The translations under genes were made by a program, and so were the position numbers. This document shows positions 1-64,000 of a stretch of 64,000 nt of DNA, one piece after another. Under the pieces are notes generated by a model. The model saw nothing but the letters and a program-made list of their open reading frames with translations. It ran no database searches and was not told the DNA's origin. Every line of letters starts with the position of its first letter. The stretch's first letter is position 1. Origin of the DNA: Terriglobales bacterium (GTDB lineage Bacteria; Acidobacteriota; Terriglobia; Terriglobales; Acidobacteriaceae); assembly GCA_050746025.1 (NCBI GenBank), contig JBOGLH010000002.1, forward strand, positions 4,473 to 68,472. Reading direction: 5' to 3'.

Positions 1-2
1 AT

Positions 3-554
3 GCGCGGCAGGAGATGGTGTTGTATCTCGCTGTCACAGCGCGACAGCAAGCCGTAGAGCAGAAGATCAAGAATTTCTTTACCAAGTGGCGGGAAGTTCA
101 GCAGAAGATCCCGCTGCCGGAAATGACCGAGCTGCTGATCACGTCGCAATTGCCGGAGTATCCCAAGATTGCGGAAGAAGTGTTCATGCTGTTGTTGGAC
201 GGAAAGCTGCGTACGCGAACTGAACGGATGAATTTCTTGAAGCCTCTGGCTCCGCCGCCACCTCCGCCACCGCCTCCTCCGCGAAGAGGCCGGGCGGCAA
301 AAGCCGCGGCCCAGGCTGCGCCCGTTGCTGCTCAACCTGCTGCGGGGAAAAAAGGGAAAGGCCAACCAGCGCCAGCTGTGGCGACCGCGGCCAAAGGTCC
401 GGCAAAAGCTGGCACGCCGGCAAAGCCCATGACCCAGGCAAAAGTTGAGAAGAAACCAGCCAAGCCTGTAGCGCCGGCAAGGCCGAAGGCCGCCCCAAAG
501 AAGGCCCCTAAGAAGGCTGTTTCGAAGCCCAAGCAGAAATCAAAGAAACATTAA
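3..554 (+). CDS. Probably the 3' part of a CDS that runs off the left edge (alternatively complete from ATG 15). A globular segment is followed by a run of 10 prolines and a ~90-aa Ala/Lys/Pro-rich histone-H1-like basic tail.
   Basis: The frame is open from nt 3. GGAG abuts ATG 15 with no spacer, so an upstream start is plausible. The tail reads APPPPPPPPPPRRGRAAKAAAQAAP...KKAPKKAVSKPKQKSKKH. Confidence 0.55.
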   Translation, partial: ARQEMVLYLAVTARQQAVEQKIKNFFTKWREVQQKIPLPEMTELLITSQLPEYPKIAEEVFMLLLDGKLRTRTERMNFLKPLAPPPPPPPPPPRRGRAAKAAAQAAPVAAQPAAGKKGKGQPAPAVATAAKGPAKAGTPAKPMTQAKVEKKPAKPVAPARPKAAPKKAPKKAVSKPKQKSKKH

Positions 555-574
555 TCGTTTTAAACGTCGCCCCA

Positions 575-2104
575 TCAGACGCCGTCCAGCCCAAAGCTTG
601 GATTGTGATAGGTCCCGCTGATTTTCACCGGGACGACCTTCTCGTGGTGGCCCTTCTTAAACAACGGCTCCAGAGCCTTGGCGAATACGGACTTGATCCC
701 CGATGTAGTGTTAGTCAGGCTGGCTTCGGTCGTGAGTTGGCCATGCAAGTTCACCTGCTCATTGGTCAAATCGTAATTTCCATGGAACCATGCCGTAGCG
801 TTGCCATCCCGGGCCGACAGTTTGGAAAACTGTGCAATGCCTTTCAGTAAACGAACATTGCCCCTCAAGTCCGCGAGCGTGTTCTGATCCGGCTGCTTTT
901 GGCCAGGCCGTTCCGCGATTTTGCTTAAGCGAGATTGAGTCTGAGGGTTCGTAAATTGCGCTTCGTGTATGCGGAAATTGCTGCTGATTTCAATTTTCTT
1001 CAAAAAGCGTTCGTGACCCGATGGAATTACAACGTGCATCTGGAAGGCAACATTTCCGACGAGCGGCATCTTTGGGCTTTTAACAAACGGGTAAAACGTG
1101 TCTTCTATCCGCCCACGATCGCAATTGAGTTCAATTACTGCCGCGTGTTTCCCATCGGCTTGCCGGCCAATGCGCCCATGAGCATCGATTTGGTCGCGTC
1201 CGAAATTTGCTTTAACGCTGTGCAGGATCGCCTCGCCATTGATAGCGTTCACGGCTGCCTTGAACCGCGTTTGGAGTGGAAGTTTGTGCCGCGTGTACGC
1301 TACCTCAAATTCGGGAGTTGTGGTTGAACCTTCGACTTCCATCTGCTTGAACGTTCCGTTGAAGTTTCCGCCGGACGAGAGCACGCCACCAATAGAGTGG
1401 AAGACACCGAGATCGGCGTTAGAAAGAGCGTAAGTGCCTGAGACTGGCGTTGCGGATAGATCCGAGGAGTTCCAAGGCCCAAACTGTCCGGAAGTCTGAA
1501 TCAGCCCTGCCGGCATCGGATTATCGAAGGTGGCGGCGAATTTGATGGCTCCACTACCACCAAGGTTTTGGACTTGGAATTTGTGAAAGACGAACTTCAT
1601 GGGCTGTGCTTTTTGCTGGACATCGAGAAGGGCGTCGTCTGCGACCAAAGTGTCGACAATGGTTTTTTCCGAGGACGATATATCCGCCGAGAAGTCTGCG
1701 CGCCCAAGGGTTACGTGCATACCTTCTGCACGCAGCAGGCTGATGTGGTGCTCCAGCAGTCCGGCCAAATTGCTGGTAATGGTAAGCCGGCGAATTGAAA
1801 TCAAAGACGCCCCAGAGTCGCTGCGTTGGAACACAACGTTTTCCATGATGCAGCCGGGCGGGAAATATGTTTCTCGAAAGGCTCCAAACTTAACATTGGC
1901 CGCGGTGCTCTCGCCGAGCCGGTCACGAACCGAAGATTCGGTAAACGGCCAGAAATGGTGTAGCAGCACGACGCCAACACCGGCGGCACATAGCAGGACC
2001 ATCACGGCGACAGCGGCAATGCGCTTAATGTGTCTGCGCGATTTTGTTGGCGTCGTCACAAAGACATTCTCACTTGGGTCGCAGCCCACAATTGTGTTGG
2101 GCAT
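575..2104 (-). CDS. AsmA family protein (N-terminal membrane anchor plus a large periplasmic domain)
   Basis: 509-aa ORF with a single N-terminal TM segment (IAAVAVMVLLCAAGVGVVLL). The C-terminus, VVPVKISGTYHNPSFGLD, resembles AsmA-family C-terminal motifs. No search was run. Confidence 0.6.
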   Translation of the reverse strand: MPNTIVGCDPSENVFVTTPTKSRRHIKRIAAVAVMVLLCAAGVGVVLLHHFWPFTESSVRDRLGESTAANVKFGAFRETYFPPGCIMENVVFQRSDSGASLISIRRLTITSNLAGLLEHHISLLRAEGMHVTLGRADFSADISSSEKTIVDTLVADDALLDVQQKAQPMKFVFHKFQVQNLGGSGAIKFAATFDNPMPAGLIQTSGQFGPWNSSDLSATPVSGTYALSNADLGVFHSIGGVLSSGGNFNGTFKQMEVEGSTTTPEFEVAYTRHKLPLQTRFKAAVNAINGEAILHSVKANFGRDQIDAHGRIGRQADGKHAAVIELNCDRGRIEDTFYPFVKSPKMPLVGNVAFQMHVVIPSGHERFLKKIEISSNFRIHEAQFTNPQTQSRLSKIAERPGQKQPDQNTLADLRGNVRLLKGIAQFSKLSARDGNATAWFHGNYDLTNEQVNLHGQLTTEASLTNTTSGIKSVFAKALEPLFKKGHHEKVVPVKISGTYHNPSFGLDGV

Positions 2105-2241
2105 CTTTTACTTTGGCCGCAGGTTTGATTCCGCGATGCCGGGTGCGTTTGCCCAGCACGTTGCAAGAACTCTGATCGGATATTTGTTGCTCCCAGGCTG
2201 TGAAGCACCTCTCACAGCAAAGGCACATCTAACTCAGCAAT

Positions 2242-2583
2242 ATGATCACCCCTATAAATATCAACACCGCGACCGTCAAAGAGTTGACCCAACTTCCTGG
2301 CATTGCGAAAAATCTAGCGTATCGCATTGTGAATCACCGCAACCGCCATGGTTACTACACTCATTGGGAAGAACTTCTGGCAGTGAAAGAATTCCCTGCT
2401 GACGCTCTAGACCAAATCAAACAGCGGGCAAATATTTCCCCGCCTGCGGGTATTTTGAAACAGGAGTTCGGCCCTCGCCGCATCAAGCCAGGGCACATTG
2501 AAAGGGGGTCCAAGAAACCCAAGGGCTACACCAAGGCTATTCGTGCGACTCGAAGTTCGGACCGTTTGAAGCGTAGTGCTTGA
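2242..2583 (+). CDS. ComEA-like helix-hairpin-helix DNA-binding protein with a basic C-terminal tail
   Basis: INTATVKELTQLPGIAKNLAYRIVNHRNRHGYYTHWEELLAVKEFP is a typical ComEA/HhH pattern. Confidence 0.7.
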   Translation: MITPININTATVKELTQLPGIAKNLAYRIVNHRNRHGYYTHWEELLAVKEFPADALDQIKQRANISPPAGILKQEFGPRRIKPGHIERGSKKPKGYTKAIRATRSSDRLKRSA

Positions 2584-2695
2584 TATTGGGAACAAACCCC
2601 TTATCTTCCTGTCCGGCGCTAGCCACATCTAGGCAGAAAGCACGTCCAAAGCCGATATAATTGCGGCAATCGCCCATTCGCTCCGGGCGTCGCAA

Positions 2696-3508
2696 ATGGC
2701 AAATATTTGGCTGCGGGTGGCTCTGGCGTTTTATGGCATTGGACTGCTCTATGTCCTTGTGGCCCTGACTCGTACCCGTGAAATCCTAAACCGAATCGCT
2801 CTCCATGCCGCTTATCTCGGCATGATCTTCCATTTTGTGGCAATCGTTGAGACTGTGCGCCAGTCAGGCGAGATCAGTCTGGCTTCGTTGTCGCTGGCGG
2901 CGTCCATTCTTGGATTTCTTATCATGGTGGTCTTCCTGCTGGTATATCTGGTTTACAAGACCACTTCTCCTGGAATCGTTGTTTTCCCGATGGTTTTTCT
3001 GCTGACGTTTGTTGGATTGAGCGGATTGGAATCGTTTGTCATGGCCTCGGCGACGGCGCGCCAAGGATGGCTGATCGCTCACATCACGCTTATTTTTGCC
3101 GGTTATGCGGCGCTAGTGTTGAGTTTCAGCGCAAGCCTGATCTACCTGATCCAAGAGCATATGCTGAAGGCCAGACGGCCAGCCCGGCTGCTGTCACGTC
3201 TGCCCGCACTCCAAGTAACCGATGACATCGGATTCCGCTCTCTATTAATAGGGTTCCCATTCATGACGGCGGGTTTGGTGGCTGGGATGGTGATTGCGCA
3301 GGCACATTTTGGCCATGTGAATTTTCGCGACCCCAAGATACTGCTTTCGCTGCTGACCTGGGCGGTGTATCTGATCTTGCTCTACACCCGGTGGAGTGCG
3401 GGCTGGCGCGGACGCCGTGCGGCATTTTTGGCGGCGGGCACGTTCCTGTTGGCCATTGTTGCCTGGGCGGCAAACTACTTTAGCGCGGTGCACAGGCTGT
3501 CACCATGA
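2696..3508 (+). CDS. Cytochrome c assembly (CcsA-like) family membrane protein of the HemX type, located upstream of hemA
   Basis: 270-aa polytopic membrane protein. Its stop overlaps the hemA start (ATGA at 3505-3508). The segment HFGHVNFRDPKILLSLLTW looks like a degenerate version of the CcsA WGxxWxWDPK motif. Confidence 0.65.
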   Translation: MANIWLRVALAFYGIGLLYVLVALTRTREILNRIALHAAYLGMIFHFVAIVETVRQSGEISLASLSLAASILGFLIMVVFLLVYLVYKTTSPGIVVFPMVFLLTFVGLSGLESFVMASATARQGWLIAHITLIFAGYAALVLSFSASLIYLIQEHMLKARRPARLLSRLPALQVTDDIGFRSLLIGFPFMTAGLVAGMVIAQAHFGHVNFRDPKILLSLLTWAVYLILLYTRWSAGWRGRRAAFLAAGTFLLAIVAWAANYFSAVHRLSP

Positions 3509-4827
3509 ATTTCCAGCTGCTGGGCCTGAATCACAAAACGGCGCCGCTTGAAGTCCGGGAGCAGCTTGCCATCTCCGATAAAAATCTGGCCGACGCGTTG
3601 CGGCAATTAATGGGGATCAGCGGGGTACGGGAGGCGATGATCCTGAGCACCTGCAACCGAGTGGAAGTGCTGACCCATACAGCCAACGGAAGCGCCGACC
3701 TGCGGCACTTTTTGCGGGAATACTTCGGTCTTGAGCCTTCGTCGTATGAATCTCATTTGTACGAGTACCGCGAAAAACACGCAGTAAGGCATGTGTTTCG
3801 GGTTGCATCGAGTTTGGACTCGCTGGTTGTCGGCGAACCGCAAATTCTTGGGCAAGTCAAAGAGGCATACGCCAATGCCCGCGCAGCCGGAACTGTGCAG
3901 TCTTATCTGGACCTGCTTCTGACCCGCGCGTTTGCGGTCGCTAAGCGTGTGCGTACAGAAACGGCGGTGGGATCCTCGTCGGTTTCGATCGCCTCTGTGG
4001 CCGTGGAATTAGCCGAAAGAATTTTCGGATCATTGCAGGGAAAACAGGTTTGTTTGGTTGGCGCGGGCAAAATGTCCGAGATTGCGGCACGCCATTTGAT
4101 TGAAAAAGGCGCAGGCCCAATTTTCGTTGCCAATCGGACTTATGAACGCGCCCAAATTCTAGCGCAGCGTTTCGGAGGCAGCGCCATTCGCTTCGATGAA
4201 CTATATGATCACTGCGAGCAGGCCGACATTGTCATCACTTCAACCGGTGCACCGGTGGCGATTTTCCGGCGCGAACACGGCGAACGGTTCCTCAACCGCC
4301 GCCGGAACCGTCCTATGTTTTTCATTGATATCGCGGTGCCCCGCGACGTCGATCCGGAGATGAATAAACTTGGCGGCATTTTCGTGTATGACATCGACCA
4401 TCTGCAGGAAGCAGCTGCGTCACACGCCGCTGCAAGAAGCAGGGAGGCAGAGCGCGCCGAAAAAATCATTGAAGATGAGGTAGGGCGTTTCCACACGCGG
4501 GTGCAATCATTACATGTTGTACCCGCAATCATTTCTCTTCAGGACTACGTGGAGACCATTCGCCAGGCGGAACTCGACCGGGTGCGCGGGCGATTGGGGC
4601 ATCTCTCGCTGGAGCAGGAGCAGGCTGTAGAAGCACTGACCCGGGGAATCGTGAATAAGATTTTGCACACGCCAATTACACGCCTGAAGTCAGCCGCTGC
4701 CGGGCCGGAAGTGACCACGCTAACTGAAGCCTTCAAGAAAATTTTTAATTTGCAGGATAAAGCTAAAACGGCCGAGGAAAAGCCATTCCCCAAAACCGAA
4801 GCGGCCTCGGAAAAGAGGAGCCGATAA
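3505..4827 (+). CDS. hemA: Glutamyl-tRNA reductase
   Basis: The N-terminus MNFQLLGLNHKTAPLEVREQLAI and the STCNRVEV active-site Cys region are typical HemA. 440 aa. Confidence 0.95.
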   Translation: MNFQLLGLNHKTAPLEVREQLAISDKNLADALRQLMGISGVREAMILSTCNRVEVLTHTANGSADLRHFLREYFGLEPSSYESHLYEYREKHAVRHVFRVASSLDSLVVGEPQILGQVKEAYANARAAGTVQSYLDLLLTRAFAVAKRVRTETAVGSSSVSIASVAVELAERIFGSLQGKQVCLVGAGKMSEIAARHLIEKGAGPIFVANRTYERAQILAQRFGGSAIRFDELYDHCEQADIVITSTGAPVAIFRREHGERFLNRRRNRPMFFIDIAVPRDVDPEMNKLGGIFVYDIDHLQEAAASHAAARSREAERAEKIIEDEVGRFHTRVQSLHVVPAIISLQDYVETIRQAELDRVRGRLGHLSLEQEQAVEALTRGIVNKILHTPITRLKSAAAGPEVTTLTEAFKKIFNLQDKAKTAEEKPFPKTEAASEKRSR

Positions 4828-5760
4828 TTGCAGCTTAGGATAGGCTCGCGTGGTTCGCAGCTTGCGCTGTGGCAGGCAAATCACATTGCCGGGGAATTGC
4901 TTCAGCGCGGGCACGAACTTGAAATCAAAATCATTCATACAACCGGCGACAAAATTCTCGATGTGGCGCTTTCAAAGGTCGGCGCCAAAGGAATTTTCAC
5001 TAAAGAAATTGAGGAATCCCTGGCTACGAAACAAATCGACCTGGCAGTGCATAGCTTGAAAGATCTGCCTACTGAACTGGAAGATCAATTTGAAATTGCC
5101 GCGATACCTGCACGGGAAGATCCACGTGATGCTCTCTGCTCGGCAAAGTATTCTGCGGTTGATAAATTGCCCCGCAATGCGCGAGTGGGGACCAGCAGCT
5201 TACGGCGTGAGGCGCAACTCCGGGCGATACGGCCGGATCTGGTGATTCATCCTCTGCGAGGAAATGTGGATACGCGTTTGCGCAAACTCGAGTCCGGCGA
5301 GTACGACGCGATCATTCTTGCGCTCTCGGGCTTACGACGCCTGGGCCGTACGGAATTGGTTCGTCAGGTGATGCCGATCGAGCTAATGTGCCCTGCTGCG
5401 GGCCAAGGGGCATTGGCCATAGAAATTCGCGCCGACGATGACGATGTGCGCAGCACATTGGCGTTTTTGGACGAAAAGGCCGCACGATCCGAAACTGAAT
5501 GCGAGCGTGCACTGCTGAAAAAACTGGGTGGAGGATGCCAGGTCCCGATCGGAGCAAACGCGAAATTCAGCGGCGGCTCTTTGCATTTGCAAGCAGTCGT
5601 CGCCAGTCCGGATGGGAAAACTATCCTGCGGGATTCCGGCCACGGTGAAGATGCGGCTGCATTGGGTGCGTTGGTTGGTGAGCGGCTGTTGAAGCAAGGT
5701 GGCGGCGCGATCCTGGAACAAGTTTATGCCCATGCCGGACCGCAGCCGGAACAGCCATAG
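4828..5760 (+). CDS. hemC: Hydroxymethylbilane synthase (porphobilinogen deaminase)
   Basis: [18 protein letters not shown]...[10 protein letters not shown]...[10 protein letters not shown] are canonical HemC motifs. A TTG start directly abuts the hemA stop. Confidence 0.95.
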
Positions 5761-5790
5761 TATTGTCGGCGAAATCCATATAGTAGGCTA

Positions 5791-6411
5791 ATGTACATTC
5801 CTGAATTCAACCGGATCGAAGACCAGGCAGTCGCCGTGGCTTTCATGCGCGCGGATCCCTTTGCAATCCTGGTTTCGCATAATGATGACGCTCCGTTTGC
5901 CACTCACCTGCCCGTAATCATTGCTGAGGCCAGCGGACAGTTAGTAGTGCGCGCGCACGTGGCCAAAGCCAATCCGCACTGGAAAATAATCGAGCGGCAA
6001 GAATCGCTCATGATTTTTCATGGGCCGCATGCCTATATTTCGCCGAGCCTGTATGAGCTTCGGGAGAGTGTTCCTACATGGAATTATGCGACGGTGCACG
6101 CTTATGGCCGCGGAAGACTCCTCGCTAGCGATGCGGACAAGCAGCAGGTACTGGCTGAGTTGATCTCGCAATTCGATTCGTCTTATCTAAGTCAGTGGAA
6201 CTCTTTTGACGAGCAATATCGCAGCCGCATGTTGAATCACATCGTCGCCTTCGAAATCGCTGTGACCCGCGTCGAAACGAAGTTCAAGCTGAGCCAGAAC
6301 CGAACCAAGGCTGAACAGGAAAATGTAATTCAGACGCTGAGTAAGGACCCTGATCCGGCGATTTCCGGCGTCGCTGATTTAATGCGCCAGCGCGGCTTGG
6401 GCAAGCCATGA
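5791..6411 (+). CDS. PaiB-family FMN-binding (split-barrel) protein
   Basis: MYIPEFNRIEDQAVAVAFMRADPFAILVS...FKLSQNR is a typical PaiB-family pattern. Its stop overlaps the hemD start (ATGA at 6408-6411). Confidence 0.8.
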   Translation: MYIPEFNRIEDQAVAVAFMRADPFAILVSHNDDAPFATHLPVIIAEASGQLVVRAHVAKANPHWKIIERQESLMIFHGPHAYISPSLYELRESVPTWNYATVHAYGRGRLLASDADKQQVLAELISQFDSSYLSQWNSFDEQYRSRMLNHIVAFEIAVTRVETKFKLSQNRTKAEQENVIQTLSKDPDPAISGVADLMRQRGLGKP

Positions 6412-7229
6412 ACGCTGGGTCGCCGAAAAAAGCTCTCGCTGGCTTACGGGTATTGGTGGGACGCGCACGACGCCAGGCGAGTGCCCTTTCGGCTGAGTTG
6501 AAGGGACTCGGCGCCGAGGTGATCGAAATTCCCTTCATCGAAATACTCCCGCCGCGTTCTTACGATCCACTGGATGCAGCTCTCAAGCAAATCTCGCAAT
6601 ATCAGTGGCTGATTCTGACGAGTGTAAATGGGGTCGAGGCCTTAGCTGCGCGAATGCAGCGATCAGAAATCAAGCCGAGTGAGCTGGTGCATCTCAACGT
6701 CGCTGCTATCGGCCCTTCAACTCGCAGCGCTGCAGAAAAAATTGGATTGAAAGTGTCAATTGTTCCGTCCAAGTATGTTGCCGAATCGGTGGTCGATAGT
6801 TTACGTGGCAAAGTAGGGGGACAGCGAGTGCTATTGGTCCGGGCGGCAGTGGCGCGCGATGTGATTCCGCGCGAGCTGCGAAAGATGGGCGCAACAGTTG
6901 ATGTGGTTGAGGCTTATCAGACGATGGTGCCAGACTCTTCGAGAAAGAAATTGCAAGCCGTGATGGCTGAAGCTAAACGAAGGCCGCAGGTTGTGACATT
7001 CACAAGCTCTTCGACGGTGAGAAATTTTGTCGAGCTACTAGGCGGGCGAGGGCGCCCGCCCCGCACAACCACCCTATTGGAGGGAGTTCGATTGGCCTCG
7101 ATCGGGCCGATTACTTCGGCAACGCTGCGTGAGTTTGGGCTGCCCGTGCATGTGGAAGCCGAGGAGTATACGATCGCCGGTTTGACGCGAGCGATCCTCG
7201 CAGATCACAAGCAGGTCGCTTCAGAATAA
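6408..7229 (+). CDS. hemD: Uroporphyrinogen-III synthase
   Basis: 273 aa. The pattern is LRVLVGRARRQASALSAELKGLGAEVIEIPFIEI...WLILTSVNGV...VTFTSSSTV, in hem operon context. Confidence 0.85.
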   Translation: MNAGSPKKALAGLRVLVGRARRQASALSAELKGLGAEVIEIPFIEILPPRSYDPLDAALKQISQYQWLILTSVNGVEALAARMQRSEIKPSELVHLNVAAIGPSTRSAAEKIGLKVSIVPSKYVAESVVDSLRGKVGGQRVLLVRAAVARDVIPRELRKMGATVDVVEAYQTMVPDSSRKKLQAVMAEAKRRPQVVTFTSSSTVRNFVELLGGRGRPPRTTTLLEGVRLASIGPITSATLREFGLPVHVEAEEYTIAGLTRAILADHKQVASE

Positions 7230-7259
7230 GCGCCTTCTCTAACTCAACAAGTCAGATTC

Positions 7260-9287
7260 TTACTCCAGTTTGCAGCCGCAATCTGCCGGTGGCACGTGGG
7301 CTTTGAGGAAATCCGTCACGCGTCGATACGCGTCGATCTGATTCTCGACTTTAGAGAAGCCGTGGCCTTCGTTCTCGTAGATTTTGTAATCCGCCACACC
7401 GCCATGCTCCTTGATGGCGTCGACCACCTGAATTGTCTCCTCCTTCGGGCAACGCGGATCGTGGCCCCCTGCCAGGAGAAGCAACGGGGCCTTGATCTGA
7501 TCGACAAAGAAAAATGGCGAGCGCTCACGAAAAAAATCGGCCTTCTTTTTTGGATCGCCCATAGTCGCGAGGTCAGACTGCTGCAGCACCGGATCTTCGT
7601 TTTCAATTTCCGTGAACCAGTTCACAAATGGCACGATGGGCACGCCCGCAGCCCAGACGTCGGGGGCTTTAGTCACCGCCATCATGGTCATATACCCACC
7701 GTAGCTGCCGCCCATCACGACCATTTTCTTGGGATCCGGATAGCCGGTTTGCTTCAGGAAGTCAGCAGCGGCGAGGACGTCCTGCAAATCTCCGCCACCC
7801 ATGTCGAACAGATTCGCGTCTTCAAACGCTTTGCCGTAACCGGTCGATCCCCGATAGTTGGGTGCGATCACCATATATCCCTGATTCACGATGTGCTGAA
7901 CAAAGCGGTTGAATGAGTCCACACTCTGAGACTTCGGTCCGCCGTGGATGTAAACAATCGCCGCATTCTTCCCGTTGCGCTGCATGTTGCTGGTCACATA
8001 CACCCAGGCGGAGATCGTCCACTTGCCATCGCGGCTGGGATAGTGGACCAGAAACGGCTCGACCATATGATCGGCAGGCACACCGGCCATCAAGGAATGC
8101 GTCACCTGGGTCGATTTACCGGTAGCAATGTCGTATCTCCAGGCATCGCCGGGAGCGTTCGCGCCGTTGTGGTAATAGAGCAACTTCTTACCGTCGCGCG
8201 AGAAGGCAGATTCCGCTCCGCCAAACGAGTTCACGCCCTTTGGCAACGGCAGCTCGGTTGTCTTTTTGGTCGCGAGATTGTAGACATAGAGATCAGCATG
8301 GCCGTCCAAGTTGGCCTGGAATGTCACGCTCTTGCCATCGATAGAAAAGTTGCCGCCGTGTGCTTCCCATTTCTCTTCCGTCAGCCATCTAACACTCTTG
8401 GGGTGCCCGGCTATTGAATCGATCGTTAAAATTCCGACATTCTGATACCCATTGGCCGCATTCGAAGTTATCAATAGGGACATGATATCGAGCTCGGGCG
8501 GTCCAGTATCGTTGGCGCCGTAGAGTTTCTCTCCCTCATGCGGCGTCAGCAGCGTGCTCTTTCCGCTCTTGATATCGGCAACGAAAATATTCGAATTTGT
8601 TCCCTTAGCGTCTTCCTGCGTATACGCGATGAAATGCCCGTCTTTCGACCAGATCGGATTTGTATTTAGCTTGTCGGCCGGCGTATTCGACGTGATGTGC
8701 TTCACGTCGCGCAGAAGCGTGTCGAATACATCGATTTCAAACACCGACGAAGTTTTCGGCTTGACAATGTACGCCAGATAACGGCCGTCGGGCGACCAAA
8801 CGGGATTTTCCTCGGATATTTCCCGGGTCTTAGTGACGTCCACGATCTGCCCGGTTTGCGGCGAAACCAGAAAAATATCCCACTGCTCATCGCCGTCATA
8901 GTCCGATTGATAGGCAATCCACTTGCCGTTGGGTGACCACGCAGGGTTCGACTGGCGCTGATCGCTGACCGTCAGCTGCGTAGGCCATCCGCCGCCAGAC
9001 GGAACCAGCCACAGATTATTTCGTCCGGTGATGTTGGAAATGAAGACAATGGTCTTGCCATCGGGCGACCAGGCAGTGCCGCCGATCTGGCGCGTCATAT
9101 AAAGGCGCTCGAGCGAGAGACCCTCCTCACCCTGTTCGACGTTCGCGTCAGGCTTCGCGGTGATTTGCTTAGGATCGGTAATCGCCTTTGGTGGCGTGAG
9201 GGTTTGAGAAACTGCCAGCGTACTCATCAATACGACGATAACAAATCGCAGGTCGGGTTTCATGTGCGAGTGCAGGTCAGTGCTCAA
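7260..9287 (-). CDS. S9 family serine peptidase (prolyl oligopeptidase / dipeptidyl aminopeptidase type) with an N-terminal TolB-like beta-propeller
   Basis: Signal peptide present. Repeated WSPDG(K/R) propeller motifs. Catalytic Ser motif GGSYGGYMT, with GGHDPRCP and ENEGHGF supplying the Asp and His. Confidence 0.9.
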   Translation of the reverse strand: MSTDLHSHMKPDLRFVIVVLMSTLAVSQTLTPPKAITDPKQITAKPDANVEQGEEGLSLERLYMTRQIGGTAWSPDGKTIVFISNITGRNNLWLVPSGGGWPTQLTVSDQRQSNPAWSPNGKWIAYQSDYDGDEQWDIFLVSPQTGQIVDVTKTREISEENPVWSPDGRYLAYIVKPKTSSVFEIDVFDTLLRDVKHITSNTPADKLNTNPIWSKDGHFIAYTQEDAKGTNSNIFVADIKSGKSTLLTPHEGEKLYGANDTGPPELDIMSLLITSNAANGYQNVGILTIDSIAGHPKSVRWLTEEKWEAHGGNFSIDGKSVTFQANLDGHADLYVYNLATKKTTELPLPKGVNSFGGAESAFSRDGKKLLYYHNGANAPGDAWRYDIATGKSTQVTHSLMAGVPADHMVEPFLVHYPSRDGKWTISAWVYVTSNMQRNGKNAAIVYIHGGPKSQSVDSFNRFVQHIVNQGYMVIAPNYRGSTGYGKAFEDANLFDMGGGDLQDVLAAADFLKQTGYPDPKKMVVMGGSYGGYMTMMAVTKAPDVWAAGVPIVPFVNWFTEIENEDPVLQQSDLATMGDPKKKADFFRERSPFFFVDQIKAPLLLLAGGHDPRCPKEETIQVVDAIKEHGGVADYKIYENEGHGFSKVENQIDAYRRVTDFLKAHVPPADCGCKLE

Positions 9288-9290
9288 ATG

Positions 9291-10496
9291 TCATCGCAAC
9301 AGAATCGCGGAGGGCTGCCCCTGTACAGCATACTGACTGGAACTTGGAGCAATCAGCTTTCCGGATGCCGCCACTTGAAAAGTAGACAAACTCGACGAAC
9401 CGTTGTTGCTGACAACTACCCAATTGAAAGTGCTGGTATTGTTCGCGATGTTGGAGGTAATGCCCCCAGAGAAAACCGAAAGTCCGCCGGAACCGGTGGC
9501 CAAAGGGGTGAGAACGCCGGTTGCCGGACTATATTGATATTCCGAAACCTGGCTTGATCCGCGATCTACAGCATAAACAAAATCTGAAGTAGGATTTACG
9601 AAAATTGTGGCCGGAGCGACTCCAGCCGCTACCGGCGATTTAGATGGAATCTCCACCAGAGTTCCGTCTGGCGCAGCGCATGATGCCGTCACCTGAATGC
9701 AAGCCGAGAAGATGCTGATGTTGTTCGAGCCTGAGTTGGAGACAAAAAGATTATTGTCGTCGCCAACCGTGCAATTAACCGTAGCTGTGGCTGACGTGAT
9801 TCCGGCGCAGCGCGAAAAAGCGAGCCCTGTGGGATTGGTGCCAGCGGTGTAGGTATTAATCAACGCCAGATTGCCCGACGCGTCGTATGAATAACTCTGC
9901 ACGTTGTTGCTGAATTGATTGGCCACGTAAAGATAACTACCTACCGGCGAAACTGCCAAACCGCTTGGGCCGGAACCACTCACATCGCCCGGCAATTCCG
10001 TCGGGACCGGATTGCCCACTTGCGTAAGGCTGGTGCCAGAGATCGCAAACACCGAAATTGTTCCGGAAGTAACATCGCTGGCTGATCCTTGGTTGGCAAC
10101 GAACAGGAATTTACTGGCAGGATCTGCGGTTAAGGCGATGGGCGCGGATCCGGCGTTGACGGGAGAACCAGCACTGGTCAGAGTACCGTCACCGTTGATG
10201 GTGTAGCCGGTAATAGTCCCGCCCGCGTTTGCCATGAACATGGCCTTATCGTCGGGCGTAATAATCATGGCCTCTGGCTGCGTACCGGTTGCGACGGGTG
10301 AACCATTGCTTCCGATCGGATTGATTGCGCCGTTGTTTTGGCTGATGGTGTAAGACCGGACCATTTGGTCACCCTGGGTAGCGACCCACATGAAGCTGGT
10401 ATTAACAGAGGCGTTTTTTGAGCCGCTACAACTATTTAGTACAAACGCTGGCGCCATCGCCAGCACCACCAGCACCCAACGAGACTTCATCCCCAT
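9291..10496 (-). CDS. Beta-propeller lactonase-family lipoprotein
   Basis: Lipobox in MGMKSRWVLVVLAMAPAFVLNSCSG. Repeated blade motifs are LFVANQGS, LYVANQFSNNVQSY, LFVSNSGSNNISIF and VYAVDRGSSQVSEY. Confidence 0.75.
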   Translation of the reverse strand: MGMKSRWVLVVLAMAPAFVLNSCSGSKNASVNTSFMWVATQGDQMVRSYTISQNNGAINPIGSNGSPVATGTQPEAMIITPDDKAMFMANAGGTITGYTINGDGTLTSAGSPVNAGSAPIALTADPASKFLFVANQGSASDVTSGTISVFAISGTSLTQVGNPVPTELPGDVSGSGPSGLAVSPVGSYLYVANQFSNNVQSYSYDASGNLALINTYTAGTNPTGLAFSRCAGITSATATVNCTVGDDNNLFVSNSGSNNISIFSACIQVTASCAAPDGTLVEIPSKSPVAAGVAPATIFVNPTSDFVYAVDRGSSQVSEYQYSPATGVLTPLATGSGGLSVFSGGITSNIANNTSTFNWVVVSNNGSSSLSTFQVAASGKLIAPSSSQYAVQGQPSAILLR

Positions 10497-10673
10497 GCTT
10501 TTCCTCGGAAGAAAGGTTTCAAACCGCGAAGGTCAGGCTTTCGAAGTTTCATCAACTATTTGCGGCGTCTGTTCACAAATTCGCTGAACCTGAGGCCGGC
10601 AACAGCCTGAAGTTTATAACTTGAGTATTAAATTGTTTATCAGGAATGGGGAGAAAAGAGCAAACCCGCGGCA

Positions 10674-12086
10674 CTATGATGTTTTGCTGGAAACTGCCAC
10701 AGCCCGCTGTTCCTGCAATCCTTGTCCGGACTGCAAAGGAATATGCATCTCAACCAGAAGCCCACCCTCAGGTAAGTTGGATGCGCGCACCGAGCCTCCG
10801 TGCAGCCTGATGGCCTGGTCAGTAATCGCCAAGCCTAATCCCACACCGCCGGTGGACCGCTCGCGGGCATCATCGATTCTGTAAAATGGCTGGAAAATCT
10901 TCTCTAATTCCACCTCAGGGACTCCAGGTCCGGAATCGCTAATCCGTACATAAGCTTCATCGGAGCTTCCGATCTTCCTTCTTTCCGCGCGGATCGCGAC
11001 TGCTGTACCTGGTGCGGTGTATCGCGTGGCGTTTCGAACCACATTTTCAATGGCGCTTCGCAAAAGAGCAGGATCTCCAGCCGTGGGAAGTTCGTCAAGA
11101 ATCTCACACTCAACTTGTATGTTCCGCGCTTGGGCCTCGAAAGCGGCATCGCGGGCTATTTCTTGGACCAAATCTTCCAGTTGCACAGGCTGCTTGCGAA
11201 TGCTGCCTGCCCCGCTTTCCAGGCGGGCAATCGTGGTAAGGCTGCCGATCAGCTCATTCATGCGATTCGATTCAAGGCTGATGCGATCAAGCACGCTTTG
11301 GCCCTCCGGCCCGGTGCGCTGTCTGGCCAACTCGAGCGCGACGCTCAAGCGGGCAAGCGGCGAACGTAGCTCATGCGAAATATCTTTGAGCAACCGCGAT
11401 TGCGCATTGACTAGTTTTTCAATCTGCTCTGCCATTAAGTCAAAATCGCGCAGTAGCTGAGAAATTTCGTCCCCGTTCTGCGAAGAACCGGCGCCTACCC
11501 GGGCAGAAAGATCTCCAGATGCCAACTTCTGCGTCGCCTTTCGCAGCCGAATTACAGGGGAAGTCAGGAACTGCGCCAGGAAATAGCAGACCAGCCCTGA
11601 GGTCAGCACAGCGATAAAAATTCCAAGGCCAGGGATGCCATTGGGCCCAAACAACGCGCCTTGGCCGGGGGGAAGTTCGGTCACCAGCATGTAGGTGTGC
11701 CCGTCGGGCCCAGTGGTGGACACACGCAGCATTTGGAAACGAGGGTTCAATCGCCCAATCAGGGTATCTGTAGTATGCCGCTGACCTTTTGCAACCTCGG
11801 AGAACCAGGGCGGAACCGAGCGTCCGAGCAAACTCTCTCCGTCCCTGAACAGTACCGCGCGAAGATGCTGAGCATCGCGAACACTGTGCAGAAAATTGCG
11901 GAGTCGATCGGTGCCGCCGGCTTGATATGCCGCTATAGCTTCATTCAGAATTTTTGATTGCTGCGTTTCGACTGCCGAAATCTGCCGAGTCGGGCGCGTG
12001 GCGACCGTAATCAGAATGGCCACCACCACGAGCAGGGCCACCACCAGCCAGAATGACAAAAATATCTTAAGAAAAAGGCTCTTCAT
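10674..12086 (-). CDS. cpxA: Envelope-stress sensor histidine kinase, CpxA-like (2 TM segments, periplasmic domain, HAMP, HisKA, HATPase)
   Basis: Long stretches resemble E. coli CpxA as I recall it: LFLKIFLSFWLVVALL, SRLLKDISHELRSPLARL, AAFEAQA, ENVVRNATRY, DSGPGVP...IFQPFYRIDDARERSTGGVGLGLAI. It overlaps the response-regulator gene by 4 nt. Confidence 0.8.
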   Translation of the reverse strand: MKSLFLKIFLSFWLVVALLVVVAILITVATRPTRQISAVETQQSKILNEAIAAYQAGGTDRLRNFLHSVRDAQHLRAVLFRDGESLLGRSVPPWFSEVAKGQRHTTDTLIGRLNPRFQMLRVSTTGPDGHTYMLVTELPPGQGALFGPNGIPGLGIFIAVLTSGLVCYFLAQFLTSPVIRLRKATQKLASGDLSARVGAGSSQNGDEISQLLRDFDLMAEQIEKLVNAQSRLLKDISHELRSPLARLSVALELARQRTGPEGQSVLDRISLESNRMNELIGSLTTIARLESGAGSIRKQPVQLEDLVQEIARDAAFEAQARNIQVECEILDELPTAGDPALLRSAIENVVRNATRYTAPGTAVAIRAERRKIGSSDEAYVRISDSGPGVPEVELEKIFQPFYRIDDARERSTGGVGLGLAITDQAIRLHGGSVRASNLPEGGLLVEMHIPLQSGQGLQEQRAVAVSSKTS

Positions 12087-12802
12087 CGGGTTGCGTTTTT
12101 CGCCTTTGGTCTGCTTAAAGCGTAAATGTAGCCAGTTCCGCGCACTGTCTTAATGTGATCTCCGGTATCAGTGTCGCCCAACTTCTTGCGGACTTTGCTC
12201 ACATGCATATCGATGCTGCGATCAAACGGAGAAAACTTGCGTCCCAGAACTTCATCGACCAGCGCCTCGCGAGTAACTACGCGACCGGCTTCGCGCAACA
12301 GAACTTGTAGTAACGCGAACTCCACAGAAGTGAATTCGACCGGCTTGCCGCGATGCAGCACTGACCGGGTCCCGGGATCGAGTTCGACATCTCCGACACG
12401 AATGACTTCCGGAACGTCGTGTTCGCTGCCCTTGCGCGAGCGGCGCAGAATTGCGCGAATGCGAGCCACCAGTTCACGCGGATTAAAAGGCTTGGGAAGA
12501 TAATCGTCGGCGCCGATTTCAAGCCCCACAATGCGATCGACATCTTCGCCACGCGCAGTAAGCAGAAGCACGGGAATACGCGAGCCGTCCCTGATGCGGC
12601 GCAGCACGTCAAAACCATTAAGCCCGGGAAGCATAACATCGAGCACAATCAAAAGGTGATCGCCGGAGAGGGCACGAGTGAGGCCGGTTTTGCCATCATG
12701 CACGGCCTCTACCTGAAAGCCCTCAGGACGCAGGTATTCACTGACCAGAGAGCAAAGCTCAACATCATCATCGATGACCAGAATTCGTTCCACGTCATTC
12801 AT
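12083..12802 (-). CDS. cpxR: OmpR-family response regulator, CpxR-like
   Basis: Receiver plus winged helix. The stretch [31 protein letters not shown] is nearly identical to the E. coli CpxR stretch [31 protein letters not shown] (from memory). [16 protein letters not shown] also matches. Confidence 0.85.
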   Translation of the reverse strand: [239 protein letters not shown]

Positions 12803-12828
12803 TCTAGTAGTTCAACCCACAATACCTA

Positions 12829-12843
12829 GTAAAGATTCGTCAT
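12829..12843 (+). promoter_or_regulatory. Second, imperfect box GTAAA-N5-GTCAT
   Basis: The plus strand reads GTAAAGATTCGTCAT. A third degenerate copy (TTACTCTTTAC, 12885-12895) lies nearby. Confidence 0.35.
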
Positions 12844-12859
12844 AGATTGGCGGCCGCCG

Positions 12860-12874
12860 TTTACAAATATTTAC
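12860..12874 (-). promoter_or_regulatory. Perfect CpxR-type direct-repeat box GTAAA-N5-GTAAA (read on the minus strand) in the divergent cpxRA-like / cpxP-like intergenic region
   Basis: The plus strand reads TTTACAAATATTTAC, whose reverse complement is GTAAATATTTGTAAA. It lies about 58 nt from the cpxR-like start and about 104 nt from the CpxP-like start. Confidence 0.6.
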
Positions 12875-12977
12875 TCGGAATGACTTACTCTTTACCGCCA
12901 TTTGTCTGCTATCCGTGTTCCTATCCTACGTAGGGCATAAAGTTTGGGATACAGTTTCAGAACAACAGGAGGAAAAC

Positions 12978-13466
12978 GTGAAATCCATGAACTCAAAACT
13001 AACTGCAATTATGGCCGTGTTCACGCTGCTCGGGGGCATGGCGCTCGCAGAGGGCGGGTCCGGCGCGCCAATGCATCATCGACACGGAGGCTTTATGGGA
13101 GGGATGGAGCTACCACTCCGCCAACTCAACCTCACGGATGATCAGAAGGCGCAGATCAAACAGATGTTCCAGGCCGAAAAGCCTGCCATGAAACCGCTGA
13201 TGCAGCAGGAGCATGCGGCCCACGCGCAGATGATCCAGTTGATCACCAGCGGAACATTCGAACAGGCGAAGGTCGCTGCGGTCGCGGCACAAGAGTCGCA
13301 AGTCCACATGCAAATGGAAATCGAGCATGCCAAGATGGCGTCCCAGATATACCAACTGCTGAGCTCGGATCAAAAAGCCAAAGTGGCGGAAATCATCGCC
13401 CAACACCAGCAACGCATGCAGCAGCGCATGCAAAACAAGGAGCCGGCGCCGACGGAACAGCAGTGA
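12978..13466 (+). CDS. CpxP/Spy-family periplasmic chaperone/adaptor (LTXXQ motif protein)
   Basis: Signal peptide MNSKLTAIMAVFTLLGGMALAEG. Motifs LNLTDDQKAQIKQM and LLSSDQKAKVAEI. AGGAGG at 12967-12972 favours the GTG 12978 start (or ATG 12987) over the track start at 12915. The gene is divergent from cpxRA-like, as in E. coli. Confidence 0.75.
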   Translation: MKSMNSKLTAIMAVFTLLGGMALAEGGSGAPMHHRHGGFMGGMELPLRQLNLTDDQKAQIKQMFQAEKPAMKPLMQQEHAAHAQMIQLITSGTFEQAKVAAVAAQESQVHMQMEIEHAKMASQIYQLLSSDQKAKVAEIIAQHQQRMQQRMQNKEPAPTEQQ

Positions 13467-13491
13467 GCTGATCGCGCTAACTTGTAATCGA

Positions 13492-13535
13492 GGGCGGACT
13501 CCGCAGAAATGCGGATGCCGCCCTTTAATTTATTT
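13492..13535 (+). terminator. Rho-independent terminator after the CpxP-like gene
   Basis: GGGCGG(13492-13497)...CCGCCC(13518-13523), with an inner CCGCA-GAAA-TGCGG hairpin, followed by TTTAATTTATTTCTT. Confidence 0.7.
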
Positions 13536-13586
13536 CTTGTCTGCGCTTCTCAAAGAAGTTTGCGGATATTTATCCAGGAGAGTACA

Positions 13587-13805
13587 GTGGCAACCACTAC
13601 AACGCAGTCTGACCTAGTCAGCATGATCGCCCACGAGGTCGTCTCTGGAATTGACGAGGGAGTGGGTTATTGGCTGGCTCGAATCGAACAAGAATTAGCA
13701 GGTAGCGGTGTAAGCGCCGAGGAACAGCTTCGCGCTATCGGGCGGGTAATAAGGGAATACAAAGAGGCAACCGGCAAACTGCCGTTTCGCTGTGCTCAGG
13801 CCTGA
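13587..13805 (+). CDS. Small hypothetical protein (~72 aa)
   Basis: A GTG start is preceded by CAGGAGAG. The track start at 13509 lies inside the upstream terminator hairpin. No family was recognised. Confidence 0.4.
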   Translation: MATTTTQSDLVSMIAHEVVSGIDEGVGYWLARIEQELAGSGVSAEEQLRAIGRVIREYKEATGKLPFRCAQA

Positions 13806-13873
13806 ATCCAAGCGCATAATGCTTGCGGACTGGCTCCTTCGTAGATGTTAACTGACAGTCTCTGGAGCAAGTG

Positions 13874-14032
13874 ATGACCTTTGACAAGGCAATTTCTTTC
13901 CTAAGTCATTCCAATTGGGGATTTCTGGCTTTATGGTTGGTCCTGTTGGCGGTGGCGTTCACGGCCAGCTTTCCTGAGAGAACGAGCACCTCGGCATCCC
14001 ACGGCCATAGCAATGGCAGACGGCACCCATAA
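13874..14032 (+). CDS. Possible 52-aa single-TM peptide (below the track cutoff)
   Basis: GGAG lies 6 nt upstream of the ATG. The peptide is MTFDKAISFLSHSNWGFLALWLVLLAVAFTASFPERTSTSASHGHSNGRRHP. There is no conservation evidence. Confidence 0.2.
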   Translation: MTFDKAISFLSHSNWGFLALWLVLLAVAFTASFPERTSTSASHGHSNGRRHP

Positions 14033-14090
14033 CACTCCGCGAGAACACCGACCCGCCCGTCAGTACTGCTAAAATCGCATTTAGCAGCCC

Positions 14091-15857
14091 ATGTTTCCCA
14101 AAAGCCTTCGTCCCCTTCTTCCATACCTCGCGAAATATCGCCGTACTTACCTTTGGGGAGGATTTTTCGTTCTATTCATGAATGCGGCGTGGGCCTTGGT
14201 TCCTGTCGTTATAGGCAGAGCAATTGATTACTTCAACCATGCCGAAGTCTCGCCACTGCTGTCGCACAAGATTGCAAGCTTTGTGCTGCTGCTCCTCGCG
14301 GTCTCCGGAACTAAATCTGTATTTCAGTTTTTGACCCGGTGGATTTTGATCGGCGTTTCGCGCGAAGTCGAATTCGACCTACGGAACGATCTGTTCAAAC
14401 ATCTTGAGGGCCTGTCCCACAGCTTTTACCAACGCACTCGCACCGGCGACATTATGGCCAAGGCGACCAATGACCTGAACGCGGTAAGAATGCTGCTTGG
14501 CCCAGGTTTTATGTACACCGCGAACACCATCGTGTTTACGGCGTTTGCCTTGGGATTCATGTTGCACATTAGTCACCGGTTGACCTTTTATGCCTTTCTG
14601 CCCCTGCCTATCGTCAGCATCATCATTCAGTATTTCGGACGACGAATTCATGATCGTTTTGAGCGCATTCAGGCGATGTTTTCGGATATCTCAGCTCGGG
14701 CGCAGGAAAACTTTTCGGGTGTTCGCATCATTCGAGCTTACGCGCAGGAAGAAGCAGAGATTGCGAGCTTTGAGACTGCCAATCGCGAGTACATCGCGCG
14801 CAGCCTGAAGCTGGTGCGGCTTATGGGGATGTTGTGGCCAACCCTTGAAACCATGCTCGGACTTGCCATCGTACTTGTACTTTGGCTCGGCGGACGCGAA
14901 GTGCTGCTCGGGCACATAAGCGTCGGCGACTTCACCGAATTCAATCTGTTCATGGTGCAGCTCACCTGGCCGGTGATTGCGTTGGGCTGGGTAATCAATA
15001 TCTTTCAGCGCGGCACAGCCTCACTGGTCCGAATCAGTCAATTGATGGAAGAAAAGCCCGAGATCGTGGATGCTCCCGATGTTCATCGGCCAACTTCCGA
15101 CGAGCAATTGACGGGGGACATTGAATTTCGTAATTTGCAGTTCTCCTACGACGGACATCCGGTCCTGCACGACATCAATTTGCGGATTCCGGCGGGCAGC
15201 AGCTTGGCCATTGTTGGTCCCACCGGTTCAGGAAAAACTACTTTGGTGAGCTTAATCCCGCGAATCTACGACGTTGAACCAGGCATGGTGTTGATCGACG
15301 GCAAATCGGTGCGAGATTATCCGCTGGCTTTTTTACGACGCAATATGGGCTTCGTCCCCCAGGAAACTTTCCTGTTTGGCGAGACCATCCGCGAGAACAT
15401 CGCTTTCGGAGTTCCCGATGCGACTGACCAGGATGTGCGCTGGGCCGCAGAAGCAGCCAATATTGCGAATGAGATCGAAGATTTCCCGGAGCAATACAAA
15501 ACAATCGTCGGCGAGCGCGGGATCACGCTTTCCGGAGGCCAGAAACAGCGCACCGCGATTGCTCGCGCTTTGCTTCGTAATCCCCGCATCCTGGTGCTGG
15601 ATGATGCGCTCTCCAGCGTTGACACGCAAACCGAAGACAAGATCCTGAATCACCTGCGCCGGGTAATGCACGGTAGAACCACGATTTTTATCTCCCACCG
15701 AGTCTCTACTGTGCGAAATGCCGATCGCATTGCCGTGCTGCATAGCGGCAAAATTGTGGAACTGGGCACGCACGAGGAACTGATCGCCAGAAACGGCTAC
15801 TACAGCGATCTCTATAACAAGCAATTGCTTGAGGAAGAGCTCGCCGAAGTTTCATAG
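14091..15857 (+). CDS. ABC exporter, fused permease/ATPase (MsbA/ABCB type)
   Basis: Six-TM N-terminal half. Walker A GPTGSGKTT, signature LSGGQKQR, Walker B ILVLDDALS. Confidence 0.9.
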   Translation: MFPKSLRPLLPYLAKYRRTYLWGGFFVLFMNAAWALVPVVIGRAIDYFNHAEVSPLLSHKIASFVLLLLAVSGTKSVFQFLTRWILIGVSREVEFDLRNDLFKHLEGLSHSFYQRTRTGDIMAKATNDLNAVRMLLGPGFMYTANTIVFTAFALGFMLHISHRLTFYAFLPLPIVSIIIQYFGRRIHDRFERIQAMFSDISARAQENFSGVRIIRAYAQEEAEIASFETANREYIARSLKLVRLMGMLWPTLETMLGLAIVLVLWLGGREVLLGHISVGDFTEFNLFMVQLTWPVIALGWVINIFQRGTASLVRISQLMEEKPEIVDAPDVHRPTSDEQLTGDIEFRNLQFSYDGHPVLHDINLRIPAGSSLAIVGPTGSGKTTLVSLIPRIYDVEPGMVLIDGKSVRDYPLAFLRRNMGFVPQETFLFGETIRENIAFGVPDATDQDVRWAAEAANIANEIEDFPEQYKTIVGERGITLSGGQKQRTAIARALLRNPRILVLDDALSSVDTQTEDKILNHLRRVMHGRTTIFISHRVSTVRNADRIAVLHSGKIVELGTHEELIARNGYYSDLYNKQLLEEELAEVS

Positions 15858-15917
15858 CCCCCCATTTTTGATTTACCGGTGACAAAAATCGGTTCGTGCA
15901 TCCGCTAAGATTGTTAG

Positions 15918-16610
15918 ATGAAGCGGCGGCCCACGCTTGAACTGCTGGACAGCGATTCCGGCACTGCAGAAGAAATCGAGCGATCACTGCGCGATTTGCA
16001 GTCGTTCAATCAGCGACTAGGCGGGGTTTCCACTACTCGTGACCTGATCCGCGCTGTGGCCCACCGAACTGGAAAGGCCCACTTCTCCTTGCTTGAGATC
16101 GCTGCCGGGACCGGATTCGTTCCGACGCAAGCGAGCCGTGACCTCAGCGTCGACAGAATAAGTTTAGATGTTACCCTGCTCGACCGCGCTCCCACTCACC
16201 TTCCGCCGAATGGCAGTGCACGCAAAGTGGCAGCTGACGCGCTTAGCATTCCGTTTTCGGCCTCAGCATTCGATCTGGTTTCCTGCACCTTGTTCCTTCA
16301 TCACCTTGCGCCGGACGAGGTGTTGAAGTTTGCCCGCGAGTCGCTCCGGGTTTCGCGGGTCGCAGTACTGGTCAATGATCTGGTGCGGCACCCACTGAAT
16401 CTGGCTCTGGCGTACGCAGGAGTACCGATTTATCGCAGCCGGATTACCCGCAATGATGCGCCAGCCTCGGTGAAGCAGGCATACACGATCGAGGAAATGG
16501 GCGGATTTTTTCACCGTGCAGGAGCGGCTGAGGTGGAAACGCAAAGACATTTTCTATTTCGAATGGGCGTGATTGCCTGGAAGCCTGCTCCGGGAGACGC
16601 GATCTTGTGA
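15918..16610 (+). CDS. Class I SAM-dependent methyltransferase
   Basis: Motif I LLEIAAGTG and a later LFLHHL region. Its stop overlaps the GTG start of the next gene (GTGA). Confidence 0.7.
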   Translation: MKRRPTLELLDSDSGTAEEIERSLRDLQSFNQRLGGVSTTRDLIRAVAHRTGKAHFSLLEIAAGTGFVPTQASRDLSVDRISLDVTLLDRAPTHLPPNGSARKVAADALSIPFSASAFDLVSCTLFLHHLAPDEVLKFARESLRVSRVAVLVNDLVRHPLNLALAYAGVPIYRSRITRNDAPASVKQAYTIEEMGGFFHRAGAAEVETQRHFLFRMGVIAWKPAPGDAIL

Positions 16611-17704
16611 TTTTTAATTTGGCAGTCGTTGGAGGCGGGCCTGGCGGTTGCGCAGCCGCCATTGCCGCAGCAAGAAAAGGAGCGCGGGTACTTTTGCTGG
16701 AACGCACCCGTTTCCCACGGCACAAGGTTTGCGGAGAATTCGTTTCGGCTGAGTCTCTGGAATTGTTACAGAGTTTGCTGGCGAATGACTTCCATCATCT
16801 GCTAACCCGCGCGCCACGCATTTGCAGCAGTCGCATCTTTCTGGATGGTTCAATTTTAGAGGCTCGAATCGATCCCCCAGCGGCGAGCATTGCACGATTT
16901 GACCTTGACGCCGCGCTATGGGAGACCTGTTGCCTCGAAGGAGTCGAAGCTCACGCCGAAACCGTAGTGAAATCTATCGAGGGAAATGGGCCGTTTCGCA
17001 TCATCGCGGGCAATCAAGTATTTGCAGCTCAGGCTTTAATAAATGCTAGCGGGCGATGGTCAAGCTTTACAAGTCCAGAGGTGCGTGCGCGAAATAGCAG
17101 AGAAAAATGGATTGGAATAAAAGCCCATTTTTATGAAGATGCTGCCGATCCCTCCACAGACTTGTACTTCTTTGACGGCGGATATTGTGGCGTGCAGCTG
17201 GTCACTTCGGCCACGAACAATTCGGGCGCCCGAATCAACGCATGCGCCATGGTGCGCGCAGACGTTGCGAACGCATTTCCCGGTGTTCTGGAACTGCATC
17301 CCGCATTGCGAGAACGCAGCCGCACATGGAAACCCGCCACGGAAATAGTCAGCACATCGCCGCTGGTCTTCCACAAGCCAGAGCCGGTGCAGAACACAAT
17401 GTTGCAAGTGGGAGATGCTGCAGCTTTCGTCGATCCGTTCATCGGCGATGGTATTTCGCTGGCATTACGCAGCGGCGCACTTACGGCCGAGTGCCTGCAC
17501 TCTTTTTTTCGGGCAGAGCGCACGATTCAAGAAGCGGCAGCGCTTTATAGCGATGCCTATATGGAACGCCTGGGGCGCGTGTTTAAGGTCTCCTCCATGC
17601 TTCGTGGTTGGCTGCGCTGGCCTCGACCGATTCGCAGACCCATTTTTTCGTTGATTTCACGGGCAGAATTCATTGGCCGTCAGATGGTGAAACTAACGCG
17701 TTAA
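16607..17704 (+). CDS. FAD-dependent oxidoreductase (geranylgeranyl-reductase / aromatic-hydroxylase-like family)
   Basis: N-terminal dinucleotide fold VVGGGPGGCAAAIAAARKGARVLLLER, and GDAAAFVDPFIGDGI near the C-terminus. Confidence 0.8.
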   Translation: MIFNLAVVGGGPGGCAAAIAAARKGARVLLLERTRFPRHKVCGEFVSAESLELLQSLLANDFHHLLTRAPRICSSRIFLDGSILEARIDPPAASIARFDLDAALWETCCLEGVEAHAETVVKSIEGNGPFRIIAGNQVFAAQALINASGRWSSFTSPEVRARNSREKWIGIKAHFYEDAADPSTDLYFFDGGYCGVQLVTSATNNSGARINACAMVRADVANAFPGVLELHPALRERSRTWKPATEIVSTSPLVFHKPEPVQNTMLQVGDAAAFVDPFIGDGISLALRSGALTAECLHSFFRAERTIQEAAALYSDAYMERLGRVFKVSSMLRGWLRWPRPIRRPIFSLISRAEFIGRQMVKLTR

Positions 17705-18366
17705 CGCACGACGAGAACTTCACGCACGTTGTCTCGCGAGAGGAAGAACTTTATCGAGGCGAAGTCGCGAAAAAGATTTTCAATGTGCCTGTTGTTGAAC
17801 ACCCTTTGCAGAGCAAAATTCACGGAGCGGCCTTTTCGTGATGCCGCCTTTGAATTCAAGGCATGCATTTCCAGAATGTCGTTCCCGGTAATGTGGTATC
17901 GATAATAGGGGGCGTCGGGGCCCGCCTCCCGGGTATGAAAAAAAGCTATCAGCATGGCCCCAGGCTTCATCACTGACCACAATCGTCCAATTACTGGTTT
18001 CACCAGGCTCTCATCCATGTAATCGGCCAGGTTCCAGCAGAAGACGAGATCGAAATGTGTATTGGGGTACGCCAAATTCTCATCGAGGAATTTCTTGCTA
18101 TCGAGAGTTGGGAGGCCCTGTTCATTGCTGATGACTAGCCCAGGATCGGTTGAAGCTTCGAGCAAATCCTGACTATAAATCCGGTGACCGCGCTCGGTGA
18201 AGAAGCGAATATTACTGGCAGAGGTGGCGCCAATATCGAGTATGCACAGGGTTTCTTCTGTTTTCAGAATTCGTGCGATCTCGGCCATGGCGGTCGAACG
18301 CCGGGAGAGGCGCTCCTGAGTCTTGGGTTCCGGCGCAGGCACCGGCGTGCTGCGAAAAAGTTTCAT
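17701..18366 (-). CDS. Putative SAM-dependent methyltransferase
   Basis: CILDIGATSASNIRFFTERGHRIYSQD resembles a motif I / acidic loop arrangement. It converges on the oxidoreductase gene and shares the TTAA stop tetranucleotide with it. Confidence 0.55.
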   Translation of the reverse strand: MKLFRSTPVPAPEPKTQERLSRRSTAMAEIARILKTEETLCILDIGATSASNIRFFTERGHRIYSQDLLEASTDPGLVISNEQGLPTLDSKKFLDENLAYPNTHFDLVFCWNLADYMDESLVKPVIGRLWSVMKPGAMLIAFFHTREAGPDAPYYRYHITGNDILEMHALNSKAASRKGRSVNFALQRVFNNRHIENLFRDFASIKFFLSRDNVREVLVVR

Positions 18367-18461
18367 AGTTGCAGAGTAAGACGTACAGACGTCCGAGGAT
18401 CCATCCGCCCTCCGACCTCATTCGCTGCTCAATATAACCCGGCGCGCAGCCCGGGGCCAGA

Positions 18462-18884
18462 TTACTTGCCGGGCTCGGGGGCCTGGGGCTTCGAATGGGA
18501 AGGAACAGCCGAAGCCGCAGCCGCCACCGCACCCTGACCGGTTTGGGGCTTGCTGTCGCCCAGAATCTCCAGCTTGCCTGTGAAGTAGGCGCCTTCTTCG
18601 ATCGCGATTCGGCGCGTTCGAACGTCTCCCTTAACCACAGCGCTCTTCCGCATATCCGTGCGCTCTCCGGCGTCGATATTGCCATCAATAGAGCCACTGA
18701 CCGTCACGTTTTTGGCGGTAACATTGGCGCGAATGCGCCCGTTCGGACCAATTGTTAAACTGTTCCCGCTCAATTGGATAGTGCCTTCCACCTGGCCATC
18801 TACATAGATGTCCTCACTGCCGGAGAGCTCTCCGCGGATGTACACCGATCTGCCAAGGTGGGCAAAATTATCAGAACCAGCCAT
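18462..18884 (-). CDS. Bactofilin (polymer-forming cytoskeletal protein)
   Basis: Beta-helical repeat pattern IRGELSGSEDIYVDGQVEGTIQLSGNSLTIGPNGRIRANVTAKNVTVSGSIDGNI, followed by a Pro/Ala-rich tail. Confidence 0.85.
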   Translation of the reverse strand: MAGSDNFAHLGRSVYIRGELSGSEDIYVDGQVEGTIQLSGNSLTIGPNGRIRANVTAKNVTVSGSIDGNIDAGERTDMRKSAVVKGDVRTRRIAIEEGAYFTGKLEILGDSKPQTGQGAVAAAASAVPSHSKPQAPEPGK

Positions 18885-19063
18885 ATCCAGCTACCCCTTT
18901 CAGCGGCGCGAATCAATTGAAACAGGGATTGTAAACCATTCTACGTATCAGAGCACCGTCTGATTCGAGACGATTCGCGTGAGCTATAGGGCATCTAGCG
19001 GCCCGGCCCGATAAACCATAGTTGCGCAGATACAACATTGGGGTTATGGTTCTCCTCTAAACT

Positions 19064-20050
19064 ATGGGCTACTGTCCTATGCGCTCGGGCCGGCGATACG
19101 TCGCTTATGTTCTAGCTGCGGTACTGTCGGGGATTGGCCTGTCAAACGCTGTTGCCGAAGACACAGGGAACACTTCGCTAGCTGAAATCGTTCGCCGGGC
19201 TGTGCACAATGAGGTCGCCTCCAACCAAAGCTCAGCCATGCATTTCAGATTCAAGGATGAAAAGCGCACCCCGCAGCTTTCACAAACCAAGCTCATGGTT
19301 GAGACCACCGACGCCACCGCGGGGCTGCTGGTGATGCAAAACGGGCACCCCCTCACGCCCCAGCAACGCCATGACGAAGAGGTCAGGCTGGCGAACTATG
19401 CTCAGAGCCCTCAGGAGTTGCACAAAAAGAAAAAACAAGAAAAAGAAGACGCTGAGCACACCGAGCGGATCCTTAGGGCGTTGCCGGACGCCTTCTTATA
19501 TCAGCGTGATGGAATCGAACCCGGGCGGCAGGGATTAGGCTCGTCGGGAGACGAACTCGTGCGGTTGAATTTCCGCCCAAATCCCAGTTACAAACCGCCG
19601 TCCCATGTGGAGCAGGTGCTGACCGGGATGAGCGGACATCTTCTGATCGATACCACCGAGAACCGTATCGCGGAAATAGATGGCACCCTGTCAAAAGAGG
19701 TCGAGTTCGGGTGGGGGATTCTGGGTCATCTCGATCCTGGCGGACGCTTCCTCGTGCAGCAAGCTGATGTTGGCGAACACCAGTGGGAAGTGACTCACAT
19801 GCAGCTGTCGTTCACCGGCAAAGTTCTGTTCTTTAAAAAAATCAGTATCCATTCCAACGATGTATTTTCCGATTTTCATTCCGTCCCCCGGAACCTCACC
19901 TTTGCACAAGGCGTAGAACTTCTCAAGAAGGAAGCGGGGGAAAATCTCTCAGCTTCAAAAGCAGTAGAAGCAGGAAGAAAACCGGTGCAGAGCGCGCAAA
20001 CCCGCACTCGGGCTGAGACGAAAGATCAAGCCGTTTGTTGCAATCCCTAA
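19064..20050 (+). CDS. Hypothetical secreted protein
   Basis: Signal-like N-terminus (RRYVAYVLAAVLSGIGLSNAVA). No family was recognised. The 3' end overlaps the convergent menC-like gene by 4 nt. Confidence 0.5.
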   Translation: MGYCPMRSGRRYVAYVLAAVLSGIGLSNAVAEDTGNTSLAEIVRRAVHNEVASNQSSAMHFRFKDEKRTPQLSQTKLMVETTDATAGLLVMQNGHPLTPQQRHDEEVRLANYAQSPQELHKKKKQEKEDAEHTERILRALPDAFLYQRDGIEPGRQGLGSSGDELVRLNFRPNPSYKPPSHVEQVLTGMSGHLLIDTTENRIAEIDGTLSKEVEFGWGILGHLDPGGRFLVQQADVGEHQWEVTHMQLSFTGKVLFFKKISIHSNDVFSDFHSVPRNLTFAQGVELLKKEAGENLSASKAVEAGRKPVQSAQTRTRAETKDQAVCCNP

Positions 20051-21171
20051 ACGGTCGCGGCACTGCTACGAAGAACTTGTTTCCTGACCGTCAATTTATC
20101 GATTAAGTTTTTCTTCGGAACGTAACCAGTCCCGGTAGAGTTCCCCAGCAGGATTGTCCCGCGTGCTGTGACCTCGATTTCCGGATCGGTGATGTCTTCC
20201 GCCCAATAACGCTGAGAGGCGGAGACATCTCCCGGCAACTTGAAATTCGGCAGAGTCGAGAGTGCGATGTTGTGCGCTCGCCCAACGCCAGTTTCGAGCA
20301 TGCCACCACACCAGACGGGAATCTGATTGCTTTCACAGACGTTGTGTACGGCAATGGCTTCGCTAAAACCGCCAACTCGTCCAACTTTGATATTGATGAT
20401 GCGGCAAGCTTTCAGCTCGATTGCGGTTTCCGCATCGCGCGAGTGGTGGATGGATTCGTCAAGGCAAAGGGCCGTCTTCAACTCACGCTGCAGCTTAGCA
20501 TGATGAAAAATATCGTCATGCCAAAGCGGCTGCTCAATCATCAGCAGTCCGAACTCGTCGAATTTTTTCAGATGAACCAGATCAGAAGGACGATACGCAG
20601 AGTTAGCATCGCAGCTGAGCAGAATCTTGGGCCAGCGTTTGCGAATTTTAGTGAGAACTTCCAGGTCCCAGCCAGGCTTAACTTTTACTTTGATTCGCAG
20701 ATAACCTGCCGCCAGCTCGGTCTCGATCTTTTGGAGCAGCTGTTCATGCGAGTCCTGAATTCCGATCGACACTCCGCAGTCAATCTCGCTGCGAGATCCG
20801 CCCAGCAGCTTCCATAGCGGCTGATTTGTTGACTTGGCTTCGGCGTCCCAGATGGCATTCTCCAAGGCGGCTTTGGCCATATTATGGCCTCTTACGCGCG
20901 ACATGAGCGCCCCAGCCTCTTTGGCATGCGCAATGTTTCGCCCGATCAACGAGGAAGCGAGGAATTCGCGGATCGTTGCCCATGCGGTTTCAACCCACTC
21001 ATGGCTGAAGAACGGGCCTTCGCCGGCAACGCATTCGCTCCAGCCTTCGATGCCTTCGCAATCGGCGGTGATCAGCAGTACTCGGCGCTCTTCCGTCCGG
21101 CCAAAGCTGGTCTCGAAAAAGTGTTTCAGCGGCATCCGGAGTTCACGGAGAGTTATGGCTTCAATTTTCAT
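20047..21171 (-). CDS. Enolase-superfamily o-succinylbenzoate synthase / N-acylamino-acid racemase
   Basis: MKIEAITLRELRMPLKHFFETSFG...IKVKVKPGWD...DANSAY...IEQPL...DESI is a typical MenC/NAAAR pattern. Confidence 0.8.
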   Translation of the reverse strand: MKIEAITLRELRMPLKHFFETSFGRTEERRVLLITADCEGIEGWSECVAGEGPFFSHEWVETAWATIREFLASSLIGRNIAHAKEAGALMSRVRGHNMAKAALENAIWDAEAKSTNQPLWKLLGGSRSEIDCGVSIGIQDSHEQLLQKIETELAAGYLRIKVKVKPGWDLEVLTKIRKRWPKILLSCDANSAYRPSDLVHLKKFDEFGLLMIEQPLWHDDIFHHAKLQRELKTALCLDESIHHSRDAETAIELKACRIINIKVGRVGGFSEAIAVHNVCESNQIPVWCGGMLETGVGRAHNIALSTLPNFKLPGDVSASQRYWAEDITDPEIEVTARGTILLGNSTGTGYVPKKNLIDKLTVRKQVLRSSAATV

Positions 21172-21184
21172 TGCGGTCGGAAAT

Positions 21185-22072
21185 TTAATCTTGTTGTTTC
21201 GCCTGCTGCCACAATGACTCTAACTCATCTGTAGTGGCCTGTTGAGGAGTACGCCCGGATCCGCTGAGCTGCGCCTCCATCCACTGAAAGCGCCGCCTGA
21301 ATTTACTATTGGTTTTCTTCAGCGCGGAGTCCGAATCGAGAGAAAGATAACGTGCGATGTTCACCAGCACGAAGAACAAGTCTCCAAGTTCTTCTTCAAG
21401 CCTGTGACGAAGTTCTTCCGGCACTTGCGGCTTGACGGATCCTGCGACGGCACGGCTGGCAGGTCGCGCGGGCGCGGGAAGATGCTTCAGTTCTTCCTTC
21501 AACTCGGTGGTTTCTTCTTGCAGCTTATCGAACAGGCCGCCGATCTCAGGCCAATCAAAGCCTACCTGCGCTGCCCGCAAGCTGAGCTTATGGGCCTCAA
21601 GAAGCCCAGGCATGGCCGAAGAAACACCGGCCAGCACTGATTCCGCAATCCGCTCTTTCCCTAATTTGCTTCCCTCGGCTTCCGAGCGCTTTTTCTTTTC
21701 CTCCGCTTTGAGCGCTTCCCAGTTTCGCAGCACGTCGGCGGAGGTTTCTGCAGTCACGTGCCCGAACACGTGGGGATGACGGTTAACGAGTTTGTCAGAA
21801 AGGCGATCAAGAACATCGTCAATCGAGAAGAAATTTTCTTCGCTGGCCATTTGCGAGTAGAAAAGCACTTGTAGGAGCAAGTCGCCGAGTTCGCCGGGAA
21901 GTTCCTTCCAGTCACGATTGTCAATCGCTTCGAGGACTTCATAAGTTTCCTCGACGGTAAAAGGCTTGATGGAATCGAACGTCTGCTCCCGGTCCCAAGG
22001 ACATCCCCCCGGCCCGCGCAATTTGGCCATGATCGAAACCGCGCGTTCGAAACGTTCGCCTGTGGTTGGCAT
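21185..22072 (-). CDS. mazG: Nucleoside triphosphate pyrophosphohydrolase MazG
   Basis: LRGPGGCPWDREQTFDSIKPFTVEETYEVLEAI and tandem EELGDLLLQV / EELGDLFFVLV motifs. Confidence 0.9.
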   Translation of the reverse strand: MPTTGERFERAVSIMAKLRGPGGCPWDREQTFDSIKPFTVEETYEVLEAIDNRDWKELPGELGDLLLQVLFYSQMASEENFFSIDDVLDRLSDKLVNRHPHVFGHVTAETSADVLRNWEALKAEEKKKRSEAEGSKLGKERIAESVLAGVSSAMPGLLEAHKLSLRAAQVGFDWPEIGGLFDKLQEETTELKEELKHLPAPARPASRAVAGSVKPQVPEELRHRLEEELGDLFFVLVNIARYLSLDSDSALKKTNSKFRRRFQWMEAQLSGSGRTPQQATTDELESLWQQAKQQD

Positions 22073-22114
22073 GAGGCTAGCGTATCAATTTCCGTGGATG
22101 TGATGTGGATCGGT

Positions 22115-22200
22115 TTTCCTTCGCGGACCTTCGTTTCCTTCGTGGTGCAGGTTTTTTAAAAAAGGTTAATCACAAAGGACACGAGGGTTCACGAAGGAAA
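22115..22200. repeat. Intergenic inverted-repeat element, copy A. Two ~32-nt arms, each made of three CACGAAGG-like units, flank a TTTTTTAAAAAA-containing loop.
   Basis: The left arm is TTTCCTTCGCGGACCTTCGTTTCCTTCGTGGT. The reverse complement of the right arm is TTTCCTTCGTGAACCCTCGTGTCCTTTGTGAT. The element lies between the glgB stop and the mazG start. Confidence 0.8.
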
Positions 22201-22208
22201 TTTAATCA

Positions 22209-24200
22209 CTATTTCTTAGCGCCCCACTTGAAGAACAGCGCTCCCAATGGCGGAAGCGTAACCGCAAGCGAATACGGACGTCCATGAGTCGGCTCTTCCT
22301 CTGTGTGCTTGCCGCCGAGATTGCCGACGCCGCTACCCGCGTATTCCTTAGCATCACTGTTGAGCAACTCCTTCCAGAAGCCCTCGTAGGGAACACCGAT
22401 ACGGTAATTTTCGCGCGGAACCGGAGTGAAATTGCAGGCGATCAGGATGGTGTCTTCCGGCTTCTTTCCCTTTCGCAGCATTGAAATCACGCTTGCCCTT
22501 GTATCATTGCAGTCGACCCATTCAAAGCCCGCCGGATCGCTATCGAGTTCGTGAAGCGCAGGTTCATTGCGGAAAGCGCGATTCAACTGTTCGACCCACT
22601 TCTGCACTCCCGAATGCACTGGAAATTGCAGGACATGCCATTCGAGGCTCATATCGTGTCCCCACTCGCGGACTTGCCCGAATTCGTCGCCCATAAAGAG
22701 CAACTTTTTGCCGGGTTGAGCAAACATGTAACCGTAGAGCAAACGCAGGTTGGCAAACCTCTGCCACTCATCTCCCGGCATCTTGCCGACGATTGAACCC
22801 TTGCCATGCACGACTTCATCATGAGAAAGTGGCAGCACAAAATTTTCGCTAAATCCGTAAATCATGCGGAAGGTAAGCATGCCTTGATGAAATCCGCGAT
22901 GAATCGGGTCGTTCGCAAAATATGCCAGGGTGTCGTGCATCCAGCCCATGTCCCACTTCATGCCGAAGCCGAGTCCGCCCAGATAGACCGGCCGTGAAAC
23001 CATTGGCCAAGCTGTGGATTCCTCGGCGTACGTCTGAATGCCGGGATATTCCTTATAAGCTTCCAGGTTCATTTGGCGCAGAAACTCGATGGCATCCAGA
23101 TTTTCTCGGCCACCGAATTTATTCGGGATCCATTCGCCTTCGCGCCGAGAGTAGTCGAGGTAGAGCATGGAAGCGACCGCATCGACCCGCAGACCGTCGA
23201 CGTGGTACTTATCCAGCCAGAACATGGCGCTGGACATGAGGAAGCTGCGCACCTCATTACGTCCGTAGTTGTAGATGTAAGTGTTCCAGTCAGGATGAAA
23301 ACCGCTGCGCCAGTCGGCATGCTCGAAAAGATGGGTTCCATCGAAGTACGCGAGTCCGTGTGCGTCGGATGGAAAATGCGAAGGCACCCAATCGAGAATT
23401 ACTCCAATGCCGCGCTGATGCAGGTAATCCACGAAAAACATAAAATCCTGCGGCGTACCATAGCGCGAGGTTGGAGCGAAATATCCCGTGGTCTGATATC
23501 CCCACGAGGCGTAGAACGGATGCTCCATGATTGGCAACAGTTCTACGTGAGTAAAATTCATGCGCGTGATGTAGTCGGCGAGTTTCGGAGCCATCTCGCG
23601 GTAGGTGAGCGAGCGGTTTCCTTCCTCGGGTACTCGCATCCATGAGCCCAGGTGGAGTTCATATATCGAAATCGGCGAATGCAAAGTCTGGCGGCTGGCT
23701 CGCGAACTCATCCACCCCTGGTCCGTCCACTGATAATCCAAATCCCAAACCACTGAAGCCGTACGCGGCGGCTCTTCGTGATAAGTGCCGAAGGGATCGG
23801 CTTTCTCGGTTACGAAGTCGTGGTTATGAGAAACGATATGAAACTTGTAGATTTCCCCTTTGCCGATCCCGGGAATAAATCCTTCCCAAATCCCGGACGC
23901 GCCGCGCGACTCTAAAGGATGGGAATTATTGTTCCAGTCATTGAAATTCCCAATCACCGAAACTTTACGCGCATTCGGCGCCCACACGCTGAACGAGGTT
24001 CCGCGCTCCCCGTTGAACGACGCCAGGTGCGCACCCAACTGGTTGTAAGCGCGATAGTTTCGGCCCTCGTTGAAAAGGTAGAGATCGTCAGGAGAAAAAA
24101 GGCTGACATCGTAGCGCACTGGGGCGGTAAGCGTGTTTTTTGTAATCATTAGGTTGGCCGCTGACTGACGCATGTTCTCACATGCTAGACTGCTACTCAT
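22209..24200 (-). CDS. glgB: 1,4-alpha-glucan branching enzyme
   Basis: 663 aa with GH13 motifs ([43 protein letters not shown]). The true start may be an internal Met (24173 or 24149), because the track start leaves only 23 nt to the divergent gene. Confidence 0.93.
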
Positions 24201-24223
24201 TCTAATTAGGAATCGCGTCGTCG

Positions 24224-26452
24224 ATGCCTGTTCTTAGGGTCGTTGTTCTCTGGCACCAGCATCAGCCCTACTACAAAGATTTGGTCACGGGCGAATACCG
24301 TTTGCCGTGGGTGCGCCTGCACGCCCTGAAAGACTACTACGGGATGGTGAAACTGCTGGAGGAGTTTCCCCAGGTACACCAAACTTTTAATCTGGTTCCC
24401 TCGCTAATCGCTCAAATCCAGGACTATGCCGAGGGGACGGCGGTGGACCCATTTCTCCGCGTGGCCGCCCGTCCCGCATCCGATCTCACCCCTGACGACC
24501 GTCGCTTCGCTTTGCAATATCTTTTTCAGGCAAATCCTGAACACCTGATCGGGCGCTATCCGCGCTACGCCGAGCTTTGGGAACGATTTCAGGGAGCCGG
24601 GTTGTCTCCCGAGCGATCGGACAAATATTTCCAAGCCCAGGATTTTACAGACCTGCAGGTGCTTTCGCAGATTGCCTGGTTCGACGAATTCTTTTTGGCG
24701 GCGCCGGACCTCGCGGAACTGGTGCGCAAGGGCCGGGGATTTTCACTGGAGGATCAGAAATTCGTGGTTGACTGTCAGCGCGAGCTGATCAAGAAAGTTC
24801 TTCCCGAACATGCCAAGGCGGCAAAACAAGGGCGGGTGGAAATTTCGACTTCACCTTTCTACCACCCCATTCTGCCGCTGATCTGCGACACCAATGCGGG
24901 TGCTGCTTCCACGCTGGGCTTGCCACTTCCTCAAAATCGCTTCCGCCATCCCGAAGACGCTCGCGAACAGCTGCAACGGGGGCTGGACCTGCACGAGAAA
25001 GTTTTCGGTATACGGCCCCGGGGAGTGTGGCCGTCGGAAGGAAGTGTTTCCGAGGAGGCCATTGCCATAGCGGCAGAACTCGGCGTGAACTGGGTGGCTA
25101 CCGACGAAGGTGTCCTATCGCGCACCACCGGAATGTCTTTCATCCGCGGCGCCCAAGGCCGTCTGCCGGATGCGTCTGCCGAAAAACTTTACAACGTGCA
25201 CCGCTACGAGCAAGGCGCAACTCGCATGAACATTCTCTTTCGCGATCATTCGATCTCGGACTTGATTGGATTCGTCTATTCCGGGATGCCTCCGGCCGAA
25301 GCCGCCGAACATCTGATACGGAACATAAAGGAGTCCGCTCAACCAGTTTTAAATACTGGGCGCGACGCTACGATTGCCATCATTCTCGACGGGGAAAATG
25401 CGTGGGAATACTACCGGAAATCAGGCCGCGAATTTTTGCGGCGCTTTTATGATGCTTTGCAAAAAGATAATTCCATCGAGGCGATAACCGTTTCCGAAGC
25501 GATTGAGCGAGAACGCAATCCGAACATTCTTCGGTCGCTGGTTCCGGGTTCGTGGATCAACGCAAACTTTAACGTCTGGATCGGCTCGCCAGAGGACAAT
25601 AAATCCTGGGATTATCTTTATCACGCACGCAGTTTCTACAGTCACGCTTCGCAGCACGTTTCAGAAGAGCAACGCAAGTTGGCAATGGAGGAGCTGTTCA
25701 TCGCGGAAGGTAGCGATTGGAATTGGTGGTACGGCCCGGAGCATCACTCGGCCAATGATCGTGAATTTGACGAGTTATATCGCAAGCATTTGTCGAATGT
25801 GTATCAAGCTTTAGGGGCAACTCCGCCCGATCATCTGGCGCAGCCGATCATAGGCGGATTGGTGACCCCTTCGTTCTTGCCGCAAACCAGTTACATCCAC
25901 CCTCGGATTACCGGAGACATGGTCCGCTACTTCGAGTGGATGGGTGCCGCGCACTACGCCGCGGACCGCCGCGCTGGAGCCATGCACGGCAAAGTTTTCC
26001 TGCTGGATTCCGTCTATGCGGGCATCGACCAGCTTAATGTTTATGGACGTATCGACTTCGCCGCAGAGATCCCTGTCGGCGATTGCGAAATCATCGTGAA
26101 TATCGAATCATGGGCCGACCGCTCAAGCCGCCCACGGCGCGGGCTGCGCCTGAACGTGCAAGTGAAAGATCGCAAAATCACGAGCTGGAATATTTCCGAC
26201 AATGGAGATCGGGTTTCCGGGGACGGCGCGGATCTCGCGCTGGGGCGTAACTTTGAGTTCAAGGTTCCACTCGCAGCGTTGCATGCGCAACCGCCAGAGT
26301 CAACAGCGGATTCATCGAGCCCGGCGGCAACGAAAATTCGATTGCGCGTCAGCATCTGGCAGAATCGATTGCCTACGGATGCGCTTCCACTCGAAGGATG
26401 GATTGATCTACAGTTGCTGCCCGAACACGAATTGATGGCGCAGGCTCATTAA
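24224..26452 (+). CDS. Glycoside hydrolase family 57 alpha-glucan-active enzyme with a C-terminal extension
   Basis: The N-terminus [13 protein letters not shown] and the later [14 protein letters not shown] and DGENAWEY are GH57 hallmarks as I recall them. Confidence 0.8.
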
Positions 26453-26487
26453 CTAGGAGCATTCGCGGCGTGAAGAAGTGACGAATC

Positions 26488-28481
<1,994 letters not shown>

Positions 28482-28513
28482 ATTCCAAACCTCTATGGTT
28501 TGCACCAGAAGCC

Positions 28514-29338
28514 ATGTCAATTTGTGACATTTGCGGGATCGGAATTGTGAGGGTCGTTTTGATCTGCTTGTTTCTTTCGATGGGCGCCCAGTGTCAAGCG
28601 CCGGCTGGCTTCCGCTGGATTAATTTCAAACAAGACGCGCCGACGGTCTTGAAAATCGAGGAGGCTTTAAAGTCTGAGGACTACAGCGCGATCCGAGAGA
28701 TTGGCATTCTTGGCGACTTTGCTCTGGTCATGACCTCACGGCGCGAGGTGGATCAACCTACTCCGGTCGGCGATGAGTGGCAGGTCTACAACATCTCCTC
28801 GCAAACCTGGAATGTCACGCCTGTGATTTTTGGTTATAACCTCGAAATTAAGGATTGGATAAATTTTCAATCGGAGGCAATACCGGATTTGGGTCTCGTC
28901 TATGTGGATTGTTGGGAATGCGAACCCACCGCGATGTTCACAGCTCTACATTATGAGCAGCAGAATGGCTGGCGAGCACGATGGGTAAACAAGGAGAATT
29001 CCAAGCAACCTGGGATTGTTTTAGGCGTCACCGATGTTGGTGACCCGTACACGAATGAGGATGTGAACCAAGTTTTCGCAGTTCTGGGGCCCCTGAAAGG
29101 AATGGCGATTGTCGGTACTTGGTATCACTCGCGAGATCTGGGCTCGGGAAAAGTCACCGACATTGTGTCTAAATTTTTGGTTGACCCAGTCACGAGGCAG
29201 GATAAATCCGAGGTTGTCCACGGCAGAGATGCGGCAAGCTGGGAAATGAGGCTGTGCAAAGCTTCCGACGCTCTAGACGGGTTGCTCGGGGGTCAGGATA
29301 GCCCTGTGTGCAAAGTTTTAAAGCAACAACCCAAATAG
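28514..29338 (+). CDS. Hypothetical secreted protein
   Basis: 274-aa ORF with a hydrophobic N-terminus (VVLICLFLSMGAQCQA). No family was recognised. Confidence 0.5.
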   Translation: MSICDICGIGIVRVVLICLFLSMGAQCQAPAGFRWINFKQDAPTVLKIEEALKSEDYSAIREIGILGDFALVMTSRREVDQPTPVGDEWQVYNISSQTWNVTPVIFGYNLEIKDWINFQSEAIPDLGLVYVDCWECEPTAMFTALHYEQQNGWRARWVNKENSKQPGIVLGVTDVGDPYTNEDVNQVFAVLGPLKGMAIVGTWYHSRDLGSGKVTDIVSKFLVDPVTRQDKSEVVHGRDAASWEMRLCKASDALDGLLGGQDSPVCKVLKQQPK

Positions 29339-29409
29339 TCATATCTTTTTATCCCCGTGCCGGATCAATCCGTTTGCGGCGATAACTGAAAGCTGAGGAG
29401 CACAAGCAT

Positions 29410-31017
29410 TTGTCTCGTCCTAAACCACTCGTCCTCATCATCCTCGACGGCTGGGGCTATCGAGCCGAAACCAAGGCCAACGCCATTGCCCTTGCCCGCA
29501 AGCCGATTTATGACCGGTTGCTGCGCGAGTATCCCAACACGCTCATTCAGACCAGTGGCCCGTACGTCGGCCTGCCAGACGGACAAATGGGAAACAGTGA
29601 AGTGGGGCACTTGAATATCGGAGCCGGGCGGGTTGTTCACATGGATTCAACCCGCATTGAGCTGATGATTCAGAATGGGGAATTTTTCAAGCAGCCGGTT
29701 TTATTGAGCGCGATGAAAAACGCGCACACCGGCGGGCGGCAACTTCATCTGTTCGGCTTGCTCTCCAATGGGGGCGTGCACTCTTATCAAACTCATCTCC
29801 ATGCACTGCTGAAGATGGCGAAGCAAAACGAAGTAGAGCGTGTGTTCGTACACGCATTCATGGATGGCCGCGATACCCTGCCCACCAACGGAGCAGGCTA
29901 CATCGAGCAACTACAGCAGGCAATGCGCGAATACAACACCGGAAAGATTGCGACCGCCAGCGGACGATACTACGCGATGGATCGCGACCGCCGTTGGGAA
30001 CGCATTGCTAAGGCGTATAACGCAATGGTTTTTGGTAAAGCCGAAGGCGGCAAGTACACCGACCCCGTGCAGGGTGTGAAAGAGTCTTACAACAACGGCG
30101 TGACCGATGAGTTCATTGTGCCATTCGTTTGCACAGATGCCAAAGGTCAGGAGCTCACCACCATTCGTGATGAAGACTCCTGCATCTGCTTTAACTTTCG
30201 CGCCGATCGCGTTCGCCAGATCACCCGCGCGCTCACTCGCAACAGCGGCCTCAACGAGCAAGCGGGGGGCGACCTGCCTGGCGCCGAAGATCTGGATGCG
30301 GCGATTCCGCGAGACCGCGGCCCGAAGAATTTACATTACGTTTGCATGACACAATATGACAAAAAGTTCAGGCTGCCGGTGGTCATTCCGCCGGAATCAT
30401 TAGACAATATCCTCGCCAACGTCATGGGCCAGATGAACATGCGCAATCTGCGCGTCGCGGAAACTGAGAAGTACGCGCACGTCACATATTTTTTTAATGG
30501 AGGCGTAGAGCAGCCGTTTCCCGGAGAAGAGCGAACGGTAGTTCCCTCGCAGAAGGTTGCCACGTATGATTTGAAGCCGGAGATGAGCGCAGCTGGAATC
30601 GCCGACACCGTAGTGAAAGCGGTTGAGGATGGCAACTTTGACGTGATGGTCGTCAACTTCGCCAACGCAGACATGGTCGGCCACTCCGGCAAACTTGAGC
30701 CGACGATCAAAGCCGTAGAAACTGTAGACGCCTGCCTTGGCCGCATCGAATTAGCCGTCCGCGCTAAAGGCGGCGCCATGCTGATTACCGCGGACCATGG
30801 AAACGCCGAAATGATGGCTGATCCGGTGACCGGCGGACCACACACGTATCACACCACGAATCCGGTGCCGTTCATCGTGGTCGCAGAAAATTCCAAGCAG
30901 TTCACGTTGAAATCCAACGGCTCGCTGCGGGACATTTCGCCGACGATTTTAGGAATGCTTAATGTTTCAGAGCCGAAAGAAATGAGCGGGTCGGACCTGC
31001 GAGTGAAAAAGGCGTGA
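29410..31017 (+). CDS. gpmI: 2,3-bisphosphoglycerate-independent phosphoglycerate mutase
   Basis: [13 protein letters not shown]...[14 protein letters not shown]...TADHGNAE is canonical iPGM. TTG start with an upstream GAGGAG. Confidence 0.93.
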
Positions 31018-31033
31018 CCCTCGAAATCATTCG

Positions 31034-32035
31034 ATGACCTCCGCGCCCAAACGCAAGCTGCTTATCCTTACCCATCATCGCCTTGAGCTGTGGATCGCTC
31101 CGACATCGTTTGCGGAACGTTTGCGCGGCGAGTTCCCGCAGGTTGACGTTGCCCAACTGACCTCGTATGAAAATGTTGAGCAGCAAATCAAAGATGTCGA
31201 AATCCTGTTTGGAATTTCAATTCGTCCGGAACAGTTTCTCGCGGCACAAAAGCTACGCTGGATACACTCCCAGGCCGCGGCTGTGCATCAGCTCATGTTC
31301 CCCGAGTTGGTGAACAGCAACGTAATCATCACTAACGCGCGCGACGTCCACGGACCGGTGGTCGCCGAGCAGGTAATGGCAATGATCTATGCGCTGGCCA
31401 AGCAGATAGCAGCCGCGGTGCGTTTTCAGGAGAAGCACGAGTGGGGCCAGGACACGATTTCGAAGATGATCGCGCCCCGAGAAATTGCCGGCACAACTCT
31501 GGGATTAGTCGGTGTAGGCAGCATTGGACGAAATGTTGCGAAGCACGCGGCGGCACTCGGGATGTATGTAGTCGCTGTACGCGAACATCCTGAGAAGGAG
31601 AAACCGGAGCACGTGGATGAAGTCTGGCCCTCTTCACAGCTGCTGCACCTGCTGGGCCAATCAGATTACGTAGTGCTGTCCGCTCCGGTGACACCGGCAA
31701 GTACGGGTCTCATCGGAAAGGAACAACTCGCGGCGATGAAACCGCACGCTCGATTGATCAATGTCGGGCGAGGTCCACTGATCGATGAGCCCGCTCTGAT
31801 CGACGCCTTGCGCGACGGCAAAATCGGCGGGGCGGCCCTGGATGTCTTCGATAAGGAACCGCTGCCGGCAGATTCTCCGTTGTGGGATCTCGATAACCTT
31901 CTGATCATGCCGCACACGGCGGGAATTAGCGAAAAAATGTGGGAGCGCCACTACGAGCTCTTCTCTGAAAATTTGCGCCGGTACTTCGCCGGCCAGCCGT
32001 TACTCGGCCTGGTAGATAAAAACAGCGGCTATTGA
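31034..32035 (+). CDS. D-isomer-specific 2-hydroxyacid dehydrogenase family protein
   Basis: NAD-binding GLVGVGSIGRNVAKHAAALGM, together with NVGRGPLIDEPAL and PHTAG motifs. Confidence 0.85.
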   Translation: MTSAPKRKLLILTHHRLELWIAPTSFAERLRGEFPQVDVAQLTSYENVEQQIKDVEILFGISIRPEQFLAAQKLRWIHSQAAAVHQLMFPELVNSNVIITNARDVHGPVVAEQVMAMIYALAKQIAAAVRFQEKHEWGQDTISKMIAPREIAGTTLGLVGVGSIGRNVAKHAAALGMYVVAVREHPEKEKPEHVDEVWPSSQLLHLLGQSDYVVLSAPVTPASTGLIGKEQLAAMKPHARLINVGRGPLIDEPALIDALRDGKIGGAALDVFDKEPLPADSPLWDLDNLLIMPHTAGISEKMWERHYELFSENLRRYFAGQPLLGLVDKNSGY

Positions 32036-32132
32036 TTTTCCGGCTCGAATATTCCGCAGTAGTTTTGTATTTCGCGGCCGTGGAGCCACTCCTCGACCAC
32101 CATAATCGATGCTACACTCCGTTTAAAGCCAG

Positions 32133-34469
32133 ATGCGCATTCTGACCCGTTACATTCTCGGTGAAGTCACGTCGCACGCGCTGATCGGGGTCGCGATTTT
32201 CACTTTCGTGATCTACACGAAAGAGTTGGGGCAGATCCTCGAACTGGTTGTGCGCAACAGCGCGCCGCTGCCCAGCGCAGTCGAATTATTTCTGCTCATC
32301 ATTCCTGAGGCGCTTACCATTACCCTTCCCGCCGGTGTGCTGATTGGAATTCTCATCGGCTTAAGCCGCCTCGCCGCCGATAGCGAGATTACCGCGATGA
32401 AAGCCAGTGGAATCGGGATTGGCTCTTTCCTCAGAATTCTTTCTATTTTTTTCATTGCCGCGTGGCTGCTGGCGCTAGGCAACAGTCTCTATCTCGCTCC
32501 CCGATCCCAGCAGGCACTCAATCTTCTCCAAGAGAAGCTGAAGGGATCACAGGTTTCGTTCGAGGTCCAACCGCGCGTATTTTATGAGGGTTTTCCAAAG
32601 ATGGTCCTTTACGTTCATGACGTAAAGAGCGCCCAGGGTGCGGCCATCTGGAAAGGCGTTTTCCTTGCCGACACAAGTAATCCATCCGCGCCAAAAATCA
32701 CTTTGGCGGAAGAAGGGATTCTGGTCAGCGAAGGAAAGAACATGCTGCATCTGCATTTGATTAACGGCTCCTCGCACGAGACCGATCCGGCGATGCCGGA
32801 CAAATATCAGATCTCGACCTTCAAGGTGACTGATTTACCCATCTCGTTGCCAGAGTCGGCAACTGCAGCCAAAGACCAGCCCCCGGCGTTGATTTCAGAG
32901 ATCCCGACCTTCCAGTTACCGAAACTGGCGCGCAGCAGCAAAACGCGTTTGACCGCCCGCTGGTATTGGATTGAGTTCTACCGGCGTTTCGCTCTGCCCA
33001 CGGCTTGCATCGTGCTTGCCCTGGTGGGGTTTCCGCTCGGGCTCTCCGCCAAAAAAGGCGGCAAATCGGCGGGATTCGTTCTGACCATCGTGCTGGTCTT
33101 TGTCTACTATTTTTTGTCTTTGTTTGGAGTTTCGCTAGCCAGACAAGGCAAAGCACCGCCAGCGGCCGGAGTTTGGTTAGCCGATGTAGCTTTTTTAATC
33201 GGCGGCGTGCTCCTGCTGTGGCGGTCGGAACGGCGGCCATTTGAGATTGCGGTCCTGAAAGGAAGCTGGACTTCACTGAAAACCAGTTTTCGCGGCGGGA
33301 CTCTGCTATTGCCGACCACGGCATCAGAAAACGCCTTCGAGCGTGCCGCCACTCGCAAACGCGTGTTCAGCGCGAGCTTTCCCATGCTGATCGATGACTA
33401 CCTGCTTCGCGATTTCGTTTTTAATTTCGCGATGATCGTCGGAGCGCTGGTGGGATTGTCGCTCATCTTCACCGTGTTCGAACTTCTCGGCGACATTCTT
33501 CGCAATCAGATTTCCCCGTGGACAGTGGGCGAATACTTGCTCAATGTCACGCCATATTTTTTGTATAACGTTGCGCAATATGGTGTGCTGCTGACCGTCC
33601 TCATTACGCTTGGGCTGATGCAACGTTACAACGAGCTCACCGCCCTGAAGGCCACAGGGATGAGCATTTATCGCATTATTGTTCCGGTGTTGTTGGCTGG
33701 TGCGCTGGTCGCCGGCGGATTATTCATTGCCGACCAGTTTTATTTGCCGCACGCGAACAAGCGACAGGACGCGCTGCTGAACCAGATTAAGGGACGGCCG
33801 CCGCAGACCTACTTAAATCCCTCTCACAGGTGGATCTTTGGCCAGCATTCGACGATTTATTACTACCAGTTCTTCGACTCGGACAAGAACCAGTTCGGAA
33901 ACCTGTCGGTATTTCAATTCAATCCGAATACGTTCCAGTTAGTACGGCGAATTTATGCGGGACGTGCGCGCTGGGCCGACAACCTGAATCGATGGGTCTG
34001 CGAACAAGGCTGGGGGCGGGCCTTCCGAGGCTCTGCTATCCAAGACTACCGCCAGTATGACGTGTCAACATTCGCGGCGCTTTCGGAGCCACCACCCTAT
34101 TTCAAGAAGGAAGTGAAGCAGTCACTGGAGATGAACTACGAGCAGCTCAGCCGCTACATCCACGAACTACAGCAGAGTGGATTTGAAGTGGTAAAGCTGA
34201 AAGTGCAGTTGCAGAAGAAGATTGCGTTCCCGATTATCACGTTCGTGATGGGTGTTCTGGCAATTCCGTTTGCCCTCTCTGCAGGTCGGCGCGGAACCAT
34301 GGCCGGCGTAGCAATTGCGATCGCGATTGCGGTGGTTTATACGGTGATCTCGGGATTGTTCGAAGCTATGGGGAACATCAGTCAACTGCCGCCGACGCTG
34401 GCCGCATGGTCACCAGATATTATTTTCGCGCTGCTCGGCGGCTACATGATTTTGAAAGTTCCAACGTAA
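32133..34469 (+). CDS. Fused LptF-LptG-type (YjgP/YjgQ) LPS export permease, 778 aa
   Basis: The first half starts MRILTRYILGEV (LptF-like). The second half starts around residue 415 with MLIDDYLLRDFVFNF (LptG-like). Each half has TM clusters flanking a soluble beta-jellyroll-like insert. Confidence 0.75.
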   Translation: MRILTRYILGEVTSHALIGVAIFTFVIYTKELGQILELVVRNSAPLPSAVELFLLIIPEALTITLPAGVLIGILIGLSRLAADSEITAMKASGIGIGSFLRILSIFFIAAWLLALGNSLYLAPRSQQALNLLQEKLKGSQVSFEVQPRVFYEGFPKMVLYVHDVKSAQGAAIWKGVFLADTSNPSAPKITLAEEGILVSEGKNMLHLHLINGSSHETDPAMPDKYQISTFKVTDLPISLPESATAAKDQPPALISEIPTFQLPKLARSSKTRLTARWYWIEFYRRFALPTACIVLALVGFPLGLSAKKGGKSAGFVLTIVLVFVYYFLSLFGVSLARQGKAPPAAGVWLADVAFLIGGVLLLWRSERRPFEIAVLKGSWTSLKTSFRGGTLLLPTTASENAFERAATRKRVFSASFPMLIDDYLLRDFVFNFAMIVGALVGLSLIFTVFELLGDILRNQISPWTVGEYLLNVTPYFLYNVAQYGVLLTVLITLGLMQRYNELTALKATGMSIYRIIVPVLLAGALVAGGLFIADQFYLPHANKRQDALLNQIKGRPPQTYLNPSHRWIFGQHSTIYYYQFFDSDKNQFGNLSVFQFNPNTFQLVRRIYAGRARWADNLNRWVCEQGWGRAFRGSAIQDYRQYDVSTFAALSEPPPYFKKEVKQSLEMNYEQLSRYIHELQQSGFEVVKLKVQLQKKIAFPIITFVMGVLAIPFALSAGRRGTMAGVAIAIAIAVVYTVISGLFEAMGNISQLPPTLAAWSPDIIFALLGGYMILKVPT

Positions 34470-34472
34470 GTT

Positions 34473-35504
34473 TTAAGCTCTCGCCCCTTTGTGCTTCTCC
34501 ACCGTGCTCCATGTCTTATCTTCCGCATGGCAAACATTTTCGAGCGAGCAGTCAACGCATTTTGGAGAACGCGCAAAGCACAGCTTGCGTCCGTGCCAGA
34601 TGACCTGATGCGAAAACAATATCCACTTTTCCCGCGGGATCACGCCCATCAAGTCCTGTTCGATTTTCTTCGGATCATCGTTCCTGGTCATTTCCAGGCG
34701 GCGTGAGATGCGGTGAACGTGCGTATCCACAACCAGACCATCAGCTATCTTGAACCACGTCCCCAGCACAACGTTGGCGGTCTTCCGCGCAACTCCGGGC
34801 AGCGTGAGCAGGTCCTCCATTGTCTGCGGCACGTTGCCGCCGTATTCGTTAACCACTTTGCGCGCGGCGCCCACGACGGACTTCGACTTGTTGCGAAAGA
34901 AGCCAGTTGACCGAATGTCAGCCTCTAGCTGTTTCGGTTCTAATTTTGCGAAGTCCTGCACCGTGGGATATTTCTTGAATAGTTCCGGCGTGACCATGTT
35001 CACGCGCACATCGGTGGATTGCGCGGAAAGAATCGTGGCCACCAAAAGCTCCCAAGGATCTTTATGCGTAAGAGCGCAGGTCACGTCGGGATAGAGATGA
35101 TCGAGGCGCTTCAAAATTTCCGATACCCGCTCCGGCGAAGTCGGATTGTAGCCTTTTGACGCCCCATTTTTGGTCGCTCTCGATGCCATCTTCTTCGGAA
35201 CTTTAGTGGAACCCGAACCTGTGAAAGCTGTAGCGCCGAGCTTGCGCCCCTTACCCGGCTTCATCCGTGCTACAACCACGCCGGCCGTCAGTCTTCCGGC
35301 CTCATGTCGTCCGGTCTTAGCTGGCCTTCGCGGCATAATACCTCGCGGCATTTCTCCTCCTCGGCAGAATGCAATCTTAACAACAATCGGGCGGCCTTTT
35401 TTGATCTCGTCCAAAGGTTCACTTGCCTTTGCGATATTGACCACGACTTCGGAGCATTGACGCGCTACAGTGCTGCCGTTACTCTGGAATGAACTACTAC
35501 TCAC
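34473..35504 (-). CDS. nth: Endonuclease III (DNA glycosylase/AP lyase) with a possible ~120-aa basic N-terminal extension
   Basis: The HhH-GPD core is LVATILSAQSTDVRVN...LPGVARKTANVVL. The 4Fe-4S motif is CFARSPKCVDCSLENVC. Alternative internal starts are at 35351, 35336, 35264 and 35189. Confidence 0.88.
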   Translation of the reverse strand: MSSSSFQSNGSTVARQCSEVVVNIAKASEPLDEIKKGRPIVVKIAFCRGGEMPRGIMPRRPAKTGRHEAGRLTAGVVVARMKPGKGRKLGATAFTGSGSTKVPKKMASRATKNGASKGYNPTSPERVSEILKRLDHLYPDVTCALTHKDPWELLVATILSAQSTDVRVNMVTPELFKKYPTVQDFAKLEPKQLEADIRSTGFFRNKSKSVVGAARKVVNEYGGNVPQTMEDLLTLPGVARKTANVVLGTWFKIADGLVVDTHVHRISRRLEMTRNDDPKKIEQDLMGVIPREKWILFSHQVIWHGRKLCFARSPKCVDCSLENVCHAEDKTWSTVEKHKGARA

Positions 35505-35534
35505 ATTGTTTTAGGTTCCTGGGAGAAATTCAGC

Positions 35535-35759
35535 ATGGCAGTTAAGTCCATCCAGCTCGGGCAGGTTTGGCGCAAAGACGAAAACGCACAGGATTATCTC
35601 GTGACCAAGCTGTACAACGAAGTGTTCACCCAGTATGCGGTGCTTCGCCCGGCAGAGGTGAACGCTCCGGACGCGCCGACGGTGCGGGTGAAAGTTGCCA
35701 AAACCGCCGCCGGTGCGGCATTGCCCGGTTTCACGTTCACTCAGGATGGTTCGTTCTAG
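35535..35759 (+). CDS. Small hypothetical protein (74 aa)
   Basis: GGGAGA lies about 9 nt upstream of the ATG. No family was recognised. Confidence 0.4.
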   Translation: MAVKSIQLGQVWRKDENAQDYLVTKLYNEVFTQYAVLRPAEVNAPDAPTVRVKVAKTAAGAALPGFTFTQDGSF

Positions 35760-35775
35760 TTTTGAAGGCCGTAAT

Positions 35776-36285
35776 ATGTCGCCGGAAGAAATCCGACCCT
35801 TATTCGAGTACAACGCCTGGGCCAATCGACGGTCCCTGGCAGCAGCCGAGAAACTGACCCCCGAGCAATTCACTAAACCCATGGGCTCCAGCTTTCCTTC
35901 CGTGCGGGACACGCTTGCTCACATTTATGGCGCCGAGTGGATATGGCTGGAGCGCTTTCAGGGGCGGTCGCCATCGGCGTTGCCAAACGTTAGCCTATTC
36001 GCGGACGTGCGAACCCTGCGTGAGACCTGGGGGGTCCACGAAGAACGCCTGTTGGTATTCACCGCCGGACTTAGTCAAGCCGACCTCGACCGAAAAATGG
36101 AATATAAGACGCTCAAATTTGGCGTGTACTCCAATCCACTTTGGCAGTCTATGCTGCACGTGATCAATCACGGAACCTATCATCGCGGGCAAGTGACGAC
36201 ATTGCTACGGCAGCTTGGCGCCCAGCCCATCCTGCTGGACTTAATGCACTTCTATCGCGAACGTTCAACCGGGACAAATACCTGA
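35776..36285 (+). CDS. DinB-family (damage-inducible four-helix-bundle) protein
   Basis: LFEYNAWANRRSLAAAEKLTPEQF...TLAHIYGAEWIWLERF...INHGTYHRGQV. The start was chosen at MSPEEI. Confidence 0.8.
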   Translation: MSPEEIRPLFEYNAWANRRSLAAAEKLTPEQFTKPMGSSFPSVRDTLAHIYGAEWIWLERFQGRSPSALPNVSLFADVRTLRETWGVHEERLLVFTAGLSQADLDRKMEYKTLKFGVYSNPLWQSMLHVINHGTYHRGQVTTLLRQLGAQPILLDLMHFYRERSTGTNT

Positions 36286-36347
36286 GGTTGTACACTGTAA
36301 GAGCCGCACTCGGTTTGCTGATCAGGTAAAACACCCTCCCACTCACA

Positions 36348-36971
36348 ATGACTGAAAAACTTTTAGGCGCTTTATTCATTTTCATAAAAACACTCATCGC
36401 AGCCACGGGGTACGGCGGCATCGTCATACTCATGGCGATTGAATCGGCATGCATTCCTCTGCCCTCAGAACTGATCATGCCTTTCGCCGGCTATCTGGTA
36501 TTTACCGGCACCATGAAATTGTTTTGGGTTGCGACTGCGGGCGCCATCGGATGCAACCTGGGTTCGTTGGTCGCATACGAGATCGGGGCCTATGGAGGTC
36601 GCCCGCTTGTTGAGCGCTATGGCAAGTGGGTGCTCATGGGAAAACATGACCTTGACTGGGCGGACCACTTCTTTGCCCGCTGGGGATATCTGGCAGTAGT
36701 TATTGGGCGCATGCTGCCAGTAGTCAGAACTTTCATTGCCCTGCCTGCGGGAATCGCGCATATGCCGCGACTACGCTTTCATGTCTACACGTTTCTGGGA
36801 TCATGGCCCTGGTGCTTTTTACTGGCGTGGTTCGGAATGAAAATGGGCGAGAAATGGCGCGAGTTCGGCAAATACATGCACAAGTTTGATGTGGTCATCG
36901 TCGTGATTATCGCAGTCGGAATTATCTGGTTTGTGCGCTCGCATTGGAAGAACCGGCTGACCACCGCCTAA
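36348..36971 (+). CDS. DedA-family inner-membrane protein
   Basis: GYGGIVILMAIESACIPLPSELIMPFAGYL and GRMLPVVRTFIALPAGIAHM motifs. Confidence 0.85.
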   Translation: MTEKLLGALFIFIKTLIAATGYGGIVILMAIESACIPLPSELIMPFAGYLVFTGTMKLFWVATAGAIGCNLGSLVAYEIGAYGGRPLVERYGKWVLMGKHDLDWADHFFARWGYLAVVIGRMLPVVRTFIALPAGIAHMPRLRFHVYTFLGSWPWCFLLAWFGMKMGEKWREFGKYMHKFDVVIVVIIAVGIIWFVRSHWKNRLTTA

Positions 36972-36990
36972 GCGCGAGTTACCCGCTCAG

Positions 36991-37584
36991 TCACTTTTTC
37001 AAGATGGGATTGTAGCCGTCGTTCACCAATCGTGCCCGCATACTTTCGGCTTCTTTCACGTCGGTAAACGGCCCGACCTGCACGTGAAAAAGCTTGTCTG
37101 GAGTAGCGTCTGCGATGAAGGCCTGGTACTGGCGGCCCTTGAGCGACTCCACTAGAGCCTGAGCGTCCTCCTGCTTGCTTACGGCTGCCACCTGGACGAA
37201 GTAGCTGGCAACCGGCTGCGGAGGCGTAAGTGACGCTGACTGGTCGGGCGTCGATGGGCTCGCTGTAGAACTCGAATCCGGCGCAGCTTGCTGATTGTCG
37301 GCTGGCCTAATGTCGGTTGGTGTTTGCGCTGTCGGCGCACTCGATGTGGTAGACGATGATGGTGACAGCCGCGAGGGTCGAGAAGTACTGGGTGACGGAA
37401 GCAGTTCGGCACTCGATTTCGCTGAGCCATGGCCAATGGAATATCCCAGGCCAAAGAAGGTGGCGCAGAGAATGACCAGCCCAAAAAACAAGGCCAGCAT
37501 CTTGCCTGTTCCAAGAGTTATTTCTTTATCTTCCGAATACTCAGTTCGCGGATCGCGTGCTGGAGCTGCCATAACTGGACTCAT
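36991..37584 (-). CDS. SPOR-domain (septal peptidoglycan-binding) protein
   Basis: TM anchor, Ser/Pro/Thr-rich linker, and a C-terminal YFVQVAAVSKQEDAQALVESLKGRQYQAFI...FHVQVGPFTDVKEAESMRARL. Confidence 0.8.
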   Translation of the reverse strand: MSPVMAAPARDPRTEYSEDKEITLGTGKMLALFFGLVILCATFFGLGYSIGHGSAKSSAELLPSPSTSRPSRLSPSSSTTSSAPTAQTPTDIRPADNQQAAPDSSSTASPSTPDQSASLTPPQPVASYFVQVAAVSKQEDAQALVESLKGRQYQAFIADATPDKLFHVQVGPFTDVKEAESMRARLVNDGYNPILKK

Positions 37585-37605
37585 GAAATCCTCCCTAAGC
37601 CGAAC

Positions 37606-38388
37606 CTATTTCGGCGGTGCAATTTCCTTTCCTAGCAACTTCTGCATACCCGAAAAGAAATCCACAGGAACCGGGAAGACTACAGTTGTATTTTTCTCCA
37701 CACCGATCTCCGTCAGTGTCTGAAGGTACCGCAATTGAATGCTGACTGGCTCTGTGGCCAGTAAATTAGCTGCGTCGACCAACCGTTGTGCCGCGGAGAA
37801 TTCGCCCTCCGCGTGAATGATCTTCGAGCGCTTCTCGCGTTCGGCTTCCGCCTGCTTGGCCATGGCGCGCAGCATGGATTCAGGCATATCGACTTGCTTG
37901 ACCTCGACGTTAGCCACCTTCACGCCCCAGGGAGCGGTGTGCTGATCAAGAATGCTTTGTAAACGGAGATTGATCTTTTCGCGATGCGCCAGCAGTTCGT
38001 CGAGTTCAACTTCGCCCAGCACAGAACGCAGTGTGGTCTGTGCAAATTGGGATGTCTGATAAACGTAATTGGAAACTTCAACTACCGCGCGGGTAGGCTC
38101 GATGACGCGCAAAAAAATTACCGCGTTCACTTTTAGCGTGACGTTGTCACGAGTGATGATGTCTTGCGGTGGAACTTCCAGCGCTTCTTGCCGTAGCGAA
38201 ATTCGCACCATGCGGTCCACCGGCGCGAACACAAAAATCACGCCTGGCCCTTTGGCCTCATGGCGCAATCTGCCCAAGCGGAAAATCACACCGCGCTCGT
38301 ATTCGGCGAGTATTTTTATGGAGCTCAAGATGTACAACAGCAGAATGACAATGACAATTCCGAACGTGCCAATACCTAAATCCATCAT
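37606..38388 (-). CDS. SPFH/Band-7 (stomatin-like) protein
   Basis: ILAEYERGVIFRLGRL...QDIITRDNVTLKVNAVIFLRV...AEGEFSAAQRL. Confidence 0.9.
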   Translation of the reverse strand: MMDLGIGTFGIVIVILLLYILSSIKILAEYERGVIFRLGRLRHEAKGPGVIFVFAPVDRMVRISLRQEALEVPPQDIITRDNVTLKVNAVIFLRVIEPTRAVVEVSNYVYQTSQFAQTTLRSVLGEVELDELLAHREKINLRLQSILDQHTAPWGVKVANVEVKQVDMPESMLRAMAKQAEAEREKRSKIIHAEGEFSAAQRLVDAANLLATEPVSIQLRYLQTLTEIGVEKNTTVVFPVPVDFFSGMQKLLGKEIAPPK

Positions 38389-38512
38389 GAACTCCTCCTT
38401 TAAATGAAGGTGTGAGCTGATTGTACTGCACTAGCAGTGCAGGAGCGTGAGTTACCAGAGTTTATCGGGAAGATACACAGGCATCTGGTGGGTCTCTGGT
38501 CGGAAACCCATT

Positions 38513-38612
38513 AACCACGAAGGCCACGAAGCTTCACGAAGGAAGACCAAAACCCTTGCCGGTCGATTTTCCCGCCTCGATTCCTTCGTGTGACTTAGTG
38601 TCCTTCGTGGTT
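38513..38612. repeat. Intergenic inverted-repeat element, copy B. Same family as 22115-22200 but in the opposite orientation, with a 36-nt loop.
   Basis: The left arm is AACCACGAAGGCCACGAAGCTTCACGAAGGAA. The reverse complement of the right arm is AACCACGAAGGACACTAAGTCACACGAAGGAA. By eye the arm is about 26/31 identical to an arm of copy A. Confidence 0.8.
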
Positions 38613-38640
38613 ATCGCCTTTAGACACATTCACCACGAAT

Positions 38641-39945
38641 TCATATAGTCGTCTTCTGTGACTCGTGCACCGGGTCGACTTTAAGCTGCAATCCATCGAC
38701 CTTGTGTACGACCACTCGCTCGCCAGCAGATACGTTTGTATTGGCTATGGCGTCCCAAATCTCGCCATGGACGAAGACTTTGCCTGATGGAGCAAGCGGA
38801 GTTTGCGCAATCGCGACTTCTCCGATCAATCCTTCAACACCGGTTGTGATCTTGTTACGCCGCGCACGAAGCGCCACCGTCATCAGGAAGACCGTGATCG
38901 CTCCCAGGGGAACGCTCACTGCCAAAGCGGTAACCAACTTCACCCGCATTTCTGGAATGGGCGCATCGACCAGCAGGAGCGCTCCAATTACCAGCATCGT
39001 GATCCCGCCGATGCCTAGTACGCCATGACTGGCGAACTTAGCTTCCAGCGCAAACAAGACAAATGAGGCAAAGATCAACACCACCGCGGCAAAGCGAATG
39101 GGTAAAAGGTGCAAGGCGAAAACCGCCAAAAGAATAAAGACTATGCCGACGGTTCCCGGCCAGACGGCACCGGGATGGTTGAATTCGGTATAGATCCCGA
39201 GCGCACCAATCGCCAAAAGGATGAACGCGATATCGGGATCCATGAGGAACGCGAGGATATGTTCTTTGAGAGTTTCATCGACAACGACCTCGTGTTCGCT
39301 GGTCAGATTGAGAGTGACCGTCTGGCCGTTGAATCGCTTTACTGGCTTGGACGCGATCTGGCGAAACAAGTCCTGTTCATTCGGGGCGACGTAATCGATT
39401 AATTTCTGCGAAAGCGCTTCCCCATCAGTAAAGGACTTCGACTGCAGCACGGCGCTTTCGGCAACTTGCACGTTGCGTCCGCGCTTGGCGACAACCGAGC
39501 GCATCAGCGCGGTTGCATCCTGCTCAATTTTTTCCTTCATGGTGCCCTTGATGTCGCCGCCGAATGCGCCCACGGGATGCGCGGCGCCGGTATTAGTACC
39601 TGGAGCCATGGCGGCAATGTCCGCGCTTTCAAGAATGAAAAATCCGGCCGAAGCTGCGCGGCTGCCGCTTGGAGTCACATAAATGATCACTGGAACAGGC
39701 GAGGCGATGACCTTGCTCATGATCTCGCGCATGGCATCCATTAACCCGCCGGGGGTGCTGAGCTCGATAAGAACCGCATCGTCTTTTTCGGCTGCGGCCT
39801 GATTGAGCGCGCGTTCGATACGCTCTTCGGTTGCGGCTTGTATCGTGTCGTCGATTACCAGCTTGAGAACGTTTGCGTGAGCTAAAACAGGAAAGAGAAG
39901 AACCGATAGCAAGACAGGCAACAGAATTCGGCGAGCCATGTTCAC
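38641..39945 (-). CDS. NfeD-family membrane-bound ClpP-class serine protease
   Basis: LIELSTPGGLMDAMREI...GSRAASAGFFI, then multiple TM segments and a C-terminal OB-like domain. It lies upstream of the stomatin gene, which is the classic pairing. Confidence 0.85.
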   Translation of the reverse strand: MNMARRILLPVLLSVLLFPVLAHANVLKLVIDDTIQAATEERIERALNQAAAEKDDAVLIELSTPGGLMDAMREIMSKVIASPVPVIIYVTPSGSRAASAGFFILESADIAAMAPGTNTGAAHPVGAFGGDIKGTMKEKIEQDATALMRSVVAKRGRNVQVAESAVLQSKSFTDGEALSQKLIDYVAPNEQDLFRQIASKPVKRFNGQTVTLNLTSEHEVVVDETLKEHILAFLMDPDIAFILLAIGALGIYTEFNHPGAVWPGTVGIVFILLAVFALHLLPIRFAAVVLIFASFVLFALEAKFASHGVLGIGGITMLVIGALLLVDAPIPEMRVKLVTALAVSVPLGAITVFLMTVALRARRNKITTGVEGLIGEVAIAQTPLAPSGKVFVHGEIWDAIANTNVSAGERVVVHKVDGLQLKVDPVHESQKTTI

Positions 39946-39966
39946 ACTCCGGGAGAGCTGCTGCCC

Positions 39967-41283
39967 CTATTGTCTCGCACTTCTGGCCGCGACGGTTGTT
40001 TGCTGTTCGGATTCGGCATTCTGCCATCCTGGCAGAGTAGTGTCACCGGTAATCAGCCTGGCGCCGCGCTCGTAAGTAAAGTATGACCAGGCCCACTGGA
40101 TCAAGACAATTATGCGGTTACGAAATCCGATCAAGAAGAATATGTGCACGAAAAGCCAGGCCAACCATGCGAAGTATCCCGAAATGCGCAATTTTCTTAT
40201 TTGAGCAACCGCGGCCGCGCGTCCGATAGTGGCAAGGTTGCCTTTATCAAAGTAATGGAAGGGTCGGCGCGGAGCGTTCCGCAAATCGTTGGCAATGGCC
40301 TTTGCGACGTAACGGCCTTCCTGCATGGCTACGGGAGCAACCCCGGGCAGCGGCTTTCCGCTTTCATCTTTCAATGTCGCAAGATCGCCAATAACAAATA
40401 TGTTGGGATTGTTGGGAATGCTCAAGTCAGAATTCACCGTTACCCGCCCAGCACGATCAGTAGAAGCTCCGAGCTTTTTGCCGAGAGAAGACGCGGCGAC
40501 GCCCGCGGCCCATAGGATCACAGCCGCCGGAATTCGTTCAGCTCCGATCCAAACTGCACCTGGGTCAATCTGCGTGACCATCGCGGGTGCGCGCACCTCG
40601 ACTCCAAGATGCTGCAACTGCCGCACGGCGCTTTCAGAAAGATCAGGAGCGTACGTCGGCAAGATCTGAGGGCCCCCTTCAAGCAGCAGGATCCGGGTGC
40701 GCTTAGGATCAATCGAGCGGAACTCGTGCTGTAAAACTTTATGCGCAATTTCTGCCAGAGTACCGGCGAGTTCCACACCAGTCGGGCCGCCGCCAACAAT
40801 AGCAAAGGTGAGCATCGCCTGCGGACCTCCTGATGCCACCTGTTTCTCCGCAAGTTCAAAAGCCAGTAACACTCGCCGTCGGATTTCCAGTGCGTCCTCA
40901 ATCGTCTTCAAACCGGGCGCAAATGGCTCCCATTCGTCGTGGCCAAAATAAGAATGCTGGGCGCCAGAAGCAACAACCAGGTAGTCAAAAGGAATTTCGA
41001 GGTCAGGGAGCTGCACAATTTTTCGAGTGAGATCGAACCCCACAACTTCGTCCATAATGACTTCTACGTTTTTACGACCGCGCAGGATCCAGCGGATGGG
41101 CGCGGCAATCTCGCCAGGCGAAATTCCGGCGGTCGCGACTTGGTACAAGAGCGGCTGAAATGTGTGGTGATTCGTGCGATCGATTAGAGTAATTCGCAGC
41201 GGCAACTTCGCCACATTGCGAGCTGCCTCAAGGCCACCGAATCCGGCGCCAATCACTACCACGCGTGGAGAATTTTCGTGCAT
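39967..41283 (-). CDS. ndh: Type II NADH dehydrogenase (NDH-2) / FAD-dependent pyridine nucleotide-disulfide oxidoreductase
   Basis: VVVIGAGFGGLEAA...HHTFQPLLYQVATAG...IVGGGPTGVELAG. Confidence 0.85.
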   Translation of the reverse strand: MHENSPRVVVIGAGFGGLEAARNVAKLPLRITLIDRTNHHTFQPLLYQVATAGISPGEIAAPIRWILRGRKNVEVIMDEVVGFDLTRKIVQLPDLEIPFDYLVVASGAQHSYFGHDEWEPFAPGLKTIEDALEIRRRVLLAFELAEKQVASGGPQAMLTFAIVGGGPTGVELAGTLAEIAHKVLQHEFRSIDPKRTRILLLEGGPQILPTYAPDLSESAVRQLQHLGVEVRAPAMVTQIDPGAVWIGAERIPAAVILWAAGVAASSLGKKLGASTDRAGRVTVNSDLSIPNNPNIFVIGDLATLKDESGKPLPGVAPVAMQEGRYVAKAIANDLRNAPRRPFHYFDKGNLATIGRAAAVAQIRKLRISGYFAWLAWLFVHIFFLIGFRNRIIVLIQWAWSYFTYERGARLITGDTTLPGWQNAESEQQTTVAARSARQ

Positions 41284-41564
41284 GCTGACTCCCCTGCTGA
41301 ATCAGCGCGTCCTGAAACGCTCTTCAGCCTTACATAGATTCCGCAGCGCCCCGTAAGTTGGAAATTATTGTTGCGCCAAATTTCCCGTCGACTTTGGCTC
41401 CCGCAGAAAGTGTTTAATCCATCTTCTTTGGTACAGAATGATTTGTAAGCTGTTACAGAGTTGACCCGATTACCAGAGGTGCTGGGCATAGCCTAATTTG
41501 TTGCGTGAGCGCGGAAAACCTGCCGCGCGCATGACCTGAAAATCTGTTCGACACGAGAGGAACT

Positions 41565-41717
41565 ATGGGATTGATTATCCTGATTATCGTGATCTTGTTG
41601 TTACTCGGAGCATTGCCCACGTGGCCATACAGCACAGGTTGGGGCTATTACCCGAGCGGCGGGTTGGGATTAATTGTGTTGATCCTAATCGTGCTTCTGT
41701 TAATAGGAAGATTGTGA
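41565..41717 (+). CDS. DUF3309-like small membrane protein (50 aa; below the track cutoff)
   Basis: GAGAGG lies upstream of the ATG. The peptide MGLIILIIVILLLLGALPTWPYSTGWGYYPSGGLGLIVLILIVLLLIGRL matches my memory of the DUF3309 pattern (two TM segments flanking PxWPYS..WGY.PSG). Confidence 0.7.
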   Translation: MGLIILIIVILLLLGALPTWPYSTGWGYYPSGGLGLIVLILIVLLLIGRL

Positions 41718-41745
41718 AGTTTTCTCGCGCCTAGTAAGATTTTGT

Positions 41746-41785
41746 CTCGTCGACCGCGGCCCCTTTTTTAGGTCGCGGCGACGAG
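41746..41785 (+). other. Strong hairpin 29 nt after the DUF3309-like stop (possible terminator or processing site)
   Basis: CTCGTCGACCGCG - 15-nt loop with a T6 run - CGCGGCGACGAG (12 bp with one bulge). The T-run is in the loop, not after the stem. Confidence 0.35.
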
Positions 41786-41958
41786 GATCGTACTCAAGAC
41801 CTTCTATCTCCCATCATTTGATGTACATACCTCTTAGATAGCGTTTACCGTTGTTTTCTCGTAAGGTCTTCAACTGAAAAGACCTACAGCGTTCACTGCA
41901 GATCGACTACAGTATTCGCTTAATTGTTTTCCACAGGCAATAAGCATAACTTGTCACA

Positions 41959-42489
41959 ATGCCCCCGTCGTCTGTCAGCAAGAGCAGGACCTCTCCGAAG
42001 GTGCTGAAATCGTCTGTCTGGCATTCTCACGCAATTAGCGTCGCGAAAAAACGGCCAGTTTGTTCCGGGCGTCCTACATTACTTTGGGTTGACGATTTTC
42101 AACCGGGGCTCGCTCTCTATCGTTCGATGTTTGAGGGCCTAGGGTTTAGGGTATTGACGGCCCAATCCGGCAAGCAAGGCGTAAAAATCGCCGCAGAAAA
42201 CCTGATCGATGTAGTCGTAACTGACTACGAGATGCCAGGAATGAATGGCGAGGCCTTGGCAATCGCAATTAAAGCCTTTAACCCGAGAGTACCTGTTGTG
42301 CTGTTCTCAGGCAGCACACTGGTGCCGCTAAGTGCGCGTCGCGTGATTGACGCATTTTGTGACAAAGCAGGATCTCGCGACCAACTCTCCACCACGATCC
42401 ATCGTGTGTTGCTGAAGAAACGCACTCGCGCGCTACAACCTCTGCCCGCCGCTCGGGCGTCTGATGAGGGACGCAGGACGGTCGCTTAA
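41959..42489 (+). CDS. Single-domain response-regulator receiver protein
   Basis: LLWVDDFQPG...VVVTDYEMPGMNGEALA...VPVVLFSG. No output domain. The N-terminal ~45 aa are uncertain. Confidence 0.75.
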   Translation: MPPSSVSKSRTSPKVLKSSVWHSHAISVAKKRPVCSGRPTLLWVDDFQPGLALYRSMFEGLGFRVLTAQSGKQGVKIAAENLIDVVVTDYEMPGMNGEALAIAIKAFNPRVPVVLFSGSTLVPLSARRVIDAFCDKAGSRDQLSTTIHRVLLKKRTRALQPLPAARASDEGRRTVA

Positions 42490-42538
42490 TCCCCGAAAAC
42501 GAACGATCGCTCGTCAATTCCAAGGCAGGAGACTAGCA

Positions 42539-43108
42539 ATGAAGAAACTATCGCTATCAGTCTGTTTGGCGTTTGCATTTTTCGTGGCCTCGGCCGCTGC
42601 GCAAATGGCGCCCGGCGGAAGCCAAGGCAGTCAGAGTTCATCCCCTAGCATGCAGCAGCCCAGTCAACAACAACCCGGTGGGATGAACCAACCTGAGAAT
42701 TCCCCTTCGAGCGCCCAAACTGACCAAGGAACGGCCAATCAAAATCACAACAACAGCATGGGTGAGAAGAAGATCAAGGGCTGTGTTCAGTCCGAGGGCG
42801 GACAGTACATGCTCGAGACTAAAAAAGGGAAGACGGTATCTCTCACCGGGCAGGATGTCTCAGCTCATGTAGGCCATGAAGTTGAAGTGAAGGGTACGTG
42901 GGAAAAGGGAATGTCGGCAACCTCCTCAGGTAGCACTGGAGCGTCTGGCAGAACGCTCAACGTCACTGAAGTGAAGATGATTTCCGACACTTGCAGCGGC
43001 AAAGGAACGAGTCACTCCGGAAGCATGGATCACTCGTCGACAGGCACCGCGAATAGCGGCAACACAACAGGCAATAGCGGCAACTCAAGCAGCCAGCCAC
43101 CGCAGTAG
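42539..43108 (+). CDS. Secreted protein with Gln/Ser/Asn/Gly-rich flanks around a small beta-rich core
   Basis: AGGAGA RBS. Signal peptide MKKLSLSVCLAFAFFVASAAAQ. Core KGCVQSEGGQYMLETKKGKTVSLTGQDVSAHVGHEVEVKGTW. Confidence 0.6.
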   Translation: MKKLSLSVCLAFAFFVASAAAQMAPGGSQGSQSSSPSMQQPSQQQPGGMNQPENSPSSAQTDQGTANQNHNNSMGEKKIKGCVQSEGGQYMLETKKGKTVSLTGQDVSAHVGHEVEVKGTWEKGMSATSSGSTGASGRTLNVTEVKMISDTCSGKGTSHSGSMDHSSTGTANSGNTTGNSGNSSSQPPQ

Positions 43109-43133
43109 TTCAAAATCTAGCCTAAGAATGTAA

Positions 43134-43166
43134 AAGGCCCCGAAAGATTCGGGGCCTTATTTTTAT
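43134..43166. terminator. Bidirectional rho-independent terminator between convergent genes
   Basis: AAGGCCCCGAA-AGA-TTCGGGGCCTT (11-bp stem), flanked by A-rich sequence on the 5' side and ATTTTTAT on the 3' side. Confidence 0.8.
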
Positions 43167-43262
43167 GCCAAAAATATCCGATTTGAACCGGTTCTCCAGT
43201 TCGGAAGCTCCGGTCCAGACCGGTCCTAATAAACTCTTACGAAGCGAAATTGTACTCGGCTC

Positions 43263-43433
43263 TTAGACTCGCCCGCGGCGGGTCAAGCCCGTAATCAAGG
43301 TGATGACAAATACCACCAGGAAAATGAAGAACAGTAGTTTCGCTATTCCGGCCGCAGCCACCGCAACACCGCCGAAACCAAAAATTGCGGCGATGATCGC
43401 AACAATCAAAAATACCAACGCCCAATACAGCAT
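43263..43433 (-). CDS. DUF1328 (UPF0391, YtjA-like) small membrane protein (56 aa; below the track cutoff)
   Basis: A strong RBS, AAGAGGAGG, precedes the ATG. The peptide is [56 protein letters not shown]. Confidence 0.8.
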
Positions 43434-43602
43434 GCTGCCTCCTCTTAGCCTCGTCTAGATACTTGCATCGTAGAAGAGCATATCTCCACCCCGGGAAATT
43501 GACGATCAGGCCGTCGCTGTACTTCAACCCCCGATTTGCTGTAGAGAATGCGGCTGAAATACTTTGTTTTGTTCAGATTGTGCATTTAAGGGGAGTTGCT
43601 CC

Positions 43603-44424
43603 TCAGGCGGCACGTCCTTCAGCCGGAGCGGAGAACCGGTTTGAAAGCTTTGCAATCTCCGCTCGCAGAGTACGAGCATTACGGATCGCATGCCCTCCGA
43701 CGTCATTATTGAAATAGACATAGACATCGTTGAGCCGGTTCGCCCAGCTCTGAATCTTCACCGCCCATTTTTTCAGAGAATGATCGGGATAGTTCCCCGC
43801 GTAACGACCACTAGTTCCATGAAAACGAACATAAGCAAACTTTGCTGTCAGCTCATGGGCCCACTTAAGCAAATGCCAATCGTGGATGCAGAGCGCGACA
43901 TTGTGTTGCTGCAGCAAGTCATAAACCTGATGCTCGTACCAGGTGTCGTCGCGAAATTCGATGACGTAGGAATGCTCCTGGGGTAGGAGCTCGAGGAATT
44001 CCCGTAATCTGCCCAGGTCAGCTTTCCACTTAGGCGGGAGTTGGAAAAGCACGGGCCCAAGGTGAGAACCTAAGTGGATGACGCGCGAAAAGAAGAGATT
44101 GATAGGGCCCTCGGCGTCTTTCAATTTTTTAATATGTGTAAGGAAACGACTGGCTTTTACCGCGAATAGAAAGCCGGAAGGAACGGTAGACGCCCAGTCC
44201 CTAAAAGTTTTTTCTTCGGGTAGCCGGTAGAAAGAGTTATTGATTTCGACGGTATGAAACTCTCGCGCGTACCAGGCCAGCATTTTCGCCGGCGGAAAGC
44301 GCGCCGGATAGAAATCCCCGAGCCAGTGCTTGTAGTGCCACCCCGAAGTTCCGACGTGAACTGTCGCCGATCCAATGCGCACGGGCCCGCCGCTTTGAGT
44401 CGAAGACAGTTCGCTCATTTCCAC
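43603..44424 (-). CDS. DUF72 (YecE/UPF0759) family protein
   Basis: GTSGWHYKHWLGDFYP...YAREFHTVEINNSFYRLP...FAVKASRFLTH...VLFQLPP. Confidence 0.85.
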   Translation of the reverse strand: MEMSELSSTQSGGPVRIGSATVHVGTSGWHYKHWLGDFYPARFPPAKMLAWYAREFHTVEINNSFYRLPEEKTFRDWASTVPSGFLFAVKASRFLTHIKKLKDAEGPINLFFSRVIHLGSHLGPVLFQLPPKWKADLGRLREFLELLPQEHSYVIEFRDDTWYEHQVYDLLQQHNVALCIHDWHLLKWAHELTAKFAYVRFHGTSGRYAGNYPDHSLKKWAVKIQSWANRLNDVYVYFNNDVGGHAIRNARTLRAEIAKLSNRFSAPAEGRAA

Positions 44425-44427
44425 GTG

Positions 44428-44880
44428 CTATCTTCCCCTGTTTCGAGAAACGATGCGAGAGCTTCGCGTGCGCGCTGCCTTCCGAGCCGCCTGCGACCGA
44501 CTAGAGGCGGTGTGACTTCTTGACGACTTGCGGGTCTGCCGAGATAAGGCGCGATGCGATGCTCCCGATCGGCGCTCGCGCTTGAGTGCCCCCTTAGTAG
44601 CGCGAGATCGCTTCGCCGAGGGCCTGCTACGCCTCGACCTATGGGTCCGAGTCGATTTCTCGGCCGACGCCGTTCCTTTCGGCGGCGCAGGCAGCTTCAC
44701 TCCTGCCTTTCTGGCTTTAGATAACCCGATCGCAATCGCCTGCTTGGAGTTTCGCACCCCATGCTTCCCTTCACGCACGTGATGGATTTCCTCGCGAACA
44801 AATTCTCCCGCCTGCGTACTGGGCGATTTACCTTCTTTAGCGTCCTGTCTGGCGCGTTCGATAGTTTGTTGTTCGGGCAT
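44428..44880 (-). CDS. Basic conserved hypothetical protein (tentatively DUF6496-like)
   Basis: GGAGAA RBS before MPEQQTIERARQDAKEGKSPSTQAGEFVREEIHHVREGKHGVRNSKQAIAIGLSKARKAGVKL, then an Arg/Ser-rich tail. The family name is from memory and unverified. Confidence 0.55.
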   Translation of the reverse strand: MPEQQTIERARQDAKEGKSPSTQAGEFVREEIHHVREGKHGVRNSKQAIAIGLSKARKAGVKLPAPPKGTASAEKSTRTHRSRRSRPSAKRSRATKGALKRERRSGASHRALSRQTRKSSRSHTASSRSQAARKAARTRSSRIVSRNRGR

Positions 44881-45094
44881 TTTTTCTCCTCGTCGAGAAT
44901 TCTCCGCTGCTGCCAGTCTAGCCTCAGTTATCACCACGGCCAATCCGTAAGAAGCAGTAAGATGACTAAGCGTGCTCTATTCGGTAGAAGTAATCAGCAG
45001 AGTCAGATGCGAGAAATCTATGGGTTAAAGGCTTAAAGCGCACCAACCTGCCTTCATTGTGCGCCATCTAAGATTTCACTAGGTGCGGTGGAAC

Positions 45095-45145
45095 CGTCCC
45101 CGGTCGCGCGACAGTGCCCGAATCTGTCACTGTGCGCCGGGGACG
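45095..45145 (-). other. Long GC-rich hairpin downstream of the 45189..45566 gene (possible terminator without a clear U-tract)
   Basis: CGTCCCCGG(45095-45103) pairs with CCGGGGACG(45137-45145). An inner ACAGTG/CACTGT segment adds to this, giving about 18 bp in total. Confidence 0.4.
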
Positions 45146-45188
45146 GCGCTTTGGTTGCACATTTCAGCGCCGTCTTTGTTCGCGGGTG

Positions 45189-45566
45189 TTATCGGCTTCC
45201 GGTCCGTTGATATGTCGGTGGATTTGGGGTGTCCATCTCACCGAGAGCCAGGTCCACAATGGCGTTCTTCGTTGAGTGCTCAAAGATTGAAGAGAAGACC
45301 AGTACTTTCTCCTGGGTTTCGGAATCAACATTGCCATCTTCAGCGTGCTGGGACACCTGCATACCTACAGCAACCCCGGCCCAGAACACCACTTCTTCCA
45401 TGCTCATGGTCTGCCCGGGGCAGGGCGGAAGCTGACACAGCTTTTCCATTACTTCACGGACTTCATCAGGGCTGAAGTTGTCGATTTCATCGACAAAAGA
45501 CATGACTTCCAAAATACGAGAAAACCCTTGCCAGTCTTGCCGATTCGCTGTGTCCAGTTTCATCAT
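45189..45566 (-). CDS. Hypothetical acidic protein (125 aa)
   Basis: ORF only; no family was recognised. Confidence 0.4.
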   Translation of the reverse strand: MMKLDTANRQDWQGFSRILEVMSFVDEIDNFSPDEVREVMEKLCQLPPCPGQTMSMEEVVFWAGVAVGMQVSQHAEDGNVDSETQEKVLVFSSIFEHSTKNAIVDLALGEMDTPNPPTYQRTGSR

Positions 45567-45775
45567 GACGGCTTGGTTAGTGTCCGATCGACACCAGCTC
45601 CGATCTTTGAGTAGAAACGATTACCACCGTGCAAACTGCCTACCTCCGAAATGTAACGGTCGCAGTCAATCCTCGCTATCCCCTTGATCTGTTATGAGTT
45701 GGTGTAGCATCCTGTAGAAACAGAGCAGAAGGACGGCGGGAATTCCATGTAGTAGGCAGCCTCGGCTGGCCAGCC

Positions 45776-46804
45776 TCAAGCTGCAGCGGAATCCAGCCGA
45801 GCGGTACCGAACTCAAACATTCGGAGCGACTGCATTCGGTAGGTAGTTTCGGCTCTTGCTCTCCAGTGCTGCTTGTACGCTTCTTCGCCACGGAGTAGGT
45901 CGAACTTATTCGCTCCTGCAAGAATCGCCTCTTCCATAACCGCAAACATCAGATATGTGCCGGGGCTCAGGGCCGCGAAAGCTGGATTGTAGCCTTGCAG
46001 GTAGCAGAACACCGTCGCCCCGTCAAACAGTGTGTAGATTATGGCAATCGTGTTCGCTGCCATTCGCAAACGATAGAGACGCAAGATGCCCGCATCAACC
46101 AACTGTGGCGCGGCTTTGTGATGAAATGCTTTGACTTTTTCATCTGTCAAAACCCCGGACTGTCTATCCATAAGCCAACGCAGAGCGTGCAGCCGAAACA
46201 AATCGTCCAGGAATTCCGGGAGAGTCTCTTGCGTCGCGATTTCTACAGTCGCGCCTCCCGCTTTTTGGATTCGCGAGTGGGCTTGACGTACATTGCCACG
46301 CTGCCGTTTTGAGAACTGCTGTAACAATTCGTGGCGGGTCTGCGGAAGCTGTATGCTCGAGCATTGATCATGCGCAGTCGCGAGTTTTGCAAACCCGGTG
46401 CGATGGAAGACGGAATTTGCGGGCAGATCGGTTAGATCCAGCACCGTCCAGATATCCAATTCTTGGATTGCACCAAAAATCGCGCGGATTACGTCGCATT
46501 CGGATTGAGGATCAACCAGCAGATCAAGATAATCAGAAATTCCTCCGGCCATAAAGGCAAGCACGCGTTCGTCGCCGCGATGATAAATCAGGAAAGGCGC
46601 AAGACCAACAAGCATGCTTCCCGATCGCACTTCGACCACTCGGATGCGCTCAGGTGAAAATGTCTCTACCCATGAAATTACCCATTCCGGACGCTGAAAA
46701 GGAGTCGCGCCAGGATAACGCCCATACAAGCCATGCCATTCATCCGCCATGACAAGCAATTGGTCGGTGTTAGTGAGAATGCGAGTTTTGAGTTCGCGGA
46801 CCAT
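45776..46804 (-). CDS. GNAT-fold acyltransferase of the FemAB/CelD (BioF2-like) type
   Basis: 342 aa. W..L......ATPFQRPEWVISW at the N-terminus and C-terminal FDLLRGEEAYKQHW are typical of this family as I recall it. It is the last gene of the operon. Confidence 0.65.
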   Translation of the reverse strand: MVRELKTRILTNTDQLLVMADEWHGLYGRYPGATPFQRPEWVISWVETFSPERIRVVEVRSGSMLVGLAPFLIYHRGDERVLAFMAGGISDYLDLLVDPQSECDVIRAIFGAIQELDIWTVLDLTDLPANSVFHRTGFAKLATAHDQCSSIQLPQTRHELLQQFSKRQRGNVRQAHSRIQKAGGATVEIATQETLPEFLDDLFRLHALRWLMDRQSGVLTDEKVKAFHHKAAPQLVDAGILRLYRLRMAANTIAIIYTLFDGATVFCYLQGYNPAFAALSPGTYLMFAVMEEAILAGANKFDLLRGEEAYKQHWRARAETTYRMQSLRMFEFGTARLDSAAA

Positions 46805-46807
46805 GCT

Positions 46808-47863
46808 CTAAATCACTTCAAGTTGCGCGCCAGCTTCCGCTCCCATAGTTGTGAGATACAAATCCATATATTCGGCAAACATCCTCGCCGACGAAAATCT
46901 CCGCTCCGCTTCGTTCCGGCACACCTGCCGAGATATGGAATCACACTCCAGAATTGCATCCGCCATTTCCTCGTCGTCATTCACCAGAAAACCGGTTCGC
47001 CCGTGATCGAGGATGTCGCTGAGCGCTCCATTGGGAAATGCAACAACCGGAGTACCCGAAGCCAAGGCTTCCATCGCGACCAAAGAACTGGTTTCGGGCA
47101 CAAGACTGGGGACCAGCAGGCAACGCGCGCCAGCCAGCAGATCTGCCTTACGGGCACCGCCTACGAGGCCTACGAATCGAATGCGCTCATTCAACCGGGG
47201 AAGAATCAGCGAGTCGAAGTAATCTCGATGCTCGCAATAATCGAATACTGATCCCGCAATAACTAGTCTCACGCCGGCGCGTTCCGCGGCATTTATGGCG
47301 AGGTGAAGACCTTTCTCCGGGCAGATGCGGGCAATCACGAGAGCGTAGTCTGACCTACGTTTTTGAGGGCGAAAATGTGAGAGATCAACTCCGTTTGGAA
47401 TAACGGCGCTAATCCTCACGCCCGCGGGAGCAGTCCGCGCTTGCGATTCAGAAACCGCCACGAAAGTCACACATGAGCCGCGGAGCGCATCCGCCGCATA
47501 CCAACTCAGTGGCAAGTGTAAGGAGACCACGATCGGAAGCTGACAGCTCGGCAAATAATCATAGAAGTCAAGGCCATGCATGTGAACGACATCGACTGAG
47601 AATTCATTCAGCACGCGATCGATGTGATGTTTGAATATCTTCCGCGCCTCGTGTTTTGCAGCGTCGTCCAGAGTGCCTCTTGGAATTTGCGCTGGAATCA
47701 GAAGGCCGTCGCAACGAGACCCTATGGGAGCAAGCACCAGAGACCTGTGGCCGTCACGCACAAGAGCTTCGTCGAGAGTTGCGAGCACCTGTTCCGCGCC
47801 GCCAGCAGTTTTTCGCGAGATGTGGGCCAGCGAATAACTCACGCTCAGCACGGTCAACGGCAT
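46808..47863 (-). CDS. GT4-family (GT-B, retaining) glycosyltransferase
   Basis: MPLTVLSVSY...GGAEQV... and C-terminal PSLVPETSSLVAMEALASGTPVVAF (E-x7-E region). Its start overlaps the upstream stop (ATGCCGTTGA). Confidence 0.85.
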   Translation of the reverse strand: MPLTVLSVSYSLAHISRKTAGGAEQVLATLDEALVRDGHRSLVLAPIGSRCDGLLIPAQIPRGTLDDAAKHEARKIFKHHIDRVLNEFSVDVVHMHGLDFYDYLPSCQLPIVVSLHLPLSWYAADALRGSCVTFVAVSESQARTAPAGVRISAVIPNGVDLSHFRPQKRRSDYALVIARICPEKGLHLAINAAERAGVRLVIAGSVFDYCEHRDYFDSLILPRLNERIRFVGLVGGARKADLLAGARCLLVPSLVPETSSLVAMEALASGTPVVAFPNGALSDILDHGRTGFLVNDDEEMADAILECDSISRQVCRNEAERRFSSARMFAEYMDLYLTTMGAEAGAQLEVI

Positions 47864-48690
47864 GAGTGCTCCTGCAGGCCGGCTAGTGCTGAGGTCGCCA
47901 GTTCGCACCAACGCACTGCGGTCATGGGCCAGCCCATGCATTCGTACCAGAGCTTGCCCGAATGAGGTGGCTCACTGAAATTGTACTCGGGCGCGAATCG
48001 GAAGCGCTCGTGATCAATCGGGAAACTTTCGAGCACCAACCGCTGCGACGCATGGGCATCCATCATTCGCCGCTTGCGTTCGCGATCTTCATTCGATAAC
48101 TCGAAACATACTTCGAACGAGGGGTCCGAATTCAAGAATTCTCCAGTCTCGCAGCGGCCGTCTCGCGCATGGTAAGAAGTCATCTCCATTAGAAGCGGCA
48201 AAATTCCGAATGACGAGATTGCGATTCTAGCGATAACCGCCGCGGAATCGTGGTCCGGATGTCCGCCCTCATAAGCGTGGGTGATTACAATTTCAGGACG
48301 CATCTCCGCAATCAATTTCGCGAGTTCCCCTGCCAGACTCCCGATTTCAAATGCGGCTTCCTGGTCTACACCCCCCAGCCAGAAGACACTCTGCCGGCAA
48401 ACTCCGACATACGCCAATGCCTGACATGCCTCCTGTCGGCGAGTTTCAGCGTAGGCTTCGCGGGACCCACACAAACCCTTCGACCAGAATTGGGTATCTC
48501 GTGGCGCGCCGTCTGTAAGAAATGCAACGAATACTTGAGGAAAGCGGGAGAGCAGCACCGACGCGCCAATGGTCTCATCGTCCGGATGCGCGGCCAATAC
48601 AAGGATTCGTAGCGACGAGTCCGGACGCGTGGTCTGCAGTTGTCGCGAAAGCTGATTCCAATTTTGGAGTCTGTCAGCTCGCCAATTCAT
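47854..48690 (-). CDS. PIG-L/LmbE-family N-acetylglucosaminyl deacetylase
   Basis: ILVLAAHPDDETIGAS and HAYEGGHPDHD zinc-site motifs. Start is at MNWRADRL (alternatively 48738), overlapping the upstream gene by 17 nt. Confidence 0.85.
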   Translation of the reverse strand: MNWRADRLQNWNQLSRQLQTTRPDSSLRILVLAAHPDDETIGASVLLSRFPQVFVAFLTDGAPRDTQFWSKGLCGSREAYAETRRQEACQALAYVGVCRQSVFWLGGVDQEAAFEIGSLAGELAKLIAEMRPEIVITHAYEGGHPDHDSAAVIARIAISSFGILPLLMEMTSYHARDGRCETGEFLNSDPSFEVCFELSNEDRERKRRMMDAHASQRLVLESFPIDHERFRFAPEYNFSEPPHSGKLWYECMGWPMTAVRWCELATSALAGLQEHSCR

Positions 48691-49429
48691 GCTGTTCGGC
48701 CTGGCAGGAAAGAACCCGCAATGCCTCGCGATATCCATTCAATGTGCCTACATCTACGTAAACGTCGCCTCGCTTCACGCCAATGGCTTTGCCACCCTTC
48801 GCCAGATAGGCGTTGACCAGCGTGCCCAGGTATTCGTCCGAACGATCACGATCCAGCCACAATTGATGAAGCTCCGCCAGGTGTACACCGGTCAGCTTGA
48901 ATGCGCCCCATACCCATTCTGACGCCGGCTTTCGGTTCTTAACCTGAATCTCTTCGACCAAGCCTTGGTGGTTGGTCACCACTGAGTCAAAGAGTTCCGG
49001 CCGCGATACCGGAAAAAGTAAAAACGAAAATTGGCGGTCGGGCAAAAATTGAAATCCATCGATTGGAAACCAGACGGTGTCAGGGAGCCCAACCATTATT
49101 TCGTCTTCCGGCCCTACGAAAGGCAACGCATTGAACAAAGCGTCGCATAAACCGTTGGGATTTTGTTGTACGGTGTAACAAATGGGAGCATTGCCGATGC
49201 GCGCGCCGAAGTAACGAACAATATCTGTCTTTTCAGGAGAGATAACGAAGCAAATGCGATTAATTCCAGCAGCAATCATGCGCTCGATGAGATATTCAGT
49301 GACGGCCCGAGGACGTTCAGTCGCGCCGTCCTGGCGGGTTCCAACCGGAAGCAGCTCTTTAGAAAATGCCAGCGGCTGTATGCGAGTACCACGACCAGCG
49401 GCCGGGATAATTCCCCAGCGTAAGCTCAT
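48674..49429 (-). CDS. Sugar-phosphate nucleotidyltransferase (RmlA/GalU-like fold)
   Basis: N-terminal GIIPAAGRGTRIQPLAFSKELLPVG signature. ATGA overlap with the upstream gene. Confidence 0.8.
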   Translation of the reverse strand: MSLRWGIIPAAGRGTRIQPLAFSKELLPVGTRQDGATERPRAVTEYLIERMIAAGINRICFVISPEKTDIVRYFGARIGNAPICYTVQQNPNGLCDALFNALPFVGPEDEIMVGLPDTVWFPIDGFQFLPDRQFSFLLFPVSRPELFDSVVTNHQGLVEEIQVKNRKPASEWVWGAFKLTGVHLAELHQLWLDRDRSDEYLGTLVNAYLAKGGKAIGVKRGDVYVDVGTLNGYREALRVLSCQAEQHELAS

Positions 49430-50487
49430 GCTGCCGCCTCCACCAACTGTAGAAATTCACAACTGCGGTGACCAGCAGTGTGTGCGCTAAACACTTTTTC
49501 ACGCGCAGCTTTTCCAATGCAGCGCAACTCTTCATCGCCTAGCTCAATTCCATTCACCACGTCGTCAGCGGACGATGCGACCAGTATCTCGCGGCCTGGC
49601 TCAAAGAACCCTGACAGACCTTCCCATGAATCACTGATCACCGGAGTTTCACAGGCTGCGGCCTCAAACAGCCGAGGAGACGGGCAGTATCCGAAAGCAG
49701 CCATGGCGCTGCGCGTCACATTCAGCGTGGCCTTTGACGAGCTATAAAACACAGGATGCTGCGGCGGCGAAACGTGCTCCACGAACCAGACGTTCTCGTT
49801 CCAAGGAAAATCGTCTGGATATTGCGCTCCGCCCAACATGAATTTCCGCTGCGGCAGGCGATGGGCTGGATCTAGAAAAAGAGCCTGCAGAGTATTTTGG
49901 CGATCGGCGGAGTACGTGCCTAAATAAGAAAGATCGGAGCAGTAGTGGCTGGAAGATGCGACCGGCTTATGGACATCCGGATCGACGCTCCCGTACAGGG
50001 GAGCCACCTTCTTCGCGCCTAACATCTCTTGCAATTCTTTCAAAGCCCGGCCCCCAACATAACTAAGCACCAAGTCAAAATCTCCTAACCCAGTGGAAGG
50101 GATGTAATCGACTGCACCGTGAGCGCGAAAATTCTGCAGGGTGACAGCGGTATCGAGATCATAGAAAATTTTCGCAGCCTTCGACTGCAACACGAGGTTA
50201 CAGACAGCCAAAGCGTCGGGACAATAAGACGTCACAACCGCGACATCACTGTCGGCGATCGCGGACTTCGCCGACGAGTTCACTTCGGCCCACGAAGGAT
50301 ACAAAATCAATTTGTAAGATTGGGGACCTACCAGATCACGATTGTTGGCGTAGTACGAAACGTCGCGTTCGAAAAATGTGACGTCATGTTTCTGCCGAGC
50401 GAAGGCATTACACAGTCCGCGCCATAGTGTTGCGTGGCCATTCCCCCATGATGAGCTCACGGTCAAGCCAAATATCGCCAGCTTCAT
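49426..50487 (-). CDS. GT-B glycosyltransferase of the CgeB-like type
   Basis: MKLAIFGLTVSSSWGNGHATLWRGLCNAF...; C-terminal FEAAACETPVISD. The track start at 50544 adds 19 aa. It is the first gene of the five-gene operon. Confidence 0.65.
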   Translation of the reverse strand: MKLAIFGLTVSSSWGNGHATLWRGLCNAFARQKHDVTFFERDVSYYANNRDLVGPQSYKLILYPSWAEVNSSAKSAIADSDVAVVTSYCPDALAVCNLVLQSKAAKIFYDLDTAVTLQNFRAHGAVDYIPSTGLGDFDLVLSYVGGRALKELQEMLGAKKVAPLYGSVDPDVHKPVASSSHYCSDLSYLGTYSADRQNTLQALFLDPAHRLPQRKFMLGGAQYPDDFPWNENVWFVEHVSPPQHPVFYSSSKATLNVTRSAMAAFGYCPSPRLFEAAACETPVISDSWEGLSGFFEPGREILVASSADDVVNGIELGDEELRCIGKAAREKVFSAHTAGHRSCEFLQLVEAAA

Positions 50488-50746
50488 CGGCCAATCCCAC
50501 AAACATGCAATGTTAGTTTCATAACGATAGGCGCCCGGACTCAAGGAATGGAATGTTTAACCACAACTTCGATGCTATGAGTACGAACAAAGCTGTATTT
50601 CAGAGTAGGTTCGACATTTTCTGTTTGAGCCTAGCGATTTGAGCTAAGGGCACGAAAAAGCGGGACATCTCACGTTTTCCAGCATGCATCAGAGTCTGTT
50701 CGGACGTGTAGTGATCTACGCGACGCAGCTCTGGTAAACGCTCATC

Positions 50747-53692
50747 ATGCGCTGGATAATCTTCTGGTCTTTGTTGGCGCTCATTTCGTTTCCGGCTGCC
50801 GCCCAGACCAAATCCAGCAACCCACCACCCTCATATGAAGGCCAACGGGTGGGTTCGATCGATCTCACCGCAAATCCCCATCTCGATACCGAACCGTACC
50901 GGAAGCTCATCGTTCAAAAGCCCGGCGAACCATACTCGAACAAGAAGATTCAAGAGAGTATGGACGCGCTAAACCACAGCGGAGTCTTCAGCAAAGTGCA
51001 ATTAAAAGTGCAAACGGACCCCGCCGGGCTCAAACTGACGTTCGTTCTCGAACCTGCTTATTACATTGGCATGTTGAAGTTTCCGGGTGGCACGAAGCAC
51101 TTCTCTTACACTCGATTACTGCAAGTAGTCAATCTGCCAGACCAGACCGAATTTCAGCAGAGTCAGATCGCGACCGCTGAAACGGCTCTGACGAAATTCT
51201 TTCACGATTACGGCTTCTTTTCGATGACGGTGCACACGAAGGTGCAACTCGATGACGCCAACCGCCTGACTCACATTACATTTCAAATAAACCCCGGCAA
51301 GCACGCGCATATCGGAAAAGTGGAAATCCGTGGAGCAAGGCCTGAGGAAAATCGGAGGTTACAAGCAACGGTTCATTCGCTCCGCGCCCGGCTCACCGGG
51401 GCGCTGCTGAAACACGGAAAACCTTATTCGCTGCGGCGTATTCGAGCGGCGACTGTACTGATAGGAAAGAAGCTCGCCCAGCAGAACTATCCGGCCCACA
51501 AAATCGTTATCAGCCCCCCGGAGTATCACCCCGATACGAATCTGGCTGACGTGGCCATCGATGTGGACACCGGGCCGGTGATTGAGATCCGGGTTGTAGG
51601 CGCCAAACTTTCCTGGATTCCATTCCTGGGTAGCCGCGAAAAGAAAAAGCTGATTTCCATCTACGACGAAGAGTCAGTTGATCCCGATATCGTGGAAGAA
51701 AGCCGGCGCAATCTGCAGAACTATTTCGAGCGCAAAGGCTACTTCGAAGCTAAGGTCCATACCAATACTCAGCAGCAGAGCGACAGGACCATTCTCACTT
51801 TTCAGATCGATAAAGGGCGCAAGTATTCGGTTAAGGAAATTGCTTTCACTGGAAATCACCACCTCAGCAGCAGCGATCTCGCGGCCCAGGTTGATGTCAA
51901 GGAGGGAAAATGGATCATCAGCCACGGGACCTACAGCGAAAAGCTCACCAGCAAAAGTGCGAAGAATATCGAGAATTTTTATAAAGACAACGGCTTTGAG
52001 CAAGCGAAGGTCACGCCCCAAGCCGTGGTGCGAAATCAGGGAATCCGTATCACCTTCAATGTGACGGAAGGCGATCGCACAACCGTGGGCACGCTTCGAG
52101 TGGAGGGAAACAAAAGCATTCCCTTCGACCAGCTTCATCACGGGAAAGGGCAATTCGAATTACTCGAAGGCAAACCTTTTTCTCCGCGCAGGATGTCCGA
52201 CGATCGCAATCAAATTGCCGCGAAATATCTCGATGCCGGATTCCTGAATTCTGAGGTGAAGACGACCGTGACCCGTCACCCTGATGATCCCCACGTAGTC
52301 GACGTAACCTATGCAATTACCGAGAATCAAAGGGTACGGATCAGCAACGTCGTGTACATGGGATGGGACCACACGCGACTGGCTCTGGTTAAAAAAAGCG
52401 CCAACCTCGTACCCGAGGAACCATTGAGCGAAGGCAAATTGCTGCAGGGAGAAAGCGACCTCTATGACCTCGGGATCTTCGATTGGTCAAGTATTGGCCC
52501 GCGGAGGCAGATTACCGATCAGACAGAAGAAGAAGCCTTGGTCAAAGTGCACGAAGCCAAGCGCAACTCGATGACTTACGGATTCGGTTTGCAGATTTCG
52601 CGGCGCGGCGGAAATGTGCCCACCGGAAGCGTCGCCGTTCCCGGCCTTCCAACCATTGGATTGCACGGGGCCAAAGTCCTGCCGAGCGAAGCGACTTTCG
52701 TCAGCCCACGGGGATCCATCGAATACCGCCGCCTCGATATGCGTGGATTAGGCGAGACTCTTGCGGTCTCGGTATTAGCGGAACGGCTCGATCAGCGGTT
52801 TATCTCAACTTATACCGATCCGCATTTCCGGCTTTCTAGCTGGCAGGCACTGACTAGTATCTCGGCCGAACGCACAACCGAGAATCCATTGTTCCAAGCG
52901 CGCCTTGCTGATGCCTCCGTGCAGTTTCAACGATTTCTAGACAGCAAGAAGACTCGGCTGCTTCAGCTTCGGTATGATTTCAATCACACCAAATTGAGTC
53001 AGCTGCTAGTTCCACAATTGGTGCTCCCGCCTGACCGCAATGTCCTGCTGTCCTATGTTTCGAGCACTTTGATTCAAGACACGCGCGACAAACCGCTGGA
53101 CGCCCATAAAGGCGTGTATAGCACTCTGGATTTCCGGCTGGTACCTAGGGCCCTGGGCTCCAGCGCCAACTTTGCCCGGTTCTTCGGTCAATATGCCTTT
53201 TACAAGCCGCTTCCGGCGGGTTTGGTATTCGCAAACAGTTGGCGTCTTGGGCTGGCCGCCCCATATGGCAATCGTGACGTGCCCACCAGCCAACGTTTCT
53301 TCGCTGGAGGCGGCACCACTCTGCGCGGCTTCCCCACTGATGAAGCCGGGCCGGTGCGGTACGTCCCGTTTTGCCAAAAGGCGACCACTACCAATTGCCC
53401 ACTGATTCCAATCCCGGTTGGCGGAAATCAGCTCTTTATTTTGAATTCCGAGCTGCGGTATCCGATCCCACTTATCAGCAATTTGGGTGGCGTGATCTTT
53501 TATGACGGCGGCAATGTCTATCGGCGGATCAATTTTCCAGAGTTCGTCAACAATTATTCGAACACAGTTGGGATCGGACTGAGATACAACACGCCCATTG
53601 GCCCACTGCGAGTCGATCTGGGACACAATCTAAATCCGGTCACTGGCATCAGCGCAACCCAATTCTTCATCACACTGGGTCAGGCGTTTTAG
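50747..53692 (+). CDS. BamA/TamA-family (Omp85) outer-membrane protein with multiple POTRA domains, partner of the downstream TamB
   Basis: Signal peptide MRWIIFWSLLALISFPAAAQ. Repeated POTRA-like units (I..I.F.GN..., Y...GY..A.V). C-terminal barrel with RFFAGGGTTLRGF and a terminal ...FFITLGQAF. Confidence 0.85.
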   Translation: MRWIIFWSLLALISFPAAAQTKSSNPPPSYEGQRVGSIDLTANPHLDTEPYRKLIVQKPGEPYSNKKIQESMDALNHSGVFSKVQLKVQTDPAGLKLTFVLEPAYYIGMLKFPGGTKHFSYTRLLQVVNLPDQTEFQQSQIATAETALTKFFHDYGFFSMTVHTKVQLDDANRLTHITFQINPGKHAHIGKVEIRGARPEENRRLQATVHSLRARLTGALLKHGKPYSLRRIRAATVLIGKKLAQQNYPAHKIVISPPEYHPDTNLADVAIDVDTGPVIEIRVVGAKLSWIPFLGSREKKKLISIYDEESVDPDIVEESRRNLQNYFERKGYFEAKVHTNTQQQSDRTILTFQIDKGRKYSVKEIAFTGNHHLSSSDLAAQVDVKEGKWIISHGTYSEKLTSKSAKNIENFYKDNGFEQAKVTPQAVVRNQGIRITFNVTEGDRTTVGTLRVEGNKSIPFDQLHHGKGQFELLEGKPFSPRRMSDDRNQIAAKYLDAGFLNSEVKTTVTRHPDDPHVVDVTYAITENQRVRISNVVYMGWDHTRLALVKKSANLVPEEPLSEGKLLQGESDLYDLGIFDWSSIGPRRQITDQTEEEALVKVHEAKRNSMTYGFGLQISRRGGNVPTGSVAVPGLPTIGLHGAKVLPSEATFVSPRGSIEYRRLDMRGLGETLAVSVLAERLDQRFISTYTDPHFRLSSWQALTSISAERTTENPLFQARLADASVQFQRFLDSKKTRLLQLRYDFNHTKLSQLLVPQLVLPPDRNVLLSYVSSTLIQDTRDKPLDAHKGVYSTLDFRLVPRALGSSANFARFFGQYAFYKPLPAGLVFANSWRLGLAAPYGNRDVPTSQRFFAGGGTTLRGFPTDEAGPVRYVPFCQKATTTNCPLIPIPVGGNQLFILNSELRYPIPLISNLGGVIFYDGGNVYRRINFPEFVNNYSNTVGIGLRYNTPIGPLRVDLGHNLNPVTGISATQFFITLGQAF

Positions 53693-53699
53693 ACCAAAT

Positions 53700-56600
53700 A
53701 TGTCGAATTGGCGAAAAATTGTCGGCTGGACAGCAGTTGTAATCGGCGCGTTAGTGCTGCTGGTAGTTGTCGCCGCAGTCGTGATTCTGAAAAATCCAGC
53801 TTTCCAGCGGTATCTTGTCGCGAAAATTGAGCAAAGTGCTCAGGAATCAACCGGCGCAAGGGTAGAAGTTCAAGGGCTTCAGATTCACCTCAAAACCCTC
53901 AGCGCAGATATTTATGGTCTGGTCGTTCACGGGACCGAGCCCGCTGGAGCGAAGCCGCTACTGGAGGTTCCACATGCGCACATAGGGCTGAAGATAATTT
54001 CAGTTCTGCGTCATAAAGTGAATTTGAGTGAGCTGCTTGTTGAACGTCCGGCAGTAAATCTGATCGTTGATAAACAAGGTCACAGCAATCTGCCGCAGCC
54101 GCCGCCATCGCAAAATAAGAACGGGAGCACAAACGTATTTGATCTTGCAGTAGGCCACGTGCTGCTCAGCGATGGTGTGATCAACGCCATTGATCGAAAG
54201 ATTCCAGTTAATGCGAACCTGAGCCGCCTGCGGACGGAAATCACGTTCAGCCATTTAAAGAAACAATACAACGGCACGATTGGTTATCAGAGCGGATTGG
54301 TGCAGTACGAACACCTGAAGCCGTTTCCGCACAGCCTGCAGGCATCTTTCAGTGTCAGTCCATCCGAACTGGAACTGAAATCGATGGTTTTAAATCTCGG
54401 CGGATCGCAATTGCACATCGAGGCTAAGGTTCGCGACTACGGCAGCTCTCCGGTGGCGGATGGGCATTATGAGGTAGTGCTGCACACCCAAGATTTTGCT
54501 GGATTGTCGAGCGCCGATGCCTCAGGCGACGTGGCGATAAACGGCACCATGAATTACAAAGATGTGCCTGGCCAATCCGCGCTGAAAAACGCCAGGCTGT
54601 CAGGAAAAATTGGCAGCAACGGGCTGATGGTTTTCACGCCGAAAGCAGCAGTAAAAATTCAGAAGATCGTTGGCAAATACCAGTTGGCGGATGGCAACTT
54701 TGAAAGCGACGGCCTCGCGCTTGATTTGCTCGGTGGCAGGGTCACCGCAAATGGAAGGATCGATGGCGTGGACTCGACACAGCGTTCGCGCTTCCATTTG
54801 CAAGTAGCAGGCATTTCGTTGCAGGCATTGAAGTCGTCCATGCGAAACCTATCAAAGCAATCGGTGCCAGTCACTGGAACCTTGAATGCCAGCGCTGATG
54901 CCGCCTGGGAAGGCAGTCCCGCAAAACTGCGTGCCAAGTCAGCTATCATAATGCGCGGATCTCTCATCACCTCGCGGGGTTCACATTTTCCGTTGAATGC
55001 GGACCTGCATCTGGATTACGATGCCCCGCGGAATCTGCTCTCGATCGCATCCAGTTCTATACAACTCCCAGCCACGTCAATCCACGCGCAGGGGGAAGTT
55101 GGCGATCATTCAAACCTGACTGTGACCGCTAAAAGTAGCGATTTGCATCAACTGATGTTGCTGGCCTCGGCGATGCCGACCACCAAACAGGGGGCAACTC
55201 AGTCGAGTTCACCTGATATTCGGGGTGCGGGGACTCTCAATGCGGTGGTACGAGGAACTCTGCAGAATCCACAAATCACTGCGCAGATCTCCGCCAATAA
55301 CCTGAGAGTGAATCACAGCGAGTGGAAGTCATTGCAACTGGCGTTGACTGCAAACCCATCGCAGTTTTCCATCCAGCGCGCATCCTTGGTGTCGGCGCAG
55401 CAAGGGCAATTGACATTAAATGCAACCGCAAGACTGAAGCATTGGTCTTATGTCTCTTCTGATCCGATTTCGGCTTCTCTCAAAATTCAACGCCTGCGCA
55501 TGGCAGAACTAGAGCAGATCGCGAATGTCCAATATCCAGTCGAAGGAGAACTCTCCGGGAATATCGCACTACGAGGCTCAGAGCTTAATCCGCAGGGTCA
55601 GGGAAAGCTTCAAATCAACAAAGCAAAAATTTCCGATGAGCCGCTAAACAATCTTTCAGCACAGTTTCAAGCCGCTGGGGGAACCATTCACACAAACCTG
55701 GTCGTAGGAGCGGCAACCGCAAACATAAACTTCACCCCGAAGACAAAAGCGTATCAATTCAAACTACAGACTTCCAAGATTGACCTCAGTAAGAGCCATA
55801 CGGTGCAGGCAAAAAATCTCCCGCTCAAGGGAGTGGTAACAATTTCTGCAAATGGCGCCGGGACAGTTGATAACCCACAACTCGCGGCTTCGGTACAGGT
55901 TGACCAACTGCAACTGCACGACACGAATTTCAGCCGGGTGGAGGCCAATCTGAACGTTGCCAATCACCTGGCGAAGCTGGCATTGAACTCTGGGGTTGGC
56001 GGGGCCATGCTGCACGGCAGTGCCACGGTGCACCTTAGTCCCGGTTATTACACCGAAGCCTCGCTCGATACCAGTAAATTCGACGTCGATCCGTTCCTTG
56101 CGATGTACATGCCATCACGCCCCGCGGGATTGCGCGGGGAAACCGAACTGCACATTACAGTTCGCGGACCGGCCACTGATCGAGCCAAGCTGGAAGCGCA
56201 CCTGACAGTGCCCGTCCTGAGCGCCAGTTACCAATCGCTGCAAGTTGCTGCGGCGGCGCCTATTCATGTGGACTACGCAAACGCTGTGCTGAACATATCT
56301 CCCGCGACTATCAAAGGAACGGATACTTCTTTGCAGTTTCAAGGCAGAATTCCAATTGACAAGCCGGAGGCGATGTCAGTTTCCGCCCGCGGCTCCGTCG
56401 ATCTTCGACTAATTCAGTTGTTGCAGCCTGATGTCCAAAGCGGGGGCACTATCGCCCTCGATGTAACCGCTAAGGGCACGTTAAAAAAACCGGGCGTAAA
56501 TGGCCAAATAAGACTCCAGAATGCCTCGTTTTCAACCGAGCAAATGCCACTTGGCGTGCAGGAGTTGAACGCAACTATGCAAATCAGCGACACCGGTGTG

Positions 56601-57614
56601 CAGATCACCAACGGCTCCGGCAAACTCGGGGGCGGGCCAGTTACGCTTAGCGGTTCGATCATTTACCGTCCACAGGTGCAAATGAACGTCGCACTCTCTG
56701 CCAACTCGGTTCGGCTGCGCTATCCGGAGGGCATGAGAACCGTTTTCGGCGCGGACCTGACTCTAACCGGCAATCAACAGGCTTCTCTTTTACAGGGGCG
56801 AGTGTTGATTGACTCTCTGTCATTCACCTCTGACTTTGACCTCTCTTCGTTTATGGCACAGTTCACCGGGACCAGCGCACCTCCGACCGGACAAAGCTTG
56901 GCGGATAACTTGAAACTGCAAATCGCGGTCCAATCCACCAGTCAACTGAACGCCGGAACTGCGCAGCTGGGGATTGAAGGAAGCGCCAACCTGAAGGTGA
57001 TCGGCACCGCATCGAACCCGGTGGTCATCGGGCGCGCGGACCTGACTTCGGGAGATATTTTCTTCGCCAAAAATCAGTACCATCTCGAGCGCGGATTGAT
57101 AACTTTCGCCAACCCGAATCAGACTGAGCCGGTCCTGAACATGCTGATCAGCACCACGATTAATCAGTACAGCCTGAGCATCACGATTCGGGGTCCCATC
57201 CAGAAATTGCAGACCAATTATGTATCTGATCCGCCGCTGCCGCCGATTGACATTATTAATTTGATCGCCCGCGGCCAGACCACAACCGAAGGAGCCCCGG
57301 CGAATTTTGGCGCTAGTGAAGTATTGGCGGCGGGATTGGGGCAAGTGAGCAACCAAGTGACGAAGCTGACCGGAATCGCGGGACTGCAGATTGATCCACT
57401 GATCGGGGGAGACAATGCTAATCCTTCTGCCCGCGTCGGAATTCAGAAGCGGGTCACCAAAAATTTTACCTTTACCTTCTCGACCGACGTTACCCAGCCG
57501 CAAAGTGAAATCGTTCAAGGGGAATACCAGTTGAACAAGCGCTGGTCGGTAAGTGTAGTGCGAGATCAAAGCGGGGGGTTTTCGATGGATGGCCGGTTCC
57601 ACACAAATTTCTAG
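53700..57614 (+). CDS. tamB: Translocation and assembly module protein TamB (AsmA-like superfamily, DUF490 C-terminus)
   Basis: 1304 aa. N-terminal anchor WTAVVIGALVLLVVVAAVVIL, a long beta-rich repeat body, and a C-terminal ...QKRVTKNFTFTFSTDVTQPQSEIVQGEYQLNKRWSVSVVRDQSGGFSMDGRF. Confidence 0.9.
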   Translation: MSNWRKIVGWTAVVIGALVLLVVVAAVVILKNPAFQRYLVAKIEQSAQESTGARVEVQGLQIHLKTLSADIYGLVVHGTEPAGAKPLLEVPHAHIGLKIISVLRHKVNLSELLVERPAVNLIVDKQGHSNLPQPPPSQNKNGSTNVFDLAVGHVLLSDGVINAIDRKIPVNANLSRLRTEITFSHLKKQYNGTIGYQSGLVQYEHLKPFPHSLQASFSVSPSELELKSMVLNLGGSQLHIEAKVRDYGSSPVADGHYEVVLHTQDFAGLSSADASGDVAINGTMNYKDVPGQSALKNARLSGKIGSNGLMVFTPKAAVKIQKIVGKYQLADGNFESDGLALDLLGGRVTANGRIDGVDSTQRSRFHLQVAGISLQALKSSMRNLSKQSVPVTGTLNASADAAWEGSPAKLRAKSAIIMRGSLITSRGSHFPLNADLHLDYDAPRNLLSIASSSIQLPATSIHAQGEVGDHSNLTVTAKSSDLHQLMLLASAMPTTKQGATQSSSPDIRGAGTLNAVVRGTLQNPQITAQISANNLRVNHSEWKSLQLALTANPSQFSIQRASLVSAQQGQLTLNATARLKHWSYVSSDPISASLKIQRLRMAELEQIANVQYPVEGELSGNIALRGSELNPQGQGKLQINKAKISDEPLNNLSAQFQAAGGTIHTNLVVGAATANINFTPKTKAYQFKLQTSKIDLSKSHTVQAKNLPLKGVVTISANGAGTVDNPQLAASVQVDQLQLHDTNFSRVEANLNVANHLAKLALNSGVGGAMLHGSATVHLSPGYYTEASLDTSKFDVDPFLAMYMPSRPAGLRGETELHITVRGPATDRAKLEAHLTVPVLSASYQSLQVAAAAPIHVDYANAVLNISPATIKGTDTSLQFQGRIPIDKPEAMSVSARGSVDLRLIQLLQPDVQSGGTIALDVTAKGTLKKPGVNGQIRLQNASFSTEQMPLGVQELNATMQISDTGVQITNGSGKLGGGPVTLSGSIIYRPQVQMNVALSANSVRLRYPEGMRTVFGADLTLTGNQQASLLQGRVLIDSLSFTSDFDLSSFMAQFTGTSAPPTGQSLADNLKLQIAVQSTSQLNAGTAQLGIEGSANLKVIGTASNPVVIGRADLTSGDIFFAKNQYHLERGLITFANPNQTEPVLNMLISTTINQYSLSITIRGPIQKLQTNYVSDPPLPPIDIINLIARGQTTTEGAPANFGASEVLAAGLGQVSNQVTKLTGIAGLQIDPLIGGDNANPSARVGIQKRVTKNFTFTFSTDVTQPQSEIVQGEYQLNKRWSVSVVRDQSGGFSMDGRFHTNF

Positions 57615-59316
57615 CGACGCCGCTTCACCTATATTAGTCACGGGCTCGTCAACGCGCCCCGACGAACGCGCGAAGTCCGATCTCTGGATTTTTCGCGACG
57701 GATGCCGCGAGGTATCAGGACGTACTGTAGTGCGCGACCTGACAAAAAGGCTTGCCTCTCAGACTTCGCTCATTGATGCCTTGATAGAGGCAGGCGAGTT
57801 GGAAGCGGCCCTGGCGGATCTGAACGCGCCCGGAGCTTCTGCGGCGGCTGCCCTCACTGACACTCTGGCTCTCCGTCTGTTCGGCGGAATTCAGGTTGAG
57901 CAAGCGGAACTTGAGCGGCGGGCGGCACGTATTGAGGTTCCGCAAACAATCAGCATCTCTGCGCCTGAGGGCTTCGCCTATTACGCGCTGCATCCTTCCG
58001 ACTATGCCCGCGTAGTGAAACAAATTGCCTCGGCATCAAAAAACTTTGCGGTGATTGGCATACGGAGCATAGGCACCACGCTCAGCGCGGTGACCGCTGC
58101 GGCATTGAACGCTGAGGGCCGACCCGCAGAGAGGATCACCGTAAGGCCTACGGGGCATCCTTATGCACGTACCGTCCAGTTTTCTCCGGAGCATGAACGC
58201 TGGATTTTGGCACAGTCGGCGCGATCAGCAGATTTTTTAGTGGTCGACGAAGGGCCGGGCCGGAGCGGATCGACGTTTCTCTCCGTGGCTGAGGCACTGA
58301 TGCGGATGAAAGTGCCGCAAGCATGCATCACCGCTGTCGGCAGCCGCGAATTTGATCCGGAAGATTTGTGCGCCGAGGATGCTGCCACGCGATGGCGCTC
58401 TGTAGGTTTCACATCTACGGCGTCGTCAATTGACAGCCGTTTTCAGAGTTTTCCTTATCTCGGCGGCGGCGACTGGAGAATGCATTCATTCGATAACGAG
58501 GAAGACTGGCCGGAGAGCTGGACGCAAATGGAGCGGATCAAGTTTCTTTCGCCGGACCGCCGTCAATTTTTCAAGTTCGAAGGAATGGGGCCGCGCGGTA
58601 TCGAAGTGCGCGAGCGCGCTTTTATTCTCGCCGAAAACGGCTTCTCGCCTTCTGTTTCTGACGCAGGAGATGGATTCCTCTGCTATCAGAGCATTGAGGG
58701 ACGCAAACTTCGTAAACAAGATGTGCGCGCTTCCGTGCTGGAGCGAATCGCACAATACTGCTCGTTTCGCGTTTCTAACTTCACTTACGCCTCGCCTTTT
58801 AACTCAGAGCTCGCAAACATGCTCAAGTTCAATGTACAACAGGAATTCGGACGTGAAGTCAGATTTGACCCAGAGCTGCTCGGCAGCACAAGTCCAGTTT
58901 TGGTTGACGGCCGCATGCAGCCGTTTGAATGGATTGCCTCGCCCCAGGGTGAGTTGCTGAAAACTGACGCGATCAGCCACGGTGATAATCACTTCTTCCC
59001 GGGCCCGTGTGACATCACATGGGACTTGGCGGGAGCAATCGTCGAATGGGACCTATCTGTCGCAGCAGCTGAGTTTCTCCTACGAAGGTTCAAGCAACTC
59101 TCAAGCATTGATGTGACGCAAAAGCTCGACGCGTATATGCTGGCATATTGCGTATTTCGACTGGGATTTTGCAAAATGGCTGCATCCACGGTTTTGGGAT
59201 CTCCAGAGGAATCACGGCTGGAAATTGCATATCGTTGGTATCGTTCCAAGGCGGCAAAGCTGCTCGATGCGGTAACCGAGCATGGGAATTTTTCTCGCGC
59301 GACGGTTGCAACCTGA
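57589..59316 (+). CDS. Unknown 575-aa protein, with a possible phosphoribosyltransferase-like central region and a kinase-like (APH/ChoK-type) C-terminal region
   Basis: The start overlaps the tamB stop by 26 nt. FLVVDEGPGRSGSTF resembles a PRPP-loop. ISHGDNHFFPGPCDITWDLAG resembles an HxDxxxxN...D kinase core. Both resemblances are weak and judged by eye only. Confidence 0.45.
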   Translation: MAGSTQISSDAASPILVTGSSTRPDERAKSDLWIFRDGCREVSGRTVVRDLTKRLASQTSLIDALIEAGELEAALADLNAPGASAAAALTDTLALRLFGGIQVEQAELERRAARIEVPQTISISAPEGFAYYALHPSDYARVVKQIASASKNFAVIGIRSIGTTLSAVTAAALNAEGRPAERITVRPTGHPYARTVQFSPEHERWILAQSARSADFLVVDEGPGRSGSTFLSVAEALMRMKVPQACITAVGSREFDPEDLCAEDAATRWRSVGFTSTASSIDSRFQSFPYLGGGDWRMHSFDNEEDWPESWTQMERIKFLSPDRRQFFKFEGMGPRGIEVRERAFILAENGFSPSVSDAGDGFLCYQSIEGRKLRKQDVRASVLERIAQYCSFRVSNFTYASPFNSELANMLKFNVQQEFGREVRFDPELLGSTSPVLVDGRMQPFEWIASPQGELLKTDAISHGDNHFFPGPCDITWDLAGAIVEWDLSVAAAEFLLRRFKQLSSIDVTQKLDAYMLAYCVFRLGFCKMAASTVLGSPEESRLEIAYRWYRSKAAKLLDAVTEHGNFSRATVAT

Positions 59317-59370
59317 GCAGAATTTTGCGTAGAAACAATGTATGCTAACTTGTTCACATTCGGTTAACAC

Positions 59371-59802
59371 ATGACTAGCACAGCAGCACAATCGAATCCG
59401 ATACGAATTCTAGTGGCAGACGATCACGAGGTAATGCGCCTAGGGATTCGTAACTTGCTGGAGTCGGTCCCCAATTGGACTGTTTCAGATGAAGCAGGAA
59501 CCGGGCGGGAAGCCGTTGACCTGGCGCTTCAGTCTTCCCCCGATATCATCATTATGGACATTACGATGCCCGAGATGAATGGCTTCGAAGCTGCCTCGGA
59601 GATTGCTCAACGCCGTCCAGATATTCCAGTCATCATGTTTTCGCTTCATCTTTCAGAAGACATCGTGGCGCGCTTCAAGACCGGGCCGATCCGAGGAGCA
59701 GTTTCAAAAAGCGAAGCCGCCCGCGATCTGCTCGACGCTGTACGCTCGGTACTCAGCGGCGGCACCTTCTTCCCGCGGCAGAATGCTCCGGCCACCCCCT
59801 AG
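59371..59802 (+). CDS. NarL-type receiver domain protein without an output domain
   Basis: IRILVADDHEVMRLGIRNLL...IIIMDITMPEMNGFEA...PVIMFSLH. It ends after the receiver (143 aa). Confidence 0.8.
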   Translation: MTSTAAQSNPIRILVADDHEVMRLGIRNLLESVPNWTVSDEAGTGREAVDLALQSSPDIIIMDITMPEMNGFEAASEIAQRRPDIPVIMFSLHLSEDIVARFKTGPIRGAVSKSEAARDLLDAVRSVLSGGTFFPRQNAPATP

Positions 59803-59931
59803 GATTTCCCTTCCAATTTCACTTAGGATTTTCCGCATCTTTGACGAACGTAATACATACTTAACCTGATTTTATCGGCCCGGTATTTCGTGCGATAAAC
59901 ACAGAGTCAGTTAATTCAGCAAGGCTCTTTT

Positions 59932-60153
59932 ATGACTTCCCATTGCGCGAATCCAGATTGTGCGGTTCCCCTCAGGTCGCTAAGGGACGGTCGCCTATAT
60001 CAATTTGAAGTGCGTCCGCAGTCGCCGAAAGAACCCGCCAAATCCTCACGTAGTCTTTCCCACTTCTGGTTGTGCGGAGAATGCTCGTCGAAACTCACCT
60101 TGATTTTCGATCAACTCAAAGCGGTTGTCGTGAAACCTAGCGTCGCCGCCTGA
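59932..60153 (+). CDS. Small Cys4 zinc-ribbon-like protein (73 aa)
   Basis: C-x4-C (CANPDC) near the N-terminus and FWLCGEC (C-x2-C) about 45 aa later. Confidence 0.5.
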   Translation: MTSHCANPDCAVPLRSLRDGRLYQFEVRPQSPKEPAKSSRSLSHFWLCGECSSKLTLIFDQLKAVVVKPSVAA

Positions 60154-60280
60154 TTATCAACCTTACGGCAAAACCCTCAACAAATTAGTAATTTGGTTAA
60201 GATGCGAATACGTGTGGTGCCACCACGAGGTGTCGAGCTTAGAAACTGATATTTGAGACGGGAAACAGAAAGAAATTTAG

Positions 60281-60338
60281 GGAGGTGGCAGGCGCTAGTA
60301 CAAAGGGGAGGTACGACCAACGCCTGCCTTCCGTCTCC
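60281..60338 (+). other. Stem-loop in the long GH15 leader
   Basis: GGCAGGCG(60287-60294) pairs with CGCCTGCC(60321-60328), with flanking GGAG/CTCC pairing. Confidence 0.4.
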
Positions 60339-60348
60339 TTCGCGTTGG

Positions 60349-60484
60349 GGCTGAATGTATGTTTAATTGAGTAGCGAACCACATGGCTATCAGGTAAATA
60401 CTGTATTTTTCACTTCGCAGGCATTGCTCTGAACAGGCAAAGCTTAGCCTAATGTTTGCATCAATTTACATTCAGCCATTTTTT
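60349..60484 (+). other. Long-range 17-bp stem enclosing ~90 nt and followed by a T-run, ending 14 nt before the GH15 start codon (candidate attenuator or cis-regulatory RNA)
   Basis: GGCTGAATGTA(60349-60359) plus AATTGA(60365-60370) pairs with TCAATT(60461-60466) plus TACATTCAGCC(60467-60477), followed by ATTTTTTG. Confidence 0.35.
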
Positions 60485-60498
60485 GAATCGCCTTATTC

Positions 60499-62388
60499 AT
60501 GGCAATCAAGGAACCTGCTTCCAGCCTCATCGCGTCGAGATCCTATCCTGATATTGGGGACTATGCTGTTATCGGCGATTGCCGTACGGCTGCACTGATC
60601 TCTAAGTATGGCTGCATAGATTGGCTCTGCTGGCCTCGCTTTGATTCACCTTCCATTTTTGCAGCGCTTCTCGACCGCGAACGTGGAGGATATTGGAAAA
60701 TCGCTCCTGCTGGGCCTTCTTCTGTCCAGCGCGAATACCTTGAAGGCTCTAACGTTCTCCAAACAAGATTTCAAACCTCCTCCGGCACCGCTGCGCTACT
60801 CGACCTGATGCCGGTCAGAGACACAACCCAGGCCGTCATGGTTCCTGACCATGAGATTATTCGCCAAATTGCCTGCACTACCGGCGAGGTGGAGATCGAA
60901 ATTGACCTTGTGCCGCGAGGTGATTATGGGGAAAGAATTCCTCCGATTCGCGATTTCGGCAAGTTGGGCATGCGAATCGAGAATGGCCACGGAGTGTACT
61001 GGCTGCGCAGCCCCATTTCGCTGAGGATCAAAGATTCGGCGGTGTGCGGGAAGGCCAGCTTGACTGCCGGGGAAACCCTGATTTTTTCCTTCAGCTACAC
61101 GGAAAATGGGCCCGCGGTGCTGCCCCTGCTGGAACAAGTCCCGCGGCGCGTCGAGACCTGCACGAAGTGGTGGCAGGGCTGGACTGCGCAAGGCCAGTAT
61201 GACGGCGACTTCCGCGATGAGGTCATGCGCAGCGCGCTCGCGCTGAAGCTGATGATTTTTGCTCCTTCGGGCGCTATCGTCGCCGCTCCCACTACCTCCC
61301 TTCCCGAACGTATTGGCGGCGACCTTAATTGGGACTATCGCTACTGCTGGCTGCGGGATGCGTCGCTTACGATCCGCACGCTGATTGAGCTTGGGTTTTG
61401 GGTGGAGGCGACCACTTTTTTGGACTGGTTGTTGCACGCGACCCGGCTCACTCAACCTGAATTGAGAATTATTTACACCCTTTATGGAAATCGTCCACCC
61501 AAAGAGCGGGAGTCCAAAATTCTCAGAGGATATCGCGGCTCCGGGCCGGTGCGCATCGGCAACGCTGCTCGCGATCAAGTGCAGCTTGATGTTTACGGAG
61601 AGGTCGTGGATGCCGCCGCCCAGTTCGCATTTCACGGTGGTGAGCTGGATCGCGAGATGCAAAAGGTGTTGGTCGGCTTTGGAGACTATGTGGTCAAGCA
61701 TTGGGACGCACCTGACCAGGGAATATGGGAGCCTCGCACCGAACCACGGAATCATACTCATTCGCGGCTGCTCTGCTGGACTGCGCTCGATCGGCTCATC
61801 ACACTCCATGAAAAAGGAAAGCTAAAACACATACCGCTCGACCAATACAAAAAGCAGGCCGAAGCCATCCGCCAGCAAATTCAGCAACGCGCATGGAATC
61901 AAAAATTGCAGAGCTATGTAAGCGAACTGGACGGAGAGAAAGTAGATTCCAGCCTGCTGCTACTCTCGTGGTACGGCTTTGAAAAACCCGATGGACCCAG
62001 AATGCACGCCACTTACCGCAGATTACGCGAACGTTTGAGTACACCGGAAGGACTGCTCTATCGCTCAGAAGATCTGCCATCGGAGGGCACATTCGCGATT
62101 TGCAGTTTTTGGGAGGCCGAGTATCTCGCGCTCGGAGGTGGTACAACTCAACAGACCCGCGATCTGATGAAGACGCTCACCAAACATCGAAATGATCTGG
62201 GACTTTACGGCGAAGAGATCGATGGAAATACAGGCCAGGCGCTTGGCAATTTTCCACAAGCATTCACTCACGTCGGTTACATCGGCGCTGCGCTTTCGCT
62301 GATTCAACGTGAAAAAGGTGAACAGCAGTTGGGGCATAGGCCAGAAAGCGCGACCCCGCAATCATCGCATCCAAAGCAGGAAGCATGA
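60499..62388 (+). CDS. Glycoside hydrolase family 15 (glucoamylase/trehalase-type)
   Basis: DYAVIGDCRTAALISKYGCIDWLCWPRFDSPSIFAALLD...NWDYRYCWLRDAS...YGEEID are typical bacterial GH15 motifs. Confidence 0.88.
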   Translation: MAIKEPASSLIASRSYPDIGDYAVIGDCRTAALISKYGCIDWLCWPRFDSPSIFAALLDRERGGYWKIAPAGPSSVQREYLEGSNVLQTRFQTSSGTAALLDLMPVRDTTQAVMVPDHEIIRQIACTTGEVEIEIDLVPRGDYGERIPPIRDFGKLGMRIENGHGVYWLRSPISLRIKDSAVCGKASLTAGETLIFSFSYTENGPAVLPLLEQVPRRVETCTKWWQGWTAQGQYDGDFRDEVMRSALALKLMIFAPSGAIVAAPTTSLPERIGGDLNWDYRYCWLRDASLTIRTLIELGFWVEATTFLDWLLHATRLTQPELRIIYTLYGNRPPKERESKILRGYRGSGPVRIGNAARDQVQLDVYGEVVDAAAQFAFHGGELDREMQKVLVGFGDYVVKHWDAPDQGIWEPRTEPRNHTHSRLLCWTALDRLITLHEKGKLKHIPLDQYKKQAEAIRQQIQQRAWNQKLQSYVSELDGEKVDSSLLLLSWYGFEKPDGPRMHATYRRLRERLSTPEGLLYRSEDLPSEGTFAICSFWEAEYLALGGGTTQQTRDLMKTLTKHRNDLGLYGEEIDGNTGQALGNFPQAFTHVGYIGAALSLIQREKGEQQLGHRPESATPQSSHPKQEA

Positions 62389-62861
62389 ACTGGGAAAGCT
62401 GGATTCTTTCGGGATTTATCGCTACGCTGGCGCTTTCCGCTCTACTGGCGGGCAGCCAAGGGATTCGCTTGACCCGCATGAACGTTCCCTACATGCTGGG
62501 CACAATCATCACTCCCGAACGCGAGCGCGCCAGACTGTACGGCTTTTTTGCCCATCTGCTGAACGGGTGGGTTTTCTCATTTTTTTACATTTACATCTTC
62601 GAAGCCCGCCATATGGTGAATTGGTGGTTCGGACTTCTGATCGGGCTGGCGCATGCTGTAGTGCTACTCACGGTTGGTATGTCGCTCCTCCCGAGTATTC
62701 ACCCGCGGATGGCGAGCGAGCGGAAGGGGCCCACCGCGCGCCGACAACTCGAGCCGCCCGGATTTATGGCCCTCAATTACGGCTATCGAACCCCGATTTC
62801 AATTTTCTTTGCCCACGCGGCCTTTGGTGCGATACTTGGGTCGCTTTATCACTTGCACTAA
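62385..62861 (+). CDS. Hypothetical polytopic membrane protein, translationally coupled to GH15
   Basis: ATGA overlap with the GH15 gene. About four hydrophobic segments. No family was recognised. Confidence 0.5.
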   Translation: MNWESWILSGFIATLALSALLAGSQGIRLTRMNVPYMLGTIITPERERARLYGFFAHLLNGWVFSFFYIYIFEARHMVNWWFGLLIGLAHAVVLLTVGMSLLPSIHPRMASERKGPTARRQLEPPGFMALNYGYRTPISIFFAHAAFGAILGSLYHLH

Positions 62862-62922
62862 TACAACCGCACCCCACTAGGGTCCATCCGATGGTTAAGA
62901 ACTCGAAAACGGAGAAGCGTCT

Positions 62923-64000
62923 ATGAACCCATTGCGAGCAGTTGAGGCCTTGGGCCAGTCAATCTGGCTTGATTACATGCGGCGCGATTTGATAACGACC
63001 GGAAGACTTCAGCAAATGATCGATGAAGACGGGATCAGCGGGATAACCAGCAATCCCACAATCTTCGAAAAAGCGATTTCCGCTGGCAGCGATTATGATT
63101 CTGCGATTCAGAGAATTCTGAACGAATCGCCGGAGATTGGTTCCGCAACTCTGTTCGAGCACCTGGAAGTGGAAGACATCCGCATGGCGGCGGACGTTTT
63201 GCGGCCAACTTACGAACATACCGAAAGGACCGACGGTTTTGTCAGTATCGAGGTCAATCCGCACTTGGCGTACGACACCGACGCCAGCGTAGCCGAAGCA
63301 CAGCGTCTTTGGAACGAAATTGATCGGCCCAACGTTATGGTAAAAATTCCCGCCACGATTGAAGGAATTCCGGCCATTGAGCAATTGATAGCCAATGGCA
63401 TCAATGTGAACGTGACGTTAATGTTTTCCGTGAGCCAATACGATGACGTCTCGCGAGCTTACTTGAGAGGAATTGAGCGGACTCGCGATCCGGAGGAAGT
63501 CGCGTCGGTCGCATCGTTTTTTGTAAGCCGCGTCGATACCGCCGTGGACAAGGCTTTGGAGGACAGCGGGGCTCCGGAGGCGCTTGAACTGCGTGGAAAA
63601 TCCGGCATAGCGAATGCCAGGCTCGCCTACTTTAGGTTCCGCGAAGTATTTTTCGGGAATGAAGTTAAGAAACTGGAAGGCAAGAAAGTCCGGGTGCAGC
63701 GGCCGCTGTGGGCGAGTACGAGCACAAAAAACAAATCCTACTCAGACGTGCTCTACATTGAAAGTCTGATAGGCAAAGACACCATCAACTCAGTTCCGCC
63801 CGAGACGTTGCAGGCCTTCCGCGACCACGGGCGCGCAACACTCGCCCTCCCGGGAGACGAGCGCGAGGCAGAAGAAGTGATTGGCAGACTACAAGCTATG
63901 GAGATCAATATGCGCTCGATAGGTATGGAACTGACCGAAGAGGGTGTGGAGAAGTTTGAGAAATCGTACGACAATCTGATCGCCTCGCTTGATCAAAAGA
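62923..64000 (+). CDS. tal: Transaldolase (long, actinobacterial/type-2-like form), 3'-truncated by the window edge
   Basis: Not in the ORF track because there is no stop in the window. GGAGAA RBS. The sequence reads MNPLRAVEALGQSIWLDYMRRDLI...ISGITSNPTIFEKAI...FVSIEVNPHLAYD...VMVKIPAT...NVNVTLMFS. Confidence 0.88.
   Translation, partial: MNPLRAVEALGQSIWLDYMRRDLITTGRLQQMIDEDGISGITSNPTIFEKAISAGSDYDSAIQRILNESPEIGSATLFEHLEVEDIRMAADVLRPTYEHTERTDGFVSIEVNPHLAYDTDASVAEAQRLWNEIDRPNVMVKIPATIEGIPAIEQLIANGINVNVTLMFSVSQYDDVSRAYLRGIERTRDPEEVASVASFFVSRVDTAVDKALEDSGAPEALELRGKSGIANARLAYFRFREVFFGNEVKKLEGKKVRVQRPLWASTSTKNKSYSDVLYIESLIGKDTINSVPPETLQAFRDHGRATLALPGDEREAEEVIGRLQAMEINMRSIGMELTEEGVEKFEKSYDNLIASLDQK

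Follow-up and report, generated by a model that had tools for sequence, protein, structure and literature searches.

A five-gene cassette conserved across phyla and its predicted role in making a small amino-sugar glycoside

Five minus-strand genes of a soil acidobacterium, read as open reading frames (ORFs) at positions 45776–50487 of the window (the whole 64-kb stretch of DNA analysed), form a block (G1–G5) whose gene order recurs across three phyla. We consider it somewhat probable (roughly 55%) that they encode a cytoplasmic pathway for a small amino-sugar glycoside carrying further modifications. The pathway would consist of two modules, each of which is also found without the other. In module A, G2 would turn a sugar-1-phosphate into an NDP-sugar and the GT-B enzyme G1 would move the sugar of that NDP-sugar onto an acceptor, probably myo-inositol phosphate in relatives whose operon starts with an inositol-3-phosphate synthase (Ino1) and a histidine phosphatase. 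In module B, a soluble acceptor would receive an N-acetylhexosamine from G4, with GlcNAc the likeliest sugar; G3 would strip the N-acetyl group, and the FemX-type G5 would acylate the amine so exposed, the likeliest acyl group being an amino acid supplied by an aminoacyl-tRNA. We predict an N-aminoacyl- or N-acyl-glucosaminyl glycoside as the product; we infer which sugars and acceptor are used, where the acyl group comes from, in what order the steps run and what physiological role the pathway has. The logic is like that of mycothiol synthesis, but a Fem-type transferase replaces the MshC ligase. Overall, the results support the interpretation of an initial annotation of this DNA. Literature searches returned no paper describing the cassette, and its cultured carriers leave the proposed pathway open to testing.

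All ORFs and junctions matched the sequence, with the five genes overlapping or abutting as the initial annotation had described (Table 1). G1 and G2 share an ATGA (49429–49426; G2 start 49429–49427, G1 stop 49428–49426), G2 and G3 overlap by 17 nt (G3 ATG at 48690, G2 stop 48676–48674), G3 and G4 overlap by 10 nt (G4 ATG at 47863, G3 stop 47856–47854), and G4 and G5 are separated by 3 nt (G4 stop 46810–46808, G5 ATG at 46804). The internal starts chosen for G3 (48690, not 48738) and G4 (47863, not 47941) agree with the called lengths of relatives (273–282 aa and 351–353 aa, respectively). The upstream end given for G1 was revised: the longest ORF opens at position 50544 with its first TTG, and the ATG at 50487 is the likely start because homologues are 353 aa long. 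No internal promoter or terminator signals rose above shuffled expectation within the operon, and the intergenic region upstream of G1 gave no Rfam match and no promoter consensus above chance.

Table 1. Coordinates of the five-gene block and adjoining features in the window.
Feature	Position	Strand	Family or basis
G1, CgeB-like GT-B glycosyltransferase, 353 aa	49426..50487	-	PF13524
G2, sugar-1-phosphate nucleotidyltransferase, 251 aa	48674..49429	-	PF00483
G3, PIG-L/LmbE-family N-deacetylase, 278 aa	47854..48690	-	PF02585
G4, GT4 retaining-type glycosyltransferase, 351 aa	46808..47863	-	PF13439 + PF00534/PF13692
G5, CelD/BcsL tandem-GNAT transferase, FemX-like fold, 342 aa	45776..46804	-	PF13480
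Intergenic region between G1 and a divergent Omp85/POTRA (TamA-like) gene	50488..50746	.	Presumed operon promoter region, from position only
125-aa ORF, ~210 nt downstream of G5	45189..45566	-	Terriglobales-only companion

Gene order is the same in 23 of the 25 acidobacterial genome loci, and nearly all Terriglobales loci share the overlaps of −4, −17 and −10 nt at protein identities of 40–90%. Overlapping junctions are frequent in operons and by themselves unremarkable; it is the conservation of the junctions, not overlap as such, that exceeds chance. Given the overlaps, the five genes may be co-expressed stoichiometrically, as initially proposed. In the alphaproteobacterium Skermanella mucosa, plasmid pSM-3 carries all five genes in the same order (57%, 62%, 42%, 50% and 35% identity for G1 to G5), with no export genes found nearby, and an S. 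rosea plasmid has matches to both block ends, G1 and G5, approximately 3.7 kb apart. Longer versions also occur. The metagenomic contig L040 encodes, co-directionally, Ino1, a histidine phosphatase, G1, G2, a methyltransferase, the glycosidase-like gene GHcc, G3, G4 and G5. Ino1 and the phosphatase lie immediately upstream of G1-G2 on p195_2 of Bradyrhizobium sp. 195, and cluster with three G1-family paralogues, without G2, on AZO_p5 of Azospirillum lipoferum. Conversely, the G3-G4-G5 trio occurs without G1 and G2 in Microvirga roseola, an Armatimonadetes MAG and locus L042, accompanied in all three by a small acetyl-CoA-type GNAT, which fits a scheme of aminoacylation followed by N-acetylation as in AcCys-GlcN-Ins. 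Ino1, the phosphatase and the small GNAT are all absent from the operon in the window, so this operon may act on a different acceptor than the extended cassettes do.

Pfam profile searches confirmed every family call of the initial annotation (CgeB-like glycosyltransferase, nucleotidyltransferase, PIG-L, GT4 and CelD-type GNAT). G1 (126.7 bits; cut-off 25) ranks second among the five in cross-phylum conservation, with 54–59% identity to alphaproteobacterial copies. G2 (46.3 bits) has RmlA glucose-1-phosphate thymidylyltransferases as its nearest solved structures (E 4e-10), reached the cut-off of no NCBIfam equivalog, and lies directly after G1 in Skermanella, Bradyrhizobium and L040, at 61–64% identity in these cases. 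Natural fusions join G1 to a G2-type nucleotidyltransferase (in protein P0244), an NDP-sugar epimerase/dehydratase, a methyltransferase or a HAD domain. The G1-G2 fusion and the fusions to NDP-sugar-modifying enzymes suggest that G1 uses the NDP-sugar made by G2. The AF2 model of G1 was reliable in its N-terminal half only, and fold matches carry little weight because the C-terminal half was poor.

The metal-binding residues of the proposed deacetylase are retained in G3 (82.3 bits), whose AHPDDE and HPDH metal/catalytic motifs align with BcZBP (2ixd) and MshB. The nearest solved structure to G4 is the glucosylsucrose synthase TeGSS (7fg9/8x3q, E 4e-40), which acts on a soluble acceptor, sucrose (PMC9909042), followed by a UDP-Glc:tetrahydrobiopterin glucosyltransferase (5zer, E 4e-25). 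In contrast to these relatives with soluble acceptors, the lipid- and inositol-phosphate-acting GT4 enzymes scored far lower, with PimA, MshA and BshA reaching merely 1e-5 to 1e-8 (PimA 4e-8).

G5 scored 101.7 bits against PF13480, a family that includes acyl-CoA users too, and matched neither the FemAB Pfam model nor PDB sequences. Its AF2 model (pLDDT 89.5) was closest in Foldseek to FemX (TM 0.65–0.67), Sbb17/Sba18 (TM 0.59–0.60) and the aminoacyl-phosphatidylglycerol (PG) synthase domain of MprF (TM 0.53–0.58), while FemA superposed poorly (TM 0.57, rmsd 16.7 Å) and acetyl-CoA tandem GNATs, including VipF and a clavulanate tandem GNAT, gave TM 0.36–0.53. These model-based similarities strengthen the earlier suggestion that the GNAT aminoacylates the freed amine. 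A motif, G306-x-E-x-Y310-K311-x-x-W314, is invariant across orthologues and distant paralogues; its Y310-K311 dyad, approximately 30 residues before the C-terminus, is comparable by sequence with the catalytic dyads of FemX (F304-K305) and DhpH-C (F328-K329) (PMC12945691). Amide formation on an amino-sugar amine by a tRNA-dependent enzyme has a precedent in Orf11 of BD-12 biosynthesis (PMC12945691).

The same pathway outline would hold if G5 were instead an acyl-CoA-dependent N-acyltransferase, giving a product with a short acyl group replacing acetyl, an alternative that we regard as rather unlikely but worth weighing. GNAT donors are notoriously difficult to predict (PMC5362036), Foldseek also gives significant matches of G5 to acetyl-CoA tandem GNATs, and its sole NCBIfam match is the PF13480-related crotonyl transferase BspF. 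However, that match reached 31.9 bits where the cut-off is 775, and fold similarity was greater to aminoacyl-tRNA enzymes (TM 0.53–0.67, poorly superposed FemA excluded) than to acyl-CoA enzymes. The invariant aromatic-Lys dyad resembles the Fem/DhpH one (PMC12945691), and the separate canonical acetyl-CoA GNAT of several cassettes would be partly redundant if G5 took acyl-CoA. That the operon is the organism's own mycothiol or bacillithiol pathway is highly improbable. The enzyme classes are shared (GT4, PIG-L and GNAT), the best NCBIfam matches of G3 are BshB1 and BshB2, and those of G4 include MshA and BshA, weakly; the logic is mycothiol-like, in line with the initial annotation, but the genes are not members of the mycothiol or bacillithiol families. 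G3 fell far under the cut-offs of the BshB1, BshB2, MshB and Mca equivalogs (BshB1 42 vs 182.5; MshB 30.3 vs 224.35), as did G4 (BshA 41.1 vs 273.7; MshA 41.7 vs 462.5), which effectively refutes that identity. Moreover, neither the operon nor the ORFs scanned across the window yielded a BshC- or MshC-like gene, and G1 and G2 are extra enzymes without counterpart in either pathway.

Other readings place the sugar on a lipid or an envelope glycoconjugate. A glucosaminyl membrane lipid is an improbable product: a GPI-like route from GlcNAc-PI to GlcN-PI, a GlcN-phosphatidylglycerol or an N-acyl-glucosaminyl glycolipid, with G5 modifying the head group by N-acylation or aminoacylation, in the manner of MprF on PG. 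GPI synthesis likewise begins with a GT4 step and then a PIG-L step (PIG-A/PIG-L type), G4 weakly matches GlcNAc-PG synthase and PimA-type enzymes in NCBIfam, MprF domains are among the structural matches of G5, and Ino1 of the extended cassettes could supply phosphatidylinositol. None of the proteins G1–G5 has a clear transmembrane segment, which supports a cytoplasmic pathway but is also compatible with a lipid acceptor, because membrane-lipid-acting GT4 enzymes are soluble peripheral proteins too. Nevertheless, no cassette variant examined encodes a CDP-alcohol phosphatidyltransferase or membrane protein, and the order of Ino1, soluble histidine phosphatase and G1-G2 agrees with free inositol phosphate as the acceptor. 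In addition, PimA is a far more distant match to G4 than the enzymes acting on sucrose and pterin are, and G5 matches FemX and Sbb17 better than MprF. We similarly doubt that the block tailors EPS, LPS/O-antigen or another outer-membrane glycoconjugate by attaching GlcNAc, removing its acetyl group and acylating the amine anew, with the product handled by machinery encoded elsewhere. A parallel exists in the Caulobacter holdfast, where the FemX-like tandem GNAT HfsK was proposed to acylate polysaccharide amines exposed by the deacetylase HfsH (PMC5362036). G5 itself belongs to the CelD/BcsL family; only its distant paralogues (26–29% identity) occur in Wzx-type loci, together with a polyprenyl glycosylphosphotransferase and a gene resembling an O-antigen ligase, and GT2/GtrA genes adjoin a relative in Chelativorans. 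Most Terriglobales carry TamA/TamB-like outer-membrane biogenesis genes, among them a TamB/AsmA-like lipid-transport gene, next to the operon and divergent from it, which might point to either a lipid or an envelope polymer. However, this adjacency is lost in loci L016, L017, L026 and L027 and in Skermanella, Microvirga and Armatimonadetes, and therefore looks like lineage synteny. As initially noted, the operon has no Wzx/Wzy/Wza, ABC exporter or priming transferase gene next to it, and ORFs of at least 150 aa across the window included no export or priming gene except an unrelated MsbA-like ABC protein approximately 30 kb away. Nor were relatives' blocks embedded in EPS or O-antigen loci: none of the orthologous blocks examined in three phyla lay inside a Wzx/Wzy locus or beside a priming transferase, flippase, polymerase or exporter. 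The blocks in Terriglobales, Thermoanaerobaculia, Skermanella plasmids, Microvirga and the Armatimonadetes MAG were standalone or extended, and the extensions were inositol-3-phosphate synthase, phosphatase, methyltransferase and a glycosidase-like gene rather than polymer genes. The soluble acceptors of the nearest solved relatives of G4 also favour a small glycoside over a polymer.

The 125-aa ORF has no matches beyond Terriglobales-type loci, no Pfam match and no hydrophobic segment, and its membership of the system is uncertain. It is missing from loci L022, L023, L025–L028 and L030, and directly follows G5 in most Terriglobales loci at 45–88% identity.

The initial annotation's five minus-strand ORFs, taken as one operon at 45776-50544, were all recovered, and only the 5' end was moved: the longest ORF has its first TTG at position 50544, and we placed the start of the first gene at the ATG at 50487 because its homologues are uniformly 353 aa long. 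The genes, numbered G1 to G5 from the 5' end, are joined as originally described when read from the sequence: by an ATGA start/stop overlap between G1 and G2 (49429-49426), a 17-nt overlap between G2 and G3 (48690-48674), a 10-nt overlap between G3 and G4 (47863-47854) and a 3-nt gap between G4 and G5 (46807-46805). Each of the five family assignments made from sequence was borne out by Pfam, and none of the five proteins reached an NCBIfam equivalog cut-off or carried a clear transmembrane segment. No Rfam family or riboswitch was detected in the 45-51 kb portion of the window; matches to promoter and terminator consensus sequences did not exceed shuffled expectation. Recent horizontal acquisition in this genome was considered and rejected for want of compositional support, as GC content is 0.54 over the five-gene block and 0.51-0.56 elsewhere.

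Coordinates and families of the operon genes, neighboring features and related loci
Feature	Locus	Coordinates	Strand	Family or content
G1	Window		minus	PF13524; CgeB-like GT-B glycosyltransferase
G2	Window		minus	PF00483; nucleotidyltransferase
G3	Window		minus	PF02585; PIG-L deacetylase
G4	Window		minus	PF13439 + PF00534; GT4 glycosyltransferase
G5	Window		minus	PF13480; CelD/BcsL GNAT
125-aa ORF	Window	45189-45566	minus	No family
DUF6496 protein	Window	44428-44943	minus	DUF6496
TamA-like and TamB-like genes and 575-aa ORF	Window	50747-59316	plus	Omp85/POTRA; TamB/AsmA
Fused LptF-LptG permease	Window	32133-34469	plus	LptF_LptG
Nitric-oxide synthase oxygenase domain	L027	12793-14106	plus	PF02898
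Methyltransferase-GHcc-SDR-SDR-radical SAM set	L018	17555-20660		
Methyltransferase-GHcc-SDR-SDR-radical SAM set	L023	18058-20963		
Methyltransferase-GHcc-SDR-SDR-radical SAM set	L028	16398-20908		
TIGR04290/TIGR04295 cassette	L034 (Bradyrhizobium sp. 195 p195_2)	7308-19062		Includes a GT4 and several G1-family glycosyltransferases
TIGR04290/TIGR04295 cassette	L036 (Azospirillum lipoferum 4B AZO_p5)	1-11095		Includes a GT4 and several G1-family glycosyltransferases
~270-aa protein	L033	7961-8776	minus	No Pfam match
~270-aa protein	L038 (Armatimonadetes MAG)	5334-6161		No Pfam match
~270-aa protein	L039 (Microvirga roseola)	10947-11759		No Pfam match
~270-aa protein	L040 (metagenomic contig)	11002-11817		No Pfam match
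Sulfotransferase gene set	L040	16239-19805		Sulfotransfer_3 and others
Sulfotransferase gene set	L042	14114-18476		Sulfotransfer_3 and others

On its upstream side the operon faces a divergent TamA-like (Omp85/POTRA) gene followed by a TamB-like gene, and downstream lie the family-less 125-aa ORF and then DUF6496 and DUF72 genes. The remaining window has a housekeeping character (haem synthesis, enolase, iPGM, a fused LptF/LptG, glycogen enzymes, NDH-2 and SPFH/NfeD), and among the window ORFs scanned Wzx, Wzy, Wza and a priming transferase were absent, in agreement with the earlier statement that no export genes adjoin the operon. Judged by how its homologues are named, the organism belongs to Terriglobales (Acidobacteriota). 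Several of these neighbors have features of their own. The TamA-like protein (981 aa) has five POTRA stretches and the TamB/AsmA-like protein is 1304 aa long; a 575-aa ORF without a Pfam match shares 26 nt with the end of tamB and could encode a third component of the translocation and assembly module. The fused permease is a single 778-aa protein with two LptF_LptG stretches. The 125-aa ORF product is acidic and follows G5 in most Terriglobales loci (45-88% identity), and was present in none of the non-Terriglobales carriers examined. The DUF6496 protein ends in a long, extremely basic tail rich in Arg, Ser and Lys, and its gene lies near the block in many Terriglobales (60-88% identity).

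A genome scan (one genome per GTDB species, based on a G5 alignment) recovered at least 27 loci, a lower bound because only two peptide patterns were used, and 25 of these were acidobacterial MAGs. Cultured Acidobacteria were missing among the 27, which with a two-pattern scan is not evidence of their absence. Based on tblastn with the window proteins, the order G1-G2-G3-G4-G5 was kept in 23 of the 25 acidobacterial loci, i.e. in every one sufficiently intact (the other two are L006, cut by a contig end, and L021, which is fragmented). The overlaps of 4, 17 and 10 nt recur in nearly all Terriglobales loci, even though G5 identity falls to ~40%. As comparative evidence, the conserved junctions lend good support to a co-translated unit, in which translation would be coupled.

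The TamA/TamB neighbor occurs in most Terriglobales, and is absent from loci L016, L017, L026 and L027 and from all non-acidobacterial carriers. We therefore discarded this adjacency as a functional clue and read it as lineage synteny. L027 belongs to Thermoanaerobaculia; L026 is closely similar and is labelled just as uncultured Acidobacteriota. Both have a glycosidase-like gene (GHcc, a weak PF11790 match) inserted between G2 and G3, and L027, the one of the two inspected for this, has a DUF4202 gene upstream of the block. The bacterial nitric-oxide synthase oxygenase domain of L027 (E 5e-152) is encoded ~2 kb downstream of the block. Three Terriglobales (L018, L023 and L028) carry a set of methyltransferase, GHcc, two SDR and radical SAM genes 5-7 kb downstream of the block, with unrelated genes between; this set is absent from the window.

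The G1 score against PF13524 (126.7 bits, threshold 25) denotes domain membership only and not the spore-crust function of CgeB. G1 had no sequence match in the PDB, and its AF2 model (pLDDT 61, with the C-terminal half below 50) matched BshA and MshA in Foldseek with a TM of ~0.45 and an rmsd of ~12 Å, which we took to indicate a GT-B fold only, because the C-terminal half is poorly modelled. Natural fusions of the G1 family join it to a G2-type nucleotidyltransferase, an NAD-dependent epimerase/dehydratase, a SAM methyltransferase and a HAD hydrolase (representatives with fusions or tandem G1-G1 duplications are P0241, P0244, P0258, P0262, P0266 and P0283); in P0244, G1 and G2 form one protein whose G2 domain is 55% identical. 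These fusion partners tie G1 to nucleotide-sugar chemistry. G2 scored 46.3 bits against PF00483 (threshold 21.2) and far below the cut-offs of the RmlA, GalU and GlmU equivalogs (e.g. 52.3 versus 360.65 for RmlA); its closest solved structures are RmlA-type glucose-1-phosphate thymidylyltransferases.

G3 matched PF02585 at 82.3 bits (gathering threshold 28.2) and retains the metal-binding residues of a deacetylase, in that the AHPDDE and HPDH metal-binding/catalytic motifs are kept and the segments LAAHPDDETIG and GGHPDHDS line up with their counterparts in 2ixd and MshB. G4 combines an N-terminal Glyco_transf_4 domain (PF13439, 49.4 bits) with a C-terminal Glycos_transf_1 domain (PF00534, 72.4 bits). 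Its closest solved relatives, both with nearly full-length alignments, are the glucosylsucrose synthase TeGSS (tll1591, E 4e-40) and UDP-glucose:tetrahydrobiopterin glucosyltransferase (E 4e-25), while PimA, MshA and BshA gave E values of 1e-5 to 1e-8. TeGSS and the tetrahydrobiopterin enzyme are both GT4 glycosyltransferases whose acceptors are free small molecules (PMC9909042). They use UDP-glucose and are not followed by a deacetylase, whereas the donor and acceptor of G4 are only predicted.

For G5, the match to PF13480 (CelD/BcsL) reached 101.7 bits (threshold 22), and cellulose synthase genes (bcsA/bcsB) were found neither in the window nor in any orthologous locus examined. G5 did not match Pfam FemAB at E values up to 0.01, nor any PDB entry with a single sequence or a 17-sequence profile, and only the comparison of folds was informative. 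Its model is a double GNAT (pLDDT 89.5) with top Foldseek matches to FemX (TM 0.65-0.67), FemA, the MprF aminoacyl-PG synthase domain and Sbb17/Sba18, with Sbb17 and Sba18 being aminoacyl-tRNA-dependent peptide synthases bound to streptothrisamine; acetyl-CoA tandem GNATs gave a TM of 0.36-0.53. The motif G-x-E-x-Y310-K311-x-x-W does not vary among orthologues or distant paralogues. Key dyads have been described in FemX (F304-K305) and DhpH-C (F328-K329) (PMC12945691), to which Y310-K311, about as far from the C-terminus, plausibly corresponds. Orf11 of BD-12 biosynthesis, which uses Gly-tRNA to build an amide on the amine of an amino sugar (PMC12945691), is a direct precedent for the step proposed for G5. 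G5 has the double-GNAT fold in common with FemX/FemA, MprF and the streptothricin-type enzymes Orf11, Sba18 and Sbb17, and its own invariant aromatic-Lys dyad lies near the C-terminus; however, its sequence identity to these enzymes is just 10%-13% and its family is PF13480. To our knowledge, that family has no tRNA-dependent member, and an acyl-CoA donor is a serious alternative for this one step.

Outside Acidobacteriota, tblastn with G1 against PLSDB plasmids returned 149 alphaproteobacterial records, mostly from Sinorhizobium and Rhizobium. Plasmid pSM-3 of Skermanella mucosa carries all five genes in the same order (57%, 62%, 42%, 50% and 35% identity for G1 to G5, respectively), with a small RimI-like GNAT after the block and no export genes nearby. 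On a plasmid of S. rosea, tblastn placed the G1 and G5 matches ~3.7 kb apart, and judging from these positions S. rosea probably carries the whole block. A search seeded with Skermanella G5 named relatives in Microvirga, Chelativorans, Arenibaculum, Rhodospirillaceae, Geminicoccaceae and Armatimonadota. The 596-kb contig L040 encodes, co-directionally, Ino1 (inositol-3-phosphate synthase), a histidine phosphatase, G1, G2, a methyltransferase, GHcc, PIG-L, GT4 and PF13480 proteins and a 271-aa protein. Elsewhere G3-G4-G5 (module B) occurs apart from G1-G2 (module A): GHcc, G3, G4, G5, a small GNAT and a ~270-aa protein in the Armatimonadetes MAG; G3, G4, G5, a 270-aa protein and a small GNAT in M. 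roseola; and, in L042, G5, a small GNAT, G3 and G4, with APS kinase and sulfotransferase genes next to them. Because both modules also occur separately, we view the window operon as their fusion.

Module A without module B is exemplified by Bradyrhizobium sp. 195 p195_2, where Ino1 and a histidine phosphatase are directly followed by orthologues of G1 (54%) and G2 (61%), and these by a TIGR04290 methyltransferase, a 'beta-xylosidase', phosphopentomutase, two SDRs, a TIGR04295 ('B12_rSAM_oligo') B12-radical SAM protein and more glycosyltransferases. The 'beta-xylosidase' is 71% identical to the extra GHcc gene product of L026/L027. The same cassette on Azospirillum lipoferum AZO_p5 has three G1-family paralogues and a GHcc gene and lacks G2; the G2-type nucleotidyltransferase and phosphopentomutase belong to the Bradyrhizobium copy. 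The TIGR04290/TIGR04295 cassette, of which the downstream set in L018, L023 and L028 is a part, resembles the block in its G1-G2 orthologues (Bradyrhizobium) and the Thermoanaerobaculia block in its GHcc gene, but has no PIG-L, G4 or G5 module, and it adds SDRs, radical SAM, phosphopentomutase and several further glycosyltransferases. Our literature search found nothing on this cassette. It and the block, both uncharacterised, are linked via common G1-G2 and glycosidase-like genes.

Mycothiol is made by Ino1, the GT4 enzyme MshA, the phosphatase MshA2, the PIG-L deacetylase MshB, the Cys ligase MshC and the tandem GNAT MshD. The block is similar in its GT4, PIG-L deacetylase and a tandem GNAT that would act on the unmasked glucosamine amine, and the extended cassettes of relatives are similar in beginning with Ino1 and a phosphatase (Ino1 matches the mycothiol_INO1 model at 529 bits); a small acetyl-CoA GNAT in several cassettes parallels the final N-acetylation of mycothiol. 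However, G4 and G3 scored 41.7 and 30.3 against the MshA and MshB equivalogs (cut-offs 462.5 and 224.35), G1 and G2 have no counterpart in the mycothiol pathway, and the hosts are Acidobacteriota, Alphaproteobacteria and Armatimonadota instead of Actinomycetota. The block also lacks an MshC-type ATP-dependent ligase, with a FemX-like transferase in its logical place, and no MshC-type Cys:GlcN-Ins ligase was found in the operon or the window ORFs scanned. Ino1 was not found by tblastn in the window or the acidobacterial flanks, and its occurrence is confined to the extended cassettes of alphaproteobacterial type (L034, L036 and L040). Bacillithiol synthesis (BshA, BshB, BshC) likewise runs from a GT4 through PIG-L to amide formation on glucosamine with a soluble acceptor, but scores were again low (41.1 versus 273.7 for BshA, 42 versus 182.5 for BshB1 and 41.8 versus 195.25 for BshB2), the block has two further enzymes and a tandem GNAT, and the window ORFs scanned included no BshC-like ORF. 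With equivalog scores this far under the cut-offs, an authentic mycothiol or bacillithiol pathway is ruled out; the original idea of a pathway with a similar logic and no polymer-export genes is supported overall. No paper on this gene combination or on clusters of Fem and deacetylase genes was found in the library searched.

We suggest a pathway that follows the logic of mycothiol (AcCys-GlcN-Ins) with a different amide-forming enzyme. Its gene content, junctions, families, motifs, fold similarity, modular conservation between phyla and lack of export genes were observed directly, and from these we infer the order of steps, sugars, acceptor, acyl donor and role. In module A, G2 would supply an NDP-sugar that G1 moves onto an acceptor, probably inositol phosphate where Ino1 and a phosphatase are encoded. 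In module B, G4 would add an N-acetylhexosamine to a soluble acceptor, G3 would deacetylate it and G5 would acylate the amine, the likeliest acyl group being an amino acid donated by aminoacyl-tRNA; the extra small GNAT, in the cassettes that have it, may go on to acetylate the resulting alpha-amine. In the most far-reaching version, the product would be a new class of soluble N-aminoacyl-glucosaminides, built on myo-inositol in the extended versions and further N-acetylated, O-methylated or sulfated, with the amide formed by an aminoacyl-tRNA-using PF13480 Fem-type enzyme as a tRNA-dependent replacement for MshC/BshC. We assign this far-reaching version a probability of roughly one in four. 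As the window operon has no Ino1, phosphatase or small GNAT, its acceptor may differ or come from elsewhere in the genome.

Caulobacter uses a Wzx/Wzy-type pathway to make its holdfast, an exported polymer, and the holdfast deacetylase HfsH is not a PIG-L protein. There, HfsH is followed by the FemX-like GNAT HfsK, for which re-acylation has been proposed (PMC5362036). The block would have the same logic of deacetylation and then re-acylation by a FemX-like tandem GNAT, and it could, as in the HfsH/HfsK model (PMC5362036), tailor an exported polymer. The CelD/BcsL family name agrees with such a role, as does the context of distant G5 paralogues (26%-29% identity; a Chloroflexota MAG and Streptomyces plasmids), which are the only ones in classical Wzx/polyprenyl-phosphate loci. 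In Chelativorans, a G5 relative unaccompanied by G3/G4 has NDP-sugar, GT2 and GtrA genes as neighbors. Unlike the holdfast genes, however, the block has no accompanying export genes: a neighborhood check found no priming transferase, flippase, polymerase or exporter around it in the window or in orthologous loci from three phyla, as the initial annotation would lead one to expect. With no orthologous context in its favor, we consider polymer tailoring unlikely. Synthesis of a GPI-like or other glucosaminyl lipid seems similarly improbable, since lipid-synthesising and membrane proteins are encoded in none of the cassette variants, although lipid-acting GT4 enzymes are soluble as well.

The enzyme families are already known, as is the logic of GT4 plus PIG-L; what appears to be uncharacterised is the combination of the G1-G2 module, a PF13480 Fem-like transferase, a modular link to inositol synthesis and a spread across Acidobacteriota, Alphaproteobacteria (plasmid-borne) and Armatimonadota. 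If the soluble-glucosaminide model is right, this would join mycothiol and bacillithiol as a third architecture of GT4/PIG-L 'amino-sugar conjugate' pathways, and would give the large CelD/BcsL family its first functional assignment, as amino-sugar aminoacyl or acyl transferases. Were the amino acid cysteine, abundant soil Acidobacteriota, Alphaproteobacteria of desert soils and Armatimonadota would possess a new low-molecular-weight thiol. Terriglobales rank with the most abundant bacteria in soil, and the physiology of their small molecules is largely unexplored. Near relatives of G1 alone number >8000 in soil-metagenome proteins clustered at 90% identity, so that the product would be a widespread metabolite. 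Direct tests of the hypothesis are feasible in cultured carriers, namely S. mucosa and probably S. rosea (on plasmids) and M. roseola (module B), with the related cassette in Bradyrhizobium sp. 195 and A. lipoferum 4B.

A further protein and a further gene set accompany module B. The ~270-aa protein, found with G3-G4-G5 in Alphaproteobacteria and the Armatimonadetes MAG and not in Acidobacteria, has a DNDCILW (DxD-like) motif; its copies are 58%-72% identical to one another, and it may be an unrecognised GT-A-type transferase. On the unrelated contigs L040 and L042, genes for Sulfotransfer_3, ~240-aa, ~91-aa and arylsulfotransferase/PQQ-like proteins occur in common beside or close to G3-G4-G5, together with APS kinase in L042, and hint at sulfation as a tailoring step.
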